In this document: piece by piece, positions 1-50,399 of the stretch | Layout: each line of letters begins with the position of its first letter | How positions within the stretch are numbered: position 1 is the first letter of the stretch | Source: an uncultured Victivallales bacterium | Lineage (GTDB): Bacteria > Verrucomicrobiota > Kiritimatiellia > UBA8416 > CAZWPN01 | Assembly: GCA_964635275.1 (NCBI GenBank) | Contig: CAZWPN010000008.1 | Coordinates: 1-50,399 of the forward strand | Direction of reading: 5' to 3' | Length of the DNA stretch: 50,399 bases | Notes under the pieces: model-generated | Database searches by the model: none | What the model was told of the DNA's origin: nothing | The model's input: the letters and a program-made list of their open reading frames with translations, nothing else | Position numbers and translations under genes: made by a program

Positions 1-1
1 G

Positions 2-172
2 GCGGGGTTGACGAATCTGCCGACGGATCTGAGTCGGTTCTCGGTGGCGGATGGGCTGGTTGTGAGTGGGCGGGTGAGCGGGGTGGAGTTGAATCTGGCT
101 GGGCTGAATGCGAACGTGGGGAACTACCTGGCGAGCGAGCGGCCGTGCATCCGGCAAAAGGAGAACGACTGA
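2..172 (+). CDS. 3' end of a hypothetical protein (partial, starts before the window)
   Basis: Open frame from the window edge, AGLTNLPTDLSRFSVADGLVVSGRVSGVELNLAGLNANVGNYLASERPCIRQKEND*, with mostly G/C third positions; convergent with the integrase. Confidence 0.4.
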   Translation, partial: AGLTNLPTDLSRFSVADGLVVSGRVSGVELNLAGLNANVGNYLASERPCIRQKEND

Positions 173-254
173 ATTCCGCGCCGGGGCCCGCGCCGCCGGC
201 GTCACCGTCGCGTGGTATGCCTGGTTGAAGTGGCGGCGGTAGTTCGAAGTCGGT

Positions 255-1913
255 TCACACCAGCGCGGCCATACGCTTGAACAGATCCTTTTCTGCTGCC
301 GTCGCGGTCCCTGCTGACACCTTTGCGGCAATCTTTACGAGGTCCTGGCCTGTAGTGGCGGGCGGCTTGGCGCCGGTCAAAACGGCGGGCATCGCTTCGG
401 TCAAAACAGCCCTGAATTGTTCGCGATTGGGGCGGAAATAGTGCTCCATGACAACGGCAACCGTTCTGTGTCCGGTGACGCGCTGAACAATCTCGACGGG
501 CACGCCAGCGGTCAAAGCGAGTGTGACAAATGTTGTGCGCAGTGCGTGCCAGTCGCGGATGCTTGCCGACATCTGACCCTGTTCTCGTTGCGTTCGCGTG
601 CATCGGGCGATTGCGGCGGTGATGCTTCTCTTTGTGTGCCGTCCCGCGCCGGACCTTACAAACGGTTTGCCAATCCAGTTTTCAACAGCGTGGAGGTGCA
701 TAGAAACGGAGGCGCGTGCCGTGCCGGTCTTAGCTTCAATGTCGCGTAAAGACTCGCCGGCGCAATATGCCCGGAATGTAGAAAGCAATCTTTCGCGGCG
801 CTCGCTCTCTGGGACGTTTGCCATGATGGCGGCGGTGCCCTCGGCTTCGATTTCGGCGGCGGGCGTTGGGGTGGGCTGTGTTTTCGGTGTGTTCCCGTCA
901 AGGGCTCTCGCCACGATCTTCTTGAAGCCCCAAGTCAACGCGCCCCGATGATTGCGTAGTGTGGCCGCGGCATCGGGGAAGACCTGTCCGCTTGCCTTCG
1001 GCCCCCGTTTAATCAGGACTGCCCGCAGAGGGGGGAATATCGGGATCTCGACGGCGGTTTCAGTCTTTGACGTTTTCACGGCAAGCATGTTTCCGGCAAG
1101 ATCGACGTCGCGCCAGTCGAGATTGCACACGTCGCCACGGCGCATGCCGGTGCAGGCGGCTGTGACAATCAGGGGATACATGAAGCGGTCGGTCCGGGCG
1201 GTTTCCATAATCGCCTGCAGTTCCTCGGCGGTGAATGGTTTGCGGTGCACAACTCCGCTTTCCTCGTTGTTTCGGCGGCCAATGAAACTGGCAAACGGAT
1301 TTGCTGCCCCCACGGGGAGGAAACGAGACAATGCCTTGTTCAAGAGCCGGACGCCATACTGGGCAGTCGAAGACGATAAACGCTTGCCGCCGTTCGGACG
1401 AGGGGTTCGTAATTCTTTGACGAAGGCGGCGGCATCTACCGGCGTCACTTCGTACAGGTAGACCGCTCCTGGCCTGCGTTCTTTCATAAAGGCTATGAAG
1501 CGGCGGAAATGCGCGTCACAGTTTACCAGGTGCGCTTCGGTAACTTCGGCTTGGCGGCCCAGGTTGCGCCATCGGTCGGGGAGGGCAGCAATCCGCGTGT
1601 ATTCCACGGTCTGGCCTGTCTTGCTTTCGATCAAGCGTTCAGTGAGGTGCTCGACTCGGCCCTTGCGCCGGGCGTCTTCGACGTGTTCGGCAAGGGCCGT
1701 TTCGGCTTTCGCGCGACTCGCCTCGAAGGTGGCGTCGCCGGGGTCGCTCCATTTGCCCGAAGTTGGCGGTATGCCTTGCCATTGAATGTTCAGGTTGATT
1801 TCGCGGTGCTTGTTGTCCAGTTTGTATTGCCCGTACCAGTGTGCGCGGAGTCTGCCGTTGCGTTGTGTCTTCAACCGAACGCTTTTTTTGGAGCCTTCTA
1901 TGTTGTCGCTCAT
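255..1913 (-). CDS. Tyrosine recombinase/phage integrase (552 aa) with an internal HTH insertion
   Basis: Catalytic set is intact: R (TGMRRGD), K (VKTSKT), HxxR (WHALR), H (TGHR), Y (EHYFR). ATG at 1913 is preceded by GGAGGGGG; the longer ORF-track start runs into the att region. Confidence 0.93.
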   Translation of the reverse strand: MSDNIEGSKKSVRLKTQRNGRLRAHWYGQYKLDNKHREINLNIQWQGIPPTSGKWSDPGDATFEASRAKAETALAEHVEDARRKGRVEHLTERLIESKTGQTVEYTRIAALPDRWRNLGRQAEVTEAHLVNCDAHFRRFIAFMKERRPGAVYLYEVTPVDAAAFVKELRTPRPNGGKRLSSSTAQYGVRLLNKALSRFLPVGAANPFASFIGRRNNEESGVVHRKPFTAEELQAIMETARTDRFMYPLIVTAACTGMRRGDVCNLDWRDVDLAGNMLAVKTSKTETAVEIPIFPPLRAVLIKRGPKASGQVFPDAAATLRNHRGALTWGFKKIVARALDGNTPKTQPTPTPAAEIEAEGTAAIMANVPESERRERLLSTFRAYCAGESLRDIEAKTGTARASVSMHLHAVENWIGKPFVRSGAGRHTKRSITAAIARCTRTQREQGQMSASIRDWHALRTTFVTLALTAGVPVEIVQRVTGHRTVAVVMEHYFRPNREQFRAVLTEAMPAVLTGAKPPATTGQDLVKIAAKVSAGTATAAEKDLFKRMAALV

Positions 1914-1982
1914 GTCCCCCTCCATTGCTGTCAAGTGTGTGTTAAAGCATGTAACGAAACGCAACTTTGGACAAGCAGAAAA

Positions 1983-2002
1983 AGGACACAAGGTAGGACA
2001 CA
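1983..2002 (+). repeat. Tandem direct repeat AGGACACA x2, candidate integrase arm-type sites
   Basis: AGGACACA at 1983-1990 and 1995-2002, between the integrase start and the att core. Confidence 0.55.
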
Positions 2003-2056
2003 CACAGAAATATTGGAAGAAAAGGGCCAAAAAAAAGGGAAAAACATGGGTAAAAC

Positions 2057-2106
2057 GCCAGACTTCCAAGCTGGCATCACGGGTTCAATTCCCGTCGCCC
2101 GCTCCA
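2057..2106 (+). mobile_element. attR: displaced 3' half of tRNA-Gly(TCC)
   Basis: CTTCCAA anticodon loop (2063-2069), GCTGG stem half, T-arm ACGGG-TTCAATT-CCCGT, acceptor strand GCCCGC-T-CCA ending at 2106. No matching 5' acceptor strand (GCGGGC) upstream. Confidence 0.85.
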
Positions 2107-2262
2107 CTATTCCCCAGGCATTGTAACCGACACAGACTCAGGGGGTAGCCTTGGCTGTCGGCTGCGCAGAGTGCTGGACATCTTCCACTATTTCTGACAT
2201 TGTCACAGCATCGAGTCGATGCTTGTCGCAACGTGCATGAACGTCGGAGCGGAGATCGTACG

Positions 2263-2760
2263 ATGATGATTGAACATAGCGGCGTGGGTGGGCAGGGTGA
2301 CTTGGCGGCCCAATGCAGGCAACGGATGAGTGTGCTGAAGATGATCCACAAGTCACTGGTCGCAGGACCTGTTATGTTCGGGTTGGTCGTTTTCATCATA
2401 ACGAAGGACCGGATGACATTCGACCTTGCGTTTCGCAACACCGTGACTGTCTTTGCCTGTGTAGTTGCGGTCATCAGCGTTGGTGTGGCATCGCAGTTGA
2501 GCGGGATGGTCCGCAAGGCCGGCAGGCAACAGACGGATTTCGATGCTGTCTGGCCGAAGTATATGGTTTTTGTTCTGATGCGTGCCGCAATAATCGAGGG
2601 AGGTGCCCTGTTCTCGGCTGTTGCCGTGATGCTTACGGGCAATATCCTGCCGTGGATTCCGTTTGCAGTCTGCGCCGTTGCCTTGGCGGTCTTTCGCCCG
2701 ACTCAGCAGGAGTTCATTGAGCTGTTTCAACCGGAAAGGACACCATGGACATCGCGATAG
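2263..2760 (+). CDS. Hypothetical membrane protein (~4 TM, 165 aa)
   Basis: ATG 2263 after GGAG; about four hydrophobic segments; overlaps the next gene by 16 nt. Confidence 0.7.
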   Translation: MMIEHSGVGGQGDLAAQCRQRMSVLKMIHKSLVAGPVMFGLVVFIITKDRMTFDLAFRNTVTVFACVVAVISVGVASQLSGMVRKAGRQQTDFDAVWPKYMVFVLMRAAIIEGGALFSAVAVMLTGNILPWIPFAVCAVALAVFRPTQQEFIELFQPERTPWTSR

Positions 2761-3716
2761 GTATTGGTATCGGAGTCATCGCGTGGATTATCATCCGGTG
2801 CGTCTTAACCGGGTTCTATACGGTGGACCAGAACCAGCGTGCGGTGAAGACTGTTTTCGGTCGCGCCGAACGGATGGGAAACCTCACTACACTCGACGAT
2901 CCGATCGCGGAATCGCTGCGCGACGATGAAAGGGCGCGATACTGCTACCCGCAGGTGAGGGTGATCATGCCGGGAGGGCCCTACTTCAAGTGGCCCTGGG
3001 AGGAAGTCCATAAGGTGTCGATAGCCACCGAGACGGCTAACATGGCTTTCGATCCGGAGTCGCCCACCGCGAATCATGGCGGCACCGTACTGGAGGCTGT
3101 GACCAAGGACCAGCTCAATACGGGGCTGACCGGACAGATTCGCTTTCAGGTGTCTGAGCGGAACCTCTATGCGTACCTGTTCGGAGTGACCAAGCCGATC
3201 GCGCACGTTATGGGCTATTTCGTCTCCGTGCTGCGGGAAAGGATCGCCACGTTTGAGGCGCCAGGCAAGGACGCGGTGGAGACCATAGCGGTCGAGGGCA
3301 TTTCGATCAACGACCTCCGCAAGAACCTTCGCGATCTTAACGAGCATATGGACAAGGAATGCCGCTGCTCCGAAGCGCGTTACGGCATACGGCTCGACGC
3401 TTCGCTGATCACCGGCATTGATCCGCCTGTCGAGGTCGAATCGGCGCTTGCCGCGATTAACACGGCGCACAATCAGGTGTCCTCGGATATCAGTCTTGCG
3501 ACAGCGTCCGCGGACCAGCGGATCGTGCTGTCCCGACGAGCCGTGGAGATCGAGACGTTGAAAGCGGAGGCGGAGGTTGAGCCGCTGCGGCGGTTGACAT
3601 CGCAACTGACGGAACTCAAGCGAAACGGAAGCGATTCCATGCACGCCTATGTGAGGAATGTGAGGCTAGAGCTGTTTTCCCAAGCGCACCGAGTGATCGA
3701 GGAGGTGAAGGCATGA
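2745..3716 (+). CDS. SPFH/band 7 domain membrane protein
   Basis: N-terminal TM, FYTVDQNQRAVKTVFG, PGGPYFKWPW, VTKDQ, YGIRL..ITGIDPP, C-terminal A/E-rich coiled coil. Confidence 0.85.
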   Translation: MDIAIGIGIGVIAWIIIRCVLTGFYTVDQNQRAVKTVFGRAERMGNLTTLDDPIAESLRDDERARYCYPQVRVIMPGGPYFKWPWEEVHKVSIATETANMAFDPESPTANHGGTVLEAVTKDQLNTGLTGQIRFQVSERNLYAYLFGVTKPIAHVMGYFVSVLRERIATFEAPGKDAVETIAVEGISINDLRKNLRDLNEHMDKECRCSEARYGIRLDASLITGIDPPVEVESALAAINTAHNQVSSDISLATASADQRIVLSRRAVEIETLKAEAEVEPLRRLTSQLTELKRNGSDSMHAYVRNVRLELFSQAHRVIEEVKA

Positions 3717-4648
3717 ACCTGATCCTCTCTGTCGCAGGGATAACCGTTGTCACGTTTCTGTTCGGAGTGCCGCTGCTGCTGGGCGTGGCGCGACTTCTGG
3801 GGGTTTACGCTATTGTGCGCGAGCGCCAGTGCCATGTATTCGTGCTGTTCGGCAAAGTCATCGGCATCCTGAACGAGCCCGGACTCTGGTTCTTGTGGAG
3901 TCGCCTGGGTTGGAAGGCGCTGCTGGTGGGATGGTTGGGACGTTGCCACGTGACGGACATGCGAATCGACCAGGCGTATCTTCGCAGTCAGCCGGTGAAC
4001 TCTGAAGAAGGGGCTCCGATGGGCATCGGGATCTGGTATGAGATGTATATCTGCGATCCTGTGGCGTACCTATTCAAGAATGTCGATCCGCGCGGATCTT
4101 TGGCAGCCAATGTCGGCAATTCAACGGTCCGGTGCCTGAGCAACTTGCCGCTTTCGAAGATGCTTATCAACCGCCACGGGATGAGTCGGACGGTGCGCGA
4201 GGAGGTCACGCCCAAGTCCAACGAGTGGGGCTATCAACTCGGGTCCACCTATATCCGTAAGGTTCACTTCAGGGATCCTGAAATGATCCGGCAGATCGAG
4301 AGCAAGGTGGTCAACCGCTTGCGTCAGGTCACGGCCGCGATCAAGCAGGATGGGGCGAATCAGGTGAGTATCATCACCAGCACCGCGGAGCGCCAGGCCG
4401 CGATCGAGTTCGGCAAGGCTGCTGCGGTGCGGCCCGCGATTGTCGGCTGCGCAATGGCGGAGATCACGCGTGATCGGGATGTGTCGGAGGCTCTTTTCGC
4501 GATATTGGAAACGAAGCGCATCGTCGACGGTGAGGCCAACCTGACGCTGATCAGGGCGTCGGGGCAGGCTTTGATTGCGCAACTGTTGGCCGCAGAACCG
4601 CAACGACAACCAGGGGCTGCAGCGCTATCATCCAAGCCGGTCGGCTGA
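3713..4648 (+). CDS. SPFH/band 7 domain membrane protein (second, divergent paralogue)
   Basis: N-terminal TM, IVRERQCHVFVLFGK..EPGL, VNSEEGAPM, WGYQLGSTYIRKV; ATGA overlap with the upstream gene. Confidence 0.85.
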   Translation: MNLILSVAGITVVTFLFGVPLLLGVARLLGVYAIVRERQCHVFVLFGKVIGILNEPGLWFLWSRLGWKALLVGWLGRCHVTDMRIDQAYLRSQPVNSEEGAPMGIGIWYEMYICDPVAYLFKNVDPRGSLAANVGNSTVRCLSNLPLSKMLINRHGMSRTVREEVTPKSNEWGYQLGSTYIRKVHFRDPEMIRQIESKVVNRLRQVTAAIKQDGANQVSIITSTAERQAAIEFGKAAAVRPAIVGCAMAEITRDRDVSEALFAILETKRIVDGEANLTLIRASGQALIAQLLAAEPQRQPGAAALSSKPVG

Positions 4649-4778
4649 AGAGTGGCTAACGGTTGAGAGCCGGCAAGACTTGGTGTCCGTCAGGCAGCTA
4701 TTGAAACGACAGTCGCTCCCTTACGCGATGGCGATTTGTCTTTCCTTCACCACCAGCGTGTGGTATATGTATAACCCC

Positions 4779-6197
4779 ATGCGTGACGACACTCCTAAAG
4801 AAGCGTGTGGGGTTTTTGGTGTCTACGGGGTAGAGCCCGTGGCGGCAACAATTTACCGTGGACTTTTTTCCCTCCAGCACCGTGGTCAGGAAGGTGCAGG
4901 CATAGTGGTCAGCAACGGCCGCGATGTCAAATCCCTCAAAGGCGAGGGGTTGGTTGCCGATGTTTTCAACCGCCAGTCCATTGAAGATCTTCAGGGTTTC
5001 CTTGGCATCGGCCATGTGCGGTATTCCACGACAGGTTCATCCCGCATCCAGAATGTTCAGCCCCTTATAGTTGAATGCGTAGATGGTATATGGGCCGTCG
5101 CTCACAACGGGAACCTGGTCAACGCCGGTAAACTGCGGCAAATGTATCAGGAGGCAGGCGCCATTTTTCAGACCAGCACGGACAGCGAGGTGCTGGTTCA
5201 TCTGCTGGCTGACCCGATGTTCCGCCGTCGCCCGCAGCGTGTGGCGCGCGCCTTGAGTGAGCTGCAAGGATCTTTCTCCTTCGTTATTATGACGCCGCAA
5301 TGCGTTATGGCTGCCAGAGATCCGATGGGGTTCCGTCCGTTGTGCATCGGTCGTCTGGGGAAGGGGTGGGTGTTTGCCAGCGAAACGTGTGCGCTTGCGC
5401 AGGTAGGCGCAGAGTATGTGCGCGATGTCCTTCCGGGCGAGCTGGTGGTGGCCGACGCCACCGGGCTTAACTCCAGCATGTTTGCCGAGGCTACGCCTGG
5501 GCTGGCCCAGTGTGTGTTTGAGCTGGTCTACTTTGCCCGTCCCGACAGCTCGGTTTTTGGGATGAATGTGCACATGGCCCGCTTTGCGTATGGGTTACGG
5601 CTGGCCAAGGAGCATCCGGTTGACGCTGATATTGTCATTTCGGTCCCTGACAGCGGCAACTCAGCCGCGCTTGGGTTCTCGCGGGGCAGCGGTATTCCGC
5701 TGGACTTCGGGTTCATACGCAACCACTACATCGGCCGTACGTTCATCATGCCGGAGAAGAACGACCGGCAGGATGGCGTAGATATGAAACTGTCCGTTCT
5801 GGCCGAGGTGGTGAAAGGGCGTCGCGTGGTCGTGGTGGACGACTCGATCGTCCGTGGGACCACGGCGCGACGGCGTGTGCATTGCCTGCGGCAGGCTGGG
5901 GCCAAGGAGATACACGTTCGTATTTCGTGTCCTCCCGTGGCGCATCCATGCTTCTACGGCATCGACTTTCCGACGCGCGAGGAACTCATCGCCGGAGGTC
6001 ATGACGTGAAGACGATTCGAGACTTCCTGCAGGCGGACAGCCTCGGTTATTTGAGCGAGGAAGGGCTGCTTTCGCCCTTCGATAATCAGCGCGACTTTTG
6101 CACGGCGTGCTTCTCGGGACGGTACCCTGTGGAAGCAAGCATCCCGGGGGGTAAGAAGACACTCGAGACGCTGAGTCTGGAATTGAAGCTATCGTAA
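4779..6197 (+). CDS. purF: Amidophosphoribosyltransferase
   Basis: Propeptide then [28 protein letters not shown] motif [12 protein letters not shown], Fe-S cysteines (CFYG, CTACF). Start could be 4767. Confidence 0.97.
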
Positions 6198-6234
6198 CGG
6201 AATGGCAGCTGAAGCTGCCGAGGGGCAGGGTCGG

Positions 6235-7902
6235 ATGCGAACGACAACAAAGCACATTTTCGTGACAGGAGGAGTGGTTTCCTCGCTGGGTAAGGGACTT
6301 ACGTCGGCGGCGCTCGCCCTGCTGCTTTCGCGGCGGGGGTACCGGGTACGTCTGCAGAAGCTCGACCCGTACATCAATGTTGATCCCGGCACGATGTCCC
6401 CATACCAGCACGGGGAAGTGTACGTGACCGATGATGGGGCCGAGACCGACCTTGATCTGGGGCACTACGAGCGGTTTACCGGCGAGCCATGCACGCGGGC
6501 GAGCAACTACACGACGGGTCGGATCTACAGCACAGTGATTTCGCGGGAGCGCGAAGGCGGGTACCTCGGCAAGACGGTGCAGGTGATACCGCACATCACG
6601 GACGAGATCAAGGCGGCGATCCGTTCGCTGGCAGCCGAAGACGTGGATATCGTAATCACCGAGATTGGCGGAACGGCCGGCGACATTGAGTCACTGCCAT
6701 ACTTGGAGGCGATCCGCCAGTTCCGTCAGGAAATAGGGCGCCAAAACGGGCTGTTCATTCACATTACGCTGGTGCCTTTTATCCGGGCAGCCGGCGAGAT
6801 GAAGACTAAGCCGTCACAGCAGTCTGTCGGCATCCTCCGTACGATAGGGATTATTCCAGATATTCTGGTCTGCCGCTGCGAGCATCCTCTTAAGAAGGAA
6901 CACAAGGAGAAGCTTGCGCTGTTCTGCAATGTGGATGAAGAACTGGTGATTGAGGAACGAGATGTCGCCCACTCGATTTACGAGGTTCCTCTGGACCTGG
7001 CCAGGCAGGATGTGGATGTCTATATTCTGGAGAAGCTCAACCTGCACGTGAACCAGATCAATCTGGACGACTGGCGGGAGATGGTTGAGAAGCTGATCCA
7101 TCCGAAGGCCGGTGAGGTTGAGATTGCGGTAGTCGGAAAGTACATCAGCCTGCGAGACTCGTACAAGAGCATCTACGAAGCACTGACTCATGGCGGTGCG
7201 GCGAATAGCGCCAAGGTCAAGGTTCGCATGGTGGAGTCCGAGGACATCGAGAAGCGCGGGGCAGAGGTGCTGCTAGGGGGCGTCGGCGGCATTCTGGTGC
7301 CCGGCGGTTTCGGAAACCGTGGCGTGGAGGGGAAGATTGCGGCGGGCCGTTATGCGCGCGAGCAGAAGATCCCGTACTTCGGGATATGCCTCGGGATGCA
7401 GTGTGCGGTGATGGAGTTCGCGCGCAACGTCTGCGGGCTGGAGGGCGCCAATAGCACCGAGTTTGACCAGCAGACGCCACATCCTGTGATCGATCTCATG
7501 GAGACCCAGCGCACCGTTCAGATGAAGGGCGGCACCATGCGGCTTGGAACCTATCCATGCCGGTTGACCGAGGGAAGCCTTGTGCGCAGGGCTTACGGGG
7601 CGGAGATGATATCCGAGCGGCACCGCCATCGTTACGAGTTCAACAACCGCTATCGTGCCGCGGTTGAGGGATCCGGGATGGTGATCTCCGGGCAGTCGCC
7701 CGATGGGTCGTTGGTTGAGGTAATTGAGCTGCGGGATCATCCATGGTATGTGGCTTGTCAGTTCCATCCGGAATTCAAGTCCACCGCACTCCGGGCTCAC
7801 CCGCTTTTCAGGGATTTCGTGTCTGCGGCCTTGGTTCGCTCCCCAAAGTTGCGTTCGGCGGCGAAGGGTGCTGGCGCCGCGCGGAACCGGTCGGCCGATT
7901 GA
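6235..7902 (+). CDS. pyrG: CTP synthase
   Basis: [42 protein letters not shown]. Alternative start 6202. Confidence 0.98.
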
Positions 7903-7922
7903 GGTGAGGGAGTAGAATACCT

Positions 7923-10900
7923 ATGCCTAGGCGAACAGACATCAAGAAGATCATGCTGATCGGTTCCGGTCCCATCGTGATCGGACAAGCATGTGAATTC
8001 GACTATTCCGGTGTTCAGGCCTGCAAGTCGCTTCGTGAGGAGGGCTACGAGATCGTGCTGGTGAACAGCAACCCGGCGACGATCATGACGGACCCGGAGT
8101 TTGCCGATCGGACATACATCGAGCCGCTGACCGTGGACTGCATCCGGGAGATCATTCGCCGGGAACGGCCAGACGCACTGTTGCCGACGATGGGTGGGCA
8201 GACTGCGTTGAACCTGGCAATCCAGTTGGACGAGCAGGGCGTGCTGCAGCGGTTTGGCGTGGAGATGATTGGCGCTAATCCAGGGGTGATCAGGAAGGCC
8301 GAAGACAGGGGCCTGTTCAAGGCGGCGATGCAACGCATCGGACTGGATGTGCCGCGGAGCGCGTCGGCTCATTCCATCGAGGAGGCCAGGGCGATTCGTA
8401 ACCGGCTCGGCTCGTTTCCTCTGGTCATCCGTCCAGGGTTCACCATGGGAGGAACAGGCGGTGGCATAGCTTTTGACGATAAGGAGTTCGAGGAAATAGT
8501 GCAGCGCGGCCTCTTCTACAGTCCGACGAAAGAGGTGCTGATTGAGGAGTCCGTTCTCGGGTGGAAGGAATTCGAACTCGAGGTTATGCGGGACTGCAAG
8601 GATAACTGCGTCATCGTCTGCTCGATCGAGAACGTGGATCCGATGGGCGTTCATACTGGCGACAGCATCACAGTGGCGCCGGCGCTGACCCTTACCGATC
8701 GGGAATACCAGCGCATGCGTGACGCGGCTATTGCGGTAATGCGCGAGATTGGCGTGGATACCGGTGGGTCCAACGTGCAGTTCGCGATTAACCCCGACGA
8801 CGGGCGGATGGTCGTCGTTGAGATGAATCCCCGGGTCTCTCGCTCCAGCGCGCTTGCATCGAAAGCCACCGGGTTCCCTATCGCAAAGATTGCGGCCAAG
8901 CTGGCGGTCGGATACACCTTGGACGAGATCCGCAACGACATCACGCGTGAGACCCCGGCATGCTTCGAGCCGGCGATCGACTATATAGTCACCAAGATTC
9001 CGCGTTTCGCTTTCGAGAAGTTCGCTGGCGCTGACGACCGGCTGGGCACGCAGATGAAGTCCGTCGGTGAGACGATGAGCATAGGCAAGACATTCAAGCA
9101 GTCCTTCCAGAAGGCGCTGCGGTCGCTGGAGACTGGTCGTGCCGGATTTGGCGCGGATGGCAAGGATCAACGGTTCGAGGGGTTTTCTGACGAGGAACTA
9201 GGCGCCAACCTGACCCGCCCGAACGCCACCAGGGTGTTTGCCATCAGGGCGGCCTACCGCCGGGGGTGGAGCGTGGATAGGATCCATGCGCTGACGCGGA
9301 TTGACCGCTGGTTTCTCCGTCAGTTCGAGGAGCTGGCGGCCTACGAGGATGAGATCCGAAGGGCTGGTGGACTTGGCGGGCTCAAGGCTGACCCCGCGCT
9401 TTTCCGGCAGGCGAAGGAGTTCGGGTATTCGGACCGGCAACTCGCATGGCTCTGCGGGAGCACGGAGTCGGCTGTGCGCGATGCGCGGGAGACGCTGGCT
9501 CTCAAGCCGGTCTATGGGCTGGTGGATACATGTGCAGCGGAGTTCTCGGCCTTTACCCCGTATTTCTACTCGACCTATGGTGGTGTGAACGAGAGCCGAC
9601 CGAGTGGGCGGCGCAAGATCATGATTCTGGGTGGCGGGCCGAACCGGATCGGGCAGGGGATCGAGTTCGACTACTGCTGCGTCCATGCGGCATTCGCGCT
9701 GCGTGACGCTGGGTTTGAGACGATCATGGTGAACAGCAACCCGGAGACGGTCAGCACGGACTACGACACGAGCGACCGCCTGTATTTCGAGCCGCTCACA
9801 TTGGAGGATGTGCTGCATATCTACCGGCACGAAGGGTGTGAGGGGGTGATTGTACAATTTGGCGGGCAAACGCCGCTTAACCTTGCGCGAGACTTGGAGC
9901 GCAACGGCGTGAAAGTCGTCGGAACGAAGCCTGACAGCATTGAGATGGCCGAGGATCGGAAATGCTTCGCCGAGATGGTGGAAAGGCTGGGCATCTGTCA
10001 GCCGGCAAATGGGATTGCCACGACTATTGCCGAGGCGGAACTGATCGCTGAACGGATCGGCTACCCGGTGCTGATGAGGCCGTCGTTTGTGCTTGGCGGC
10101 CGGGCAATGGTAATCGTCTACGACAGGAACATGCTCCACCGCTACATGACCGATGCTGTTGATGTCTCCGAAAAGCGACCGGTACTTGTGGATCATTACC
10201 TTGAGAACGCCATGGAAGTGGATGTTGACTGCATCTCGGACGGGGAAATAGTTGTGATTGGCGCGATCATGGAACATGTGGAATTGGCCGGTATCCATTC
10301 TGGCGACAGCGCGTGCACCATTCCAACCTCCGGGCTGTCGCCCGAGGTTCTGAACACGATCCGGCTGCAAACGGTGGCGATGGCTAAGGAACTGAAGGTC
10401 TGCGGCCTGATGAACGTTCAGTTCGCCGTTCAGAACGAGACGGTCTTTGTCCTTGAGGTCAATCCTCGTGCTTCCCGGACTGTGCCCTTTGTGAGCAAGG
10501 CCATTGGAGTGCCTTTGGCCAAGCTGGGCGCCCTGGTGATGGTGGGGCACAAACTCAAGGATCTCGGGTTCACCCAGGAGTTGAGCACAAAGTACCACTC
10601 CGTCAAGGAGGCGGTGTTCCCGTTTACCCGGTTTCCGGGTGTTGACGTGGTGTTGAGCCCCGAGATGCGGTCCACTGGCGAGGTGATGGGAATAGACTCC
10701 TCGGTGGCCATGGCCTTCCTGAAGAGCCAGGTGGCAGCCGGAAATCCGCTGCCCACCTCAGGAAACGTTTTCCTGAGCGTGCGCGACGACGACAAGGCTG
10801 CCACGTTGCCGTTGGCGCGGCGATTGGTGGAACTGGGGTTCACGATCTACTCCACCAGTGGGACGAGCACGATTCTCCGCGAGAACGGCATCCGAAGCCA

Positions 10901-11198
10901 GGCTGTATTCCGGATATCCGAGGGGCGGCCGAGTGTCGTGGACATGATCGAGGAAAAAGCGGTCAGCTGGATCATCAACACGCCTTCGGTTGGCCCTGTC
11001 CCAAAGGAGGACGAGCGGCGGATGCGGTCACATGCGGTAATTCGCGGCATCCCCATTACTACAACCGTGGACGGGATGCGGGCGGCTGTCAGCGGGTTGG
11101 AGGCGCTGAAGAAGACCGGTCACATTGAGGTCTGCAGCTTGCAGGAATATCATCGCCACAGCCCCTCCGTAAAACTCCCAGTGAGGACTTCACCATGA
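7923..11198 (+). CDS. carB: Carbamoyl-phosphate synthase large subunit
   Basis: [30 protein letters not shown]; duplicated ATP-grasp ([18 protein letters not shown]); C-terminal MGS domain. Confidence 0.98.
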
Positions 11199-12352
11199 GT
11201 GGTAAATGGCGCTGGGCTGAGCAGCGGAATCAACCGGCGTTCTTGGCGTTGGAAGACGGGACTGTGCATCGGGGATACTCGGTCGGCGCGTCGCGCGATG
11301 CACTGGGCGAAGTCGTGTTCAACACGGGCATGAGCGGATATCAGGAGATCCTGAGCGACCCGTCATACAGTGGGCAGTTTGTGACGATGACGTGCCCGGA
11401 GATCGGCAATGTCGGTATGAATCCCGAGGACATGGAGTCGCGGGCGCTGTTTGCCAACGGGTTCCTTATCCATGAGCTGAACGAGGCCAGCAACTGGCGC
11501 GCTTCGGAGTCGCTGAGCGCCTGTCTGAAGAGGTATGACATCCCTGCGCTGGCTGGAATTGACACGAGGGCGCTGACGACCCGGTTGCGCGAGAAGGGTA
11601 CTTTGAAGGGGTTCCTCTCGATCTCGGGGAAAGTCTCGGAAGCAGACGCTGTGAAGGAGGCGAGGGCATGGTCCGGACTGGACGGACAGGACTATGCGTC
11701 CAAGGTGAGCTGCGAAGTGCCGTACGAGTGGGACGTCGAAACGCGTCGGACCTGTTCATGGGGATTCCCGGACCCCGCGCCGGTAGCGGACCTCCACGTT
11801 GTGGCGTATGATTTTGGTATCAAGTGGAATATCCTGAGGGGATTGCGTCAGAGCGGGATGCGTATTACGGTTGTACCCGCCCGAACAACGGCAACGGAGG
11901 TGATGCGATTGAAGCCGGACGGGGTCTTCCTTTCTAACGGGCCCGCTGATCCTGCAGCCGTGACGTATGCCGTGGAGGCGGCTCGGTCACTCATCGGAAA
12001 GGTGCCCATCATGGGGATATGCCTGGGGCACCAGTTGCTCGGGCTTGCCATGGGCGGCCGGACGTACCGGCTCAAGTTCGGGCATCACGGGATCAATCAT
12101 CCTGTCAAGGATCTGCTCACAGGCAAAGTGGAGATCACGTCGCAGAACCACAACTTCGCTGTAGACCCCAAGAGTCTGGATCCTGCGTGCGTGGAGACTA
12201 CGCACATCAACCTGAACGACGGAACGGTGGAAGGGCTGCGGCATCGTACTGAGCCCGTATTTTGCGTCCAATACCATCCGGAAGCCGGACCAGGGCCGCA
12301 TGACCCCTTCTACCTATTCGGAAGGTTCCGCGCTCTGATCGGGAAAGCCTGA
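11195..12352 (+). CDS. carA: Carbamoyl-phosphate synthase small subunit
   Basis: [39 protein letters not shown]. Confidence 0.98.
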
Positions 12353-13300
12353 TCTGGTAACGCAGGTGAGCAATCCGCGCGTGATTCCTTCGGCTATGGC
12401 ATTCTGGTAGGATGGCGATGCCAGCCGGTCCGCCTCATCGCTATGGGAGAGGAATCCGCATTCGACGAGAGCGGCGGGACAGGTGGCTTGTTTGAGCACA
12501 TCGAACCTTGCCCTCCGGATTCCCCTGTCAGGTGCCGATGTCTGGGTGATGATCCCCTTTTGGAGGCAATAGGCCAGAAAGATGCTGGCGTGGTCAAACG
12601 CGTTGCCCGTGTGACCGGCGGATGCCCGTCCGTTGCCGGAACTGGACGGGAATCCGGGTCCCGGCAGAACGTAGGTTTCGACGCCAACCGCGGCGGGGTT
12701 CCGGGCGTGGTTGAGGTGGATGCTGACAAAGAACGTTGCGCCCCTGCTGTTGATCTGTTCAGTGCGGTTGGACAGCGAGAGCGCAGTGTCGCTGTCGCGG
12801 GTCAGTTCTGCGGTGACCTGGCAGGCGGCGAGTTTCTGGCGAACCGCATTTGCGATGGCGAGAGCAATTGTCTTTTCAAGCATATGGCGATCCGATTGCG
12901 CGCCGGCGTCCGGTCCGCCGTGTCCAGGATCGAGCAGGACGATGGGTCGGTCTGAGGCCGAGCCGGGGGCCGGTTGCAGGAGTGGAATCAAGGTGCCCAT
13001 CCAGTCAGCGCAGTGGATTGTCCACGTGCTGCCCTGTAATCGGATGCCCTCGTTGAGCCATACCTGTACGCCGTTGAAACGAATGAGTCGGCTGTCGTGC
13101 TCCATGCCGATGACGGCGTCGTGCCCCTGCAGCAGGAGTGATTGCTCCGATATTGTGGCGGTCAGCCCGGATTTCGCGGCAAGGGATAAGACAGGCATCC
13201 GCATCTGATCGAGATCCTGCGCCATGGAGAATGTGGAGACAGTGGTCAGTGCCAAGGCGAGAAACTGGCCGGTACGAGGGACGCTGTGCCGCCTCCGCAT
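12314..13300 (-). CDS. N-acetylmuramoyl-L-alanine amidase (Amidase_3)
   Basis: Signal-peptide-like N-terminus; [30 protein letters not shown]. Start uncertain; 39-bp convergent overlap with carA. Confidence 0.9.
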
Positions 13301-13424
13301 CTCCCTGTTGTGATGTACCTGAACTTGACGCAGAGGATGAATTATTGCATACATACTGACCATGCGACGATGTTACGGCAGATGAAGCCGTAAAGGCAAG
13401 TTTGTCTGGGGGTTACCATTCTGT

Positions 13425-14810
13425 ATGAGCGAAATGACGATCGAGCAAGTGTCGGCACCCTCACGTGATCTGTTTAACAAAGGGTTGACGCTTCTGGAGC
13501 GGGGCAACCTTGACTACGCCGTTGATTTATTGACGCGCAGTGTGGAGATGTGCCCTGAGTTTCTTCAGGCGCGCCGGTACCTTCGTATTGCGGAGGTTCA
13601 GCGCTTCAAGCGTCAGCGACCGGGTGCTGTTGGCCAAGCCCTGTCTTTGCTGAAGGGGTTGCCATCCTATGTTCAAGCGCAAGCAGCCTTGAAATCAGGC
13701 CGATTCAGTGCGGCGCTGTCGCACGTTGAGCGGCTGCTGGCCTTGGAACCGCTGAACAAGGGATACGTGAGACTGTTCGCGGATGTGGCGGACGGGATGG
13801 GCTTTCCCGAGGCGGCGGTACAGACGCTGGAGGTATATCGCGAGAACTTTCCCCAGGACCCTGAGATACTGCTGTTGCTTGGCGAAATCTACATGGAGCT
13901 GCAGCAGGCGCGGCAGGCACAGGAGTGTTTTGAGCGACTCAACATCATAAAGCCGAACGACCCTTCGGTGCTTCGGGCGCTGAAGAATGCGATGGCGCTG
14001 GTCAGCCTGACGCGCGATGGGTGGGAGGTTGCGGCCGCCAAGGGTTCCAGCTATCAGGATCTCATCAAAAACAAGAAGGAAGCCTCCACGCTGGAAAAGG
14101 AGTCCAAGGCGGTCAAGGACGAGAACGACGTGGAAGCACTGATCGCAGCGACGAAGTCCCGTCTCGCTACAGAACCCGGCAATGTGAACAACTATCGGCA
14201 GTTGGCCAGGCTCTACACGCAGAAACACAGCTATGAAGAAGCCATTGGCGTTCTGCGCCAGGCGATTGGAATGAACCCCGGCGATCCGGAATTGGACGGG
14301 GCGCTCAGCGCAATCATGATTCAGCAGTTCGATCATCAGATTATGGTGCTGCGGGAAGCGGGCAGTGAGGAGGATGCCGGGCGGCTCCTGTCGGAGCGCG
14401 AGCGATTTGTGCATGAGGATCTTCTGCAGCGAGTCGAGCGGTATCCGAACGATCTGCGTCTGCGTTACGAGCTAGGGTTGGTTCTATACCAGCGGCAGCA
14501 GACGGATCAGGCTATCCAGCAGTTCCAACTCGCCCAGAAGAACATACGGCACCGGTCGATGGCGCTGTACTACTTGGGCCGATGCTTCCGCGACAAGCGG
14601 CAGTACGATATGGCGCGCGAGCAACTGGAGAAGGCGGTCATGGAGATGATCGTGCTGGATGACGACAAGAAGGAAGTCCTTTACCAGCTTGGCGAGGTGT
14701 GTGAAATCGTGGGTGACTCGGCCAAGGCGATGGAGCATTTCAAGCAAATCTACCAGGTGGATATCGGGTTCAAGGACATTGCCAGCAAAGTCGAGCGTGG
14801 CTACCGGTAA
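13425..14810 (+). CDS. Tetratricopeptide repeat protein
   Basis: Multiple TPR-like helical repeats (GNLDYAVDLL..., YELGLVLY...AIQQFQLA, LYYLGRCF, LYQLGEVC). Confidence 0.85.
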   Translation: MSEMTIEQVSAPSRDLFNKGLTLLERGNLDYAVDLLTRSVEMCPEFLQARRYLRIAEVQRFKRQRPGAVGQALSLLKGLPSYVQAQAALKSGRFSAALSHVERLLALEPLNKGYVRLFADVADGMGFPEAAVQTLEVYRENFPQDPEILLLLGEIYMELQQARQAQECFERLNIIKPNDPSVLRALKNAMALVSLTRDGWEVAAAKGSSYQDLIKNKKEASTLEKESKAVKDENDVEALIAATKSRLATEPGNVNNYRQLARLYTQKHSYEEAIGVLRQAIGMNPGDPELDGALSAIMIQQFDHQIMVLREAGSEEDAGRLLSERERFVHEDLLQRVERYPNDLRLRYELGLVLYQRQQTDQAIQQFQLAQKNIRHRSMALYYLGRCFRDKRQYDMAREQLEKAVMEMIVLDDDKKEVLYQLGEVCEIVGDSAKAMEHFKQIYQVDIGFKDIASKVERGYR

Positions 14811-14975
14811 TTTGTCTGGTTTATCGTTGTGCCGGGTGCCATGTGAACGGGGGCCAGTGCGCGACGCCGTTTATGGTGTGTGGCCGCTCGTTTGGGAAGT
14901 CGTTGCGTCCTCTGCCGCACAGAAAGGTCCGACGAATCTGCTGCAACACGCACATGCAGCGCCACTCAAGGCGGG

Positions 14976-15797
14976 CTAATCCTCGGCGGCAGCAACAGCC
15001 GTTGCAGGTGGCGGCGAAGGCCACTTTCCTTGAAGGGCGGCACGAATCAGGTCCTTCGTGTCGCGGGGGAAATCGCTCTTCATCATCCAGTTGATGAACG
15101 AAATGTCTGTCTGTATTATTTGGGCCAGTGATTCTCCTTGCCGGCGCCCGAAATTCAAGATGATCTGGCCGTTGGCCCACTTCAGCTTGCCCGTGCGATC
15201 TGCCCAAGCGGGATCCCGCGGGTTGCAGTAGACGTCAAGCGCTTCCATTTCCCTTGGCAGATCGGGGTACCGATCCATCTGCGCCTGCAAGACACGAAAT
15301 GTTGCCTCCGCGTCCGGCAGCGCCCCGTGGGCGTTGAGGTGGAGTTCGCCGCAGTAGTAGGCGAGGGCGGCGGGCAGATCGCGGGGAACTTTCCTGTGAA
15401 AGATGCGCTGAGCGTCGATGATGCGACGCGAATCGGTCAGGAACTTCCTGTTAGTACGTGCAAATTCCTCCACCAGGATTGGTATGTCGAAGCGGATGAG
15501 GTTATAGCCGGCGAGATCGGCGTCCCCGAAGACGGATTCAATCTCAGCCGCCCGGTCGGCGAAGACCGGGCATGCAATTACGTCCGCGTCACAGATGCCG
15601 TGGATAGCGGTAGATGCGGGTGGTATCGGCATCTGTGGATTCAGGCGCCAGCAGTGGTTGGTCCGCTCTCCAGACGGCATCACCTTGACTATGGCCAGAT
15701 CAATGATCCGGTCAAAACGGGGATTGATTCCCGTGGACTCAATGTCGAACACGGCAAGCGGACGCTCCAGGCTCCATCGAAAGGGTTTACATTCCAT
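14976..15797 (-). CDS. DEDDh 3'-5' exonuclease (DNA pol III epsilon-like)
   Basis: ExoI FDIESTG, ExoII YNLIRFD, ExoIII HGALPD; C-terminal FGRRQG motif. Confidence 0.92.
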   Translation of the reverse strand: MECKPFRWSLERPLAVFDIESTGINPRFDRIIDLAIVKVMPSGERTNHCWRLNPQMPIPPASTAIHGICDADVIACPVFADRAAEIESVFGDADLAGYNLIRFDIPILVEEFARTNRKFLTDSRRIIDAQRIFHRKVPRDLPAALAYYCGELHLNAHGALPDAEATFRVLQAQMDRYPDLPREMEALDVYCNPRDPAWADRTGKLKWANGQIILNFGRRQGESLAQIIQTDISFINWMMKSDFPRDTKDLIRAALQGKWPSPPPATAVAAAED

Positions 15798-15954
15798 GTG
15801 GCAAGCATATGCCGTGGATTTCCAGTTACAAGCAAATACCGTATGGCTGCTGGTTTCCTGGGATCAGGGTCCGCCAGCCTTGATTGTATAGCCTTGTGGT
15901 GGTAGCCTTGATCCCAGTTCTTCGGGGGGTGAAAGAGGGGAAGGGCGTACACCT

Positions 15955-16731
15955 GTGCGAGTTTGTGTTTTAGGCAGCGGCAGTTCCGGGAACTGCACGT
16001 TGGTGGAGGCGGGGCAGACTCGCATCCTTGTGGATGCCGGGCTGAGCGCGCGTGAAACTCGCCGGCGTCTTGATGCGATCGGGATTCCGCCGGAGTCCGT
16101 GACCGCCATATGTGTGACGCACGAGCATGATGATCACTGCGGGGCGCTGCGTGCTCTCAGCCGAAAGGGACTGGTGGCGCTCTACGCGAATTCGGGAACG
16201 ATGGAAGGGATTGTGAATGGCGGCAAGGGAGATGGATTGGCCTGGAACATATTCTCAACGGGATCGGCTTTCGCCGTGGGAGAGATGCTGTTGGAGCCGT
16301 TCTCAGTGCCGCACGATTCCTATGATCCCGTGGGATTCGTCATACGATCGGGTGCCAGCAGTCTCGGAATTGTGACCGACATGGGGGTGGTGACGGGATT
16401 GATAAGGGAGAGGCTTACCGGAAGCCAGGTCGTGGTGCTGGAATCCAACCACGACGAGCAGATGCTTCGGGATGCGGACCGGCCGTGGAGCCTGAAGCAA
16501 AGAATTGCGGGGAGGCAAGGCCACCTGTCCAATGCGCAGGCCGGAGAGTTGCTTGTTTCCGTTGCCGGGGCGGGGTTGAGGGTCGTGTTCCTGGCGCACC
16601 TTAGTTCTGAATGCAACCGCCCGGATCTGGCTCGAAGGACCGTCTGCGATGCATTGGCTCGGGCGGGGCACTGCCACGTAGATGTTCGCCTGACCCGTCC
16701 GGATGGCCCCAGCGACATCGTTGATTTCTGA
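15955..16731 (+). CDS. MBL-fold metallo-hydrolase (YycJ/WalJ-like)
   Basis: LGSGSSGN, VDAG, THEHDDH, VPHD, LESNHD, GHLSN, LAHLS. Confidence 0.92.
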   Translation: MRVCVLGSGSSGNCTLVEAGQTRILVDAGLSARETRRRLDAIGIPPESVTAICVTHEHDDHCGALRALSRKGLVALYANSGTMEGIVNGGKGDGLAWNIFSTGSAFAVGEMLLEPFSVPHDSYDPVGFVIRSGASSLGIVTDMGVVTGLIRERLTGSQVVVLESNHDEQMLRDADRPWSLKQRIAGRQGHLSNAQAGELLVSVAGAGLRVVFLAHLSSECNRPDLARRTVCDALARAGHCHVDVRLTRPDGPSDIVDF

Positions 16732-16733
16732 CC

Positions 16734-17093
16734 CTACATCCCGAAGAACCTGGCGGGAGCGATGCGTTCGAACGACTTGAGAATAACTATGTCGCTAAGG
16801 AGGACGCCTCGCCCCGGAATCGTATGGAACTCCATTAGCACCTGCGGCGAGCGCACCTCGATCTTGTCGTCATTGTAAGTCACTTCAGCGCTTTTGTGTT
16901 CACGCTTCACGGTCTCGACCAGTTCGTCCAGCCTGAACACGGTTGCCACGGTTCGATCGTTCACGCGGCAGAACACGCGTGGCGAATCGGACGTGTCGGA
17001 CGGCGTCGAGAATCGCCATGCGCCTACGGCGATGGCAAGCAGCGCCATCGCCACGGCGAGGGGGAACATACGGTGTTCAAGGATATGTCTCAT
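16734..17093 (-). CDS. Hypothetical protein with N-terminal TM/signal anchor
   Basis: 119 aa; ATGA overlap with the upstream suhB-like gene; hydrophobic N-terminus. Confidence 0.65.
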   Translation of the reverse strand: MRHILEHRMFPLAVAMALLAIAVGAWRFSTPSDTSDSPRVFCRVNDRTVATVFRLDELVETVKREHKSAEVTYNDDKIEVRSPQVLMEFHTIPGRGVLLSDIVILKSFERIAPARFFGM

Positions 17094-17884
17094 TGTTCGA
17101 TGACCTCCGTAATCAGGCGCTTCATCGGTTCGTGAACCCTTCCGTTCGATGCGAGAAACATGAGGCGGTGCGGGTCCATCTGCCTAAGCACTTCGGCGGT
17201 GCCCCCTGCGCGTTGCACAATGAGGCCAGCGGCCGCCACATCCCAGATGTAAATGCCTGCCTCAAAGTAGCCCTCTGCGGTTCCGCAGGCTACGTGGCAG
17301 ATGTCCAGTGCGGCTGCGCCCATGATGCGGGCCTTTTGAGTGTTCAGCGCCAGCTTTTCGAAGATGGCGAATGGAGGCAGGGCTGGGGATGCCTGCTTGT
17401 CCAGACCTGTCAAAACAATGGATTGGTCCAGCCTGTCGATTTGGGAAACCGATATGGGTAATCCATTGAGCGTGGCCTGACCATCCTCGGTGGCCATAAA
17501 GAGTTCGCGCATCAACGGTGCGTAGACGACGCCCGCGAGCATGCGACCGTTGCGTCGGACGGCAACAGAGGTGCACCACTGGGGGATGCCGTGGGTGAAA
17601 TTGACTGTGCCGTCGATCGGATCCACGATCCACTCGTAAGTACCCGGCGGCAGAACAGTGTGAGATGTGGTCGGAGTTTCTTCGCCCAAAATCACATGGG
17701 TGGGAAAGTGGGCGAGTATGACCTTCTCGGCGTGCTCCTGGGCTTCAACGTCAAGTCGCAGTTTTACATCGTGACGATGGACGGAGATCGTGTCCTGCCG
17801 TCGATCCATGTTCCGAGCGGCGTGGTCGGAGGCTGCCATAGCGGCCTCCTTGGCACAATCAAGAAGCTTTTGGGCAGCGATCAC
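17090..17884 (-). CDS. suhB: Inositol monophosphatase family protein
   Basis: ILGEE, WIVDPIDGTVNF, RIMGAAALD, WDVAAAGLIVQRAGG. Confidence 0.9.
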   Translation of the reverse strand: MIAAQKLLDCAKEAAMAASDHAARNMDRRQDTISVHRHDVKLRLDVEAQEHAEKVILAHFPTHVILGEETPTTSHTVLPPGTYEWIVDPIDGTVNFTHGIPQWCTSVAVRRNGRMLAGVVYAPLMRELFMATEDGQATLNGLPISVSQIDRLDQSIVLTGLDKQASPALPPFAIFEKLALNTQKARIMGAAALDICHVACGTAEGYFEAGIYIWDVAAAGLIVQRAGGTAEVLRQMDPHRLMFLASNGRVHEPMKRLITEVIEQ

Positions 17885-17908
17885 GGCGATTTCCTTGCAC
17901 TTGGGCCT

Positions 17909-20900
17909 TTATGTCTGTACGAGTTGGGGCGCCTCTGTCTGGGGTGTCCGGTGGTCCTTGAATTTCATGGACACGATCTTGGATATACCGCGCTCCGGCA
18001 TGGTCACGCCGTACAGGATGTCCGCAGTTGATATGGTCTGCCGGTTGTGAGTGATCACAACGAATTGGGACTGCTGCAGGAAGTCCTGAAGGACCTTGAC
18101 GAATCGCCCGATATTGGACTCGTCCAGCGCGGCGTCGAGTTCGTCCAGCATGCAAAACGGGCTGGGCTTGATCTGGTAGATGGAAAACAGAAGTGCGACG
18201 GCCGTCAATGTGCGCTCGCCGCCGGAGAGAAGGGACACGTTTTGCAGCCGTTTGCCAGGGGGACGTGCTATTATTTCGATACCGCACTCCAGTACGTCCT
18301 CTTCGTTCACCAGAACCAACTTGGCTGTTCCGCCGTTGAAAAGCTTCTGGAACATGACTTCGAAGTTGGCGTTTACCAACTCGAAAGTCTTGCTAAAAAG
18401 CTCCGTGGTCGTGTTGTTGATTTTGCGAATCATCTCCATCAACTGCTGCTTGGCGGAACTCAGGTCGGCTTCCTGAGCGGTCAGGAACGCAAACCGTTCT
18501 TCGAGCTCCTTGTACTCCTCTATGGCGACCAGGTTGACAGGCCCCATTGCTTCGATCTTTGTCTTCAGTTCGGCTACGCTGGTTTCGATCGCATCCAGAC
18601 CGGTGGAAACAGGTTGTCCGTCCTCGGTGACAGGAATAGGGGCGGAGAGGATTTCCTCGAGGGTGACGCTGTAGTCGGCGCTGACGCGGTCCACCAGATT
18701 CTGCCGACGCATGCGTGCTTCGGCCATTCGCACGTCGAGGTCGGCTTTCTCGGTCCGGAACCTGTCGGAGGACTGGCGCCGGGATGCGAGCTGTCCCTCC
18801 ATTGAATGGAGTTCCGTTGCCTGTTTATCACGGTTACGCTTCAGGCTCTCCACGCGGGCGAGTCGCGTTTCCACGGCCTTCTGCAGGGGTTCGATCTGGG
18901 CCTGCGTGGCGACGGTCTCATCCATAAGCCGTTTGATATTGGCTTCGTGGGACCGGATTCCGGCTGAACGCCCGCTGACAAGGTTCTGCAGCTCATCTAC
19001 CCGGCGGCGCAGCGACTCGGATTGCTGGCCCATGTGCTCCAGCTTCTGGCTCAGGTTGGCATAGCGAATCCGGCTATCCGTTGCCTCGCTGTGGAGGACG
19101 GAGCTTTGTCCCTCGAGCATGGCCATTCGCTGAGTCTGGTTCTGGATTTCGACAGTGAACCGTTCGCGCTGTGCGCGCAGTTCGTCCATCTGGGCCGCAA
19201 CGGCCTTGCGCTCGGCGACGCTGCCAGCTGATTGAGCGGTCAGTTGGTCGTGTTCCCATGTGACGGTCTCAAGCCTTTCCCTGGCTTCCTTGGCCTCGCG
19301 TGCCACGATCAGGTGTTCACCCTCCTTGTGGGCAAGGTCACGGCGGACTGCGTCCATGGTCTTGCGTGACTCAACCATGGCCTTTTCGAACTTCTCGGTG
19401 GCTGCAGTCGCCTGTTGGAACTCGGCCCGCATGGCCTCGATCTCCCTTGCCAGGCCGGACAGGACATTGGTTTCGCGGGCGATAGCTTGCCGGCGGGCCA
19501 GGGGGTTGCTCTTGCCGGGTTCGTTCATCCAGAATTCCATGCATCCATTACCACGGAAGACCATGCCGTCGGGCGTCACAAATACGACCCGATGCGGCAC
19601 CGGTGTCGGCACGTCAGCCGCCGAATCAACAAGCTGAACATTGCCCAGCAGCGCGCGGGCGGCGTCCCGGACTTCGTGTTTGCACTCGATCTGGTCGAAG
19701 AGGCTTTTGCCCGTGAGTGCGTTGCTGGGAGGGTCGAAAGGAGGAATGTCGATAGGAACCAACCGGGCGGATCCCTTGCCGGCTGACTGTAGTGTGGCCA
19801 GCAACGATCGGGCCGTGTCGCTACCCTTGACGCACACCGCATCCATCCATGTTCCCAGGACCGCTTCGACCGCTGTTTCATATTCCGGCGGGATACGGAG
19901 ATGCTCGGCCAGAGCGCCCATGATTGATGACTTGTCGATGCCCATGGGGTTCTTGGGGTCCAGCAAAGACTTTGCGCCGCCGGTGAATCCCTCGAGCGCT
20001 CGCGCCTGATCCTGCAGTATTCCCAAGCGCGCCTCAACTGCGGAGGACCTGGCGTGTGTTTCTGCCAGTTTCTGCTGGCACAACTTCGCCGACTGAATGC
20101 TGTTCAGGCGGTCAGCTTCCAATCCGGCCAACAGAGACTCGCTTTCCTCCGCCTGCCCTCGAAGGGTCTGGATAGCGCTTTGCATGCCTGAAAGACGCGA
20201 TTCATGGGATCCGTGGTTGCGGGTCAGCTGGGCTTTCTCGGCGGCAAGGCGTTCTCGCTGGATGATGTGCGATCGGTCTCGAGCGTCCATCTCGACCATT
20301 TGGTTCTGCAGTTTAGTAAGCAGTCCTTCAACGCGAACCGCTTCGTCCCGCATGCGCTGAAGTTCCTGGCGCGTTGCATCCGTAGTCTTCTGATGTTCGG
20401 TGAGGATCGCGGTGCATCGCTGCAGCGTCTTCTGGGCCTCGTCGTATTCGCCCTGTATCCGCTGCTGATCGGTGCGCATCTGAAGAAGCGACTTTTCCTG
20501 ATCATCCATCTGGCGTTGCGTACTATCCACTTCGCGGGTATCGCGGTCGGCCCAGGACCGGTATTCCTCGATCCTCTGCTGGTTTGAAAGTATCAACTCG
20601 CGGGCCCGGTCCAGATGGTTCTGTGACTGTGAGACGGACTCGGTGGTTGTGCCGATTTCCCGCTCGGTGGCCATCAGGTTTTCCCGGACTGATTGCAGTC
20701 CGGATTCCAGATCGCCGATCTCGCCCTGGATGGAAGTCAGTTGCTCGCCTGCGCGGTTGAGGTCACCTTGCAACACGGTAAGTGCCTGATCGAGACCGCC
20801 AACCCGCTCGCGCGTGGCATGGAGCTCCAGCGCGCGCAGCTCATTTCGCATGGCTTTGTAGCGCCTGGCCTTTCCTGCCTGTCGCTGAAGCGATCCGATC

Positions 20901-21502
20901 TGCCGCTTGACCTCTGCGATGACGTCGGCGAGCCGCAGGAGATTTGCCTCCGTCTGTTCCAGCTTCCGCAAGGCCTCCTTCTTGTCCGCCTTGAATTTGG
21001 TTATGCCGCTGGCCTCCTCGAAGACAGCCCGGCGGTCTTCCGGACGGGAACTCAGGATGCGGTCGATCTTCCCCTGTTCCATGAACGAGTAGGACGTGGT
21101 GCCAATGCCGGTGTCCATGAAGAGGCGCTGGATGTCCTTGAGCCGGCAGGGAGTCTTGTTGATGAAGTACTCACCTTCCCCAGACCGGAAGACGCGGCGT
21201 GAGATGGTGACCTCGTCATAATCGGTGCCGAGTGTCTTATCTGCGTCGGCGAAGGTGATGCTGACCTCAGCCATTCCCATGGGTTTGCGATTGTCCGTGC
21301 CATTAAAGATGACGTCTTCCATCTTCGCGCCGCGCATGGCCTTCGCGCTCTGTTCGCCCAGCACCCATCGGATTGCATCGGAAATATTGCTCTTCCCGCA
21401 ACCGTTGGGTCCGACGATGGCCGTCATGCCAGGCTCGAAATCCAACTTGGTCTTAAAAGCGAAACTCTTGAAACCGTTGATGTCTAGGCACTTAAGATAC
21501 AC
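17909..21502 (-). CDS. smc: Chromosome segregation protein SMC
   Basis: GFKSF, Walker A GPNGCGKSN, long coiled coils with hinge, LSGGE, Walker B FCMLDELDAALD; GTG start with AGGAGG. Confidence 0.98.
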   Translation of the reverse strand: MYLKCLDINGFKSFAFKTKLDFEPGMTAIVGPNGCGKSNISDAIRWVLGEQSAKAMRGAKMEDVIFNGTDNRKPMGMAEVSITFADADKTLGTDYDEVTISRRVFRSGEGEYFINKTPCRLKDIQRLFMDTGIGTTSYSFMEQGKIDRILSSRPEDRRAVFEEASGITKFKADKKEALRKLEQTEANLLRLADVIAEVKRQIGSLQRQAGKARRYKAMRNELRALELHATRERVGGLDQALTVLQGDLNRAGEQLTSIQGEIGDLESGLQSVRENLMATEREIGTTTESVSQSQNHLDRARELILSNQQRIEEYRSWADRDTREVDSTQRQMDDQEKSLLQMRTDQQRIQGEYDEAQKTLQRCTAILTEHQKTTDATRQELQRMRDEAVRVEGLLTKLQNQMVEMDARDRSHIIQRERLAAEKAQLTRNHGSHESRLSGMQSAIQTLRGQAEESESLLAGLEADRLNSIQSAKLCQQKLAETHARSSAVEARLGILQDQARALEGFTGGAKSLLDPKNPMGIDKSSIMGALAEHLRIPPEYETAVEAVLGTWMDAVCVKGSDTARSLLATLQSAGKGSARLVPIDIPPFDPPSNALTGKSLFDQIECKHEVRDAARALLGNVQLVDSAADVPTPVPHRVVFVTPDGMVFRGNGCMEFWMNEPGKSNPLARRQAIARETNVLSGLAREIEAMRAEFQQATAATEKFEKAMVESRKTMDAVRRDLAHKEGEHLIVAREAKEARERLETVTWEHDQLTAQSAGSVAERKAVAAQMDELRAQRERFTVEIQNQTQRMAMLEGQSSVLHSEATDSRIRYANLSQKLEHMGQQSESLRRRVDELQNLVSGRSAGIRSHEANIKRLMDETVATQAQIEPLQKAVETRLARVESLKRNRDKQATELHSMEGQLASRRQSSDRFRTEKADLDVRMAEARMRRQNLVDRVSADYSVTLEEILSAPIPVTEDGQPVSTGLDAIETSVAELKTKIEAMGPVNLVAIEEYKELEERFAFLTAQEADLSSAKQQLMEMIRKINNTTTELFSKTFELVNANFEVMFQKLFNGGTAKLVLVNEEDVLECGIEIIARPPGKRLQNVSLLSGGERTLTAVALLFSIYQIKPSPFCMLDELDAALDESNIGRFVKVLQDFLQQSQFVVITHNRQTISTADILYGVTMPERGISKIVSMKFKDHRTPQTEAPQLVQT

Positions 21503-21779
21503 CGTCGCCTCCTGTTGAGGTTTCGCGTGTACCTATATCATGTGCCCCCGTCGCCTGCAACCGCAATCTGTAGGGGGGGGGCATACGGGCGTCAATTACG
21601 CCGGATTACGCGCTCGTGCTCTGTCCGGCTGTCGCTTGGCAACATTCGGATTGAGATATCCCGTGCGGCATCTGAATATCTTGAGGGGCCATGGTGATTC
21701 CTGAGAAGCGATCGCATGTTAATTGGCTGGAATCCGGTGGTGTCGGAGAGTAGTATCCTTTCCAACAAAGGGGACAGGC

Positions 21780-22460
21780 ATGGCGATTAACAATGTTGTA
21801 AAAATAGACGATTCTGTTCGTGTACTGCATGTGCTGGTGAGTGTTTCCAACAAGGCGGGTTTGGACACATTCGTGCCCGGGTTGCTCGAAATGAACCCGG
21901 ACATCAGATTCTATTCCACAGGCGGAACATTGAAGACGCTTACGGATATTCTGGGACGGAAGGTCGCGGCCCGGAGTCTTGTGTCGGTGGCTTCCTATAC
22001 CGGACAGCCGGAAATGCAAGGCGGTCTTGTTAAGACGCTTGACTTCAAGATATACCTCGGCCTTCTCAGCGAGACTTACAACGACGCACATGCGGACGAT
22101 CTCAAGCGGGTCAATGCTGTGGCGTTTGACATGGTTGTCGCCAATCTTTATCCGTTCAAGGCCGCCATTGCAAAGCCGGACGCTACAGCGGAGCTCGCAC
22201 GGGGCAACATCGACATAGGCGGGCCGTGCATGGTGCGTGCGGCGGCGAAGAATTACCTTCGTGTTGCATCGGTGGTGGATCCGGCGGACTATGGCCGCAT
22301 TCTTAAGGAACTTGTCAAGAAGGACGGGTTACTCTCGTTCCAGACGCGTTTCGAGCTTGCTCGAAAAGCTTTCGCCCATACGGCTGAATACGATGCGGCC
22401 ATCGCGGGATATCTGGCGGATCTGAACGTCGAGGACGCACGAAAGGGTTACAGTGTTTGA
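21780..22460 (+). CDS. purH: Stand-alone IMP cyclohydrolase (PurH N-terminal/MGS domain only, 226 aa)
   Basis: VSVSNK, STGGT, YTGQPEM.GGLVKTL, VVANLYPF, NIDIGGPCMVRAAAKN, LARKAFAHTAEYD; stops before the transformylase domain. Confidence 0.9.
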   Translation: MAINNVVKIDDSVRVLHVLVSVSNKAGLDTFVPGLLEMNPDIRFYSTGGTLKTLTDILGRKVAARSLVSVASYTGQPEMQGGLVKTLDFKIYLGLLSETYNDAHADDLKRVNAVAFDMVVANLYPFKAAIAKPDATAELARGNIDIGGPCMVRAAAKNYLRVASVVDPADYGRILKELVKKDGLLSFQTRFELARKAFAHTAEYDAAIAGYLADLNVEDARKGYSV

Positions 22461-22827
22461 AGTAAGCATTCGATCACGGTTCTCGGCCGCCCACCACTTG
22501 CGGGGGTATGCCGGGTGTTGCGCGGCACCCCATGGGCACAACTGGGATGTCGAGGTGTTCTTGCGGGGCGAAGTCCTTAACGGCTTGGGGATGCTTATGG
22601 ATTTCCGCCAGATCAAGACCATGGTTCAGGAGGTTGTTGCAGAACTGGATCACCATGACCTGAACATCCTTCCGGCATTCCAGGAGCAGAATCCTACTTC
22701 CGAGGCACTGTCATTCTACATCTACCACTCTCTGGCCCGGAAGCTCTCTGGGAGCGCGGTTCGAGTGCATCGGGTGAGTGTTCATGAGACACCCGAAACA
22801 ACCGCGACGTTTCAGGAATCCGAGTGA
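22453..22827 (+). CDS. queD: 6-carboxy-5,6,7,8-tetrahydropterin synthase (QueD/PTPS-I)
   Basis: FSAAHHL, CxxxHGHNW, DF, LDHHDLN, NPTSE, ET. Confidence 0.92.
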   Translation: MFEVSIRSRFSAAHHLRGYAGCCAAPHGHNWDVEVFLRGEVLNGLGMLMDFRQIKTMVQEVVAELDHHDLNILPAFQEQNPTSEALSFYIYHSLARKLSGSAVRVHRVSVHETPETTATFQESE

Positions 22828-22850
22828 TGTAGGTCAGGGGTCTCTGCGCC

Positions 22851-23705
22851 ATGATTGATCTCCACACCCATTCGACCTTTTCGGACGGATGCCTGTCGCC
22901 GGAATCGCTCGTTGCCCTGGCGAGGAAGGAGCATGTTACGGCGGTGGCGCTCACCGACCACGACACTACCGGAGGCGTGGAACTGTTTCTTAAGGCTTGC
23001 CTTGTGCATGGGATACGTGGTGTAGGGGGGGTGGAGTTGTCTGCCGATATTGGGAAGGGCACACTTCATATTTTGGGGTATTTTTTTCGAACGGATGACA
23101 GGTCTCTGCAGGACATGCTCAGGAAGATTCGGGCGGGACGCGACGAACGCAATGCCGTCATACTTGAAAAGTTGAACAGACTGGGGTGTGAGCTGACATG
23201 GGCGGAAGTCCGGTTGCTTGCCGCCGAAGACGTAGTGGGCCGGCCTCATTTTGCCCAGGCGCTTCTGGCCCGGGGCTATATCCGGAATAGGGATGAGGCG
23301 TTTGACCGGTTTCTGGCTAAAGGGAAGCCAGCCTACGTTGAGCGCTACCGTCTGCCGCCGGGTGAGAGCATACGTGCGATCAGGGGCGCGGGAGGCGTTC
23401 CGGTATTGGCGCATCCGTCCACCCTGCAGTGCTCAGCAGCCGAAATGCGCCGGATGGTGGCAGGGTGGGTGGATGAGGGGCTTGGCGGGATTGAGGTTTA
23501 CTATTCAGAACACAAGGCTGCGCAAGTCAGGCACTACCTTTCTCTTGTTAAGGAGTTCGGTCTGGTGGCCACCGGGGGATCCGATTTCCATGGCGAAACC
23601 AGCGTTCCCGGGCTGAGGCTTGGGCGTGGGTTCGGCAGCCTGCGGATTCCCGATGACGTTGTGGATAAGCTCGCCGCCGCATGTTCTACTGGCGGAGGAT
23701 CGTGA
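22851..23705 (+). CDS. PHP-domain phosphoesterase (TrpH/YciV family)
   Basis: DLHTHSTFSDG, ALTDHDT, GVELS, HILGY, GRPH, LAHP, GGSDFHG. Confidence 0.92.
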   Translation: MIDLHTHSTFSDGCLSPESLVALARKEHVTAVALTDHDTTGGVELFLKACLVHGIRGVGGVELSADIGKGTLHILGYFFRTDDRSLQDMLRKIRAGRDERNAVILEKLNRLGCELTWAEVRLLAAEDVVGRPHFAQALLARGYIRNRDEAFDRFLAKGKPAYVERYRLPPGESIRAIRGAGGVPVLAHPSTLQCSAAEMRRMVAGWVDEGLGGIEVYYSEHKAAQVRHYLSLVKEFGLVATGGSDFHGETSVPGLRLGRGFGSLRIPDDVVDKLAAACSTGGGS

Positions 23706-23748
23706 AAGGTGAAACACCGACGCCGTGCGCCGGTGCGAGGGAGGAACA

Positions 23749-24633
23749 ATGGGAGCATCGTGCTGGGCCCGGAATCTGCTGGAGTTGATCCGGCGAACGT
23801 CAACAGATCTTCCGTTGGATGTGGAGTCTGCCATCCGGCGTGCTCTGGCGCGTGAGCGCAAGGGTTCGCATGCGTGGTGGGTCCTTTCTTCGGTGTTGGA
23901 AAGCTCCGACGAATCGAGAAAGAAGAATGTTCCCGTATGCCAGGACACAGGCACGTTAGTCTTCTACTACAGGATACCGGTCGGTTTTGATGCCAACTCG
24001 CTTATTGCAATGACGCGCGGCGCAGTGGCCGAGGCGACGCGGCGTGGCTGGCTTCGCGAGAACACCATTGACTCCATTACCGGCGCCCCGTATCCGGCTA
24101 ACGTGGCCGCCGGGTCCCCCGTGTTCCACTTCATTCAGGGCGCACGCAAGACCATTGACGTGCGTCTGGTTCTAAAAGGCGGCGGGAGCGAGAATGTGGG
24201 GGCGCAGTATGCATTGCCAGACGCGGAAATCGGGGCTGGACGCGATCTGGACGGCGTGCGGCGGTGCATTCTGGATGCCGTATGGAAAGCTCAGGGTAAC
24301 GGCTGTGCTCCCGGTGTTCTCGGTGTGTGCATCGGAGGCGATCGAGCCTCCGGGGCGGCTCACGCCAAGGAGCAGTTTCTTCGACGCCTGGCCGATAGCT
24401 CCGACGTCAAGCTTCTTGCGAGACTCGAACGGCGTTTGGTTAAGGAGTCACAGGGCTTGGGTGTCGGGCCCATGGGGCTGGGGGGGAGGACGACTCTGCT
24501 TGGGGTCAAAATCGGTGCTTTGAGCCGTGTTCCTGCGAGCTATTTCGTGAGTGTTTCATACATGTGCTGGGCATTTCGCAGGCGGGGGGCAGTGATGGGG
24601 GCTGAGGGTGGCGTTCACCGCTGGCTCTACTGA
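23749..24633 (+). CDS. Class I Fe-S fumarate/tartrate hydratase alpha subunit
   Basis: CQDTG, LKGGGSEN, GCAPG, GGD, GPMGLGG, CWAFRR; ATG 23749 after GGAGG. Confidence 0.9.
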   Translation: MGASCWARNLLELIRRTSTDLPLDVESAIRRALARERKGSHAWWVLSSVLESSDESRKKNVPVCQDTGTLVFYYRIPVGFDANSLIAMTRGAVAEATRRGWLRENTIDSITGAPYPANVAAGSPVFHFIQGARKTIDVRLVLKGGGSENVGAQYALPDAEIGAGRDLDGVRRCILDAVWKAQGNGCAPGVLGVCIGGDRASGAAHAKEQFLRRLADSSDVKLLARLERRLVKESQGLGVGPMGLGGRTTLLGVKIGALSRVPASYFVSVSYMCWAFRRRGAVMGAEGGVHRWLY

Positions 24634-24730
24634 ATGAAGTTGGCGGTTTTTGAATCAAGCGCGGTGTGCCGCGTGCATGAGTGTTGGTAATGTCGCGGTG
24701 GCAGTAACCAGTGTGCCGAGGCGGTAGGTC

Positions 24731-25324
24731 ATGACAAAGACACTGAAGGGTCCTTTCACAAGAGAGGTTGTTTCCGAACTCAGGGTGGGGGACCATGTGG
24801 CAATTAGCGGTCGGATCCATTCGGGACGCGATCGGTATCATCGGTACCTCTCCGACGGTGGGCAAAACCCGGTGGACCTGCACGACGGGTGCATCTTCCA
24901 CTGCGGTCCTGTGGTGCTTCAGGCAGGGAACGGATGGGAGGTTTTGGCGGCGGGCCCCACGACATCAGTGCGTGAGGAACTTTACATGGCGGGCATTGTG
25001 GAGCGTGAGGGGGTGCGGTTGATCGTCGGAAAGGGAGGGATGGGCGAGCAGACCCGTCAGGCATGCATCCGGTTTGGTTGCATCTACGTTCAGGCTGTTG
25101 GAGGTGCGGCTGCCCTGGTTGCGCGATGCGTCCGGCGTGTGCATGGCGTCCACTTTTTGCGTGAGTTTGGCTCGGCTGAGGCGGTTTGGGAAATGGATGT
25201 CGAGGGAATGGAGGGCATCGTTACCATGGATACTGCTGGCGGCAGTCTCTACGATCAGGTGCTTAACGATTCTCTGGTAAACCTCAGAAAAGCCATAGGA
25301 CGTTGTCCGCGGGTGGTGCGATGA
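24731..25324 (+). CDS. Class I Fe-S fumarate/tartrate hydratase beta subunit
   Basis: LRVGD, GRD..H, FHCGPV, AGPTTS.R, GKGGMG, GGAA, EAVW, MDT.GGSL. Confidence 0.9.
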   Translation: MTKTLKGPFTREVVSELRVGDHVAISGRIHSGRDRYHRYLSDGGQNPVDLHDGCIFHCGPVVLQAGNGWEVLAAGPTTSVREELYMAGIVEREGVRLIVGKGGMGEQTRQACIRFGCIYVQAVGGAAALVARCVRRVHGVHFLREFGSAEAVWEMDVEGMEGIVTMDTAGGSLYDQVLNDSLVNLRKAIGRCPRVVR

Positions 25325-26265
25325 GGGTGGTGTTCATGGGCTCATCTTCGGCGGCGTGCCCGTCTTTGGAGCTGTTGTGCAAGACTCCAGGCGTGGAACT
25401 GCTGGCTGCGGTAACGCAGCCGGATCGCCCCAGGGGGCGAAGCCTGTCTATTTCTCCGTCGCCGGTTGGCTCCCTCATCGAACGCTTGGGCGTGGCGGTG
25501 CACAAGTTCGATAGCGTAAATAGCGACGATGCGGTCCGCTCTATCGCCGGGTATGCGCCGGATGTGATTACGGTCGTCGCCTACGGACAGATCCTTCGGC
25601 GCGCTGTTCTGGAGATACCGCGGTTGGGATGCGTGAACCTCCATGGATCCATGCTGCCGAAGTATCGGGGGGCAGCGCCCTGCCAGTGGGCGATTGCCAA
25701 CGGCGAGTCCGTTACAGGCGTGAGCATAATCAGGATGAATGAGCGCATGGACGCTGGCGACATTCTTCTGGCACGACCGGTGGATATTCTGCCCGAAGAC
25801 ACTGGGGGGACGTTGCTTGGGAGAGTGGCCGAGGTCGGGGCCGAGGCGCTTTGTGACACCGTGGTGAATCTCGCAGCCGGCCGGTTGACTGGTGTTCCGC
25901 AGAACGACGCTGAGGCGACTTTTGCCAGAAAGCTTTCCAAAAGCGATGGACAGGTTGACTGGACGCGGCCGGCACGCGAGGTCCACAATCGCATCAGGGC
26001 TTTCCAGCCATGGCCAGGCGCGTGGTGTCGTATATCGAGCTCATCCGGCGCGTATACCGTCAAGATCCTCCAGAGTTGCCTTGTGGCAGAAGGTGGACCG
26101 GCGGGTTGCGTTCTCTCCCGTGGAGATGAGGGAATTGTTGTCGGATGCGGAGAAGGCGGCGTTCTTCTGAAGAAGGTGCAGCCTGAAGGCCGCACGGTCA
26201 TGGGTGCCGGCGAGTTTGCGAGGGGGCACAAGCTTTCGGTCGGGGCAACATTTGGAGGGCTATGA
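25321..26265 (+). CDS. fmt: Methionyl-tRNA formyltransferase
   Basis: MRVVFMG, VTQPDRP.GR, VVAYGQIL, NLHGSMLPKYRGAAP, MDAGD, IRAFQPWPGA. Confidence 0.96.
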   Translation: MRVVFMGSSSAACPSLELLCKTPGVELLAAVTQPDRPRGRSLSISPSPVGSLIERLGVAVHKFDSVNSDDAVRSIAGYAPDVITVVAYGQILRRAVLEIPRLGCVNLHGSMLPKYRGAAPCQWAIANGESVTGVSIIRMNERMDAGDILLARPVDILPEDTGGTLLGRVAEVGAEALCDTVVNLAAGRLTGVPQNDAEATFARKLSKSDGQVDWTRPAREVHNRIRAFQPWPGAWCRISSSSGAYTVKILQSCLVAEGGPAGCVLSRGDEGIVVGCGEGGVLLKKVQPEGRTVMGAGEFARGHKLSVGATFGGL

Positions 26266-27338
26266 GCACGACAGTCACGGTTCATCTTGGGGACCGCAGT
26301 TATCCGATCCGTGTAGGCTCATTGCCGCAGGCCGGGATGCTGGGATTTCTTGCGGGGCGCGCCGGGATGCTGGTCACCGATAGTACAGTAGGTCCGCTTT
26401 ATGCGGATCGTTGTGAAGGCGTTCTGCGTGAGGTTGGCGCGCGGGTGGTTCGCGCCACGGTTCCGGCAGGCGAAGCATCAAAATCATTGCATCAGGCCGA
26501 GGTGCTTTACGGATGCGCCCTAAAGGCGGGGTTGGATCGGGGATCGTTCATTTTGGCGCTGGGTGGCGGCATGGTGGGGGATCTGGCCGGCTTCGTGGCG
26601 GGGACCTACCTTCGCGGAGTGGAATTCATTCAGATTCCAACAACACTTCTGGGCATGGTCGACAGTTCAGTAGGGGGCAAAACGGCGGTTAACTTGCCTC
26701 AGGGGAAGAACCTGGTGGGTGTTTTTCATCAACCTTCTCTTGTCGTAGCGGACCTTTCGACACTTTCCACCCTGCCGCCGCGAGAGTATGCATCGGGACT
26801 GGCAGAGGTCGTCAAGTACGGGGTGATTCGTGACGCGAAGCTTTTTGAGCAGTTGGAAGCATCGGTGGAACGGACGCTGACAAGAGACCCGCACTGGTTG
26901 GAGTCGGTAGTTGCGACCTGTTGTGAGATCAAGGCCGGTGTTGTTGGACGTGATGAGCGGGAGTCCGGCGAACGGGCCATCCTGAATTTCGGGCACACGC
27001 TGGGGCATGCAATCGAGAAGCGTACGGAATACAGCGGTTGGTTTCATGGTGAAGCGGTGTCGGTGGGCATGGTTTTTGCCGCGCGGCTTTCGGGCGTGTC
27101 GCGAGGGTTCCCGGCAGAAGATGCTCGCCGTATTGAGAGTTTGCTGGGCAGACTGGCTCTTCCTGTGAGGCCGCCGCACGGTCTGAACTGGGACTGCCTG
27201 CGCTCGGCCATGGCAGCCGACAAGAAGACCGAGAAGGGGGTTCCACGCTTTGTCCTCGTTGACCGCATAGGATCGGCATCCTATGGATGCGTGGTGGATG
27301 AAACCGTGGTTCGGCGGGTGTACGAGTCGATGCAATAA
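26262..27338 (+). CDS. aroB: 3-dehydroquinate synthase
   Basis: GEASK, ALGGGMVGDLAGF, PTTLLGMVDSSVGGKT, LNFGHTLGHAIE, HGEAV, DKK. Confidence 0.97.
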   Translation: MSTTVTVHLGDRSYPIRVGSLPQAGMLGFLAGRAGMLVTDSTVGPLYADRCEGVLREVGARVVRATVPAGEASKSLHQAEVLYGCALKAGLDRGSFILALGGGMVGDLAGFVAGTYLRGVEFIQIPTTLLGMVDSSVGGKTAVNLPQGKNLVGVFHQPSLVVADLSTLSTLPPREYASGLAEVVKYGVIRDAKLFEQLEASVERTLTRDPHWLESVVATCCEIKAGVVGRDERESGERAILNFGHTLGHAIEKRTEYSGWFHGEAVSVGMVFAARLSGVSRGFPAEDARRIESLLGRLALPVRPPHGLNWDCLRSAMAADKKTEKGVPRFVLVDRIGSASYGCVVDETVVRRVYESMQ

Positions 27339-27350
27339 GGAGGGCTGCCC

Positions 27351-28025
27351 GTGTCCGTAGTCAATGATTCTGTTGTGCGAGAGTACTTCGAGGGCATGGG
27401 GTTTATGGTGGTGCAGCCATGCAAGTACGCCATTCCGGGCCGCCAGAAGCAACCGGAAGAGGAAATGGACCTTCTCATACTGAATCCACGTGATGTTGAG
27501 CACGCGGTGCCGGAGGGGTTTGTGTGGAGCACCAGCGATTTGCGCAACGTCAAGGCGGCTGTCGTGGGAGTGCGTGGGTGGCACACGGAACGATTCTACC
27601 TGTCGAAGATGGAGCAGACCCCCGAGATATGGCGTTTCGCCGACCAGAGCACCCTGGATGTCGCATCGCGAATCCTTGGGACGCGTCAACTGGCCCGGAT
27701 ACTGTGTCTCCCGAGACTGCCGGCGTCTGGCGAACTGAAGCGGCAGACCATCGAGTTTCTGCGAAGCAGGGGTGTTGACGGGGTGCTGCCATTCCGGACC
27801 ATCCTTATGGAACTGCTGACGAGAGTGGATGCCCACCGGAACTACGAGAAATCAGACGTGCTTCAGATTCTTCGCATGCTCAAGAGCTATGACCTGATCA
27901 AGTACGACCAGATGGAGCTGTTCGAGAAGAAACACACCAAAGCGCGTCAACGACGCTCCACGTTGAGCAGCTCAACTGCCGTTGTCGGGTTGCCGGGCGA
28001 CTCCGATTCTCAGGCCGGCTCGTAG
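27351..28025 (+). CDS. Hypothetical protein, possible degenerate PD-(D/E)XK nuclease fold
   Basis: 224-aa ORF in operon after aroB with GGAGG RBS; VREYFEGMGF.V / EEMDLLI / VGVRGW pattern. Confidence 0.7.
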   Translation: MSVVNDSVVREYFEGMGFMVVQPCKYAIPGRQKQPEEEMDLLILNPRDVEHAVPEGFVWSTSDLRNVKAAVVGVRGWHTERFYLSKMEQTPEIWRFADQSTLDVASRILGTRQLARILCLPRLPASGELKRQTIEFLRSRGVDGVLPFRTILMELLTRVDAHRNYEKSDVLQILRMLKSYDLIKYDQMELFEKKHTKARQRRSTLSSSTAVVGLPGDSDSQAGS

Positions 28026-30004
28026 ATGAACAGCGCCTGATCCTTGGTAACCGCCTGTCCGTGTTCGACCAGGCACTTGACGATCTTACAGTTGCATGGC
28101 GCCTTGATCTGGTTAAACAGTTTCATGGCCTCCACAGTGCAGACCGGATCGCCTGCCTTTACGGTGTCGCCTGCCTTGGCGAAGATGGGCTTTCCAGGTC
28201 CTGACGACCGGTACAGCGTTCCGTTCAGGGGTGCTTTGATTGTCAATGCGTTGCTTGCTGCCTTCTCAGGGACCTGTTCCGCTTTGGGTGGCGGCGGTTT
28301 GGCGGCCGCGGCTGGCTTCGCTGCCGGCTGTGTGGTGGACTTGGCATCTGGGCTGCCGGCTTCCTGCTGAACTGCGACCCCCTCGGATTTGAGGCTCAAT
28401 GTCAAGTCGTTGCGACGAATGACGATCTCGTTGAAATTGAGCTGATGCACTTTGTCCAGCAACTGCTGGATTTCGCGATAGTCTTCGTTGGAAAGGAATG
28501 CCTGAGGCGTCGCGGACGCTTCCGCCGGGGCGGTCTTTTGCTCCTTGGCCTTCTTTTCCTTCATCAATTCGATGTCGGCTGGTGGGGTGGCGCGTTCCTC
28601 AATGGGCGTGTTGCGCCAGCGGAAGTAGTCTAGAGCGACTTCTGGGAACAGGCAGTAGGACAGGATGTCTTCCTCGGTCTTTATCAGGCTCGGGTCCACA
28701 TTAGTTGTGGCCTGCGGAAGCATCGGTGGCAGAAGGTCCGCCGGTCGACACGTGATGAGTTTCTCTTCTCCAAGGATTTTCTTTCGGATGCGAGGGGCGA
28801 TCGGCGCGGGTGATCGACCATACATCCCCCGCACATAGTCCTTGGTTTCCTGCGTAACCATTTTATAGCGCTCGCCGGACAGCACGTTCAGGACAGATTG
28901 GACGCCAACTATCTGGCTGGTCGGCGTCACGAGGGGCGGATAGCCGAGATCGGCACGAACCAGCGGCAACTCCGTTAGCACCTCATCCAGACGGTCCAGC
29001 GCGTTCTGCTGCTGCAGTTGTGAGCGCAGATTGGAGATCATGCCGCCAGGGATGTGGTGAATGAGGATTTCAGGATCGATGACGTTATCCGGCTGATGGC
29101 TGAGACGGCGCTCCGGCGCCAGTTTGATGAAGTAGTCACACATCTTCCTAAGCGCCGACACGTCAAGATTGGCGTGGTAATAAGTCTCTTCGAAGATAGC
29201 CAGCATGGTCTCCACGGGTGGCTGGGATGAGAACCCGGCCATTGGCGAGATTGCACAATCGATGGCACCGGCGCCGGCGACAACACCTTCCACATAAGTT
29301 GCCGTGGCCATTCCGCTGGTGGCGTGGGAATGGATCTGGATCGGAACCTTCACCTCCCGAAGCAGGGCCGAAACGAGCTTGCGGCAGGATATCGGTGAGA
29401 GAATTCCGGCCATGTCCTTGATGCAGATTGAGTCCACGCCGATCGCCGTCAACTCGTGAGCGATGCGACAGAACTCCTTCACCGTGTGCATCGGGCTGAT
29501 TGTGTAGCAGATGGTTCCCTGAGCGTGGCCGCCGTATTTCTTCACGGACTTGATTGCCTGCTCGACATTGCGGGTATCGTTGAGTGCGTCGAATACCCGG
29601 AAGATATCAATGCCGTTCTGACATGCCAACGCAATGAACCGATCGAGCATGTCGTCCGGGTAATTCCGATAACCGACCACGTTTTGTCCACGAAGGAGCA
29701 TCTGTAGTGGCGTCTTCTTGCACTTGGATTTGATCTGACGCAGTCGCTCCCAAGGGTTCTCGCGAAGGAACCGCAGGCATGTGTCGAAAGTTGCGCCGCC
29801 CCACACCTCCAGGGAGTAGAATCCCGCCGCGTCAACAGTGTCAACAATACCCAGAATGTCCTTGGTGCGCATGCGCGTCGCCCACAGCGACTGGTGCGCG
29901 TCACGAAGGGTTGTATCCGTTATGCGCAAAGGTATACGGTGCATACGCTTGTGTGCTGCTTCGGCTTCGGCGCTGGCATCGGTCTCTTTGTCAGTGTTAT
30001 TCAT
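28010..30004 (-). CDS. Pyruvate/oxaloacetate carboxyltransferase (PycB/OadA/5S-like) fused to an AccB-type biotin carboxyl carrier protein
   Basis: CT motifs: LRDAHQS, EVWGGATFD, PWERL, MLLRGQN, IKDMAG, HSH, PGGM.SN, GYPPLVTPTSQIVG. C-terminus: AccB-like helical N-segment, Ala/Pro linker, EAMK biotinylation site. Confidence 0.93.
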   Translation of the reverse strand: MNNTDKETDASAEAEAAHKRMHRIPLRITDTTLRDAHQSLWATRMRTKDILGIVDTVDAAGFYSLEVWGGATFDTCLRFLRENPWERLRQIKSKCKKTPLQMLLRGQNVVGYRNYPDDMLDRFIALACQNGIDIFRVFDALNDTRNVEQAIKSVKKYGGHAQGTICYTISPMHTVKEFCRIAHELTAIGVDSICIKDMAGILSPISCRKLVSALLREVKVPIQIHSHATSGMATATYVEGVVAGAGAIDCAISPMAGFSSQPPVETMLAIFEETYYHANLDVSALRKMCDYFIKLAPERRLSHQPDNVIDPEILIHHIPGGMISNLRSQLQQQNALDRLDEVLTELPLVRADLGYPPLVTPTSQIVGVQSVLNVLSGERYKMVTQETKDYVRGMYGRSPAPIAPRIRKKILGEEKLITCRPADLLPPMLPQATTNVDPSLIKTEEDILSYCLFPEVALDYFRWRNTPIEERATPPADIELMKEKKAKEQKTAPAEASATPQAFLSNEDYREIQQLLDKVHQLNFNEIVIRRNDLTLSLKSEGVAVQQEAGSPDAKSTTQPAAKPAAAAKPPPPKAEQVPEKAASNALTIKAPLNGTLYRSSGPGKPIFAKAGDTVKAGDPVCTVEAMKLFNQIKAPCNCKIVKCLVEHGQAVTKDQALFIYEPA

Positions 30005-30034
30005 GTCATATACCTCGTGTGGGTCATGGAATGT

Positions 30035-30988
30035 TCAGCGTTTCTTCATGCGGCCCATAGCGCAGAATTTCTCGAACCGTTGTTGGATCAGATATTTTGG
30101 CGATGCGCGTCGCCACGTTTTCAGCTGATCGATCAGAGCGCTCTTTACGGACGCGAACACGGCCGTGGGGTTGCGGTGGGCGGCTCCTGGAGGCTCTGGA
30201 ACGATCTTGTCAATGATCTTCAGGGCGAGCAGGGAAGGGGCGGTGACCTTGAGCGCCTCCGCTGCTTCCGGAGCCTTGGCCCCGTCGCGCCATAGAATCG
30301 AGGCGCAGCCTTCGGGAGAGATCACGGAGTAGATGGCGTAGGAAAGCATCAGCACCGAGTTCCCGACAGCGATACCCAAGGCGCCGCCGCTTCCGCCTTC
30401 ACCGGTGATAATAACGATGACAGGAACCGTCAGCTTGGCCATCTCCTCCAGATTACGCGCTATCGCTTCCGCCTGCCCTCGGGCTTCCCCTTCCAGGCCC
30501 GGGTAGGCGCCGGGTGTGTCAACAAAACACAGAATGGGAATGCGGTACTTCTGGGCAAGTTTCATGAGGCGAAGGGCCTTGCGATATCCTTCGGGGTTGC
30601 CCATGCCGAAGTTCGCCTTGACGTTCTCCTCTACTGTCTTTCCTTTCTGATGACCGATGACCATGACACGGAAACCATCGATCTTGGCAAATCCGCCGAT
30701 GATCGCATGGTCGTCACCAAAGGATCGGTCGCCATGGAGTTCGATGAACTCGGAGAAGACCGCCCCAAGGTAGTCCCGAATGGTGGGGCGCTCAGGATGG
30801 CGCGCGACTTGCACAGTCTGCCACGGTGTTAGCTTGGCGTAGATCGCAGTCAGCAGCTCGCTGTGCTGCTTTTCCATCTCAAGTATTCTGGCAGCATTGG
30901 GATGCGATGCGTCGGATTCGTCCTGCTTCCTTAGCGCCGCGATGTCGGCTTCTAGAGCGACGACTGGCTTTTCAAAGTCGAGTTCCAT
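30035..30988 (-). CDS. accA: Acetyl-CoA carboxylase carboxyltransferase alpha
   Basis: LDFEKP, LTPWQTVQVARHPERP, ELHGDR.FGDD, DTPGAYPG, GEGGSGGAL, YSVISPEGCASILW. Confidence 0.97.
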   Translation of the reverse strand: MELDFEKPVVALEADIAALRKQDESDASHPNAARILEMEKQHSELLTAIYAKLTPWQTVQVARHPERPTIRDYLGAVFSEFIELHGDRSFGDDHAIIGGFAKIDGFRVMVIGHQKGKTVEENVKANFGMGNPEGYRKALRLMKLAQKYRIPILCFVDTPGAYPGLEGEARGQAEAIARNLEEMAKLTVPVIVIITGEGGSGGALGIAVGNSVLMLSYAIYSVISPEGCASILWRDGAKAPEAAEALKVTAPSLLALKIIDKIVPEPPGAAHRNPTAVFASVKSALIDQLKTWRRASPKYLIQQRFEKFCAMGRMKKR

Positions 30989-31043
30989 GGCTTTGGCCTC
31001 CGGAAAGTTATGGGCTCTGGGACTTCGTCAGATTCCGATGTCT

Positions 31044-31880
31044 TTATCGGTTCCAGTATCCAAGGACCTTGGCTAGGAAGTCCCTCATCTCTCGTCGATC
31101 CACTATCTTGTCAATAAATCCGTGTTCCAAGGTGTACTCGGCGGTCTGGAAATCATCCGGAAGCTTTTGCTTGATCGTCTGCTCGATGACGCGTCGGCCT
31201 GCAAACCCGATGAGGGCACGCGGCTCGGCGATATTCAGGTCGCCGAGCATGGCGTAACTCGCGGAGACCCCACCGGTTGTGGGATCAGTCATTATCGATA
31301 TATAAGGAATACCAGCAGCGTTCAACTTGGCTATGCCAGCGCAGGTCTTGGCCATCTGCATGAGCGATACGATCCCCTCGTGCATGCGGGCACCGCCTGA
31401 GGCCGAGACAATAACGTAGGGGAGTTTGTGCTTCAGTGCGTACATGGCCCCGAGAAGAATCTTTTCGCCGGTGCCGCTGGCAAGACTGCCGCCCAGAAAT
31501 CGGAAGTCCATCACGGCGAGCATCAGGTGGATGTTGTTAATCTTGCCACGTCCGGTAACTACCGCTTCCTTGAGCCCTGTTTCCGCCTTGACCGATACAG
31601 CCTTGTCGGAATAGCTGCCTTTTGCATCCTTGAAATTCAGTGGGTCCGACGTTGTGACTTCGGAGAAAAGCTCTTTGAAACTGTTAGGGTCCAACAACAT
31701 TTGTATGCGTTCAGGGGCGGATAGCCGCTCGTGATACCCGCACTTGGGGCAAACCTTGAAAGTGGCAAGCCACTCATCCCTGTACATGTGGGCCTTACAA
31801 GAGTTGCAGATGGTCCAGATTTCCTTCGTTTCCTCTGGAACGACGACGGTATTGCTCTTGCTCCTGGTGAACCAACCCAT
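31044..31880 (-). CDS. accD: Acetyl-CoA carboxylase carboxyltransferase beta
   Basis: Zn ribbon CNSC..CPKC, MDFRFLGGS, SGGARMHEG, PTTGGVSAS, IGFAGRRVI, FQTAE. Confidence 0.97.
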   Translation of the reverse strand: MGWFTRSKSNTVVVPEETKEIWTICNSCKAHMYRDEWLATFKVCPKCGYHERLSAPERIQMLLDPNSFKELFSEVTTSDPLNFKDAKGSYSDKAVSVKAETGLKEAVVTGRGKINNIHLMLAVMDFRFLGGSLASGTGEKILLGAMYALKHKLPYVIVSASGGARMHEGIVSLMQMAKTCAGIAKLNAAGIPYISIMTDPTTGGVSASYAMLGDLNIAEPRALIGFAGRRVIEQTIKQKLPDDFQTAEYTLEHGFIDKIVDRREMRDFLAKVLGYWNR

Positions 31881-32026
31881 GGGGAACACGGCTCCTTTTT
31901 TTCTGCTTGGTCGGCATACTGGCCACTGTGAGCTCAGATTTCAAGAAGAAAAAGGCATGTATTGGAGTGTTTTTCGGGAACGGCGCTGAAATGGGCGCTA
32001 AATATACTCAAATTATGTTGCTGATG

Positions 32027-32055
32027 TTGCGAAACGGGGTGGGAATAGGTAGTAT
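32027..32055 (+). promoter_or_regulatory. Sigma70-like promoter of the rsmD-coaD-...-fab cluster
   Basis: TTGCGA-17 nt-TAGTAT; the rsmD GTG begins 7 nt after the -10 box. Confidence 0.5.
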
Positions 32056-32061
32056 TTTCGG

Positions 32062-32658
32062 GTGAGAATCACAGGTGGTAGTTTGAGGGGTCGAGAATTG
32101 AAGGTGCCGCGCAAGGGGGTCCGTCCGACTCAGGACAGGGTGCGGCAGGCGCTTTTTTCGATGCTGGGGGACCGTGTTGTTGGGTCTCGCTTTGCCGACA
32201 TTTATGCGGGGTCGGGCGCAGTGGGTCTGGAGGCGTGGAGTCGCGGGGCGGTTTCCGTATGTTGGGTGGAGAAAGACGAAAGGGTGTTTTCAGTTCTCAA
32301 AAGCAATGTGCTTGAGCTGTGCGGCCGCGAGGCCGTTCGGTTGGTGAACAGCAGTGCAAAACGCTTCATCGAACGGTCTTTATCCGACGAATTCGATCTA
32401 ATTTACTGTGACCCGCCCTACGAATTCGGCCCGGAAGAACTGCTCCAGGTTCAGGTTGCGTTGACGCATACCAAGATGCTGTCCCCACAAGGGTTGGCGG
32501 TGATGGAGGTCGGCGCGAGGTTGGATGTTCCGCTGTGCGGGTGCACGGTTATGGAGGATCGAACATACGGGGAGACAAGAATCCTGTTTCTTGGTTGCAT
32601 CCAGGGTCGTGAGCCGGCTGACAAAGAGTCCGGGGAAGGTGACGAGGATAAGAAATGA
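32062..32658 (+). CDS. rsmD: 16S rRNA (guanine966-N2)-methyltransferase
   Basis: MRITGG.LRGREL, RPTQDRVRQALF, YAGSGAVGLEA.SRGA, DPPY, YGET. Confidence 0.95.
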   Translation: MRITGGSLRGRELKVPRKGVRPTQDRVRQALFSMLGDRVVGSRFADIYAGSGAVGLEAWSRGAVSVCWVEKDERVFSVLKSNVLELCGREAVRLVNSSAKRFIERSLSDEFDLIYCDPPYEFGPEELLQVQVALTHTKMLSPQGLAVMEVGARLDVPLCGCTVMEDRTYGETRILFLGCIQGREPADKESGEGDEDKK

Positions 32659-33215
32659 AAACACTGGCGATTTATGCGGGGACATTTGACCCTATTACGT
32701 TGGGGCATCTTGATTTGATAGAGCGATCGGCAGAACTCTTTGAGCGCCTGATAGTTGCGGTTGCAGTTGATACCCCAAAGACACCGCTGTTCAGTCTCGA
32801 TGAACGGGTTGGCATGGTACGGGAAGCCGTGCAATCACGGTCCAATGTGGAGGTGGAGTCTTTTGACGGGCTTCTTATCGAGTACGCCAGACGACGAAAA
32901 TCCAGACTCCTTATACGCGGGCTAAGGGCATTCTCCGACTTCGAGTACGAGTTCCAGATGGCCCTGACCAACCGGAAGCTTGCGCCCGAGATTGAGACAG
33001 TTTTCATGATGCCGAAGGAGATACACAGCTACGTGAGGTCGTCTACTGTTAGAGAAGTGAGTCGCCTTGGTGGCAATGTGTCGGTCTTCGTGCCGACACC
33101 GGTCCAAAAGGCGCTTGAACGGCGCATGGCGCCGCACAGCCATGGGAAAGAGGCGGTAGGGGCTTCAGTCCGCCGCCGGAAGATTGTGAAAGCGTCGCAG
33201 ACAGGTGTGCGCTGA
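32655..33215 (+). CDS. coaD: Phosphopantetheine adenylyltransferase
   Basis: YAGTFDPITLGHLD, IRGLRAFSDFEYE, SSTVRE. Confidence 0.97.
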   Translation: MKTLAIYAGTFDPITLGHLDLIERSAELFERLIVAVAVDTPKTPLFSLDERVGMVREAVQSRSNVEVESFDGLLIEYARRRKSRLLIRGLRAFSDFEYEFQMALTNRKLAPEIETVFMMPKEIHSYVRSSTVREVSRLGGNVSVFVPTPVQKALERRMAPHSHGKEAVGASVRRRKIVKASQTGVR

Positions 33216-33241
33216 GTGGGGTGAGTTCGTCGAGATGAGGT

Positions 33242-33709
33242 GTGCCCGTGATCATAGACTTGGCCAGGTTAAGCGAGGAGGGTGAGCGCTTCACAGGGGA
33301 AGAGCCGTCCGAGATTCTTCAACTGGTGGATGACGCATCGGTTCAGGTTGTGGAGGGGATACACTTCGACCTCACTGCGGTGCGGATGGACCGCGAACTG
33401 CTGGTTCGCGGCCGCATCTGGACGAGAGCGGTATGCCTGTGCACTCGGTGTGGAACCCCTGCTCCACACGACGTGGAGGAGGGGCGATTCGTAGAGTCCT
33501 ACGAATTGGCCGAGGGCACGGAATTTCTGGACTTGACCCCTGATATTCGTGAAAGTATCCTCCTGAGTTTTCCGACGTACCCCCTGTGCGGTGTCGGGTG
33601 CAAGGGGTTGTGTCCGCAGTGCGGAGCGAATTGGAACCGGCGCAGGTGTCGGTGCAAAGAGCCGTCGGACAATCGGTGGAGTGCGCTGGATAGTCTTAAG
33701 GTGGAGTGA
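33242..33709 (+). CDS. yceD: YceD/DUF177 family metal-binding protein
   Basis: CTRC, LDLTPDIRE, C...CKGLCPQCG.N...C.C, RWSAL; canonical position before rpmF. Confidence 0.9.
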   Translation: MPVIIDLARLSEEGERFTGEEPSEILQLVDDASVQVVEGIHFDLTAVRMDRELLVRGRIWTRAVCLCTRCGTPAPHDVEEGRFVESYELAEGTEFLDLTPDIRESILLSFPTYPLCGVGCKGLCPQCGANWNRRRCRCKEPSDNRWSALDSLKVE

Positions 33710-33773
33710 GAACGGGCGCGTAGCGGTCTACCTGCTTATCGCTCATGATGGGTTGACCGGATAAGGAGATACA

Positions 33774-33956
33774 ATGGCTGTACCGAAGAGAAAAACGTCA
33801 AAGATGAAGATAAGGACGCGCAAAGCGTCTCACAGGCGAGTTGTAACGGCCACGTCGCCGTGTCCCAACTGCCAGGCGCCCCGCAGACCTCACCGGGTGT
33901 GTCCCTCGTGCGGATACTATCGCGGGCGTCAGGTGGTTACGGTCGAGACAGCCTAG
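33774..33956 (+). CDS. rpmF: 50S ribosomal protein bL32 (Zn-ribbon form)
   Basis: MAVPKRKTSK..R.RK; CPNC..PHRVCPSCGYYRG; AAGGAG RBS. Confidence 0.97.
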   Translation: MAVPKRKTSKMKIRTRKASHRRVVTATSPCPNCQAPRRPHRVCPSCGYYRGRQVVTVETA

Positions 33957-33958
33957 CC

Positions 33959-34966
33959 ATGCGGATTGCCGTTGACGCCATGGGGGGCGATCATGCTCCC
34001 CGCGAGATTGTTCTGGGCGCAGTGAAGGCGGCAAGGGAGCTGCCGGATCTGACCAGCGTTATTCTGGTAGGCGACAGCGCGGCGATTCAGTGTGAACTGG
34101 ATGCCGGCGGTGGGACTCCTGACAACGTGGTGATTCTGCATGCCGCCGAGGTTATTGGCATGGACGAATCGCCGGCGCAGGCGATTCGGCGCAAGCGGGA
34201 TTCATCAATCAGCCGTGCGATGGAACTGGTGAAGCGTGGGGAAGCCGATGCGATGGTTTCGGCCGGAAATACCGGCGCTTTGGTAGTGGCCGCAACCTTG
34301 ATGTTGCGCACTCTTAAGGGGGTGGACCGGCCGGCTATTGCCGCTGTCATGCCCACGCGCAAGGGCCCGTTTGTTCTGGTCGATGCCGGAGCCAATCCGG
34401 AGTGCGATGCGTCATTATTGCGGCAGTTCGCTGTGATGGGTGAGCTGTACGCGCGGGTCATACTTGGCAAAGCTAACCCGGTAGTCGGGTTGCTGGGCAT
34501 CGGGGTGGAGGCATCAAAGGGTAACGAGGTTACGCGCGAAGCCTTCGGGTTGCTTAAGAGCACACGGATTAACTTCAAGGGTAATGTCGAGGGACACGAC
34601 CTTTTCGAAGGCGATGTCGATGTGGTGGTGTGCGACGGGTTTACGGGCAATGTGGTTCTGAAGACATCCGAGAGCGCGGCTCGGGCGATTTCCCACTGGA
34701 TGCGGCAGGAGTTCACCAGAACCCCGATTCGCAAATTCGGGGCTTTGTTGCTGAGCGGTGCGCGAAAGAGTATGAAGGCGCGAATGGATCCCGAGATGTA
34801 CGGTGGTGCTCCGTTGCTTGGCGTAAACGGCATCTGCATCAAGATTCATGGCGGATCTTCGCGGAGGGCGGCGTTCCACGGCATTCGGGTGGCCTGCGCG
34901 TCGGCGCATGAGCATCTGAATGACATGATTGAAAAAGGAATAGCGGACAGTTCGAGGGCGCAATGA
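33959..34966 (+). CDS. plsX: Phosphate acyltransferase
   Basis: MRIAVDAMGGDHAP, SAGNTGA, DRPAIA, GNVEG, CDGFTGN, GGAPLLGVNG. Confidence 0.97.
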   Translation: MRIAVDAMGGDHAPREIVLGAVKAARELPDLTSVILVGDSAAIQCELDAGGGTPDNVVILHAAEVIGMDESPAQAIRRKRDSSISRAMELVKRGEADAMVSAGNTGALVVAATLMLRTLKGVDRPAIAAVMPTRKGPFVLVDAGANPECDASLLRQFAVMGELYARVILGKANPVVGLLGIGVEASKGNEVTREAFGLLKSTRINFKGNVEGHDLFEGDVDVVVCDGFTGNVVLKTSESAARAISHWMRQEFTRTPIRKFGALLLSGARKSMKARMDPEMYGGAPLLGVNGICIKIHGGSSRRAAFHGIRVACASAHEHLNDMIEKGIADSSRAQ

Positions 34967-35964
34967 ACGGAGTATCAAAGCAGGGAATCAAGGCGGCCAT
35001 TGTGGGGACCGGGTCCTACTTGCCGGAGCGTATCCTTTCCAATGCGGAACTGGAGAAGAGTGTCGACACAACCGACGAGTGGATTGTGACTCGCACTGGC
35101 ATACGAACTCGGCACATTGCGCGTGATGACGAAGCTACATCGGACATGGCAGCCTTGGCTGCGCAGCGGGCCATCGAAAGCGCTGGGATCAACCCGATGG
35201 ACATCGGCCTTCTGCTGGTGGCCACCGTAACCCCGGACATGCCTTTCCCAAGTACGGCGTGTTTTGTGCAGGAGAAGATCAAGGCGAAGAATGCGGTATG
35301 TTTCGATGTTGAGGCAGCGTGCTCCGGTTTTCTTTTTGCGGTGGAAACGGCCCGCCAGTACATTGAGAATGGGACTTACAGCACTGCGCTGGTGATAGGC
35401 GCGGAGAAATTGAGCGTTATTACCGACTGGAAGGATAGGGCGACATGCGTCCTGTTCGGTGACGGCGCCGGAGCCGTGGTGCTGCGGCGCAGTGAGACGG
35501 GAACCGGGATTCTTGGGAGTGTTATGGGTTCGGACGGAGCGCTAACAGCTCTCCTTAATGTTCCAGGCGGCGGGAGCCGTAATCCCATCAGTACATCCAT
35601 GATCGAGCAACGGCTGCCCTTCATCAGGATGACCGGGAATGAGGTTTTCAAGCACGCGGTGCGCTGCATGTGCGACGCCGCTCAGCGGGCGGTGGCTGCG
35701 TCGGGCCATACTATAGGAGATGTTGACTGGGTTGTTCCTCACCAGGCCAACATGCGGATTGTCCAGGCAATTGCCGACCGGCTAGGCGACGCAATGCCAA
35801 AATTCATCGTTAACCTGGATCGCGTGGGGAACATGTCTGCTGCCTCCATACCCGTGGCCCTTGACGAAGCGGTGCGGGCTGGCAGGATACAGCCTGGGCA
35901 TAAAGTTCTTTTCGTGGCGTTTGGCGGCGGGTTTACGTGGGGTGCCTCTCTGATTCAATGGTAG
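34963..35964 (+). CDS. fabH: Beta-ketoacyl-ACP synthase III
   Basis: WIVTRTGI, AACSGF, LFGDGAGA, PHQAN, GNMSAAS, GGGFTWG. Confidence 0.97.
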   Translation: MNGVSKQGIKAAIVGTGSYLPERILSNAELEKSVDTTDEWIVTRTGIRTRHIARDDEATSDMAALAAQRAIESAGINPMDIGLLLVATVTPDMPFPSTACFVQEKIKAKNAVCFDVEAACSGFLFAVETARQYIENGTYSTALVIGAEKLSVITDWKDRATCVLFGDGAGAVVLRRSETGTGILGSVMGSDGALTALLNVPGGGSRNPISTSMIEQRLPFIRMTGNEVFKHAVRCMCDAAQRAVAASGHTIGDVDWVVPHQANMRIVQAIADRLGDAMPKFIVNLDRVGNMSAASIPVALDEAVRAGRIQPGHKVLFVAFGGGFTWGASLIQW

Positions 35965-35977
35965 ATGGAGAATCGCA

Positions 35978-36904
35978 ATGACAAATAGGGCGATGGTGTT
36001 TGCGGGGCAGGGCGCGCAGTTCGTGGGAATGGGCAAGGACTTGGCCGATGCATATCCTGCCTGTGCTGCGCTGTTCAAGAAGGCGGATGATGTTCTGGGC
36101 TACTCGCTTTCGAGTCTGTGTTTCGCGGGGCCAGTTGAAGCGCTGACGAAATCCAACGTGTGTCAGCCGGCGATCTTTGTGACGAGCGCGGTCTGTCGCG
36201 CAGCGCTCCTTGAACGGAAGCCTGCCCTTGAATGGGTCGGGTTGGCGGGCCTGAGTTTAGGCGAATGGTCGGCGCTCTATGCTGGTGGCGTACTGAGTTT
36301 TGAAGACACGCTTCGGGTTCTGGAGGCTAGGGGGCGGTTCATGCAGGAGGCGTGCGAGGAGAACCCGGGTGGTATGGTCAGCGTGATGGGGCTTGCGGAG
36401 GAAAAACTTCGCTCTGTGTGCGCTGCGACAGGCGTCGAAGTGGCCAACCTGAACTCGGCAGACCAGATTGTGTTGTCTGGACCGAAGGCGGCGATCGCCG
36501 AGGCCGAAAAGGCGGCTCAGGCGGCTGGCGCCAAGAAGACGGTGGTGCTCAGCGTGGCAGGAGCCTTTCATTCGCCTCTCATGGCGTCGGCTGCGAAAAA
36601 ACTGGAGGCCACGCTTGACTCTGTGGCGATGAGGGCGCCTGGGATTACTGTGCTGTCAAACGTAACTGGTCAACCGCATGGCGGAACGGAGTCCATTAAG
36701 GAAGCCATGGTGCGGCAGGTGTGCGGGACGGTCCGGTGGGCGGATTGTATAGAATGGTTTAGGCAGCATGGGACGACCGGGTACGTGGAGTGTGGACCAG
36801 GCAGGGTCCTGAGCGGGTTGATCAAGCGTGTGGATGGAATCGCCGCACTTGCTAATGTGCAGGACAGGCCCTCGCTTGACAAGGCGGCAGAATCACTGGC
36901 GTGA
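35978..36904 (+). CDS. fabD: Malonyl-CoA:ACP transacylase
   Basis: FAGQGAQ.VGMG, QPAI, GLSLGE, RGRFM, GAFHS, ECGPG. Confidence 0.97.
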
Positions 36905-36933
36905 GTATTGATCGTGACACGGAGGTTGGCGAT

Positions 36934-37677
36934 ATGGGAATACTTGACGGTAAGGTGGCTGTGGTGACTGGAGCGGCCCGTGGAATCGGGCGCGCGATTG
37001 CGGAGTCGTTAGCGGATGCCGGCGCGGACGTTGCCGTATGCGATATTCAGGAGGCTTGGTTGGCCGATACGGCGGCAGCCTTGGCGGCCCGTTCGCGCCG
37101 AACGCTTACCCTGGCCGTGGACGTCGGCAATGCCGAGGCTGTTAATGCTGCCGTGGCTCGGGTTATCGAGACATTCGGCAGGGTTGACATCATGGTTAAC
37201 AATGCCGGGATTACGAAGGACGGCTTGCTGGTTCGGATGTCCGACGAAGACTGGGATGCCGTCATAAACGTGAACCTGAAAGGAACCTTTCTGTTTACGA
37301 GGGCCGTTGCCAAGCCCATGATGAAACAGCGTAGCGGAGTGATTGTCAATATTGCCTCAATTATTGGCTTGATCGGCAACGCCGGGCAGTGTAATTATTC
37401 CGCCTCGAAGGCAGGGGTGATTGCATTGACCAAGTCGAGCGCAAAGGAGCTGGCGTCTCGAAACATACGCGTCAATGCCGTGGCGCCGGGGTTCATCGAG
37501 TCGAAGATGACTGAAGCGCTGTCGGAAGAAATCCGCAAGAAAATGTTGGATACCATTCCTATGCAGCGCTTTGGAACGCCGGGTGACGTGGCCAATGCCG
37601 TAGTGTTCCTGTCGGGGGATTCGTCGTCGTACCTTACAGGGCAGGTGATCAACGTGAACGGCGGAATGGTGATGTGA
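36934..37677 (+). CDS. fabG: 3-oxoacyl-ACP reductase
   Basis: [27 protein letters not shown]; GGAGG RBS before ATG 36934. Confidence 0.96.
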
Positions 37678-37731
37678 GTGAGGTTTGGGAGAGTAGGGGG
37701 GTAGGTTAACCTTAAGGAAGGAGCTAGGATT

Positions 37732-37971
37732 ATGGCGCTTGAAGACAAAGTGAAGGAGATCATTGTAGAACAGTTGGGAGTCAATGCCGATCAGGTGACT
37801 CCAGAGGCATCCTTTACAGAGGATCTTGGTGCGGATTCGCTCGATACAGTGGAACTCGTCATGGCGTTCGAAGAGGAGTTTGGCCAGGAGATTCCTGACG
37901 AGGAAGCTGAGAAGCTGAAGACTGTTGGAACGGTGATCGAGTATCTCAAGGGTAAGGGCATAACGGCCTAA
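37732..37971 (+). CDS. acpP: Acyl carrier protein
   Basis: [21 protein letters not shown]; acidic 79-aa protein. Confidence 0.98.
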
Positions 37972-37991
37972 CGATTTCTCACGAGGCGATG

Positions 37992-38027
37992 GACCGAAGC
38001 ATGCCCCGGCTGGCGGCTTCGGTCTTT
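37992..38027 (+). terminator. Stem-loop between acpP and fabF (partial terminator or mRNA stabiliser)
   Basis: GACCGAAGC (37992-38000) pairs with GCTTCGGTC (38016-38024), followed by TTT. Confidence 0.55.
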
Positions 38028-38055
38028 CGCTAGTGGGTGGGACGACGTCTGAAAC

Positions 38056-39297
38056 ATGAGAAAAGCAGTAATAACCGGCATAGGGGTGGTTACGCCGTTG
38101 GGATGCGACACCAAGGTGTTTTGGGATCGTATCAAGGCTGGGCAGTCCGGCATCAAGCGAATCACCAAATTTGATACAACGGCCTACGACAGCAAGATTG
38201 CGGGGGAGGTGGAGGGGTTCGACCCTCTGAAGTTCATCGAGAAGAAGGAACTTCGGCGGATGGACGAGTTCTGCCACTATATACTTGCCTGCTCGAAGAT
38301 GGCTATTGCTGACTCAGGCCTGAACCTTGCAGTCGAGACGCCGGAGCGCATCGGAGTTGTTGCCGGTTCTGGAATAGGAGGACTTCAGACGCTTCAGACC
38401 CAGCACACTGTCCTGAAAGAGAAGGGGCCTGGGCGCTGTTCGCCTTTCATGATTCCCATGATGATTCCGAACATTGCTGCTGGTTTGGTAGCGATCCAGA
38501 GCGGTCTGAAGGGGCCGAATTTCGCGATCGTCACCGCTTGCGCGACCGCCGCACATTCCGTGGGGGAAGCGCTTAAGTTGATCCAGCGCAACGACGCCGA
38601 CATCATACTTGCTGGCGCTTCAGAGGCGTGCGTCTGCGAGCTTGGTGTGGCCGGATTCTGTGCTATGGGCGCTTTGTGTACGACGTCCAACGACGATCCT
38701 ACCAAAGCCAGTCGTCCGTTTGATGCCAACCGGTCCGGCTTCGTTATGGGCGAAGGCGGGGCGATGCTTGTGGTGGAGGAGTATGAGCATGCGCGTAGGC
38801 GCAACGCGACGATCTACTGCGAGTTGTCTGGTTTCGGCATGACGTGTGATGCCTTCCATATTACCGCTCCGGCGGATGATGGAGCAGGCGCCGCCCGCGC
38901 AATGACACTGGCTATGGCAGACGCCGCACTTTGTCCGGGCGACGTTGACTATATCAACGCCCATGGTACGAGCACAAATCTGAACGACAAGATTGAGACA
39001 CGTGCAATAAAGACGGCGCTGGGCGAGGCCAGGGCTCGCCAGATCATGGTTAGTTCCACAAAGTCCATGACCGGGCATCTGCTTGGTGCAGCGGCTGGCA
39101 TAGAGCTGGCGGTATGCGCGATGGCGCTTCGCGATGGGATTGTGCCGCCGACCATCAACTATGAGACACCGGATCCCGACTGCGATTTGGACTATGTGCC
39201 GAATGCGGCGCGCAACGTGCCCATCCGGGCATGCCTGAAGAATTCGCTGGGCTTTGGCGGGCATAATGCCTGCGTGGCCTTGCGGAAACTGGCGTAG
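38056..39297 (+). CDS. fabF: Beta-ketoacyl-ACP synthase II
   Basis: VITGIG.VTPLG, TACATA, NAHGTST, KSMTGHLLGAA, NSLGFGGHN. Confidence 0.97.
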   Translation: MRKAVITGIGVVTPLGCDTKVFWDRIKAGQSGIKRITKFDTTAYDSKIAGEVEGFDPLKFIEKKELRRMDEFCHYILACSKMAIADSGLNLAVETPERIGVVAGSGIGGLQTLQTQHTVLKEKGPGRCSPFMIPMMIPNIAAGLVAIQSGLKGPNFAIVTACATAAHSVGEALKLIQRNDADIILAGASEACVCELGVAGFCAMGALCTTSNDDPTKASRPFDANRSGFVMGEGGAMLVVEEYEHARRRNATIYCELSGFGMTCDAFHITAPADDGAGAARAMTLAMADAALCPGDVDYINAHGTSTNLNDKIETRAIKTALGEARARQIMVSSTKSMTGHLLGAAAGIELAVCAMALRDGIVPPTINYETPDPDCDLDYVPNAARNVPIRACLKNSLGFGGHNACVALRKLA

Positions 39298-39318
39298 GCA
39301 TTGTAGCAATGTGCGGGA

Positions 39319-39352
39319 GAGCGGTGTTCTCGGACGCCGCTTTATCTGTTTT
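39319..39352 (+). terminator. Probable intrinsic terminator of the fab operon
   Basis: GAGCGGTGT-TCTCGG-ACGCCGCTT followed by TATCTGTTTT. Confidence 0.55.
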
Positions 39353-39409
39353 GCTGTTGTGAGTCCATGGTCTAGCCATTGTTAGACCGTTAATGGCAGG
39401 TGGTGTTCT

Positions 39410-42400
39410 ATGTTCAACCCCGTTTCCAGTTCGGTGGATTTCAACGCGGCAGAATTGGACGTTCTCGATTTCTGGCGCCGGCACGATACGTTTAAGAAAT
39501 CGTTGGACCGGAATCGCGGGCAGGCGGAATTTGTTTTCTACGATGGGCCTCCTTTTGCCACCGGTCTGCCGCACTACGGACACCTTCTGGCAGGCACCAT
39601 CAAGGATATTGTGCCGCGCTACCAGACCATGAGAGGCCGATACGTCGACCGCCGGTTCGGCTGGGACTGCCACGGATTGCCCGTGGAATATGAGGTTGAG
39701 CAGTCCCTTGCGATCAGCGGTAAGTCCGACATCGAGAAGATGGGGGTTTCGGTTTTTAACGAAAAGTGCCGCGGGATTGTACTGCGCTATGCGTCAGAGT
39801 GGCAGAAGACCGTGACCCGCATGGGGCGATGGGTCGATTTCGAGCGGGACTACAAGACGATGGACCCCGGATATATGGAGTCCATCTGGTGGGTTTTCAA
39901 GTCGCTCTGGAACAAGGATCTAATCTACGAAGGCCGGAAGATTCTACCTTACTGCCCGCGGTGTGCCACGCCGCTGTCGAATTTTGAAACCAACCAGGGA
40001 TACGCGAACGTTACGGATCCGGCTATCACTGTGCGGTTCAAGCTGCTGGACGAGCCGGGCGCCTACCTGCTGGCCTGGACTACGACACCATGGACCCTTC
40101 CATCGAACATTGCGCTGGCGGTCGGCCCTGAAATTCCTTACGCGCGGGTTCAAGAGAAGAACGCAACATACTACATTGCAGCAGCCCGCGTTCCCGTCTA
40201 CTACAAGAAGGTCGGCTCGGACATCCAGATTACGGAGGTGAAGGGCAAGGATCTCGTGGGCCGTCGGTATGAGCCGCTGTTCCCTTACTTTGCTGCGCTT
40301 GCAGAGGGTGGGGCCTTCCGAGTTGTATCTGCCGATTTCGTTTCCACCGAAGATGGCACCGGTATTGTACATATTGCACCTGGCTTCGGGGAGGACGATT
40401 ACCGCCTGGGACAGAGCGAGAAGCTGCCTGTGGTGTGTCCGATTGACGACGAGTGCCGGTTCACCGCTGAAGTCCCCGATTACGCCGGTCGCGCGGTAAA
40501 GGAGACGGATGCTGACATCATGCATCGGCTGAAGCAGACCGGCGCGCTCGTGCAACGAGGGACTATCGAGCATAGTTACCCGCACTGCTGGCGGTGCGAC
40601 GCGCCGTTGATCTACCGTGGCATCTCCACTTGGTTCGTCCGAGTTGAGCAGATCAAGGATCGTATGACGGAGGCCAACCGCCAGATCAAGTGGATGCCGG
40701 AACATCTACGGGATGGACGATTCGGAAAATGGCTCGAAGGCGCACGTGACTGGGCAATCTCGCGGAATCGTTACTGGGGAGCGCCGCTGCCCATCTGGCG
40801 CAGCGAGGACGGCGAGGAGATCGTGTGCGTCGGGTCTATTCGCGAACTGGAAGATCTGACAGGACAGCGTGTTACGGACCTGCACAAACATTTTGTCGAC
40901 CAATTGCGGATTCCTTCCCGGGAAGGTCGCGGCGAGCTGCGGCGCATTCCGGAAGTGCTGGACTGTTGGTTCGAGAGCGGGGCAATGCCCTATGCTCAAG
41001 CCCATTACCCGTTCGAAAACCGGGAACATTTCGAGCGGCATTTTCCAGCGGACTTCATTGCCGAAGGACTCGACCAGACACGCGGTTGGTTCTACACGCT
41101 GATGGTGTTGTCCACAGCGCTGTTCGATAAGCCGGCGTTTCGCAGTGTCGTGGTCAACGGACTGGTGCTGGCCGAAGACGGACGGAAGATGAGCAAACGG
41201 CTCAAGAATTACCCGGATCCAGAGCAGTTGATTTCCAAGTACGGCGCAGATGCAGTGCGGCTGTACATGCTGAACTCGCCGGTTGTGCGTGCCGAAGATC
41301 TTCGGTTTTCTGAGGAAGGCGTAAAGCACCTCTTGCGGAATATCCTGATCCCGCTTTGGAACGCGCATAGCTTCTTCGTAACATACGCCAACATTGACGG
41401 ATGGAGTCCCGACGGGGCGCCGCAGCAGGCGAGCCCTAACGTTTTGGACCGTTGGATACGGAGTTCGCTTGAGAGTCTGGCGCAGTCGGTGACCGAAGCA
41501 ATGGATGCCTACGACCTGCAGAAAGCCGTTCGGCCGTTCGTCGGGTTTATTGACGATCTGACCAACTGGTATATCCGGCGCAGTCGCCGGCGTTTCTGGA
41601 AGTCGCAGGACGACGCAGACAAGGCGTATGCCTACGCGACGCTGCATCACGTCCTGATCGAACTGTCCAAGATTGCTGCGCCTTTTGTGCCGTTCATCAG
41701 CGAAACTATCTACCGGAATCTGCGCAGCGCCGCTGACCCTGAGTCGGTTCACCTGTGCTCATTCCCCTCCGCGGACGGGCGTCACCGTGATCCCGCGCTT
41801 GAGGATGAAATGGCGATGGTCCTGCAGGTTGTCAGGCTCGGACGCCTCCTGCGGGCGGAACATGAACTCAAGGTGCGGCAGCCGTTGGCAGCGATTCACG
41901 TTGTTTCCCGTCGGAAGGCGTTGTTGGAGCGCGTGCGTGCCTATGCGGACTTAATCGAAGACGAGTTGAACGTGAAGAGTGTCATGCCGGGCCAACAGGA
42001 AACCGCACTTGTGAATTTGAAGGCCAAGCCGGACTTCCGGAAGACCGGTCCAAGGTTCGGTGCCAGGATGAAAGAGGTCGCGGTTTCGGTGGGGCGTTTG
42101 GATGCTGCGGCTGTGGAACGAATCCTGGACGGCGCACCATGGGAAGCGTTCTCTGGCGATCCGGCATCGGCAATCAGCGCTGAGGATCTCGTGGTCGAGC
42201 GAAGTCCTAAGGAAGGGCTGGTTGTTGCCTCGGAAGGCGACGTTGTCGTTGCACTGGATACGAGACTATCGGACGCATTGGTCCGGGAGGGGCTCGCCCG
42301 TGAGTTTGTCAGCAAGGTCCAGAACCTTCGGAAGCAGGCGGGATTCGACGTAGCGCAGCGCATCAGTGTGCGGTTTTGCTCGAATGAGGTCATACGGGCA

Positions 42401-42547
42401 TCCATCGAGGCGCACAGGGACTATGTTTGCGCGGAGACATTGTGCGTCGAGTTGACCCCCGTTGCGGAGGCGCCGGGTGACGCAACACTCCTGGATCTCA
42501 ACGGTCATGAGTGTTCGACGGCGATCGTTCCTTGTTCTGGAAAGTGA
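39410..42547 (+). CDS. ileS: Isoleucine--tRNA ligase, type 2 (archaeal/eukaryote-like)
   Basis: FYDGPPFATGLPHYGH, GWDCHGLP, WTTTPWTLP, KMSKR, NWYIRRSRRRFW; 1045 aa with the IleRS2-type C-terminus (EGLARE..VQNLRK). Confidence 0.97.
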   Translation: MFNPVSSSVDFNAAELDVLDFWRRHDTFKKSLDRNRGQAEFVFYDGPPFATGLPHYGHLLAGTIKDIVPRYQTMRGRYVDRRFGWDCHGLPVEYEVEQSLAISGKSDIEKMGVSVFNEKCRGIVLRYASEWQKTVTRMGRWVDFERDYKTMDPGYMESIWWVFKSLWNKDLIYEGRKILPYCPRCATPLSNFETNQGYANVTDPAITVRFKLLDEPGAYLLAWTTTPWTLPSNIALAVGPEIPYARVQEKNATYYIAAARVPVYYKKVGSDIQITEVKGKDLVGRRYEPLFPYFAALAEGGAFRVVSADFVSTEDGTGIVHIAPGFGEDDYRLGQSEKLPVVCPIDDECRFTAEVPDYAGRAVKETDADIMHRLKQTGALVQRGTIEHSYPHCWRCDAPLIYRGISTWFVRVEQIKDRMTEANRQIKWMPEHLRDGRFGKWLEGARDWAISRNRYWGAPLPIWRSEDGEEIVCVGSIRELEDLTGQRVTDLHKHFVDQLRIPSREGRGELRRIPEVLDCWFESGAMPYAQAHYPFENREHFERHFPADFIAEGLDQTRGWFYTLMVLSTALFDKPAFRSVVVNGLVLAEDGRKMSKRLKNYPDPEQLISKYGADAVRLYMLNSPVVRAEDLRFSEEGVKHLLRNILIPLWNAHSFFVTYANIDGWSPDGAPQQASPNVLDRWIRSSLESLAQSVTEAMDAYDLQKAVRPFVGFIDDLTNWYIRRSRRRFWKSQDDADKAYAYATLHHVLIELSKIAAPFVPFISETIYRNLRSAADPESVHLCSFPSADGRHRDPALEDEMAMVLQVVRLGRLLRAEHELKVRQPLAAIHVVSRRKALLERVRAYADLIEDELNVKSVMPGQQETALVNLKAKPDFRKTGPRFGARMKEVAVSVGRLDAAAVERILDGAPWEAFSGDPASAISAEDLVVERSPKEGLVVASEGDVVVALDTRLSDALVREGLAREFVSKVQNLRKQAGFDVAQRISVRFCSNEVIRASIEAHRDYVCAETLCVELTPVAEAPGDATLLDLNGHECSTAIVPCSGK

Positions 42548-42636
42548 ACGGATAGACCCCGGCATACCGGCGATACTTCCGTGTCTCCGGTTGTGTGGCC
42601 CCGAGCAGCATCTTTTGTTTCATCTCTGAGGCGTGC

Positions 42637-42665
42637 TTGACGGGGCGGGTATGGTAGTGTAGAGT
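42637..42665 (+). promoter_or_regulatory. Sigma70-like promoter of the DEAD-box helicase
   Basis: TTGACG-17 nt-TAGAGT. Confidence 0.55.
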
Positions 42666-42846
42666 CCGGGCCTTCGGTTCGGTCGGAATCACTTGCAGGA
42701 TCGCCTGTTTAGCCGCGGAACCGACGATTGGCCAAGGCTTCACAGGCTCAGTCTGCCAGGACGCCTTCAGCGCCGCCAATGGCGCAGCCCTCTTTTCTCC
42801 GCACGTCCGGCGGGCGAAAGCGATCATGACCGGACAGGAGATTCCA

Positions 42847-44349
42847 ATGAACAGTCATAAGCCGTCGTCTGCAAGTTATCATCCAGCCCACCGTGGGCCG
42901 CAAGCCCATAAGCCTGTGGTCGTCAACCGCGCACATCCGGTCCGTCATGATGATGCTCCTGCAAAGGCTCATCATGATCTCCGCAACGTTCCTCCGCATC
43001 ACGGGCCGAGGGCGCATGGGGAACTCCCAGCGGATCACGTTACGGTGCATCCCCCGATGAGTCACGCTCCGGCGAAGGGTGTTTTCGCCGACCTTATTCC
43101 GCCCCTGCAGCGGGCGGTGGCCGAGGAGGGCTATACCGTGCCCACGCCGATTCAGGAGCAGACCCTGACCCACCTGCTCGCCGGGCGCGATCTATTGGGA
43201 TGCGCGCAGACTGGCACCGGCAAAACGGCCGCCTTCGCGCTGCCAATTCTGCAGTATCTCAGTCGTGGGGCATGGACACCGTCCCGCGGGCGTCCGAGGG
43301 TTCTGATCCTGGCGCCGACACGCGAGCTTGCAATGCAGATCGGTGACAGTCTTCGCACTTACGGCCGGCATCTCAAAGTCTCGCATGTCGTTATCTTCGG
43401 AGGTGTGGGGCAGGGGCCGCAGGTTGCGGCATTGGGGCGCGGGGTTGATGTTGTCGTTGCAACGCCAGGGCGGCTGCTCGACCTCATGCAGCAGCGGCAT
43501 GTGAGGTTGGATGGGATTGAGGTATTTGTGCTCGACGAGGCGGACCGCATGCTGGACATGGGGTTTATTCGCGACATCCGCAGGATCATCGCCGCACTTC
43601 CGCCGAAGCGCCAGTCTTTGTTCTTCTCCGCCACACTATCGGATGACGTCGTCACACTGGCGCGGTCGCTGGTGCACAACCCGGTGCACGTCACAATAAC
43701 GCCGGAACGCCCTGCTGTTGAGCGGATTATTCAAAAGATGATGTTTGTTGAAAAGGCGAACAAAGAGGAGGCGCTGGTTGACCTCCTGCGTAATCCGCAA
43801 ATGAAGAGGGTTCTGGTCTTTACCCGTATGAAGCACGGCGCCAATCGCCTGACGGAAAGACTGGCGGACGCAGGCATCGAGGCCGCGGCGATTCATGGCA
43901 ACAAGAGTCAGGGCGCGCGCACGGAAGCGATGGCAAACTTCAAATCTGGCCGTGTGGCAGTACTGGTTGCGACAGATCTGGCGGCCCGCGGGATCGACGT
44001 GGATGGGATCTCGCATGTGATTAACTATGACCTGCCGGAGGACCCGGAGACCTATGTGCACCGAATAGGGCGAACCGCGCGGGCGGGTGCAGATGGCGAT
44101 GCGGTGTCATTGTGTTGTCCTGAAGACAGGGATTATCTTCGCGGGATTGAGAGGTTCATCCGTTGCCAGGTGCCGGTGGATACTCTCCACCCGCGCCACT
44201 CCGAGAATGCGATGAAGGCCACGGGCGCAGCGGCTAGACCGCCACCGCGTGGCACGTTCCGTGCCCGGAACACACGTTACGGTCATCCGCCAAGGCAAGG
44301 TGGGCACGCTTCCGCTCGCAGCGGCAGTCGTCCGTACGGGCACCGGTAG
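42847..44349 (+). CDS. DEAD-box RNA helicase (RhlE-like) with His/Pro-rich N-terminal extension
   Basis: Q motif [44 protein letters not shown]; ACAGGAG RBS before ATG 42847. Confidence 0.96.
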
Positions 44350-44414
44350 CGGGCGCATTGCGGGGCTGGCAAAACGTCATAAGGGTGATAATCGCCATGT
44401 TTTGTAAACCGGGC

Positions 44415-44443
44415 TTGATTTTGTGCGGGCAGCGGACTATGTT
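44415..44443 (+). promoter_or_regulatory. Sigma70-like promoter of the small basic protein
   Basis: TTGATT-17 nt-TATGTT. Confidence 0.55.
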
Positions 44444-44480
44444 ACCGAACGCGTCTTCAACCAAACGGGGATAGGAACAA

Positions 44481-44687
44481 ATGGGTACAGGGTGGAAGTA
44501 CTACACGAAGGCTTCGAGTCGGCCCAAGAAAGCCGCCACGGATCGCAAACGTCGAGTCAAGGTTCAGACCAAGCGGCTGGCAAAAATGGGCATGAGCGGG
44601 GCGGTTCTTGCCAAGATGAATTCAAAGCAGATTCGCGAGTCGCTGAAGTGTCCGGCGAAGCTTAAGAAGCAGTTGGCGACGAAGTAA
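44481..44687 (+). CDS. Small very basic hypothetical protein (68 aa)
   Basis: AGGA RBS, candidate promoter, downstream hairpin; 21 K/R versus 2 D/E. Confidence 0.75.
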   Translation: MGTGWKYYTKASSRPKKAATDRKRRVKVQTKRLAKMGMSGAVLAKMNSKQIRESLKCPAKLKKQLATK

Positions 44688-44710
44688 TTTTTGCTTGGGT
44701 TGTCAGGTCT

Positions 44711-44756
44711 TGGCGCTTGGAGCATCGGCTGTGTGAGCAGGGCGCTCCAGGCGTTA
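44711..44756. terminator. Hairpin between convergent genes
   Basis: TGGCGCTTGGAGC pairs with GCTCCAGGCGTTA (with G-U pairs). Confidence 0.4.
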
Positions 44757-44781
44757 GCTGTTTTCGGCAGAGGCGGACAGG

Positions 44782-46821
44782 CTAATCCCATCGCGAGCGA
44801 ATCAGCGCTTTGATGTCCGGCGCATCCGGTCTTGGTTCCACCGTTTCGTCTGGACCGGCCGGTTGCGCGCCATCTCTATCCAGCGGATATGATCGGCAGT
44901 CCATCAGGCTGCGGATTTCGGGCGTGAAGAACCGGCACAGTTGCGGGTAGATATGCTTGTCGGTGAAGGCGCTTCGCCGGTGGTAGTACCGTTGGGGCCA
45001 TGTTACGTAGAGGTGGTCCCGCGCGCGCGTCAGCGCCACGTATGTCAACCGCAGTTCTTCCTCAATTTCTTCAGCGCTTCCGGTGGCCATATCGGATGGC
45101 AACATGCCGTCCGCCGCATGGATAAGGCAGACGACATCCCACTCGCATCCCTTGGCGGAGTGGATGGTGGAGAGCACAAGCCAGTCCTCGTCCTTGACCG
45201 GTGGGCCGGCGACATCCGCCGTTGACGTGGGTGGATCGAGTTGGATATCCGACAGGAAACTTCGACGGGAACGGTAGCCGGATGCGACTTGTTCCAAATG
45301 TTCCAGGTCATGACGCCGAGGTGGGGCGTTGTCGTAGAGAGTGTCCAGAAGCGGGTCATAGAAACGCCGGACGCGTTCTATCTGAGGGGCAGGGCCTCCA
45401 AGTTGAATCGGGATGATATCGCGGATCATCGTCACCAGGTTGCGCAGGAAATCGCGCGCGGCGGGCGGTGCAATGAACCTGTCTAAAGACAGCGGGTCGT
45501 CGCCGTTGTCTGTCACATGTGCAATGGCGCGTGCGGCCGCGGTGGGGCCGATGCCGGGCAGCAACTGGAGGACCCTGAACCATGCCATCTCATCCCGCGG
45601 ATTCTCCAGAATACGCAGAAAGGCAATCAGGTCTTTCACATGCGCAGCTTCGAGAAAGCGGAGGCCTCCGTACTTGTGGTATGGGATATTGCGGCGGGTG
45701 AGTTCGATCTCCAACGAGTCAGAGAGGTGTCCTGTCCTGAAAAGGACAGCCTGCTTCCGCAGCGGGATGCCGGCTTCGTAGTGTTCAAGTATCTGCCTGA
45801 TAACGAAGGCATCCTGCGCGGTTTCGTCAGCGCAGAGCACCAGATTGGGTCGTTCGCCGCCGCTGCGCTCGGACCACAGGTTCTTTGCGTAGCGACTGTG
45901 TGCCTGTCCGATGATTGCGTTGGTTATTTCCAGGATCGGCATGACCGAGCGGTAGTTCTGCTCCAGAGTGACGATCGTGGTGCCGGGGAACCTTTCCGGG
46001 AATTCCAGCATGTTCCTGACCGTCGCCGCCCGGAAGCTGTATATGCTCTGGGCGTCGTCGCCAACGGCCATTATGTTCCCGTTACGACTCCGCATGCCGG
46101 CCAGGATGTCTGCCTGGACCTTGTTGGTGTCCTGGTATTCATCCACCAGGATGTGGTCAAACCGTCCGGCTATGCGCTGCGCGAGGTCGGGTGCCTCGAC
46201 CAGCTGTGCCCAGTAAAGAAGAAGGTCGTCATAGTCGAGGACGTTGCGCGCCTGTTTCCGTGCCACATAGTTGCGGAAAAGCTCCTTGAGTTCCTTCTGC
46301 CATTCGGCACACCACGGGAACTGCCGCTTGAGAACCGTTGAGAGCTCCTCAGCGCCGTTGACGCAGCGCGAGTAGATGGCCAGGCAGGTGGCTTTGCGAG
46401 GGAACCGCTTTTCACGGCTGTGCAGGCCCAGTTCGTGACGGACCACGTTCATCATATCCTCGGCGTCGGCCTGATCCATTACTGTGAAGTCATCACCGAT
46501 ACCGGCGGCCTTGCCGTAGAGTCGCAAAAGCCGGTTAGCGATTGAGTGAAATGTTCCACCCCAGACCTTTCCAGTGTTTTGTGCGCCGTGTGGAACGACT
46601 TCCGAAGCGCGTTTCAGCATTTCCTCGGATGCGCGCCTCGTGAATGTGAGGAGCAGAATGCGTTCAGGGTCAACGCCTTGCGTGATAAGGAAGGCGACGC
46701 GACAAGCGAGAGTTCGCGTCTTGCCGCTGCCGGCCCCCGCGACTACGAGAAGAGGCCCGTCGCCGTGTGTGACGGCGCGTCGCTGGGCCTCGTTTAAATC
46801 ACTCAGCCACGGCATGGGCAT
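44782..46821 (-). CDS. UvrD/Rep/PcrA-family ATP-dependent DNA helicase
   Basis: LNEAQ, AGAGSGKT, TFT, TFHS, VDEYQDTN, GDDAQSIYSFR, QNYRS, STIHSAKG, YVALTRAR. Start 46815-46830 uncertain. Confidence 0.95.
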   Translation of the reverse strand: MPMPWLSDLNEAQRRAVTHGDGPLLVVAGAGSGKTRTLACRVAFLITQGVDPERILLLTFTRRASEEMLKRASEVVPHGAQNTGKVWGGTFHSIANRLLRLYGKAAGIGDDFTVMDQADAEDMMNVVRHELGLHSREKRFPRKATCLAIYSRCVNGAEELSTVLKRQFPWCAEWQKELKELFRNYVARKQARNVLDYDDLLLYWAQLVEAPDLAQRIAGRFDHILVDEYQDTNKVQADILAGMRSRNGNIMAVGDDAQSIYSFRAATVRNMLEFPERFPGTTIVTLEQNYRSVMPILEITNAIIGQAHSRYAKNLWSERSGGERPNLVLCADETAQDAFVIRQILEHYEAGIPLRKQAVLFRTGHLSDSLEIELTRRNIPYHKYGGLRFLEAAHVKDLIAFLRILENPRDEMAWFRVLQLLPGIGPTAAARAIAHVTDNGDDPLSLDRFIAPPAARDFLRNLVTMIRDIIPIQLGGPAPQIERVRRFYDPLLDTLYDNAPPRRHDLEHLEQVASGYRSRRSFLSDIQLDPPTSTADVAGPPVKDEDWLVLSTIHSAKGCEWDVVCLIHAADGMLPSDMATGSAEEIEEELRLTYVALTRARDHLYVTWPQRYYHRRSAFTDKHIYPQLCRFFTPEIRSLMDCRSYPLDRDGAQPAGPDETVEPRPDAPDIKALIRSRWD

Positions 46822-46836
46822 TGGATCCACCTGCGG

Positions 46837-47259
46837 TCAGTCCTGTGCCGGCTTCTGCGGGCCGTCATCATTGGATTTGGAGCTCTTTTCCTCGCTGTTG
46901 AGGAGGGAGTCCAGGCTGGCGAAAGGGGCAAAAGAAGAAGCGGGCCATGCGTTGCCTGCACCTGAGGCCTCGTGGCGACTCGTTGAAAGCGTCTTCTCGT
47001 GCTCATGGTCGTGGCAATAAAGGCACAAGAGTTCCCAGTTGCTGCCGTCAGGCGGATTGTGAGTATGGTCATGGTCACGGTGATGAACTGTGAGCTCTCG
47101 CAGCCGTTTACCTTCGAATTCGCGACTGCACCGTGCGCAGACGTGAGGGAGGACTTGAAGCGCACGGGCCCGGTAGCCCTGTTGGCGGATGGCAACATCA
47201 CGCCGGAGTTCGGACGAGAGTCGCGATCGTTCGTCAATGTTGAGAGGGCGAATTGGCAC
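46837..47259 (-). CDS. yajD: YajD-family HNH nuclease
   Basis: YRARAL...CARCSREF...LRELTVHH.DHDH..NPPDGSNWELLCLYCHDHEH; GTG start at 47259 inferred. Confidence 0.9.
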   Translation of the reverse strand: MPIRPLNIDERSRLSSELRRDVAIRQQGYRARALQVLPHVCARCSREFEGKRLRELTVHHRDHDHTHNPPDGSNWELLCLYCHDHEHEKTLSTSRHEASGAGNAWPASSFAPFASLDSLLNSEEKSSKSNDDGPQKPAQD

Positions 47260-47325
47260 GGTTGTATTCCCAGCGCGGGTACTCTTAGCAGGCCTGAGTT
47301 TCCGAGTCAACGCCGGTGAATGCCT

Positions 47326-47354
47326 TTGACAGAAGCCTTCTTCGTGCATAGTAT
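47326..47354 (+). promoter_or_regulatory. Sigma70-like promoter of the tol operon
   Basis: TTGACA-17 nt-TAGTAT. Confidence 0.65.
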
Positions 47355-47420
47355 GCGGCCGTCGCGCGAGTAGATTCGCGGGCTTTTTATGGGCGTGCAG
47401 GGGTGTAAGCGGAGAGCGGC

Positions 47421-48152
47421 ATGCAAGGGTTGGAATTCCTATGTGTCGGTAGCATTGTCAAGGCCTTCTGGCTATCCAACTTGGCTGGGCAGGTAATTGT
47501 TGTGATTCTGTTTGGCGGGTCGGTTCTGGCATGGGCGTTGATGCTGACCAAGTTGCGGGAACTTCGGGATGCGGCGGTCACATCGCGGCGTATGGTGAAT
47601 GCCTACCGCAAAGAGGGGACGCCGGTGGGACTGTTCGTGAAGCGGCAGCGGTTTGAGCCCAGTCCTGTATATGTGGTCTACGAGAGCGGATGCAAGGCGC
47701 TGGGTGCGGCAGTGCAGGCGTGCGGCGTCAATCCGGACGATCTTTTCATGGGCGCGGTCAGCAAGACCGACACACGGTTGACCGGACGTCAGGTGGATGC
47801 CGTGCGCAACCTTGTGGAGAGCACTGCGGCCGAGCAGTCGCTGCTGTTGGAGAACAACATGCATTGGCTTGCCATCTCGGTCAGCGCTGCGCCATTGCTT
47901 GGGTTGCTGGGTACAGTCTGGGGCATGCTGGAATCGTTTGGCATGATGACAGAGGGAGGGTCGGCCATGCTGTCCTCTGTAGCGCCGGGCATTTCTGGGG
48001 CTCTTTTGACAACGGTTATCGGCCTGTTGGTGGCGCTTCCGTCGGCCATCGGCTACAACCTGCTGGTGGATCGGATCAGGCGACTGGTCGTTGAGACCGA
48101 TAACTTTGTTCAAGAACTCATGGCAGACTTTGAGCGGCACTATCTACAGTAA
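47421..48152 (+). CDS. tolQ: MotA/TolQ/ExbB proton channel protein
   Basis: APLLGLLGTVWG, VAPGISGALLTT..GL.VALPS; first gene of a tolQRAB-like operon. Confidence 0.9.
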   Translation: MQGLEFLCVGSIVKAFWLSNLAGQVIVVILFGGSVLAWALMLTKLRELRDAAVTSRRMVNAYRKEGTPVGLFVKRQRFEPSPVYVVYESGCKALGAAVQACGVNPDDLFMGAVSKTDTRLTGRQVDAVRNLVESTAAEQSLLLENNMHWLAISVSAAPLLGLLGTVWGMLESFGMMTEGGSAMLSSVAPGISGALLTTVIGLLVALPSAIGYNLLVDRIRRLVVETDNFVQELMADFERHYLQ

Positions 48153-48169
48153 GGCGGTTGAGAGGCCAC

Positions 48170-48577
48170 ATGGCGCGCAGGCGAAAGCTAACGGCGATCA
48201 GGCCACTGAGCGAGATGAACTTGACCTCGTTCATGGACCTGAGTTTCCTTCTGCTGGTGACGTTTATCATCACCTACCCTCTAATGGAACAGGGAATACC
48301 CGTTAGTCTGCCAAAGGGCACGGCGCAGGAACTGCCGAAGCAGAGCCTGGTGTCGGTGACGGTGGACCGCGAGGGTCGCGTCTATCTGAAGGAACTCCCC
48401 GTGTCGCTCAGTGACCTGCCCGTCCGTGTGCGGGAGTTGAAGGCGCGCGATCCAAAGTTGACCGTTACCATCCGTGCCGATGAGCGGGCCAGCTACGGGC
48501 AATTGGTGAAAGTACTCAAGGTGTTCCACGACGAGAAGGTGAGCCGCTTGGCATTGGTGACGCAGGCGGATCGGTGA
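48170..48577 (+). CDS. tolR: TolR/ExbD protein
   Basis: EMNLTSFMDL.FLLLVTFII, V.LP, IRAD....YG. Confidence 0.9.
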   Translation: MARRRKLTAIRPLSEMNLTSFMDLSFLLLVTFIITYPLMEQGIPVSLPKGTAQELPKQSLVSVTVDREGRVYLKELPVSLSDLPVRVRELKARDPKLTVTIRADERASYGQLVKVLKVFHDEKVSRLALVTQADR

Positions 48578-49308
48578 GTGGTATGCAGGACAGGATGAGG
48601 CACTATCTCAAGATGGCAGGCTTAGGACACGTCGTCGTGCTTCTCGTTGCGCTGGTGGGTCCGTGCGTGGCCACGGCGTTCCGTCCGCAACGTTCGGTGT
48701 CCATCCCGGTCGAATTTACGGTCGAGCAGCCTTTGGCGCATGAGGACATTCTCGGATATCATCCCAAGCCCGTTGAAGAAGACGAACCCGAGGACATTCC
48801 GGAAACGGTTTCCAAGCCGCTCAAGACGGTTAAGCCTCGTACCGAGAAACCTCCGCCGAAAACGGTGGCCAAGCCGAAGACAACGGTGGAGCGGGCTTCC
48901 ACGCGTGTTGTGCGCGAATCTCCAGCGACGCCGACGACCCGGAAGCAACTAACGAACAAGGAAATCCAGGAATTGCTGATGCGGGGCGCAAAGCCCAGCG
49001 TCAGCACGCAAATTCCGGATCAGGAGTTTCTTGATTATGGTTTGGTTCGTCAGGTTCTTTACGACGCATGGATACAGCCGACCCGTGAAGAGGGCGGCGG
49101 GCGCGGGGTTGAGGTGGAGATACGGTTGCGTCGTGATGGTGTGATTGTTTCCTTTGATTTGATCCGTCCATCCGGCAACCCTGTCATGGATTCGTCGGTG
49201 ATGCGTGCGTTGCAGGCTGTGCCCCGCATTCCGGGACTTTCCTCTGCTTTTCTTGCCAAACATGATGTGGTGACGATTGCATTCAAGTTGGAGGATACGG
49301 CACTGTGA
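48574..49308 (+). CDS. tolA: TolA/TonB C-terminal domain protein
   Basis: N-terminal TM with His, P/K/E-rich linker, C-terminal W..P...V.I...DG...SGN..MD.S..RA. Confidence 0.8.
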   Translation: MSGMQDRMRHYLKMAGLGHVVVLLVALVGPCVATAFRPQRSVSIPVEFTVEQPLAHEDILGYHPKPVEEDEPEDIPETVSKPLKTVKPRTEKPPPKTVAKPKTTVERASTRVVRESPATPTTRKQLTNKEIQELLMRGAKPSVSTQIPDQEFLDYGLVRQVLYDAWIQPTREEGGGRGVEVEIRLRRDGVIVSFDLIRPSGNPVMDSSVMRALQAVPRIPGLSSAFLAKHDVVTIAFKLEDTAL

Positions 49309-50399
49309 ACGATAGAATGCGTATGGCGGTTGTTGTGGTGATATCAGGTTTCATCGTGGCGGCGGCTGTCGCTGCTGATGTTGAGATTGTCAAGTCAGGT
49401 TCGGGCGATAAGTTGCCGATCGATATATCGGAACTCAAGGTGCCCATGTCCGCGTCGGGCGCACTGTTTCGGAAAATCCTTAAGGATGATCTCGTCAACT
49501 CAGGATGGTTCACGGTCACGGATCCCAAAGGGTCGCCGCTTGTCGTGTCCGGCACTGCTGACTTAGATGCTTCCGTAGCATCGGTCTCGTGTGACGTTAC
49601 GCACCGTGGCATCAGCAAAAACTACATGAATCAGCGGATAACCGAGAAGCCTGACCAAGTGCGACGCCTGGCGCATCGTTTGTCAGACTCGATTGTCGAG
49701 TCCGTTAAGCAGGTAAAAGGCATGGCGGCTTCACGCATTGCGTTTATCGGGAAGGTGGACGGCGCAAAAGATCTCTACGTTTGCGATGCCGACGGCGGTA
49801 ACCTGATCCGTCTTACACAGCAGCGGTCTCCATGCTTGGGGCCTGCCTGGTGGCCAGATGGCAGCAAGCTGCTGTACATGTCCTTTCACCGGGGGTTCCC
49901 GGACGTATACATGATAGACCTGTCCACCAACCGCCGGACTGTGTTGGCGGCCTATCCCGGACTCAATTCCGGAGGTGATGTGTCTGCGGATGGCCGGCGG
50001 GTTGTGATGACGCTTTCGAAGGACGGTAACCCGGAGCTTTATGTCTTGCACGTGGACGAGAATCGGCTCGTACGCTTGACGCAGACGCCGAAAGTCACCG
50101 AGGCGTCTCCTTCGTGGTCGCCGGACGGGCGCGAAATTGTTTTCGTATCCAATCGCACCGGTCCGCCGCAGCTCCACATTTTGAATCCGGATGGCGGCGA
50201 ACCACGGCAGATCACGTACCGCGGCAGTGAGAATGTGGCGCCGGACTGGGGGCTGAACGGACGAATTGTCTTTACCAGCCGGCGGGACGGCCGCTACGTG
50301 ATATGTGTTTTCGATCAGACGGAAAACACGAATGAACCAGTGGCCACCGACGGCGCTGATTACGAGGATCCGTCCTGGGCGCCTGACGGGCGGCACGTT
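49305..50399 (+). CDS. tolB: TolB (partial, runs off the window; absent from the ORF track)
   Basis: Manual translation from GTG 49305: signal peptide, AHRLSD, RIAF, PD40 repeats (PAWWPDG, LSKDGNPELY, SPSWSPDG, SNRTG.PQL, DPSWAPDG); open to the window end. Confidence 0.92.
   Translation, partial: MNDRMRMAVVVVISGFIVAAAVAADVEIVKSGSGDKLPIDISELKVPMSASGALFRKILKDDLVNSGWFTVTDPKGSPLVVSGTADLDASVASVSCDVTHRGISKNYMNQRITEKPDQVRRLAHRLSDSIVESVKQVKGMAASRIAFIGKVDGAKDLYVCDADGGNLIRLTQQRSPCLGPAWWPDGSKLLYMSFHRGFPDVYMIDLSTNRRTVLAAYPGLNSGGDVSADGRRVVMTLSKDGNPELYVLHVDENRLVRLTQTPKVTEASPSWSPDGREIVFVSNRTGPPQLHILNPDGGEPRQITYRGSENVAPDWGLNGRIVFTSRRDGRYVICVFDQTENTNEPVATDGADYEDPSWAPDGRHV

Follow-up and report, generated by a model that had tools for sequence, protein, structure and literature searches.

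The window, the whole stretch of 50,399 nt that was analysed (contig CAZWPN010000008.1 of an uncultured Victivallales bacterium), carries three co-directional genes on the reverse strand. The first, accD (31044..31889, −), codes for the carboxyltransferase β subunit with its Zn ribbon (TIGR00515, 355.8 bits against a cut-off of 317; Pfam Carboxyl_trans and Zn_ribbon_ACC); its true start is likely to be a conserved Met three codons downstream of the listed GTG, as this residue (M4) is invariant in 47 orthologues. A spacer of 55 nt separates it from accA (30035..30988, −), the carboxyltransferase α gene (Pfam ACCA, 456.7 bits, positions 2–310 of 310). The third gene (28010..30004, −) follows after 30 nt; it is a fusion gene, and the ORF with its Pfam and NCBIfam matches describes a product of 664 aa in which a 5S/PycB/OadA-type carboxyltransferase (CT) is followed by a whole AccB. 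About 4–9 kb from this operon lies a FAS II cluster on the opposite strand (33860..39297, +) with plsX, fabH, fabD, fabG, acpP and fabF. The cluster is marked by the Pfam matches FA_synthesis, ACP_syn_III, Acyl_transf_1, adh_short_C2 and ketoacyl-synt and, for fabD, by TIGR00128 (298 bits); the putative acpP, an ORF of 79 aa (37732–37971, +), was assigned from position and sequence.

The gene order is shared by related loci: accA is upstream of the fusion gene in all 61 class-A loci having at least 1200 nt of upstream flank, and accD and accA are both upstream in all 46 having at least 2600 nt. Contigs from RNA libraries (three runs from two samples of one study) map to parts of accD, accA and the fusion gene; record 27 of library X9 (28379–28638) spans the CT/AccB junction, and record 21 of library X7 (29553–30077) spans the spacer between accA and the fusion gene. 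They give a weak hint of expression, as RNA libraries may hold DNA and a contig over two genes is not equal to a single transcript. The mapping also has uncovered bins and a joint at 28951/29027 that ‘skips 75’ (side 21, loose ends), a picture resembling contigs of related organisms and left out of account.

The oxaloacetate/pyruvate CT domain of the fusion protein occupies about residues 22–482 (28559..29941, −; NCBIfam matches over residues 26–470), and the Pfam architecture of the whole protein is HMGL-like, PYC_OADA and Biotin_lipoyl. Automatic annotation, it had been anticipated, would say pyruvate carboxylase B, and indeed the best whole-protein NCBIfam match is ‘pyruvate carboxylase subunit B’ PRK09282 (778 bits, cut-off 402). 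The scores on TIGR01108 oadA (705.8 bits, cut-off 756.5) and on the 5S model NF008984 (500 bits, cut-off 827) are below the cut-offs. Residues D30, K196, H225 and H227 do not vary among 69 orthologues; from the literature on 5S and pyruvate carboxylase we take them to be the metal ligands and the carbamylated Lys.

The coordinates given for the biotin module in the original prediction, 28010..28483, are right: 28010–28012 is the stop codon, and 28013–28483 (−) codes for 157 aa. These C-terminal residues of the 664-aa ORF run DYREIQQLLDKV... to ...LFIYEPA and make up, as had been claimed, a whole AccB. The NCBIfam model TIGR00531 (BCCP) is matched end to end (model positions 2–154 of 156, E 3.6e-31, 108.7 bits), and the runner-up models reach at most 63 bits and cover the biotinyl domain only. 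The equivalog cut-off of TIGR00531, 115.2 bits, is missed by 6.5 bits; taken as a sequence match, the similarity is far beyond chance, though just below the curated cut-off. Matches above 115.2 bits occur in 8 of the 41 genomes of the order, every one within the fusion frame. The tail can also be aligned end to end with stand-alone AccB proteins of 150–170 aa: its residues 1–157 align with 2–164 of 164 in P0153 and with 2–163 of 163 in P0159. When PDB sequences were searched with phmmer, E. coli BCCP came out on top (4hr7_B, E 1.3e-16, query 1–154 against chain 22–175), with the transcarboxylase 1.3S chain 1dcz aligning to query 95–151 only and PycB of 5ks8 to 84–156 only. The motifs GPGKP and AMKLFN are common to the fusions and the closest stand-alone AccBs (P0006 to P0014). 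The homologue search with the tail for near relatives gave 15 matches, several of which are fusion fragments on short contigs.

Both the CT and the AccB family matches fall within one ORF, in agreement with the proposal that a pycB/oadA-type CT was fused to accB. The clustering test named along with that proposal gave the same answer: in a tree of biotinyl domains from which the thumb columns had been left out, fused modules and stand-alone AccB split from 12 OadA/PycB-type domains, taken from this genome and related ones, with SH-aLRT 99. The suggestion of an internal start freeing AccB, by comparison, found no support, with CTT sitting four residues before DY and no ATG, GTG or TTG in the 12 codons upstream; among 56 orthologues this residue is Met in 19 and Leu in 37.

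Four elements can be told apart in the tail. The AccB N-terminal segment (residues 508–547; 28364..28483, −) consists, by alignment and AF2 model, of one helix and a β-hairpin. Its stretch beginning DYREIQQ is colinear in the alignment with the N-termini of 22 stand-alone AccB proteins, as the original prediction held; AF2 places the helix at 506–521 and strands at 526–531, 534–539 and 542–547 (pLDDT about 68–78), and the helix and the first two strands recur in the model of the tail by itself. Next comes an Ala/Pro/Lys-rich, presumably flexible linker (about residues 548–586; 28247..28363, −), recognized by pLDDT values <50 across 545–578 and by non-conserved alignment columns. The ACC-type biotinyl domain follows (residues 587–664; 28013..28246, −; Pfam Biotin_lipoyl over residues 588–659), with pLDDT 95–98 in the tail model, which Foldseek matches best to thumb-bearing BCCPs from heteromeric ACC, namely 9a87 (Arabidopsis BCCP1) and the E. 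coli structures 1bdo and 4hr7 (rmsd 0.7–1.0 Å, TM to target 0.92–0.95). Within this domain the segment RSSGPGKPIF (R599–F608; 28181..28210, −) does occupy the thumb position, aligning without a gap to E. coli BCCP (tlyrssgpgkpifakagd over tfyrtpspdakafievgq). When 113 biotinyl domains were aligned, all 91 fused modules and all 22 stand-alone AccB showed an insertion of 7 columns, which in the window maps to G602–F608, and all 12 OadA/PycB-type domains were without it; the module is thus not of the PC/OAD type, as had been stated. The predicted biotinyl-lysine, K628 in EAMKL (codon 28121..28123, −), aligns with the lysine in EAMKM of E. coli BCCP, and none of E625, A626, M627 and K628 varies among 69 orthologues. 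That the fusion kept the determinants of ACC interaction is borne out as far as sequence conservation can tell.

The N-segment is partly or wholly lost, with the thumb retained, in class B (a nested subclade, 18 of the 89 loci) and in genome G047. Because of these losses the segment would not be essential to the function of the enzyme and seems dispensable in some lineages. By the same comparison, AccA/AccD appears to need a carrier with the thumb-bearing AccB domain, as all 91 fusions have retained it. We also considered whether loss of the N-segment causes loss of the accDA linkage, and rejected this idea: class B is a single nested clade, and in G047, where the segment is absent, the gene still follows a fused accD–accA frame.

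The source genome, a draft of 377 contigs that is 95% complete, has no match to the biotin carboxylase (BC) models PF02785 and PF00289. For accC, TIGR00514 yields only carB-like matches of at most 54.6 bits, and tblastn with the AccC proteins of relatives finds only carB (22–26% identity). A free accB is likewise missing from this draft, the fusion being its sole AccB-like match; PEPCK-GTP and two copies of birA are encoded. The absence of accC here rests on the completeness of the draft together with the pattern in its relatives.

That pattern is consistent. The fusion is carried by 36 of the 41 genomes of the order, the same fused frame is found in 85 of 89 fetched loci, and all near-full-length TIGR00531 matches in the 41 genomes are within the fusion frame, none stand-alone. 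Matches to accC at E≤1e-20 occur in 10 of the 41. No accC is seen at this threshold in 28 of the 36 fusion genomes (15 of these 28 are at least 90% complete), and 17 of the 28 are also without OadB. Eight of the 36 have a BC match, seven above the accC cut-off and one (G038) below; in 4 of 4 inspected loci of fusion genomes the BC gene is solitary, and in G027 accC adjoins PEPCK. The phylum was sampled with 201 genomes, all at least 90% complete, at a strict accC threshold of E≤1e-100 that a very divergent carboxylase would escape. In this sample, fused AccB and accB–accC are nearly mutually exclusive: all 25 accC-less genomes of the same class have an AccB-like module in a long frame, and accC-bearing genomes have an accB of 150–350 aa directly beside accC wherever both were tabulated. 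Five accC-less genomes, including a single-contig genome of 6.1 Mb, were rechecked at E≤0.001; Biotin_carb_C was absent and accA present in 5 of 5. With so many assemblies of at least 90% completeness devoid of biotin carboxylase, it is not credible that the gene dropped out of them by chance.

From the observed domain identities, operon, synteny and phylogenetic distribution, and with neither accC nor free accB detectable, we infer that AccD, AccA and the fusion protein together are a three-gene, ATP-independent acetyl-CoA:oxaloacetate transcarboxylase, a reading that we hold to be probable for complex, reaction and direction alike. The CT domain would transfer the carboxyl group from oxaloacetate to the biotin on K628, freeing pyruvate; the flexible linker would carry carboxybiotin to AccA/AccD, which would carboxylate acetyl-CoA to malonyl-CoA for the adjacent FAS II genes. 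Such a cycle would run without ATP or bicarbonate activation, and oxaloacetate could come from PEP via the GTP-type PEP carboxykinase. The carrier would be of the ACC type, not the PycB type, because AccA/AccD must accept it, and the fusion would tether this AccB carrier to a second active site. Where a minority of relatives retains a solitary accC, ATP-dependent charging of this carrier could take place as well. Since 8 of 36 fusion genomes have a biotin carboxylase match, the fused carrier may be BC-charged now or may formerly have been, the N-segment surviving for that reason.

The last point leads to an alternative in which the enzymes are conventional and ATP-dependent and share one carrier: a BC located elsewhere, missed in the draft or divergent, charges the fused AccB, AccA/AccD act as ACC and the CT as a PycA/PycB-type pyruvate carboxylase. 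The E. coli AccB N-terminal segment is needed for BC binding, and its retention in the fusion fits a BC partner. The eight fusion genomes with a BC match have no stand-alone accB, which makes the fused AccB the obvious partner there; the position of accC beside PEPCK in G027 and the draft state of the source genome also speak for this alternative. Against it, three family models and tblastn revealed no BC domain in the source genome, and BC is missing from 28 of the 36 genomes in the order that carry the fusion, from 25 of 25 accC-less relatives in the class (E≤1e-100) and from 5 of 5 rechecked (E≤0.001). We therefore regard it as unlikely.

The transcarboxylase could also run in reverse or act as a buffer, converting malonyl-CoA and pyruvate into acetyl-CoA and oxaloacetate for anaplerosis or malonate use. 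Transcarboxylations are near equilibrium, according to the passage on EC 2.1.3.1 in PMC8085960, so that the pools would set the direction. The operon is, however, beside the malonyl-CoA-consuming genes plsX-fabHDG-acpP-fabF, and FAS II would, with accC missing, otherwise be left without a malonyl-CoA supply; we consider the reverse direction very improbable.

Hardly any credence can be given to a third possibility, that the fusion protein serves with OadB as the α subunit of a Na+-pumping oxaloacetate decarboxylase, accD–accA being incidental or the whole being a Na+-pumping malonyl-CoA decarboxylase. OadB is encoded in the source genome and the CT domain has its 705.8 bits on TIGR01108 oadA, but this score is under the cut-off of the model, and the OadB gene directly follows a separate, thumb-less OadA of 611 aa on contig C59. 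In the order, OadB is present in 16 of 41 genomes and missing from 25, and adjoins a thumb-less OadA-type gene of 604–623 aa wherever coordinates were compared; OadB and accC are both absent from 17 fusion genomes, and the synteny with accD–accA holds in all 46 loci whose flank is long enough. Finally, an artefact, by mis-assembly or by a frameshift joining a pycB-like gene to accB, is refuted for practical purposes by the recurrence of the fused frame (36 of 41 genomes, 85 of 89 loci) and by contig 1 of the independent DNA run X2, from a study other than that of the possible source sample, which covers 27800–29520 with one changed letter and crosses the CT–AccB junction without a gap.

In textbook accounts, bacterial fatty-acid synthesis begins with AccABCD, an ATP-dependent carboxylase, and AccC and AccB–AccC are targets of antibiotics. 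If the transcarboxylase reading is true, a large group of anaerobic PVC bacteria is without any biotin carboxylase; each malonyl-CoA made through PEP carboxykinase coupled to the transcarboxylase would cost one ATP less, from which fermenters would truly benefit, and metabolic engineers would find in the operon a ready template for an ATP-neutral supply of malonyl-CoA. It would also mean that automatic annotation mis-names such fusion proteins as ‘pyruvate carboxylase subunit B’. A wider proposal, to which we give an even chance, is that the Victivallales/Lentisphaerae-like order and its Kiritimatiellia-labelled relatives gave up ATP-dependent biotin carboxylation and make all FAS II malonyl-CoA via AccD/AccA and a 5S-type CT with a captured AccB, in an operon of the type ancestral to the protist ACCT/PycB discussed below. 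We found no description of a bacterial oxaloacetate:acetyl-CoA transcarboxylase or of BC-less PVC bacteria in the literature covered, which included few subscription journals.

Among known systems, PycB and OadA share with the fusion protein the architecture of the CT domain and a C-terminal biotinyl domain. Their carriers, however, are thumb-less and without the AccB N-segment (12 of 12 comparators; the pyruvate carboxylase 5KS8 is named as thumb-less in PMC11926652), and their partners are PycA or OadB, whereas the search for a BC gave none here and OadB goes with a different gene. The E. coli-type heteromeric ACC is similar in that AccA and AccD are clear members of their families and that N-segment, linker, thumb and EAMK motif of AccB are all found in the carrier. 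It differs in its AccC, which was not found here, in its AccB, a free subunit of ∼16 kDa there and the tail of a CT of ∼500 residues here, and in the carboxyl donor, ATP and bicarbonate there and presumably oxaloacetate here. The Propionibacterium-type transcarboxylase of P. shermanii (12S, 5S, 1.3S; EC 2.1.3.1) is BC-free, has a 5S-type oxaloacetate/pyruvate CT and, like the set of proteins in the window, for which no BC was found, consists of two carboxyltransferases and a carrier. It also takes acetyl-CoA and oxaloacetate, as stated in the cited part of PMC8085960. Unlike the system described here, its CoA-side CT is the PccB-like 12S rather than AccA/AccD, and its carrier is the separate, thumb-less 1.3S (PMC11926652) rather than a fused AccB type.

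The closest parallel may be an enzyme of protists, for which the primary papers are said to be Jordan et al. 2003 and Barbosa-Cabrera et al. 2012. In the relevant passages of later papers, ACCT/PycB, a ‘(methyl)malonyl-CoA:pyruvate transcarboxylase’, is described from Entamoeba histolytica, Giardia, Mastigamoeba, retortamonads and Monocercomonoides, with the proposed conversion of acetyl-CoA and oxaloacetate into malonyl-CoA and pyruvate, replacing conventional malonyl-CoA synthesis in these anaerobes (PMC8136499, PMC7985675, PMC12308965). Judged by its published name, it combines an ACC-type CT, a PycB-type CT and a biotin carrier; three adjacent bacterial genes make up the same unit at the operon level. 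By this analogy, the bacterial operon would be a split counterpart of the single-chain ACCT/PycB and would place the unusual fused transcarboxylase known from Entamoeba and Giardia in a bacterial context. A fully fused form was not seen among the 120 longer homologues listed (a crowded list consisting almost entirely of single-chain pyruvate carboxylases), and no match >700 aa occurs among the 150 top-ranking representatives for the tail. The two systems differ in that the protist enzyme is a single polypeptide, whereas accD, accA and the CT::AccB gene are separate here, and in that the former serves fatty-acid elongation, whereas the operon in the window is accompanied by a full FAS II.

The fusion gene (28010-30004, minus strand) is a 664-aa ORF in which Pfam detects the HMGL-like, PYC_OADA and Biotin_lipoyl families. 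Its best whole-protein NCBIfam name is 'pyruvate carboxylase subunit B' (PRK09282, 778 bits), much as the original prediction had expected of automatic annotation. The last 157 aa, at the 3′ end of the ORF (28013-28483, minus strand), make the AccB-like tail. In isolation the tail matches the AccB model TIGR00531 over positions 2-154 of 156 (E-value 3.6e-31) with a score of 108.7 bits, below the cut-off of 115.2; models of the PycB, OadA, MmdC and 1.3S types reach at most 63 bits and cover the biotinyl domain only. The top PDB sequence match is full-length Escherichia coli BCCP (4hr7_B; query 1-154 versus chain 22-175, E-value 1.3e-16), with the thumb aligned ungapped, while the transcarboxylase 1.3S subunit aligns to query 95-151 only. 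AlphaFold2 predicts a helix (506-521) and a hairpin (526-539) in the N-terminal segment of the tail, with a third strand (542-547) in the model of the whole protein, then a linker modelled as disordered and, with high confidence, the biotinyl domain. Structurally the tail model is closest to thumb-bearing BCCPs of heteromeric ACCs (9a87, 1bdo and 4hr7; TM to target 0.92-0.95, rmsd 0.7-1.0 A).

The thumb, RSSGPGKPIF, lies at 28181-28210, as predicted. According to one article (PMC11926652), a thumb is present in E. coli and plant BCCP and absent from ACC2, the 1.3S subunit, methylmalonyl-CoA decarboxylase, pyruvate carboxylase 5KS8 and propionyl-CoA carboxylase; its mutation led to loss of BCCP function (Cronan 2001, as cited there).

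The tail was compared with the fused modules of relatives (91), with stand-alone AccB proteins (16 encoded in genomes of the phylum that have accC, plus six from the protein database) and with 12 thumb-less OadA/PycB-type proteins, including the 611-aa OadA encoded on contig C59 of the same genome. Eleven fetched loci were left out of the alignment: seven duplicates or near-identical copies (L034, L039, L050, L060, L061, L063 and L084), three without a biotin domain (L035-L037) and one cut short (L106); protein P0016 is without a recognisable motif. The stand-alone AccBs nearest to the fused module (P0006, P0009-P0012 and P0014, 163-170 aa) have the GPGKP thumb and AMKLFN motif of the fusions; the phylum's own AccBs have AMKVMN. 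On this evidence the captured accB may have originated outside the phylum.

A seven-column thumb insertion, which in the window corresponds to G602-F608, is shared by 91/91 fusions and 22/22 AccBs and occurs in 0/12 OadA/PycB-type proteins. The N-terminal segment, DYREIQQLLDKVHQLNFNEIVIRRNDLTLSLK, is colinear and gap-free with the N-termini of all 22 stand-alone AccBs. The tree was built from 74 rows with the thumb columns removed: all non-fusion rows, the window, every third row of class A (loci with a whole AccB-like tail, 67 of the 89 related loci) and all rows of class B (18 of the 89, mostly labelled Kiritimatiellia, with a tail matching the biotinyl domain only). Fusions and AccBs are split together from OadA/PycB (SH-aLRT 99) and the fusions make a single group (SH-aLRT 90); with 78 columns and a quick search method, the tree resolves no finer branching. 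The profile, PDB, alignment, tree and structure comparisons therefore confirm the observation and support, at the level of domains, the predicted reading of the biotin module as a whole AccB with an ACC-type thumb.

Three genes run in one direction on the minus strand: accD (31044-31889; TIGR00515, 355.8 bits), accA (30035-30988; Pfam ACCA, 456.7 bits) and, in last place, the fusion; 55 nt separate the first pair and 30 nt the second. At a distance of about 2 kb upstream of accD, in the opposite direction, come rsmD-like, coaD-like and yceD-like genes followed by plsX, fabH, fabD, fabG, a 79-aa ORF that we read as acpP, and fabF. A 224-aa ORF (27351-28025, plus strand), with no Pfam family at E-value ≤1e-4, runs toward the fusion gene and shares the final 16 nt with it. 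DNA run X2, which belongs to a study other than that of the possible source sample, has a contig that spans 27800-29520 without a gap and differs by a single letter. Contigs from three RNA-library runs fall on all three operon genes; the CT/AccB junction and the spacer between accA and the fusion are both crossed, a weak hint of expression.

Of the class-A loci with 1200 nt or more of upstream sequence, 61/61 have accA, and of those with 2600 nt or more, 46/46 have both accD and accA. Class-B genes, which branch from within class A in the tree, have accA beside them in none of the 14 loci with enough flank; they keep the thumb and have a 15-residue deletion in the N-terminal segment. The remaining 4 of the 89 loci, from other phyla, are without an AccB-like tail. 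Loci in which the three genes are linked conserve the segment, which elsewhere, judging from the loci here, is dispensable. In genome G047 (C2:474775-477270; loci L113 and L135) the fusion-type gene is wholly missing the segment, yet it lies 3′ of a 772-aa frame holding accA, which is probably an accD-accA fusion. The protein directly after this frame is a 567-aa CT::biotinyl protein without the AccB N-terminal segment. The arrangement may be a step toward a fully fused form.

No biotin carboxylase was found in the genome (377 contigs, 95% complete): PF02785 and PF00289 have no match, TIGR00514 hits nothing beyond the two halves of carB and a single weak ATP-grasp sequence, and tblastn with relatives' AccC finds only carB, at 22-26% identity. 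The fusion is its sole AccB-like match. The fusion occurs in 36 of 41 genomes of the order (split over two contigs in G031, cut by a contig end in G013) and is missing from family f9 (three genomes), G011 (63% complete) and G023. In the 41 genomes, all near-full-length AccB matches fall within a fusion frame and none is a stand-alone protein. At E-value ≤1e-20, 10 of the 41 have accC; two of the matches are 1530-1551-aa multidomain proteins of f9. At the four loci inspected, accC is solitary with unrelated neighbours. The main rival explanation, a biotin carboxylase acting in trans on the fused AccB, is real for the 8 of 36 fusion-bearing relatives with a biotin carboxylase match; 28 fusion genomes, 15 of them at least 90% complete, are without accC, and here such action in trans is unlikely.

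Across 201 evenly sampled genomes of the phylum, each at least 90% complete, 154 have an accC match (E-value ≤1e-100). Twenty-five of the 47 genomes without it belong to the same class, and 25/25 carry the AccB-like module within a long frame (567-733 aa in 24, one cut by a contig end). In rows common to both tables of the survey, a 150-350-aa accB directly adjoins accC in accC-bearing genomes, and fusion and accC occur together in G021 only. Five accC-less genomes checked, including a single-contig genome of 6.1 Mb, have accA and no Biotin_carb_C domain at E-value ≤0.001. In f9, the one family of the order without the fusion, the long frame has a biotin carboxylase and then a BCCP-like stretch (G008:C8:42068-43663; G028:C35:4331-5935); single-chain ACC and fusion seem to replace each other. 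The weak PDB matches of the tail include a 1517-aa 'Acetyl-CoA carboxylase multifunctional enzyme AccADCB' (9kkm).

OadB is found in 16 of the 41 genomes of the order and adjoins a thumb-less OadA-type gene wherever coordinates were compared; in the genome studied it comes right after the thumb-less OadA of contig C59, a gene distinct from the fusion. Both accC and OadB are missing from 17 fusion genomes. There, carboxybiotin on the fused AccB would come only from oxaloacetate via the CT domain, or from malonyl-CoA via AccA/AccD. Since these sources are limited and FAS II uses up malonyl-CoA, we infer a net reaction in which acetyl-CoA and oxaloacetate are turned into malonyl-CoA and pyruvate. 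Residues D30, K196, H225 and H227, which from the 5S and pyruvate carboxylase literature we take to be the CT active site, do not vary among 69 orthologues. All members of the fusion family have the thumb, and the AccB-type domain was presumably retained because AccA/AccD needs it.

By these searches the lineage has no biotin carboxylase and no ACC-type carrier other than the fused AccB, so that an ATP-independent three-gene transcarboxylase made by accD, accA and the fusion is the best explanation, and quite probably the right one; the finding is clearly of interest to the study of bacterial lipid metabolism. The genome has GTP-type PEP carboxykinase only in pieces, located at the ends of three contigs (C163, C195 and C271); two of the pieces represent one and the same N-terminal portion (83-95% identical to the protein of a relative). 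The fragmentation could reflect a strain mixture or a repeat-like assembly break. A PEP-driven route sparing the ATP of AccC is thus possible, and would run PEP + CO2 + GDP + acetyl-CoA → pyruvate + GTP + malonyl-CoA.

A malonyl-CoA-forming transcarboxylase free of biotin carboxylase has been published for anaerobic protists (PMC8136499, PMC7985675 and PMC12308965); one of these papers cites Clark 2007 and Barbosa-Cabrera 2012, Jordan et al. 2003 is a further primary source, and PMC12308965 names it ACCT/PycB. The Propionibacterium shermanii transcarboxylase also accepts acetyl-CoA, according to PMC8085960. In full-text literature searches that covered few subscription journals, we found no description of a bacterial accD-accA-(CT::AccB) operon or of PVC bacteria without biotin carboxylase.

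The genome has two birA genes (C28:2401-3105 and C59:12259-12960), the one on C59 just upstream of the cluster of OadB and the thumb-less OadA; carriers with and without a thumb may each have a ligase of their own. Among well-sampled relatives in the phylum is genus g76 of family f53 (1.9-3.2 Mb; e.g. G103:C1:2440573-2441913), where 16 of 17 genomes have neither accC (E-value ≤1e-100) nor an AccB-like protein (E-value ≤1e-12). In all five g76 genomes checked there is a 5S-like carboxyltransferase frame of 505-508 aa that carries no biotin domain, and malonyl-CoA is possibly supplied there by a classical 12S/5S/1.3S transcarboxylase.

Follow-up and report, generated by a model that had tools for sequence, protein, structure and literature searches.

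The locus lies in a 50,399-nucleotide stretch of DNA, analysed as a whole and referred to here as the window, from a freshwater Kiritimatiellia bacterium. Its genome is 95.02% complete and assembled in 377 contigs. Open reading frame (ORF) analysis of the window places accD, accA and a gene for a 664-aa fusion protein consecutively on the minus strand (Table 1). The gap between accD and accA is 55 nt (30989-31043) and that between accA and the fusion gene is 30 nt (30005-30034). These coordinates agree with a preliminary description of the DNA, which had seen three co-oriented, tightly spaced genes with gaps of this size. The last gene had been read as a carboxyltransferase::BCCP fusion, and both its Pfam domains and its alignment to the TIGR00531 model bear this out. 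Equally, no biotin-carboxylase domain, second biotinyl domain or OadB was found within the 50-kb window, from which accC, a separate accB and OadB had been reported missing. The description of a divergent plsX-fab cluster holds for its orientation but not for direct adjacency, as the start of plsX is about 2 kb from the operon. The plus-strand genes facing away from the operon are rsmD-like, coaD, yceD, plsX, fabH, fabD, fabG, acpP and fabF, and the Pfam families of the plsX-fab cluster are FA_synthesis, ACP_syn_III, Acyl_transf_1, adh_short_C2, PP-binding and ketoacyl-synt.

Table 1. Features of the locus, with positions counted from the first letter of the window.
Feature	Position	Strand	Description
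accD	31044..31889	-	Carboxyltransferase beta subunit; 281 aa from GTG 31889 (ATG at 31880 in the preliminary description)
accA	30035..30988	-	Carboxyltransferase alpha subunit; 317 aa
Fusion gene	28010..30004	-	664 aa; PycB/OadA/5S-type carboxyltransferase, flexible linker and AccB-type biotin carboxyl carrier
Carboxyltransferase domain of fusion (aa 26-482)	28559..29929	-	Proposed oxaloacetate/pyruvate site
AccB-type module of fusion (aa 505-664)	28013..28492	-	N-terminal helix and hairpin, Pro/Ala linker, biotinyl domain
Lys628 codon, EAMK motif	28121..28123	-	Predicted biotin attachment site
plsX-fabH-fabD-fabG-acpP-fabF	33860..39297	+	Type II fatty-acid synthesis, malonyl-CoA consumers; Pfam

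The accD product passes TIGR00515 (356.1 bits, cut-off 317.45) and has a Carboxyl_trans match, while its zinc-ribbon match of 23.8 bits is slightly below the cut-off of 24.5. The accA product passes TIGR00513 (429.2 bits, cut-off 319.3) and matches the Pfam ACCA family at 4.8e-137. Mean column identity over 20 orthologues is 70% for accD and 68% for accA. These two genes account for all PF01039 matches in the genome, and that search found no other acyl-CoA carboxyltransferase.

Of the 89 related loci inspected, 53 share the gene order accD-accA-fusion and 61 have accA directly upstream of the fusion gene, so the arrangement is not due to chance. At 28 of the 89 loci accA and accD are absent from the examined flank. 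In one relative (G048) a fused accD-accA gene adjoins the fusion gene. Metatranscriptome contigs from three runs of one study map onto all three genes and one of them spans the accA/fusion gap; no contig from the same runs maps to 27300-27842. These contigs are a weak hint at expression and not proof of transcription or of a single transcript.

Domain structure of the fusion protein

The Pfam domains of the fusion protein are HMGL-like (aa 145-288), PYC_OADA (aa 313-482) and Biotin_lipoyl (aa 588-659). The closest solved structures to its carboxyltransferase domain are PycB (5ks8_C, 3.1e-146), OadA (2nx9, 2.6e-139) and the 5S subunit (1rqb, 7.7e-127), the last of which aligns over aa 26-489. 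The top family match is a generic "pyruvate carboxylase subunit B" domain model (NF006761, 778.4 bits, cut-off 402). The protein scores below the equivalog cut-offs for oadA (TIGR01108, 705.8 bits, cut-off 756.5) and PycB (NF010644, 607 bits, cut-off 734; NF010645, 531.5 bits, cut-off 1182), and far under that for 5S (NF008984, 500.2 bits, cut-off 827). Residues D35, K196, H225 and H227 and the segment P319-L326 are invariant in 24 orthologues. The four single residues align with D17, K178, H207 and H209 of 2nx9 and are the putative metal ligands. Identity in the carboxyltransferase domain is 62-100% among 87 fusion orthologues versus 44-54% to nine OadA paralogues, and the two sets form separate groups in a tree.

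The carrier end of the protein resembles AccB over its whole length. Residues 508-661 match positions 2-154 of the 156 in the AccB model TIGR00531 (103.4 bits, cut-off 115.2). The module matches full-length Escherichia coli AccB (4hr7_B) at 2.1e-16 and aligns over its entire length with AccB from a relative in the same class (32% identity, 7e-17). The OadA paralogue of the same genome has no significant alignment to the fusion beyond aa 476 and no TIGR00531 match at E <= 1e-8. All fusion orthologues tested, including those of G048 and of a closed genome (G211), carry an AccB-type carrier at 74-103 bits to TIGR00531, and the G018 orthologue reaches 117 bits, above the cut-off of 115.2. E625, A626, M627 and K628 are invariant in the 24 orthologues, and this EAMK motif is presumably the biotinylation site. 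An AlphaFold2 model (mean pLDDT 79.1) is confident for the barrel, the helical domain and the biotinyl domain (aa 587-663), and disordered at aa 533-583. Judged by its sequence, the fusion is a carboxyltransferase joined to a full-length AccB-type carrier, unlike the usual OadA or PycB carrier.

Biotin enzymes in the genome and across Kiritimatiellia

No biotin carboxylase was found in the whole assembly. PF02785 and PF00289 have no matches there, the accC model gives only three weak ones (two in CarB and one in PurD), and a tblastn search with five accC queries taken from same-order relatives matches CarB only. Because the assembly is in 377 contigs, this absence is to be read as "not found" and not as proven. 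Biotin_lipoyl has seven matches in the genome, none of which is a free accB. The EAMK motif is present in two of them, the fusion and a canonical OadA that is the genome's only other biotin protein; the remaining five are of the lipoyl E2, GcvH or RnfC type. This OadA belongs to an oadG-oadA-oadB cluster on a separate contig (C59) and passes the oadA equivalog (760.8 bits, cut-off 756.5). No PycA was found in the genome. The genome also encodes a GTP-type PEP carboxykinase (PEPCK_GTP), two homologues of BirA and FAS II genes.

The lack of accC and of a separate accB noted for the 50 kb in the preliminary description thus extends to the whole assembly. The search it had proposed, of the genome and its relatives for AccC or PycA, AccB and OadB or OadG, has an outcome that favours its transcarboxylase idea. 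An accB-accC pair accompanied by a PycA or OadBG partner for the fusion was not found, and the oadGAB genes that exist come with their own alpha subunit.

The class was surveyed in 251 Kiritimatiellia genomes, each at least 90% complete. The fusion without biotin carboxylase is found in 98, biotin carboxylase without the fusion in 143, both in nine and neither in one. Across the class, the presence of one nearly always goes with the absence of the other. The closed 6.1-Mb chromosome of G211 encodes the fusion and accD-accA, and neither the N- nor the C-terminal biotin-carboxylase domain, while two closed relatives with biotin carboxylase (G082 and G233) have an ordinary accB-accC pair.

A proposed ATP-independent route to malonyl-CoA

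Genomic support for the transcarboxylase reading comes from the architecture of the fusion, the searches that found no biotin carboxylase, the near mutual exclusion across the class, the gene linkage, the strong conservation and the fusion-only genomes that lack OadB; reported precedents for the reaction agree with it. Weighing against it are the score of the AccB module under its cut-off, the generic nature of the best family match, the loci with neither accA nor accD in the flank, the lone accC of ten relatives, and OadB in 73 of the 98 fusion-only genomes. We consider it quite likely that an oxaloacetate:acetyl-CoA transcarboxylase that needs no ATP has replaced acetyl-CoA carboxylase in this bacterium. 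The PycB/5S-type domain would shift a carboxyl group from oxaloacetate to the biotin on the AccB-type carrier at the C-terminus of the same protein, and pyruvate would leave. The carrier would then swing on its disordered Pro/Ala linker of about 50 residues to the AccA/AccD carboxyltransferase, from which acetyl-CoA would receive the carboxyl group. The net reaction would be oxaloacetate + acetyl-CoA -> pyruvate + malonyl-CoA, and the malonyl-CoA would go to FabD and the FAS II genes nearby. Oxaloacetate may come from the GTP-type PEP carboxykinase, and malonyl-CoA would then cost no ATP beyond glycolysis's own handling. The domain make-up, the conserved residues, the gene order and the distribution across genomes are observed, whereas we infer which substrates are used, which way the reaction runs and whether the proteins form a complex. 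On balance, it also appears that biotin carboxylase has been dropped altogether in a large and mainly uncultured branch of Kiritimatiellia, whose members would make all their malonyl-CoA by oxaloacetate transcarboxylation with AccD/AccA and the PycB-type CT::AccB protein.

It is unlikely that the operon instead works with an unrecognised carboxylating enzyme that is not homologous to the ATP-grasp biotin carboxylases, or on another pair of acyl-CoA and 2-oxo acid. Sequence does not reveal substrate specificity, and the transcarboxylase of Propionibacterium takes several acyl-CoAs, according to an excerpt of a review (PMC8085960). However, AccA and AccD pass the equivalog cut-offs for acetyl-CoA carboxylase and are the only acyl-CoA carboxyltransferases of the genome, malonyl-CoA is required by FabD and FabH, and no candidate gene for an unrecognised enzyme is linked to the operon.

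A role for OadB as partner of the fusion is rather improbable. The fusion could be a second alpha subunit of the Na+ pump, or a Na+ gradient could drive biotin carboxylation in reverse for AccA/AccD. The source genome does encode OadB and OadG and is one of 73 of the 98 fusion-only genomes with OadB, and the oadA model gives the fusion a score of 705.8 bits. Yet that score is below the cut-off which the alpha subunit of the oadGAB cluster passes, the carrier is of the AccB type, and the gene is mostly linked to accDA and not to oadB. OadB was not found in the other 25 of the 98 genomes, so the Na+ pump cannot be a general partner.

The preliminary description had offered an alternative to its transcarboxylase, namely that an AccC encoded elsewhere loads the carrier. 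In the corresponding hybrid ATP-dependent enzyme, a biotin carboxylase not captured in the assembly would load the fused AccB-type carrier, and one carrier would serve both pyruvate and acetyl-CoA carboxylation. Ten relatives of the same order (G001, G013, G018, G021, G027, G032, G038, G040, G152 and G226) hold the fusion with a lone accC beside it. In five of them accC scores 677-693 bits, above the accC cut-off of 626.5. In the five lone-accC genomes checked there is no separate accB, and strong matches to the AccB model are limited to the C-terminus of the fusion. The AccB N-terminal segment of E. coli contacts AccC, and the fusion in this order retains a similar segment. The lone accC genes mean that the carrier can presumably be loaded with ATP, and that the fusion by itself does not exclude a biotin carboxylase. 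The alternative does seem to apply to these ten relatives. For the source genome it seems not to, and there the hybrid is distinctly improbable: three profiles and tblastn with same-order accC queries find no biotin carboxylase in a 95%-complete genome, and chance loss from assemblies cannot explain 98 of 251 genomes without the domain, a closed chromosome among them.

Very improbably, the fusion is a mere soluble oxaloacetate decarboxylase or a relic, with fatty acids imported and accDA idle; nothing direct favours this beyond record titles that suggest many members are host- or particle-associated fermenters, and against it stand the identity of the carboxyltransferase domain across 87 species, the invariant catalytic residues and biotin lysine, the equal conservation of accA and accD and the complete plsX-fab cluster nearby.

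Carboxylation of acetyl-CoA by way of AccC is regarded as the step with which bacterial fatty-acid synthesis must begin, at the expense of ATP, and AccC serves as an antibiotic target. If the transcarboxylase reading is true, a free-living bacterial clade without AccC would change this view and would be the first case among bacteria of a lineage that has replaced the ATP-dependent opening step of FAS II, a step supposed to be universal. Those relatives that keep a lone accC would then represent living intermediates, their one carrier serving biotin carboxylase as well as a pyruvate and an acetyl-CoA site. For energy-limited anaerobes the saving would be about one ATP for each two-carbon unit. 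Metabolic engineers would gain a natural, dedicated ATP-free route to malonyl-CoA; an excerpt of a 2021 review describes transcarboxylation as so far unused for malonyl-CoA supply (PMC8085960). The AccB-type tail is present at similar length in at least 587 database proteins. The best 120 of these all carry carboxyltransferase and biotinyl domains, and the named ones among them go by "oxaloacetate decarboxylase alpha subunit" or "BCCP". With such annotation, metabolic models of Kiritimatiellia would either leave out the synthesis of malonyl-CoA or wrongly give it an ATP cost.

Comparison with known systems

The proposed system shares parts with several biotin enzymes. Like the heteromeric acetyl-CoA carboxylase (AccA, AccB, AccC, AccD), it has AccA and AccD over their cut-offs, and its proposed product, malonyl-CoA, likewise has FAS II as consumer; its carrier is of the AccB type but scores under the AccB cut-off. 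It differs in that AccC was not found, AccB is the tail of a PycB-type carboxyltransferase and not free, and the proposed carboxyl donor is oxaloacetate instead of bicarbonate and ATP. The carboxyltransferase domain is 46% identical to the OadA of the same genome, whereas the fusion is under the oadA cut-off and its gene is not beside oadB or oadG. PycB supplies the best solved relative (5ks8_C), but the carrier here is of the AccB type and no PycA was found in the genome.

The methylmalonyl-CoA carboxytransferase of Propionibacterium (EC 2.1.3.1; 12S, 5S and 1.3S) is a biotin enzyme that works without ATP at a 5S-type oxaloacetate/pyruvate site, as proposed here, and no biotin carboxylase component was found in the present system either. 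The fusion shares the fold family of the 5S subunit (1rqb) but does not reach the 5S equivalog cut-off. The Propionibacterium enzyme has a single-chain 12S acyl-CoA site and a small free 1.3S carrier, whereas here the site is split between AccA and AccD and the 5S-type domain bears a fused carrier of the AccB type. The Propionibacterium enzyme also accepts acetyl-CoA as a side activity (Swick and Wood, 1960, as cited in an excerpt of PMC8085960).

A further parallel is found in anaerobic protists. Excerpts of three reports describe an "ACCT/PycB" malonyl-CoA:pyruvate (acetyl-CoA:oxaloacetate) transcarboxylase in Entamoeba histolytica, Giardia, Mastigamoeba, retortamonads and Monocercomonoides (PMC8136499, PMC7985675, PMC12308965). 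What is proposed here is thus not a new reaction, as it has been reported for Entamoeba and other anaerobic protists; for the bacterial AccD/AccA and CT::AccB form, no description was found in the searchable literature. A search for longer fused relatives gave almost exclusively pyruvate carboxylases among the matches listed. [quoted passage not shown] In these descriptions the protist enzyme is a single fused chain serving fatty-acid elongation, whereas the bacterial system is encoded by three genes (AccD, AccA and CT::AccB) and would supply a full FAS II. The bacterial system could be related to the protist enzyme.

The accD-accA operon and its fusion protein

The genes accD, accA and a third gene encoding a 664-aa fusion protein are co-oriented on the minus strand of the window and are separated by spacers of 55 nt and 30 nt. 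Beginning 173 nt upstream of accD, the opposite strand carries rsmD-like, coaD, yceD, plsX, fabH, fabD, fabG, acpP, fabF and ileS. The ORF coordinates, gaps and family matches bear out the preliminary description of a three-gene operon with this spacing, divergent from a plsX-fab cluster. Located 3' of the operon, on the plus strand, are a class I fumarase, fmt, aroB and a 224-aa ORF. Promoter and terminator scans of window 27800-32200 returned nothing beyond shuffled expectation. A carB gene is found both in the window and next to the unlinked fusion gene of a closed relative, G211, which is probably a coincidence.

Coordinates of features in the window and in the genomes discussed (G, genome, with G000 holding the window; C, contig; L, compared locus)
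Feature	Location	Strand	Description
accD	window 31044-31889	-	281 aa; passes NCBI's AccD equivalog cut-off, 356.1 bits (317.45)
accA	window 30035-30988	-	317 aa; passes NCBI's AccA equivalog cut-off, 429.2 bits (319.3)
Fusion gene	window 28010-30004	-	664 aa; HMGL-like, PYC_OADA and Biotin_lipoyl domains
224-aa ORF	window 27351-28025	+	no Pfam family; convergent with the fusion gene, overlapping its 3' end by 16 nt
Fumarase, class I	window 23725-25324	+	two-subunit
carB	window about 7941-10580	+	
carB, G211	L095:496-3696		adjoins fusion gene
BirA-type ligase gene	G000:C28:2401-3105		
BirA-type ligase gene	G000:C59:12259-12960		
AccD-AccA fusion, G048	G048:C2 (L128:3723-5573)		616 aa; passes both equivalog cut-offs
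Carboxyltransferase::AccB gene, G048	G048:C2 (L128:5586-7277)		563 aa; 12 nt 3' of the AccD-AccA fusion
Fused carboxylase, G008	G008:C8 (L114:3252-7808)		
Fused carboxylase, G028	G028:C35 (L115:1505-6073)		
Lone accC and PEP carboxykinase gene, G027	G027:C99 (L107:3980-5785 and 6218-7636)		same strand, accC directly upstream

Residues 26-499 of the fusion align with the solved carboxyltransferase domains of PycB (5ks8_C, 3.1e-146), Vibrio cholerae OadA (2nx9, 2.6e-139) and the 5S subunit of transcarboxylase (1rqb, 7.7e-127). In the alignment, D35, K196, H225 and H227 stand opposite D17, K178, H207 and H209 of 2nx9, which we take to be the metal ligands and carbamylated lysine of OadA. These four residues, a PGGMISNL segment and the EAMK motif (K628), presumably the biotinylation motif, are invariant in 24 of 24 orthologues. 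The C-terminal 160 residues cover positions 2-154 of the 156 in the AccB model (103.4 bits), match full-length E. coli AccB (4hr7_B, 2.1e-16) and align over their full length with the free AccB from a closed genome in the class (32% identity, 7e-17). The OadA paralogue of the same genome is 46% identical to the fusion, but that alignment stops at residue 476 and the paralogue has no match to the AccB model at E <= 1e-8. Judged by sequence, the C-terminal region differs from the usual OadA/PycB carrier. In an AlphaFold2 model (mean pLDDT 79.1, pTM 0.73), the barrel with its helical domain and the biotinyl domain (587-663) are confident; between them, residues 506-539 form a helix and hairpin and residues 533-583 are disordered. 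Because of the domain alignments, the AccB match, the contrast with OadA and this model, we classify the fusion as a predicted PycB/5S-type carboxyltransferase joined to a whole AccB. Database entries name proteins of this type either oxaloacetate decarboxylase alpha subunit or BCCP. A prediction of the complex of AccD, AccA and fusion residues 500-664 (own alignments), run without controls, scored 0.00 twice and speaks neither for nor against binding. A search for longer fused relatives returned pyruvate carboxylases almost exclusively and was uninformative on single-chain AccDA-CT-AccB forms.

Biotin enzymes in the genome and its relatives

The assembly to which the window belongs, as contig C8, has 377 contigs totalling 4.05 Mb and is 95.02% complete and 0.56% contaminated. 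The preliminary description had proposed searching the whole genome for a biotin carboxylase and other accB copies; neither was found in this assembly. Profile searches with Biotin_carb_C and Biotin_carb_N each gave 0 matches. The accC model gave three weak matches of 54.6, 43.8 and 23.4 bits (cut-off 626.5), two of them to the CarB of the window and one to PurD; the latter, on contig C1, was considered as a divergent biotin carboxylase and rejected. When tblastn was run with five accC proteins of the same order and a 1518-aa fused carboxylase, only CarB and accA were matched. The only PF01039 genes are accA and accD. Among seven Biotin_lipoyl matches, EAMK occurs only in the fusion and in a 600-aa OadA; the other five, typed by their motifs, are GcvH, an RnfC-like protein and three lipoyl proteins, of which two are of E2 type and one is small. 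A 165-aa Biotin_lipoyl ORF on contig C52 was rejected as accB on account of its lipoyl-type TSKA site and E3-binding-like tail. The gene for the 600-aa OadA is clustered with oadG and oadB (oadG-oadA-oadB, contig C59). Its product scores 760.8 bits against the oadA model, above the cut-off of 756.5, and the fusion falls below that cut-off with 705.8 bits. Also encoded in the genome are two BirA homologues and a PEP carboxykinase of GTP type. One BirA-type gene adjoins the oadG-oadA-oadB cluster on its upstream side, in divergent orientation, and each biotin protein may have its own ligase.

Related loci are most often labelled Kiritimatiellia or Kiritimatiellae, and also Lentisphaerae, Victivallales, Verrucomicrobia and PVC-group MAGs. 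Of 89 such loci, 61 have accA directly upstream of the fusion gene and 53 contain the complete trio; in 28, the flank, which is sometimes short, holds neither accA nor accD. The AccB-type carrier is kept in all fusion forms examined. Over the carboxyltransferase-domain columns, identity is 62-100% within a set of 87 orthologues and 44-54% between this set and nine OadA paralogues from the class (motif-checked ORFs). FastTree places the two sets apart, at local supports of 0.81-1.0 according to the root chosen. The G048 genome, where an AccD-AccA fusion precedes the carboxyltransferase::AccB gene, represents a step towards a single-chain enzyme.

The same-order set comprises 41 genomes, this one included. 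Biotin_carb_C is found in 10, and a full-length fusion orthologue with 64-71% identity is found in 36 (counting one cut at a contig end and one on two contigs). The fusion occurs alone in 28, both are found in eight, only the biotin carboxylase in two and neither in three (G023 and two genomes of 63% and 76% completeness). Family f9 of this order (G008, G028) has a biotin carboxylase without the fusion. Its 1518-1522-aa chain joins carboxyltransferase and biotin-carboxylase domains and is a third enzyme design within one order. The domains are an AccA-like carboxyltransferase, Carboxyl_trans and a complete biotin carboxylase, with a weak biotinyl-like match near the C-terminus in G028.

Profiling of the architecture against biotin carboxylase, as had been suggested from the window, was extended to the 251 class genomes that are at least 90% complete. 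Biotin_carb_C is present in 152 and a fusion relative (E <= 1e-100) in 107; 98 genomes have only the fusion, 143 only the biotin carboxylase, nine have both and one has neither. The 107 include G061, which matches through an OadA-like paralogue only (47% identity), and contig-end fragments in G031, G059, G075 and G167. In G211, a single 6.1-Mb contig, the fusion lies 2.5 Mb from an intact accD-accA pair, and no Biotin_carb_C or Biotin_carb_N domains were found. Two closed, biotin-carboxylase-positive genomes (G082, G233) carry ordinary accB-accC pairs above both cut-offs. Of 401 genomes across the phylum, 56 contain an orthologue at E <= 1e-180. Every one of these belongs to this class, and the 268 genomes from 39 other families yielded none. 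The sole class genome with neither is G023 (93% complete; loci C150, L117 and C201, L129). Its accD is followed by a 132-aa ORF without NCBIfam family and then by accA, with no fusion downstream, and behind its oadB lies a divergent OadA-like gene of 643 aa that shares 29% identity with the fusion.

Putative mechanism and known precedents

AccA and AccD would require carboxybiotin on an AccB-type carrier. A single carrier of this type was found in the genome, and it is part of the same polypeptide as a domain from a family that transfers carboxyl groups between oxaloacetate/pyruvate and biotin. The simplest working scheme, given that no ATP-dependent loader was found, is a two-step cycle. [quoted passage not shown] The overall reaction should be near equilibrium, and the decarboxylative condensation of FAS II would pull it forward. 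The methylmalonyl-CoA version is put at about -2 kJ/mol in a review (PMC8085960). If oxaloacetate came from PEP carboxykinase, no ATP would be spent on carboxylation. OadB is absent from 25 of the 98 fusion-only class genomes, so a Na+-pump partner cannot be general. Every genomic test run supports the oxaloacetate:acetyl-CoA transcarboxylase proposed in the preliminary description. From these genome comparisons, we consider an ATP-independent mechanism for the fusion with AccA/AccD fairly likely, and ACC seems to have given way to a transcarboxylase across a large clade.

The alternative, a hybrid complex in which an AccC encoded elsewhere loads the carrier, probably applies to genomes with both the fusion and a biotin carboxylase, but not to the present genome, where no biotin carboxylase was found. 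The biotin carboxylase of the former is a lone accC (677-693 bits in five scored). No carrier or carboxyltransferase gene was found in the 40 of 78 candidate ORFs around these accC genes that were scanned, the G038 neighbourhood aside. In five such genomes the only strong AccB-model matches are the fusion's own tail, and one carrier probably serves the biotin carboxylase, pyruvate site and acetyl-CoA site. This arrangement looks like an intermediate state. The lone accC of G027 lies beside the gene for a GTP-type PEP carboxykinase, a link between the carboxylase and oxaloacetate metabolism.

Contigs of three freshwater metatranscriptome runs from one study match all three operon genes with 95-100% identity, and one RNA contig (29553-30077) spans the gap between accA and the fusion gene. 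No RNA contigs match 27300-27842, in the region of the 224-aa ORF, an interval covered by a DNA run. Other bins without RNA contigs were given no weight. These in situ data agree weakly with the ATP-independent transcarboxylase. One contig in each RNA run skips 75 nt (25 codons, in frame) of the carboxyltransferase domain at window 28951-29027. The shorter side has only 21 matching letters and the skip is absent from DNA run X2; it probably reflects a relative or an assembly artefact.

Precedents are reported from protists and bacteria. The same net reaction is reported for an Entamoeba enzyme (PMC8136499, citing Clark 2007 and Barbosa-Cabrera 2012). The Giardia fusion enzyme (Jordan 2003) and its retortamonad and Monocercomonoides orthologues are described as (methyl)malonyl-CoA:pyruvate transcarboxylases (PMC7985675, PMC12308965). 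Acetyl-CoA is also a substrate of the Propionibacterium transcarboxylase (Swick and Wood 1960, cited by PMC8085960). An ACC-type biotin carboxylase is described as missing from Thermotogales, Spirochaetes and Actinobacteria (Lombard and Moreira, 2011). Of 14 control genomes, Thermotoga maritima alone gave no Biotin_carb_C or Biotin_carb_N match, yet it encodes OadB and has a Carboxyl_trans gene. Related solutions may exist in further lineages that lack biotin carboxylase. Our literature search, to which the primary protist papers and supplements were external, returned no bacterial acetyl-CoA/oxaloacetate transcarboxylation, AccD/AccA with carboxyltransferase::AccB system or Kiritimatiellia biotin-carboxylase loss, and an earlier mention is possible. 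The net reaction itself is already known, and we rate the system as a bacterial, multi-subunit form of a known enzyme type, new as such.
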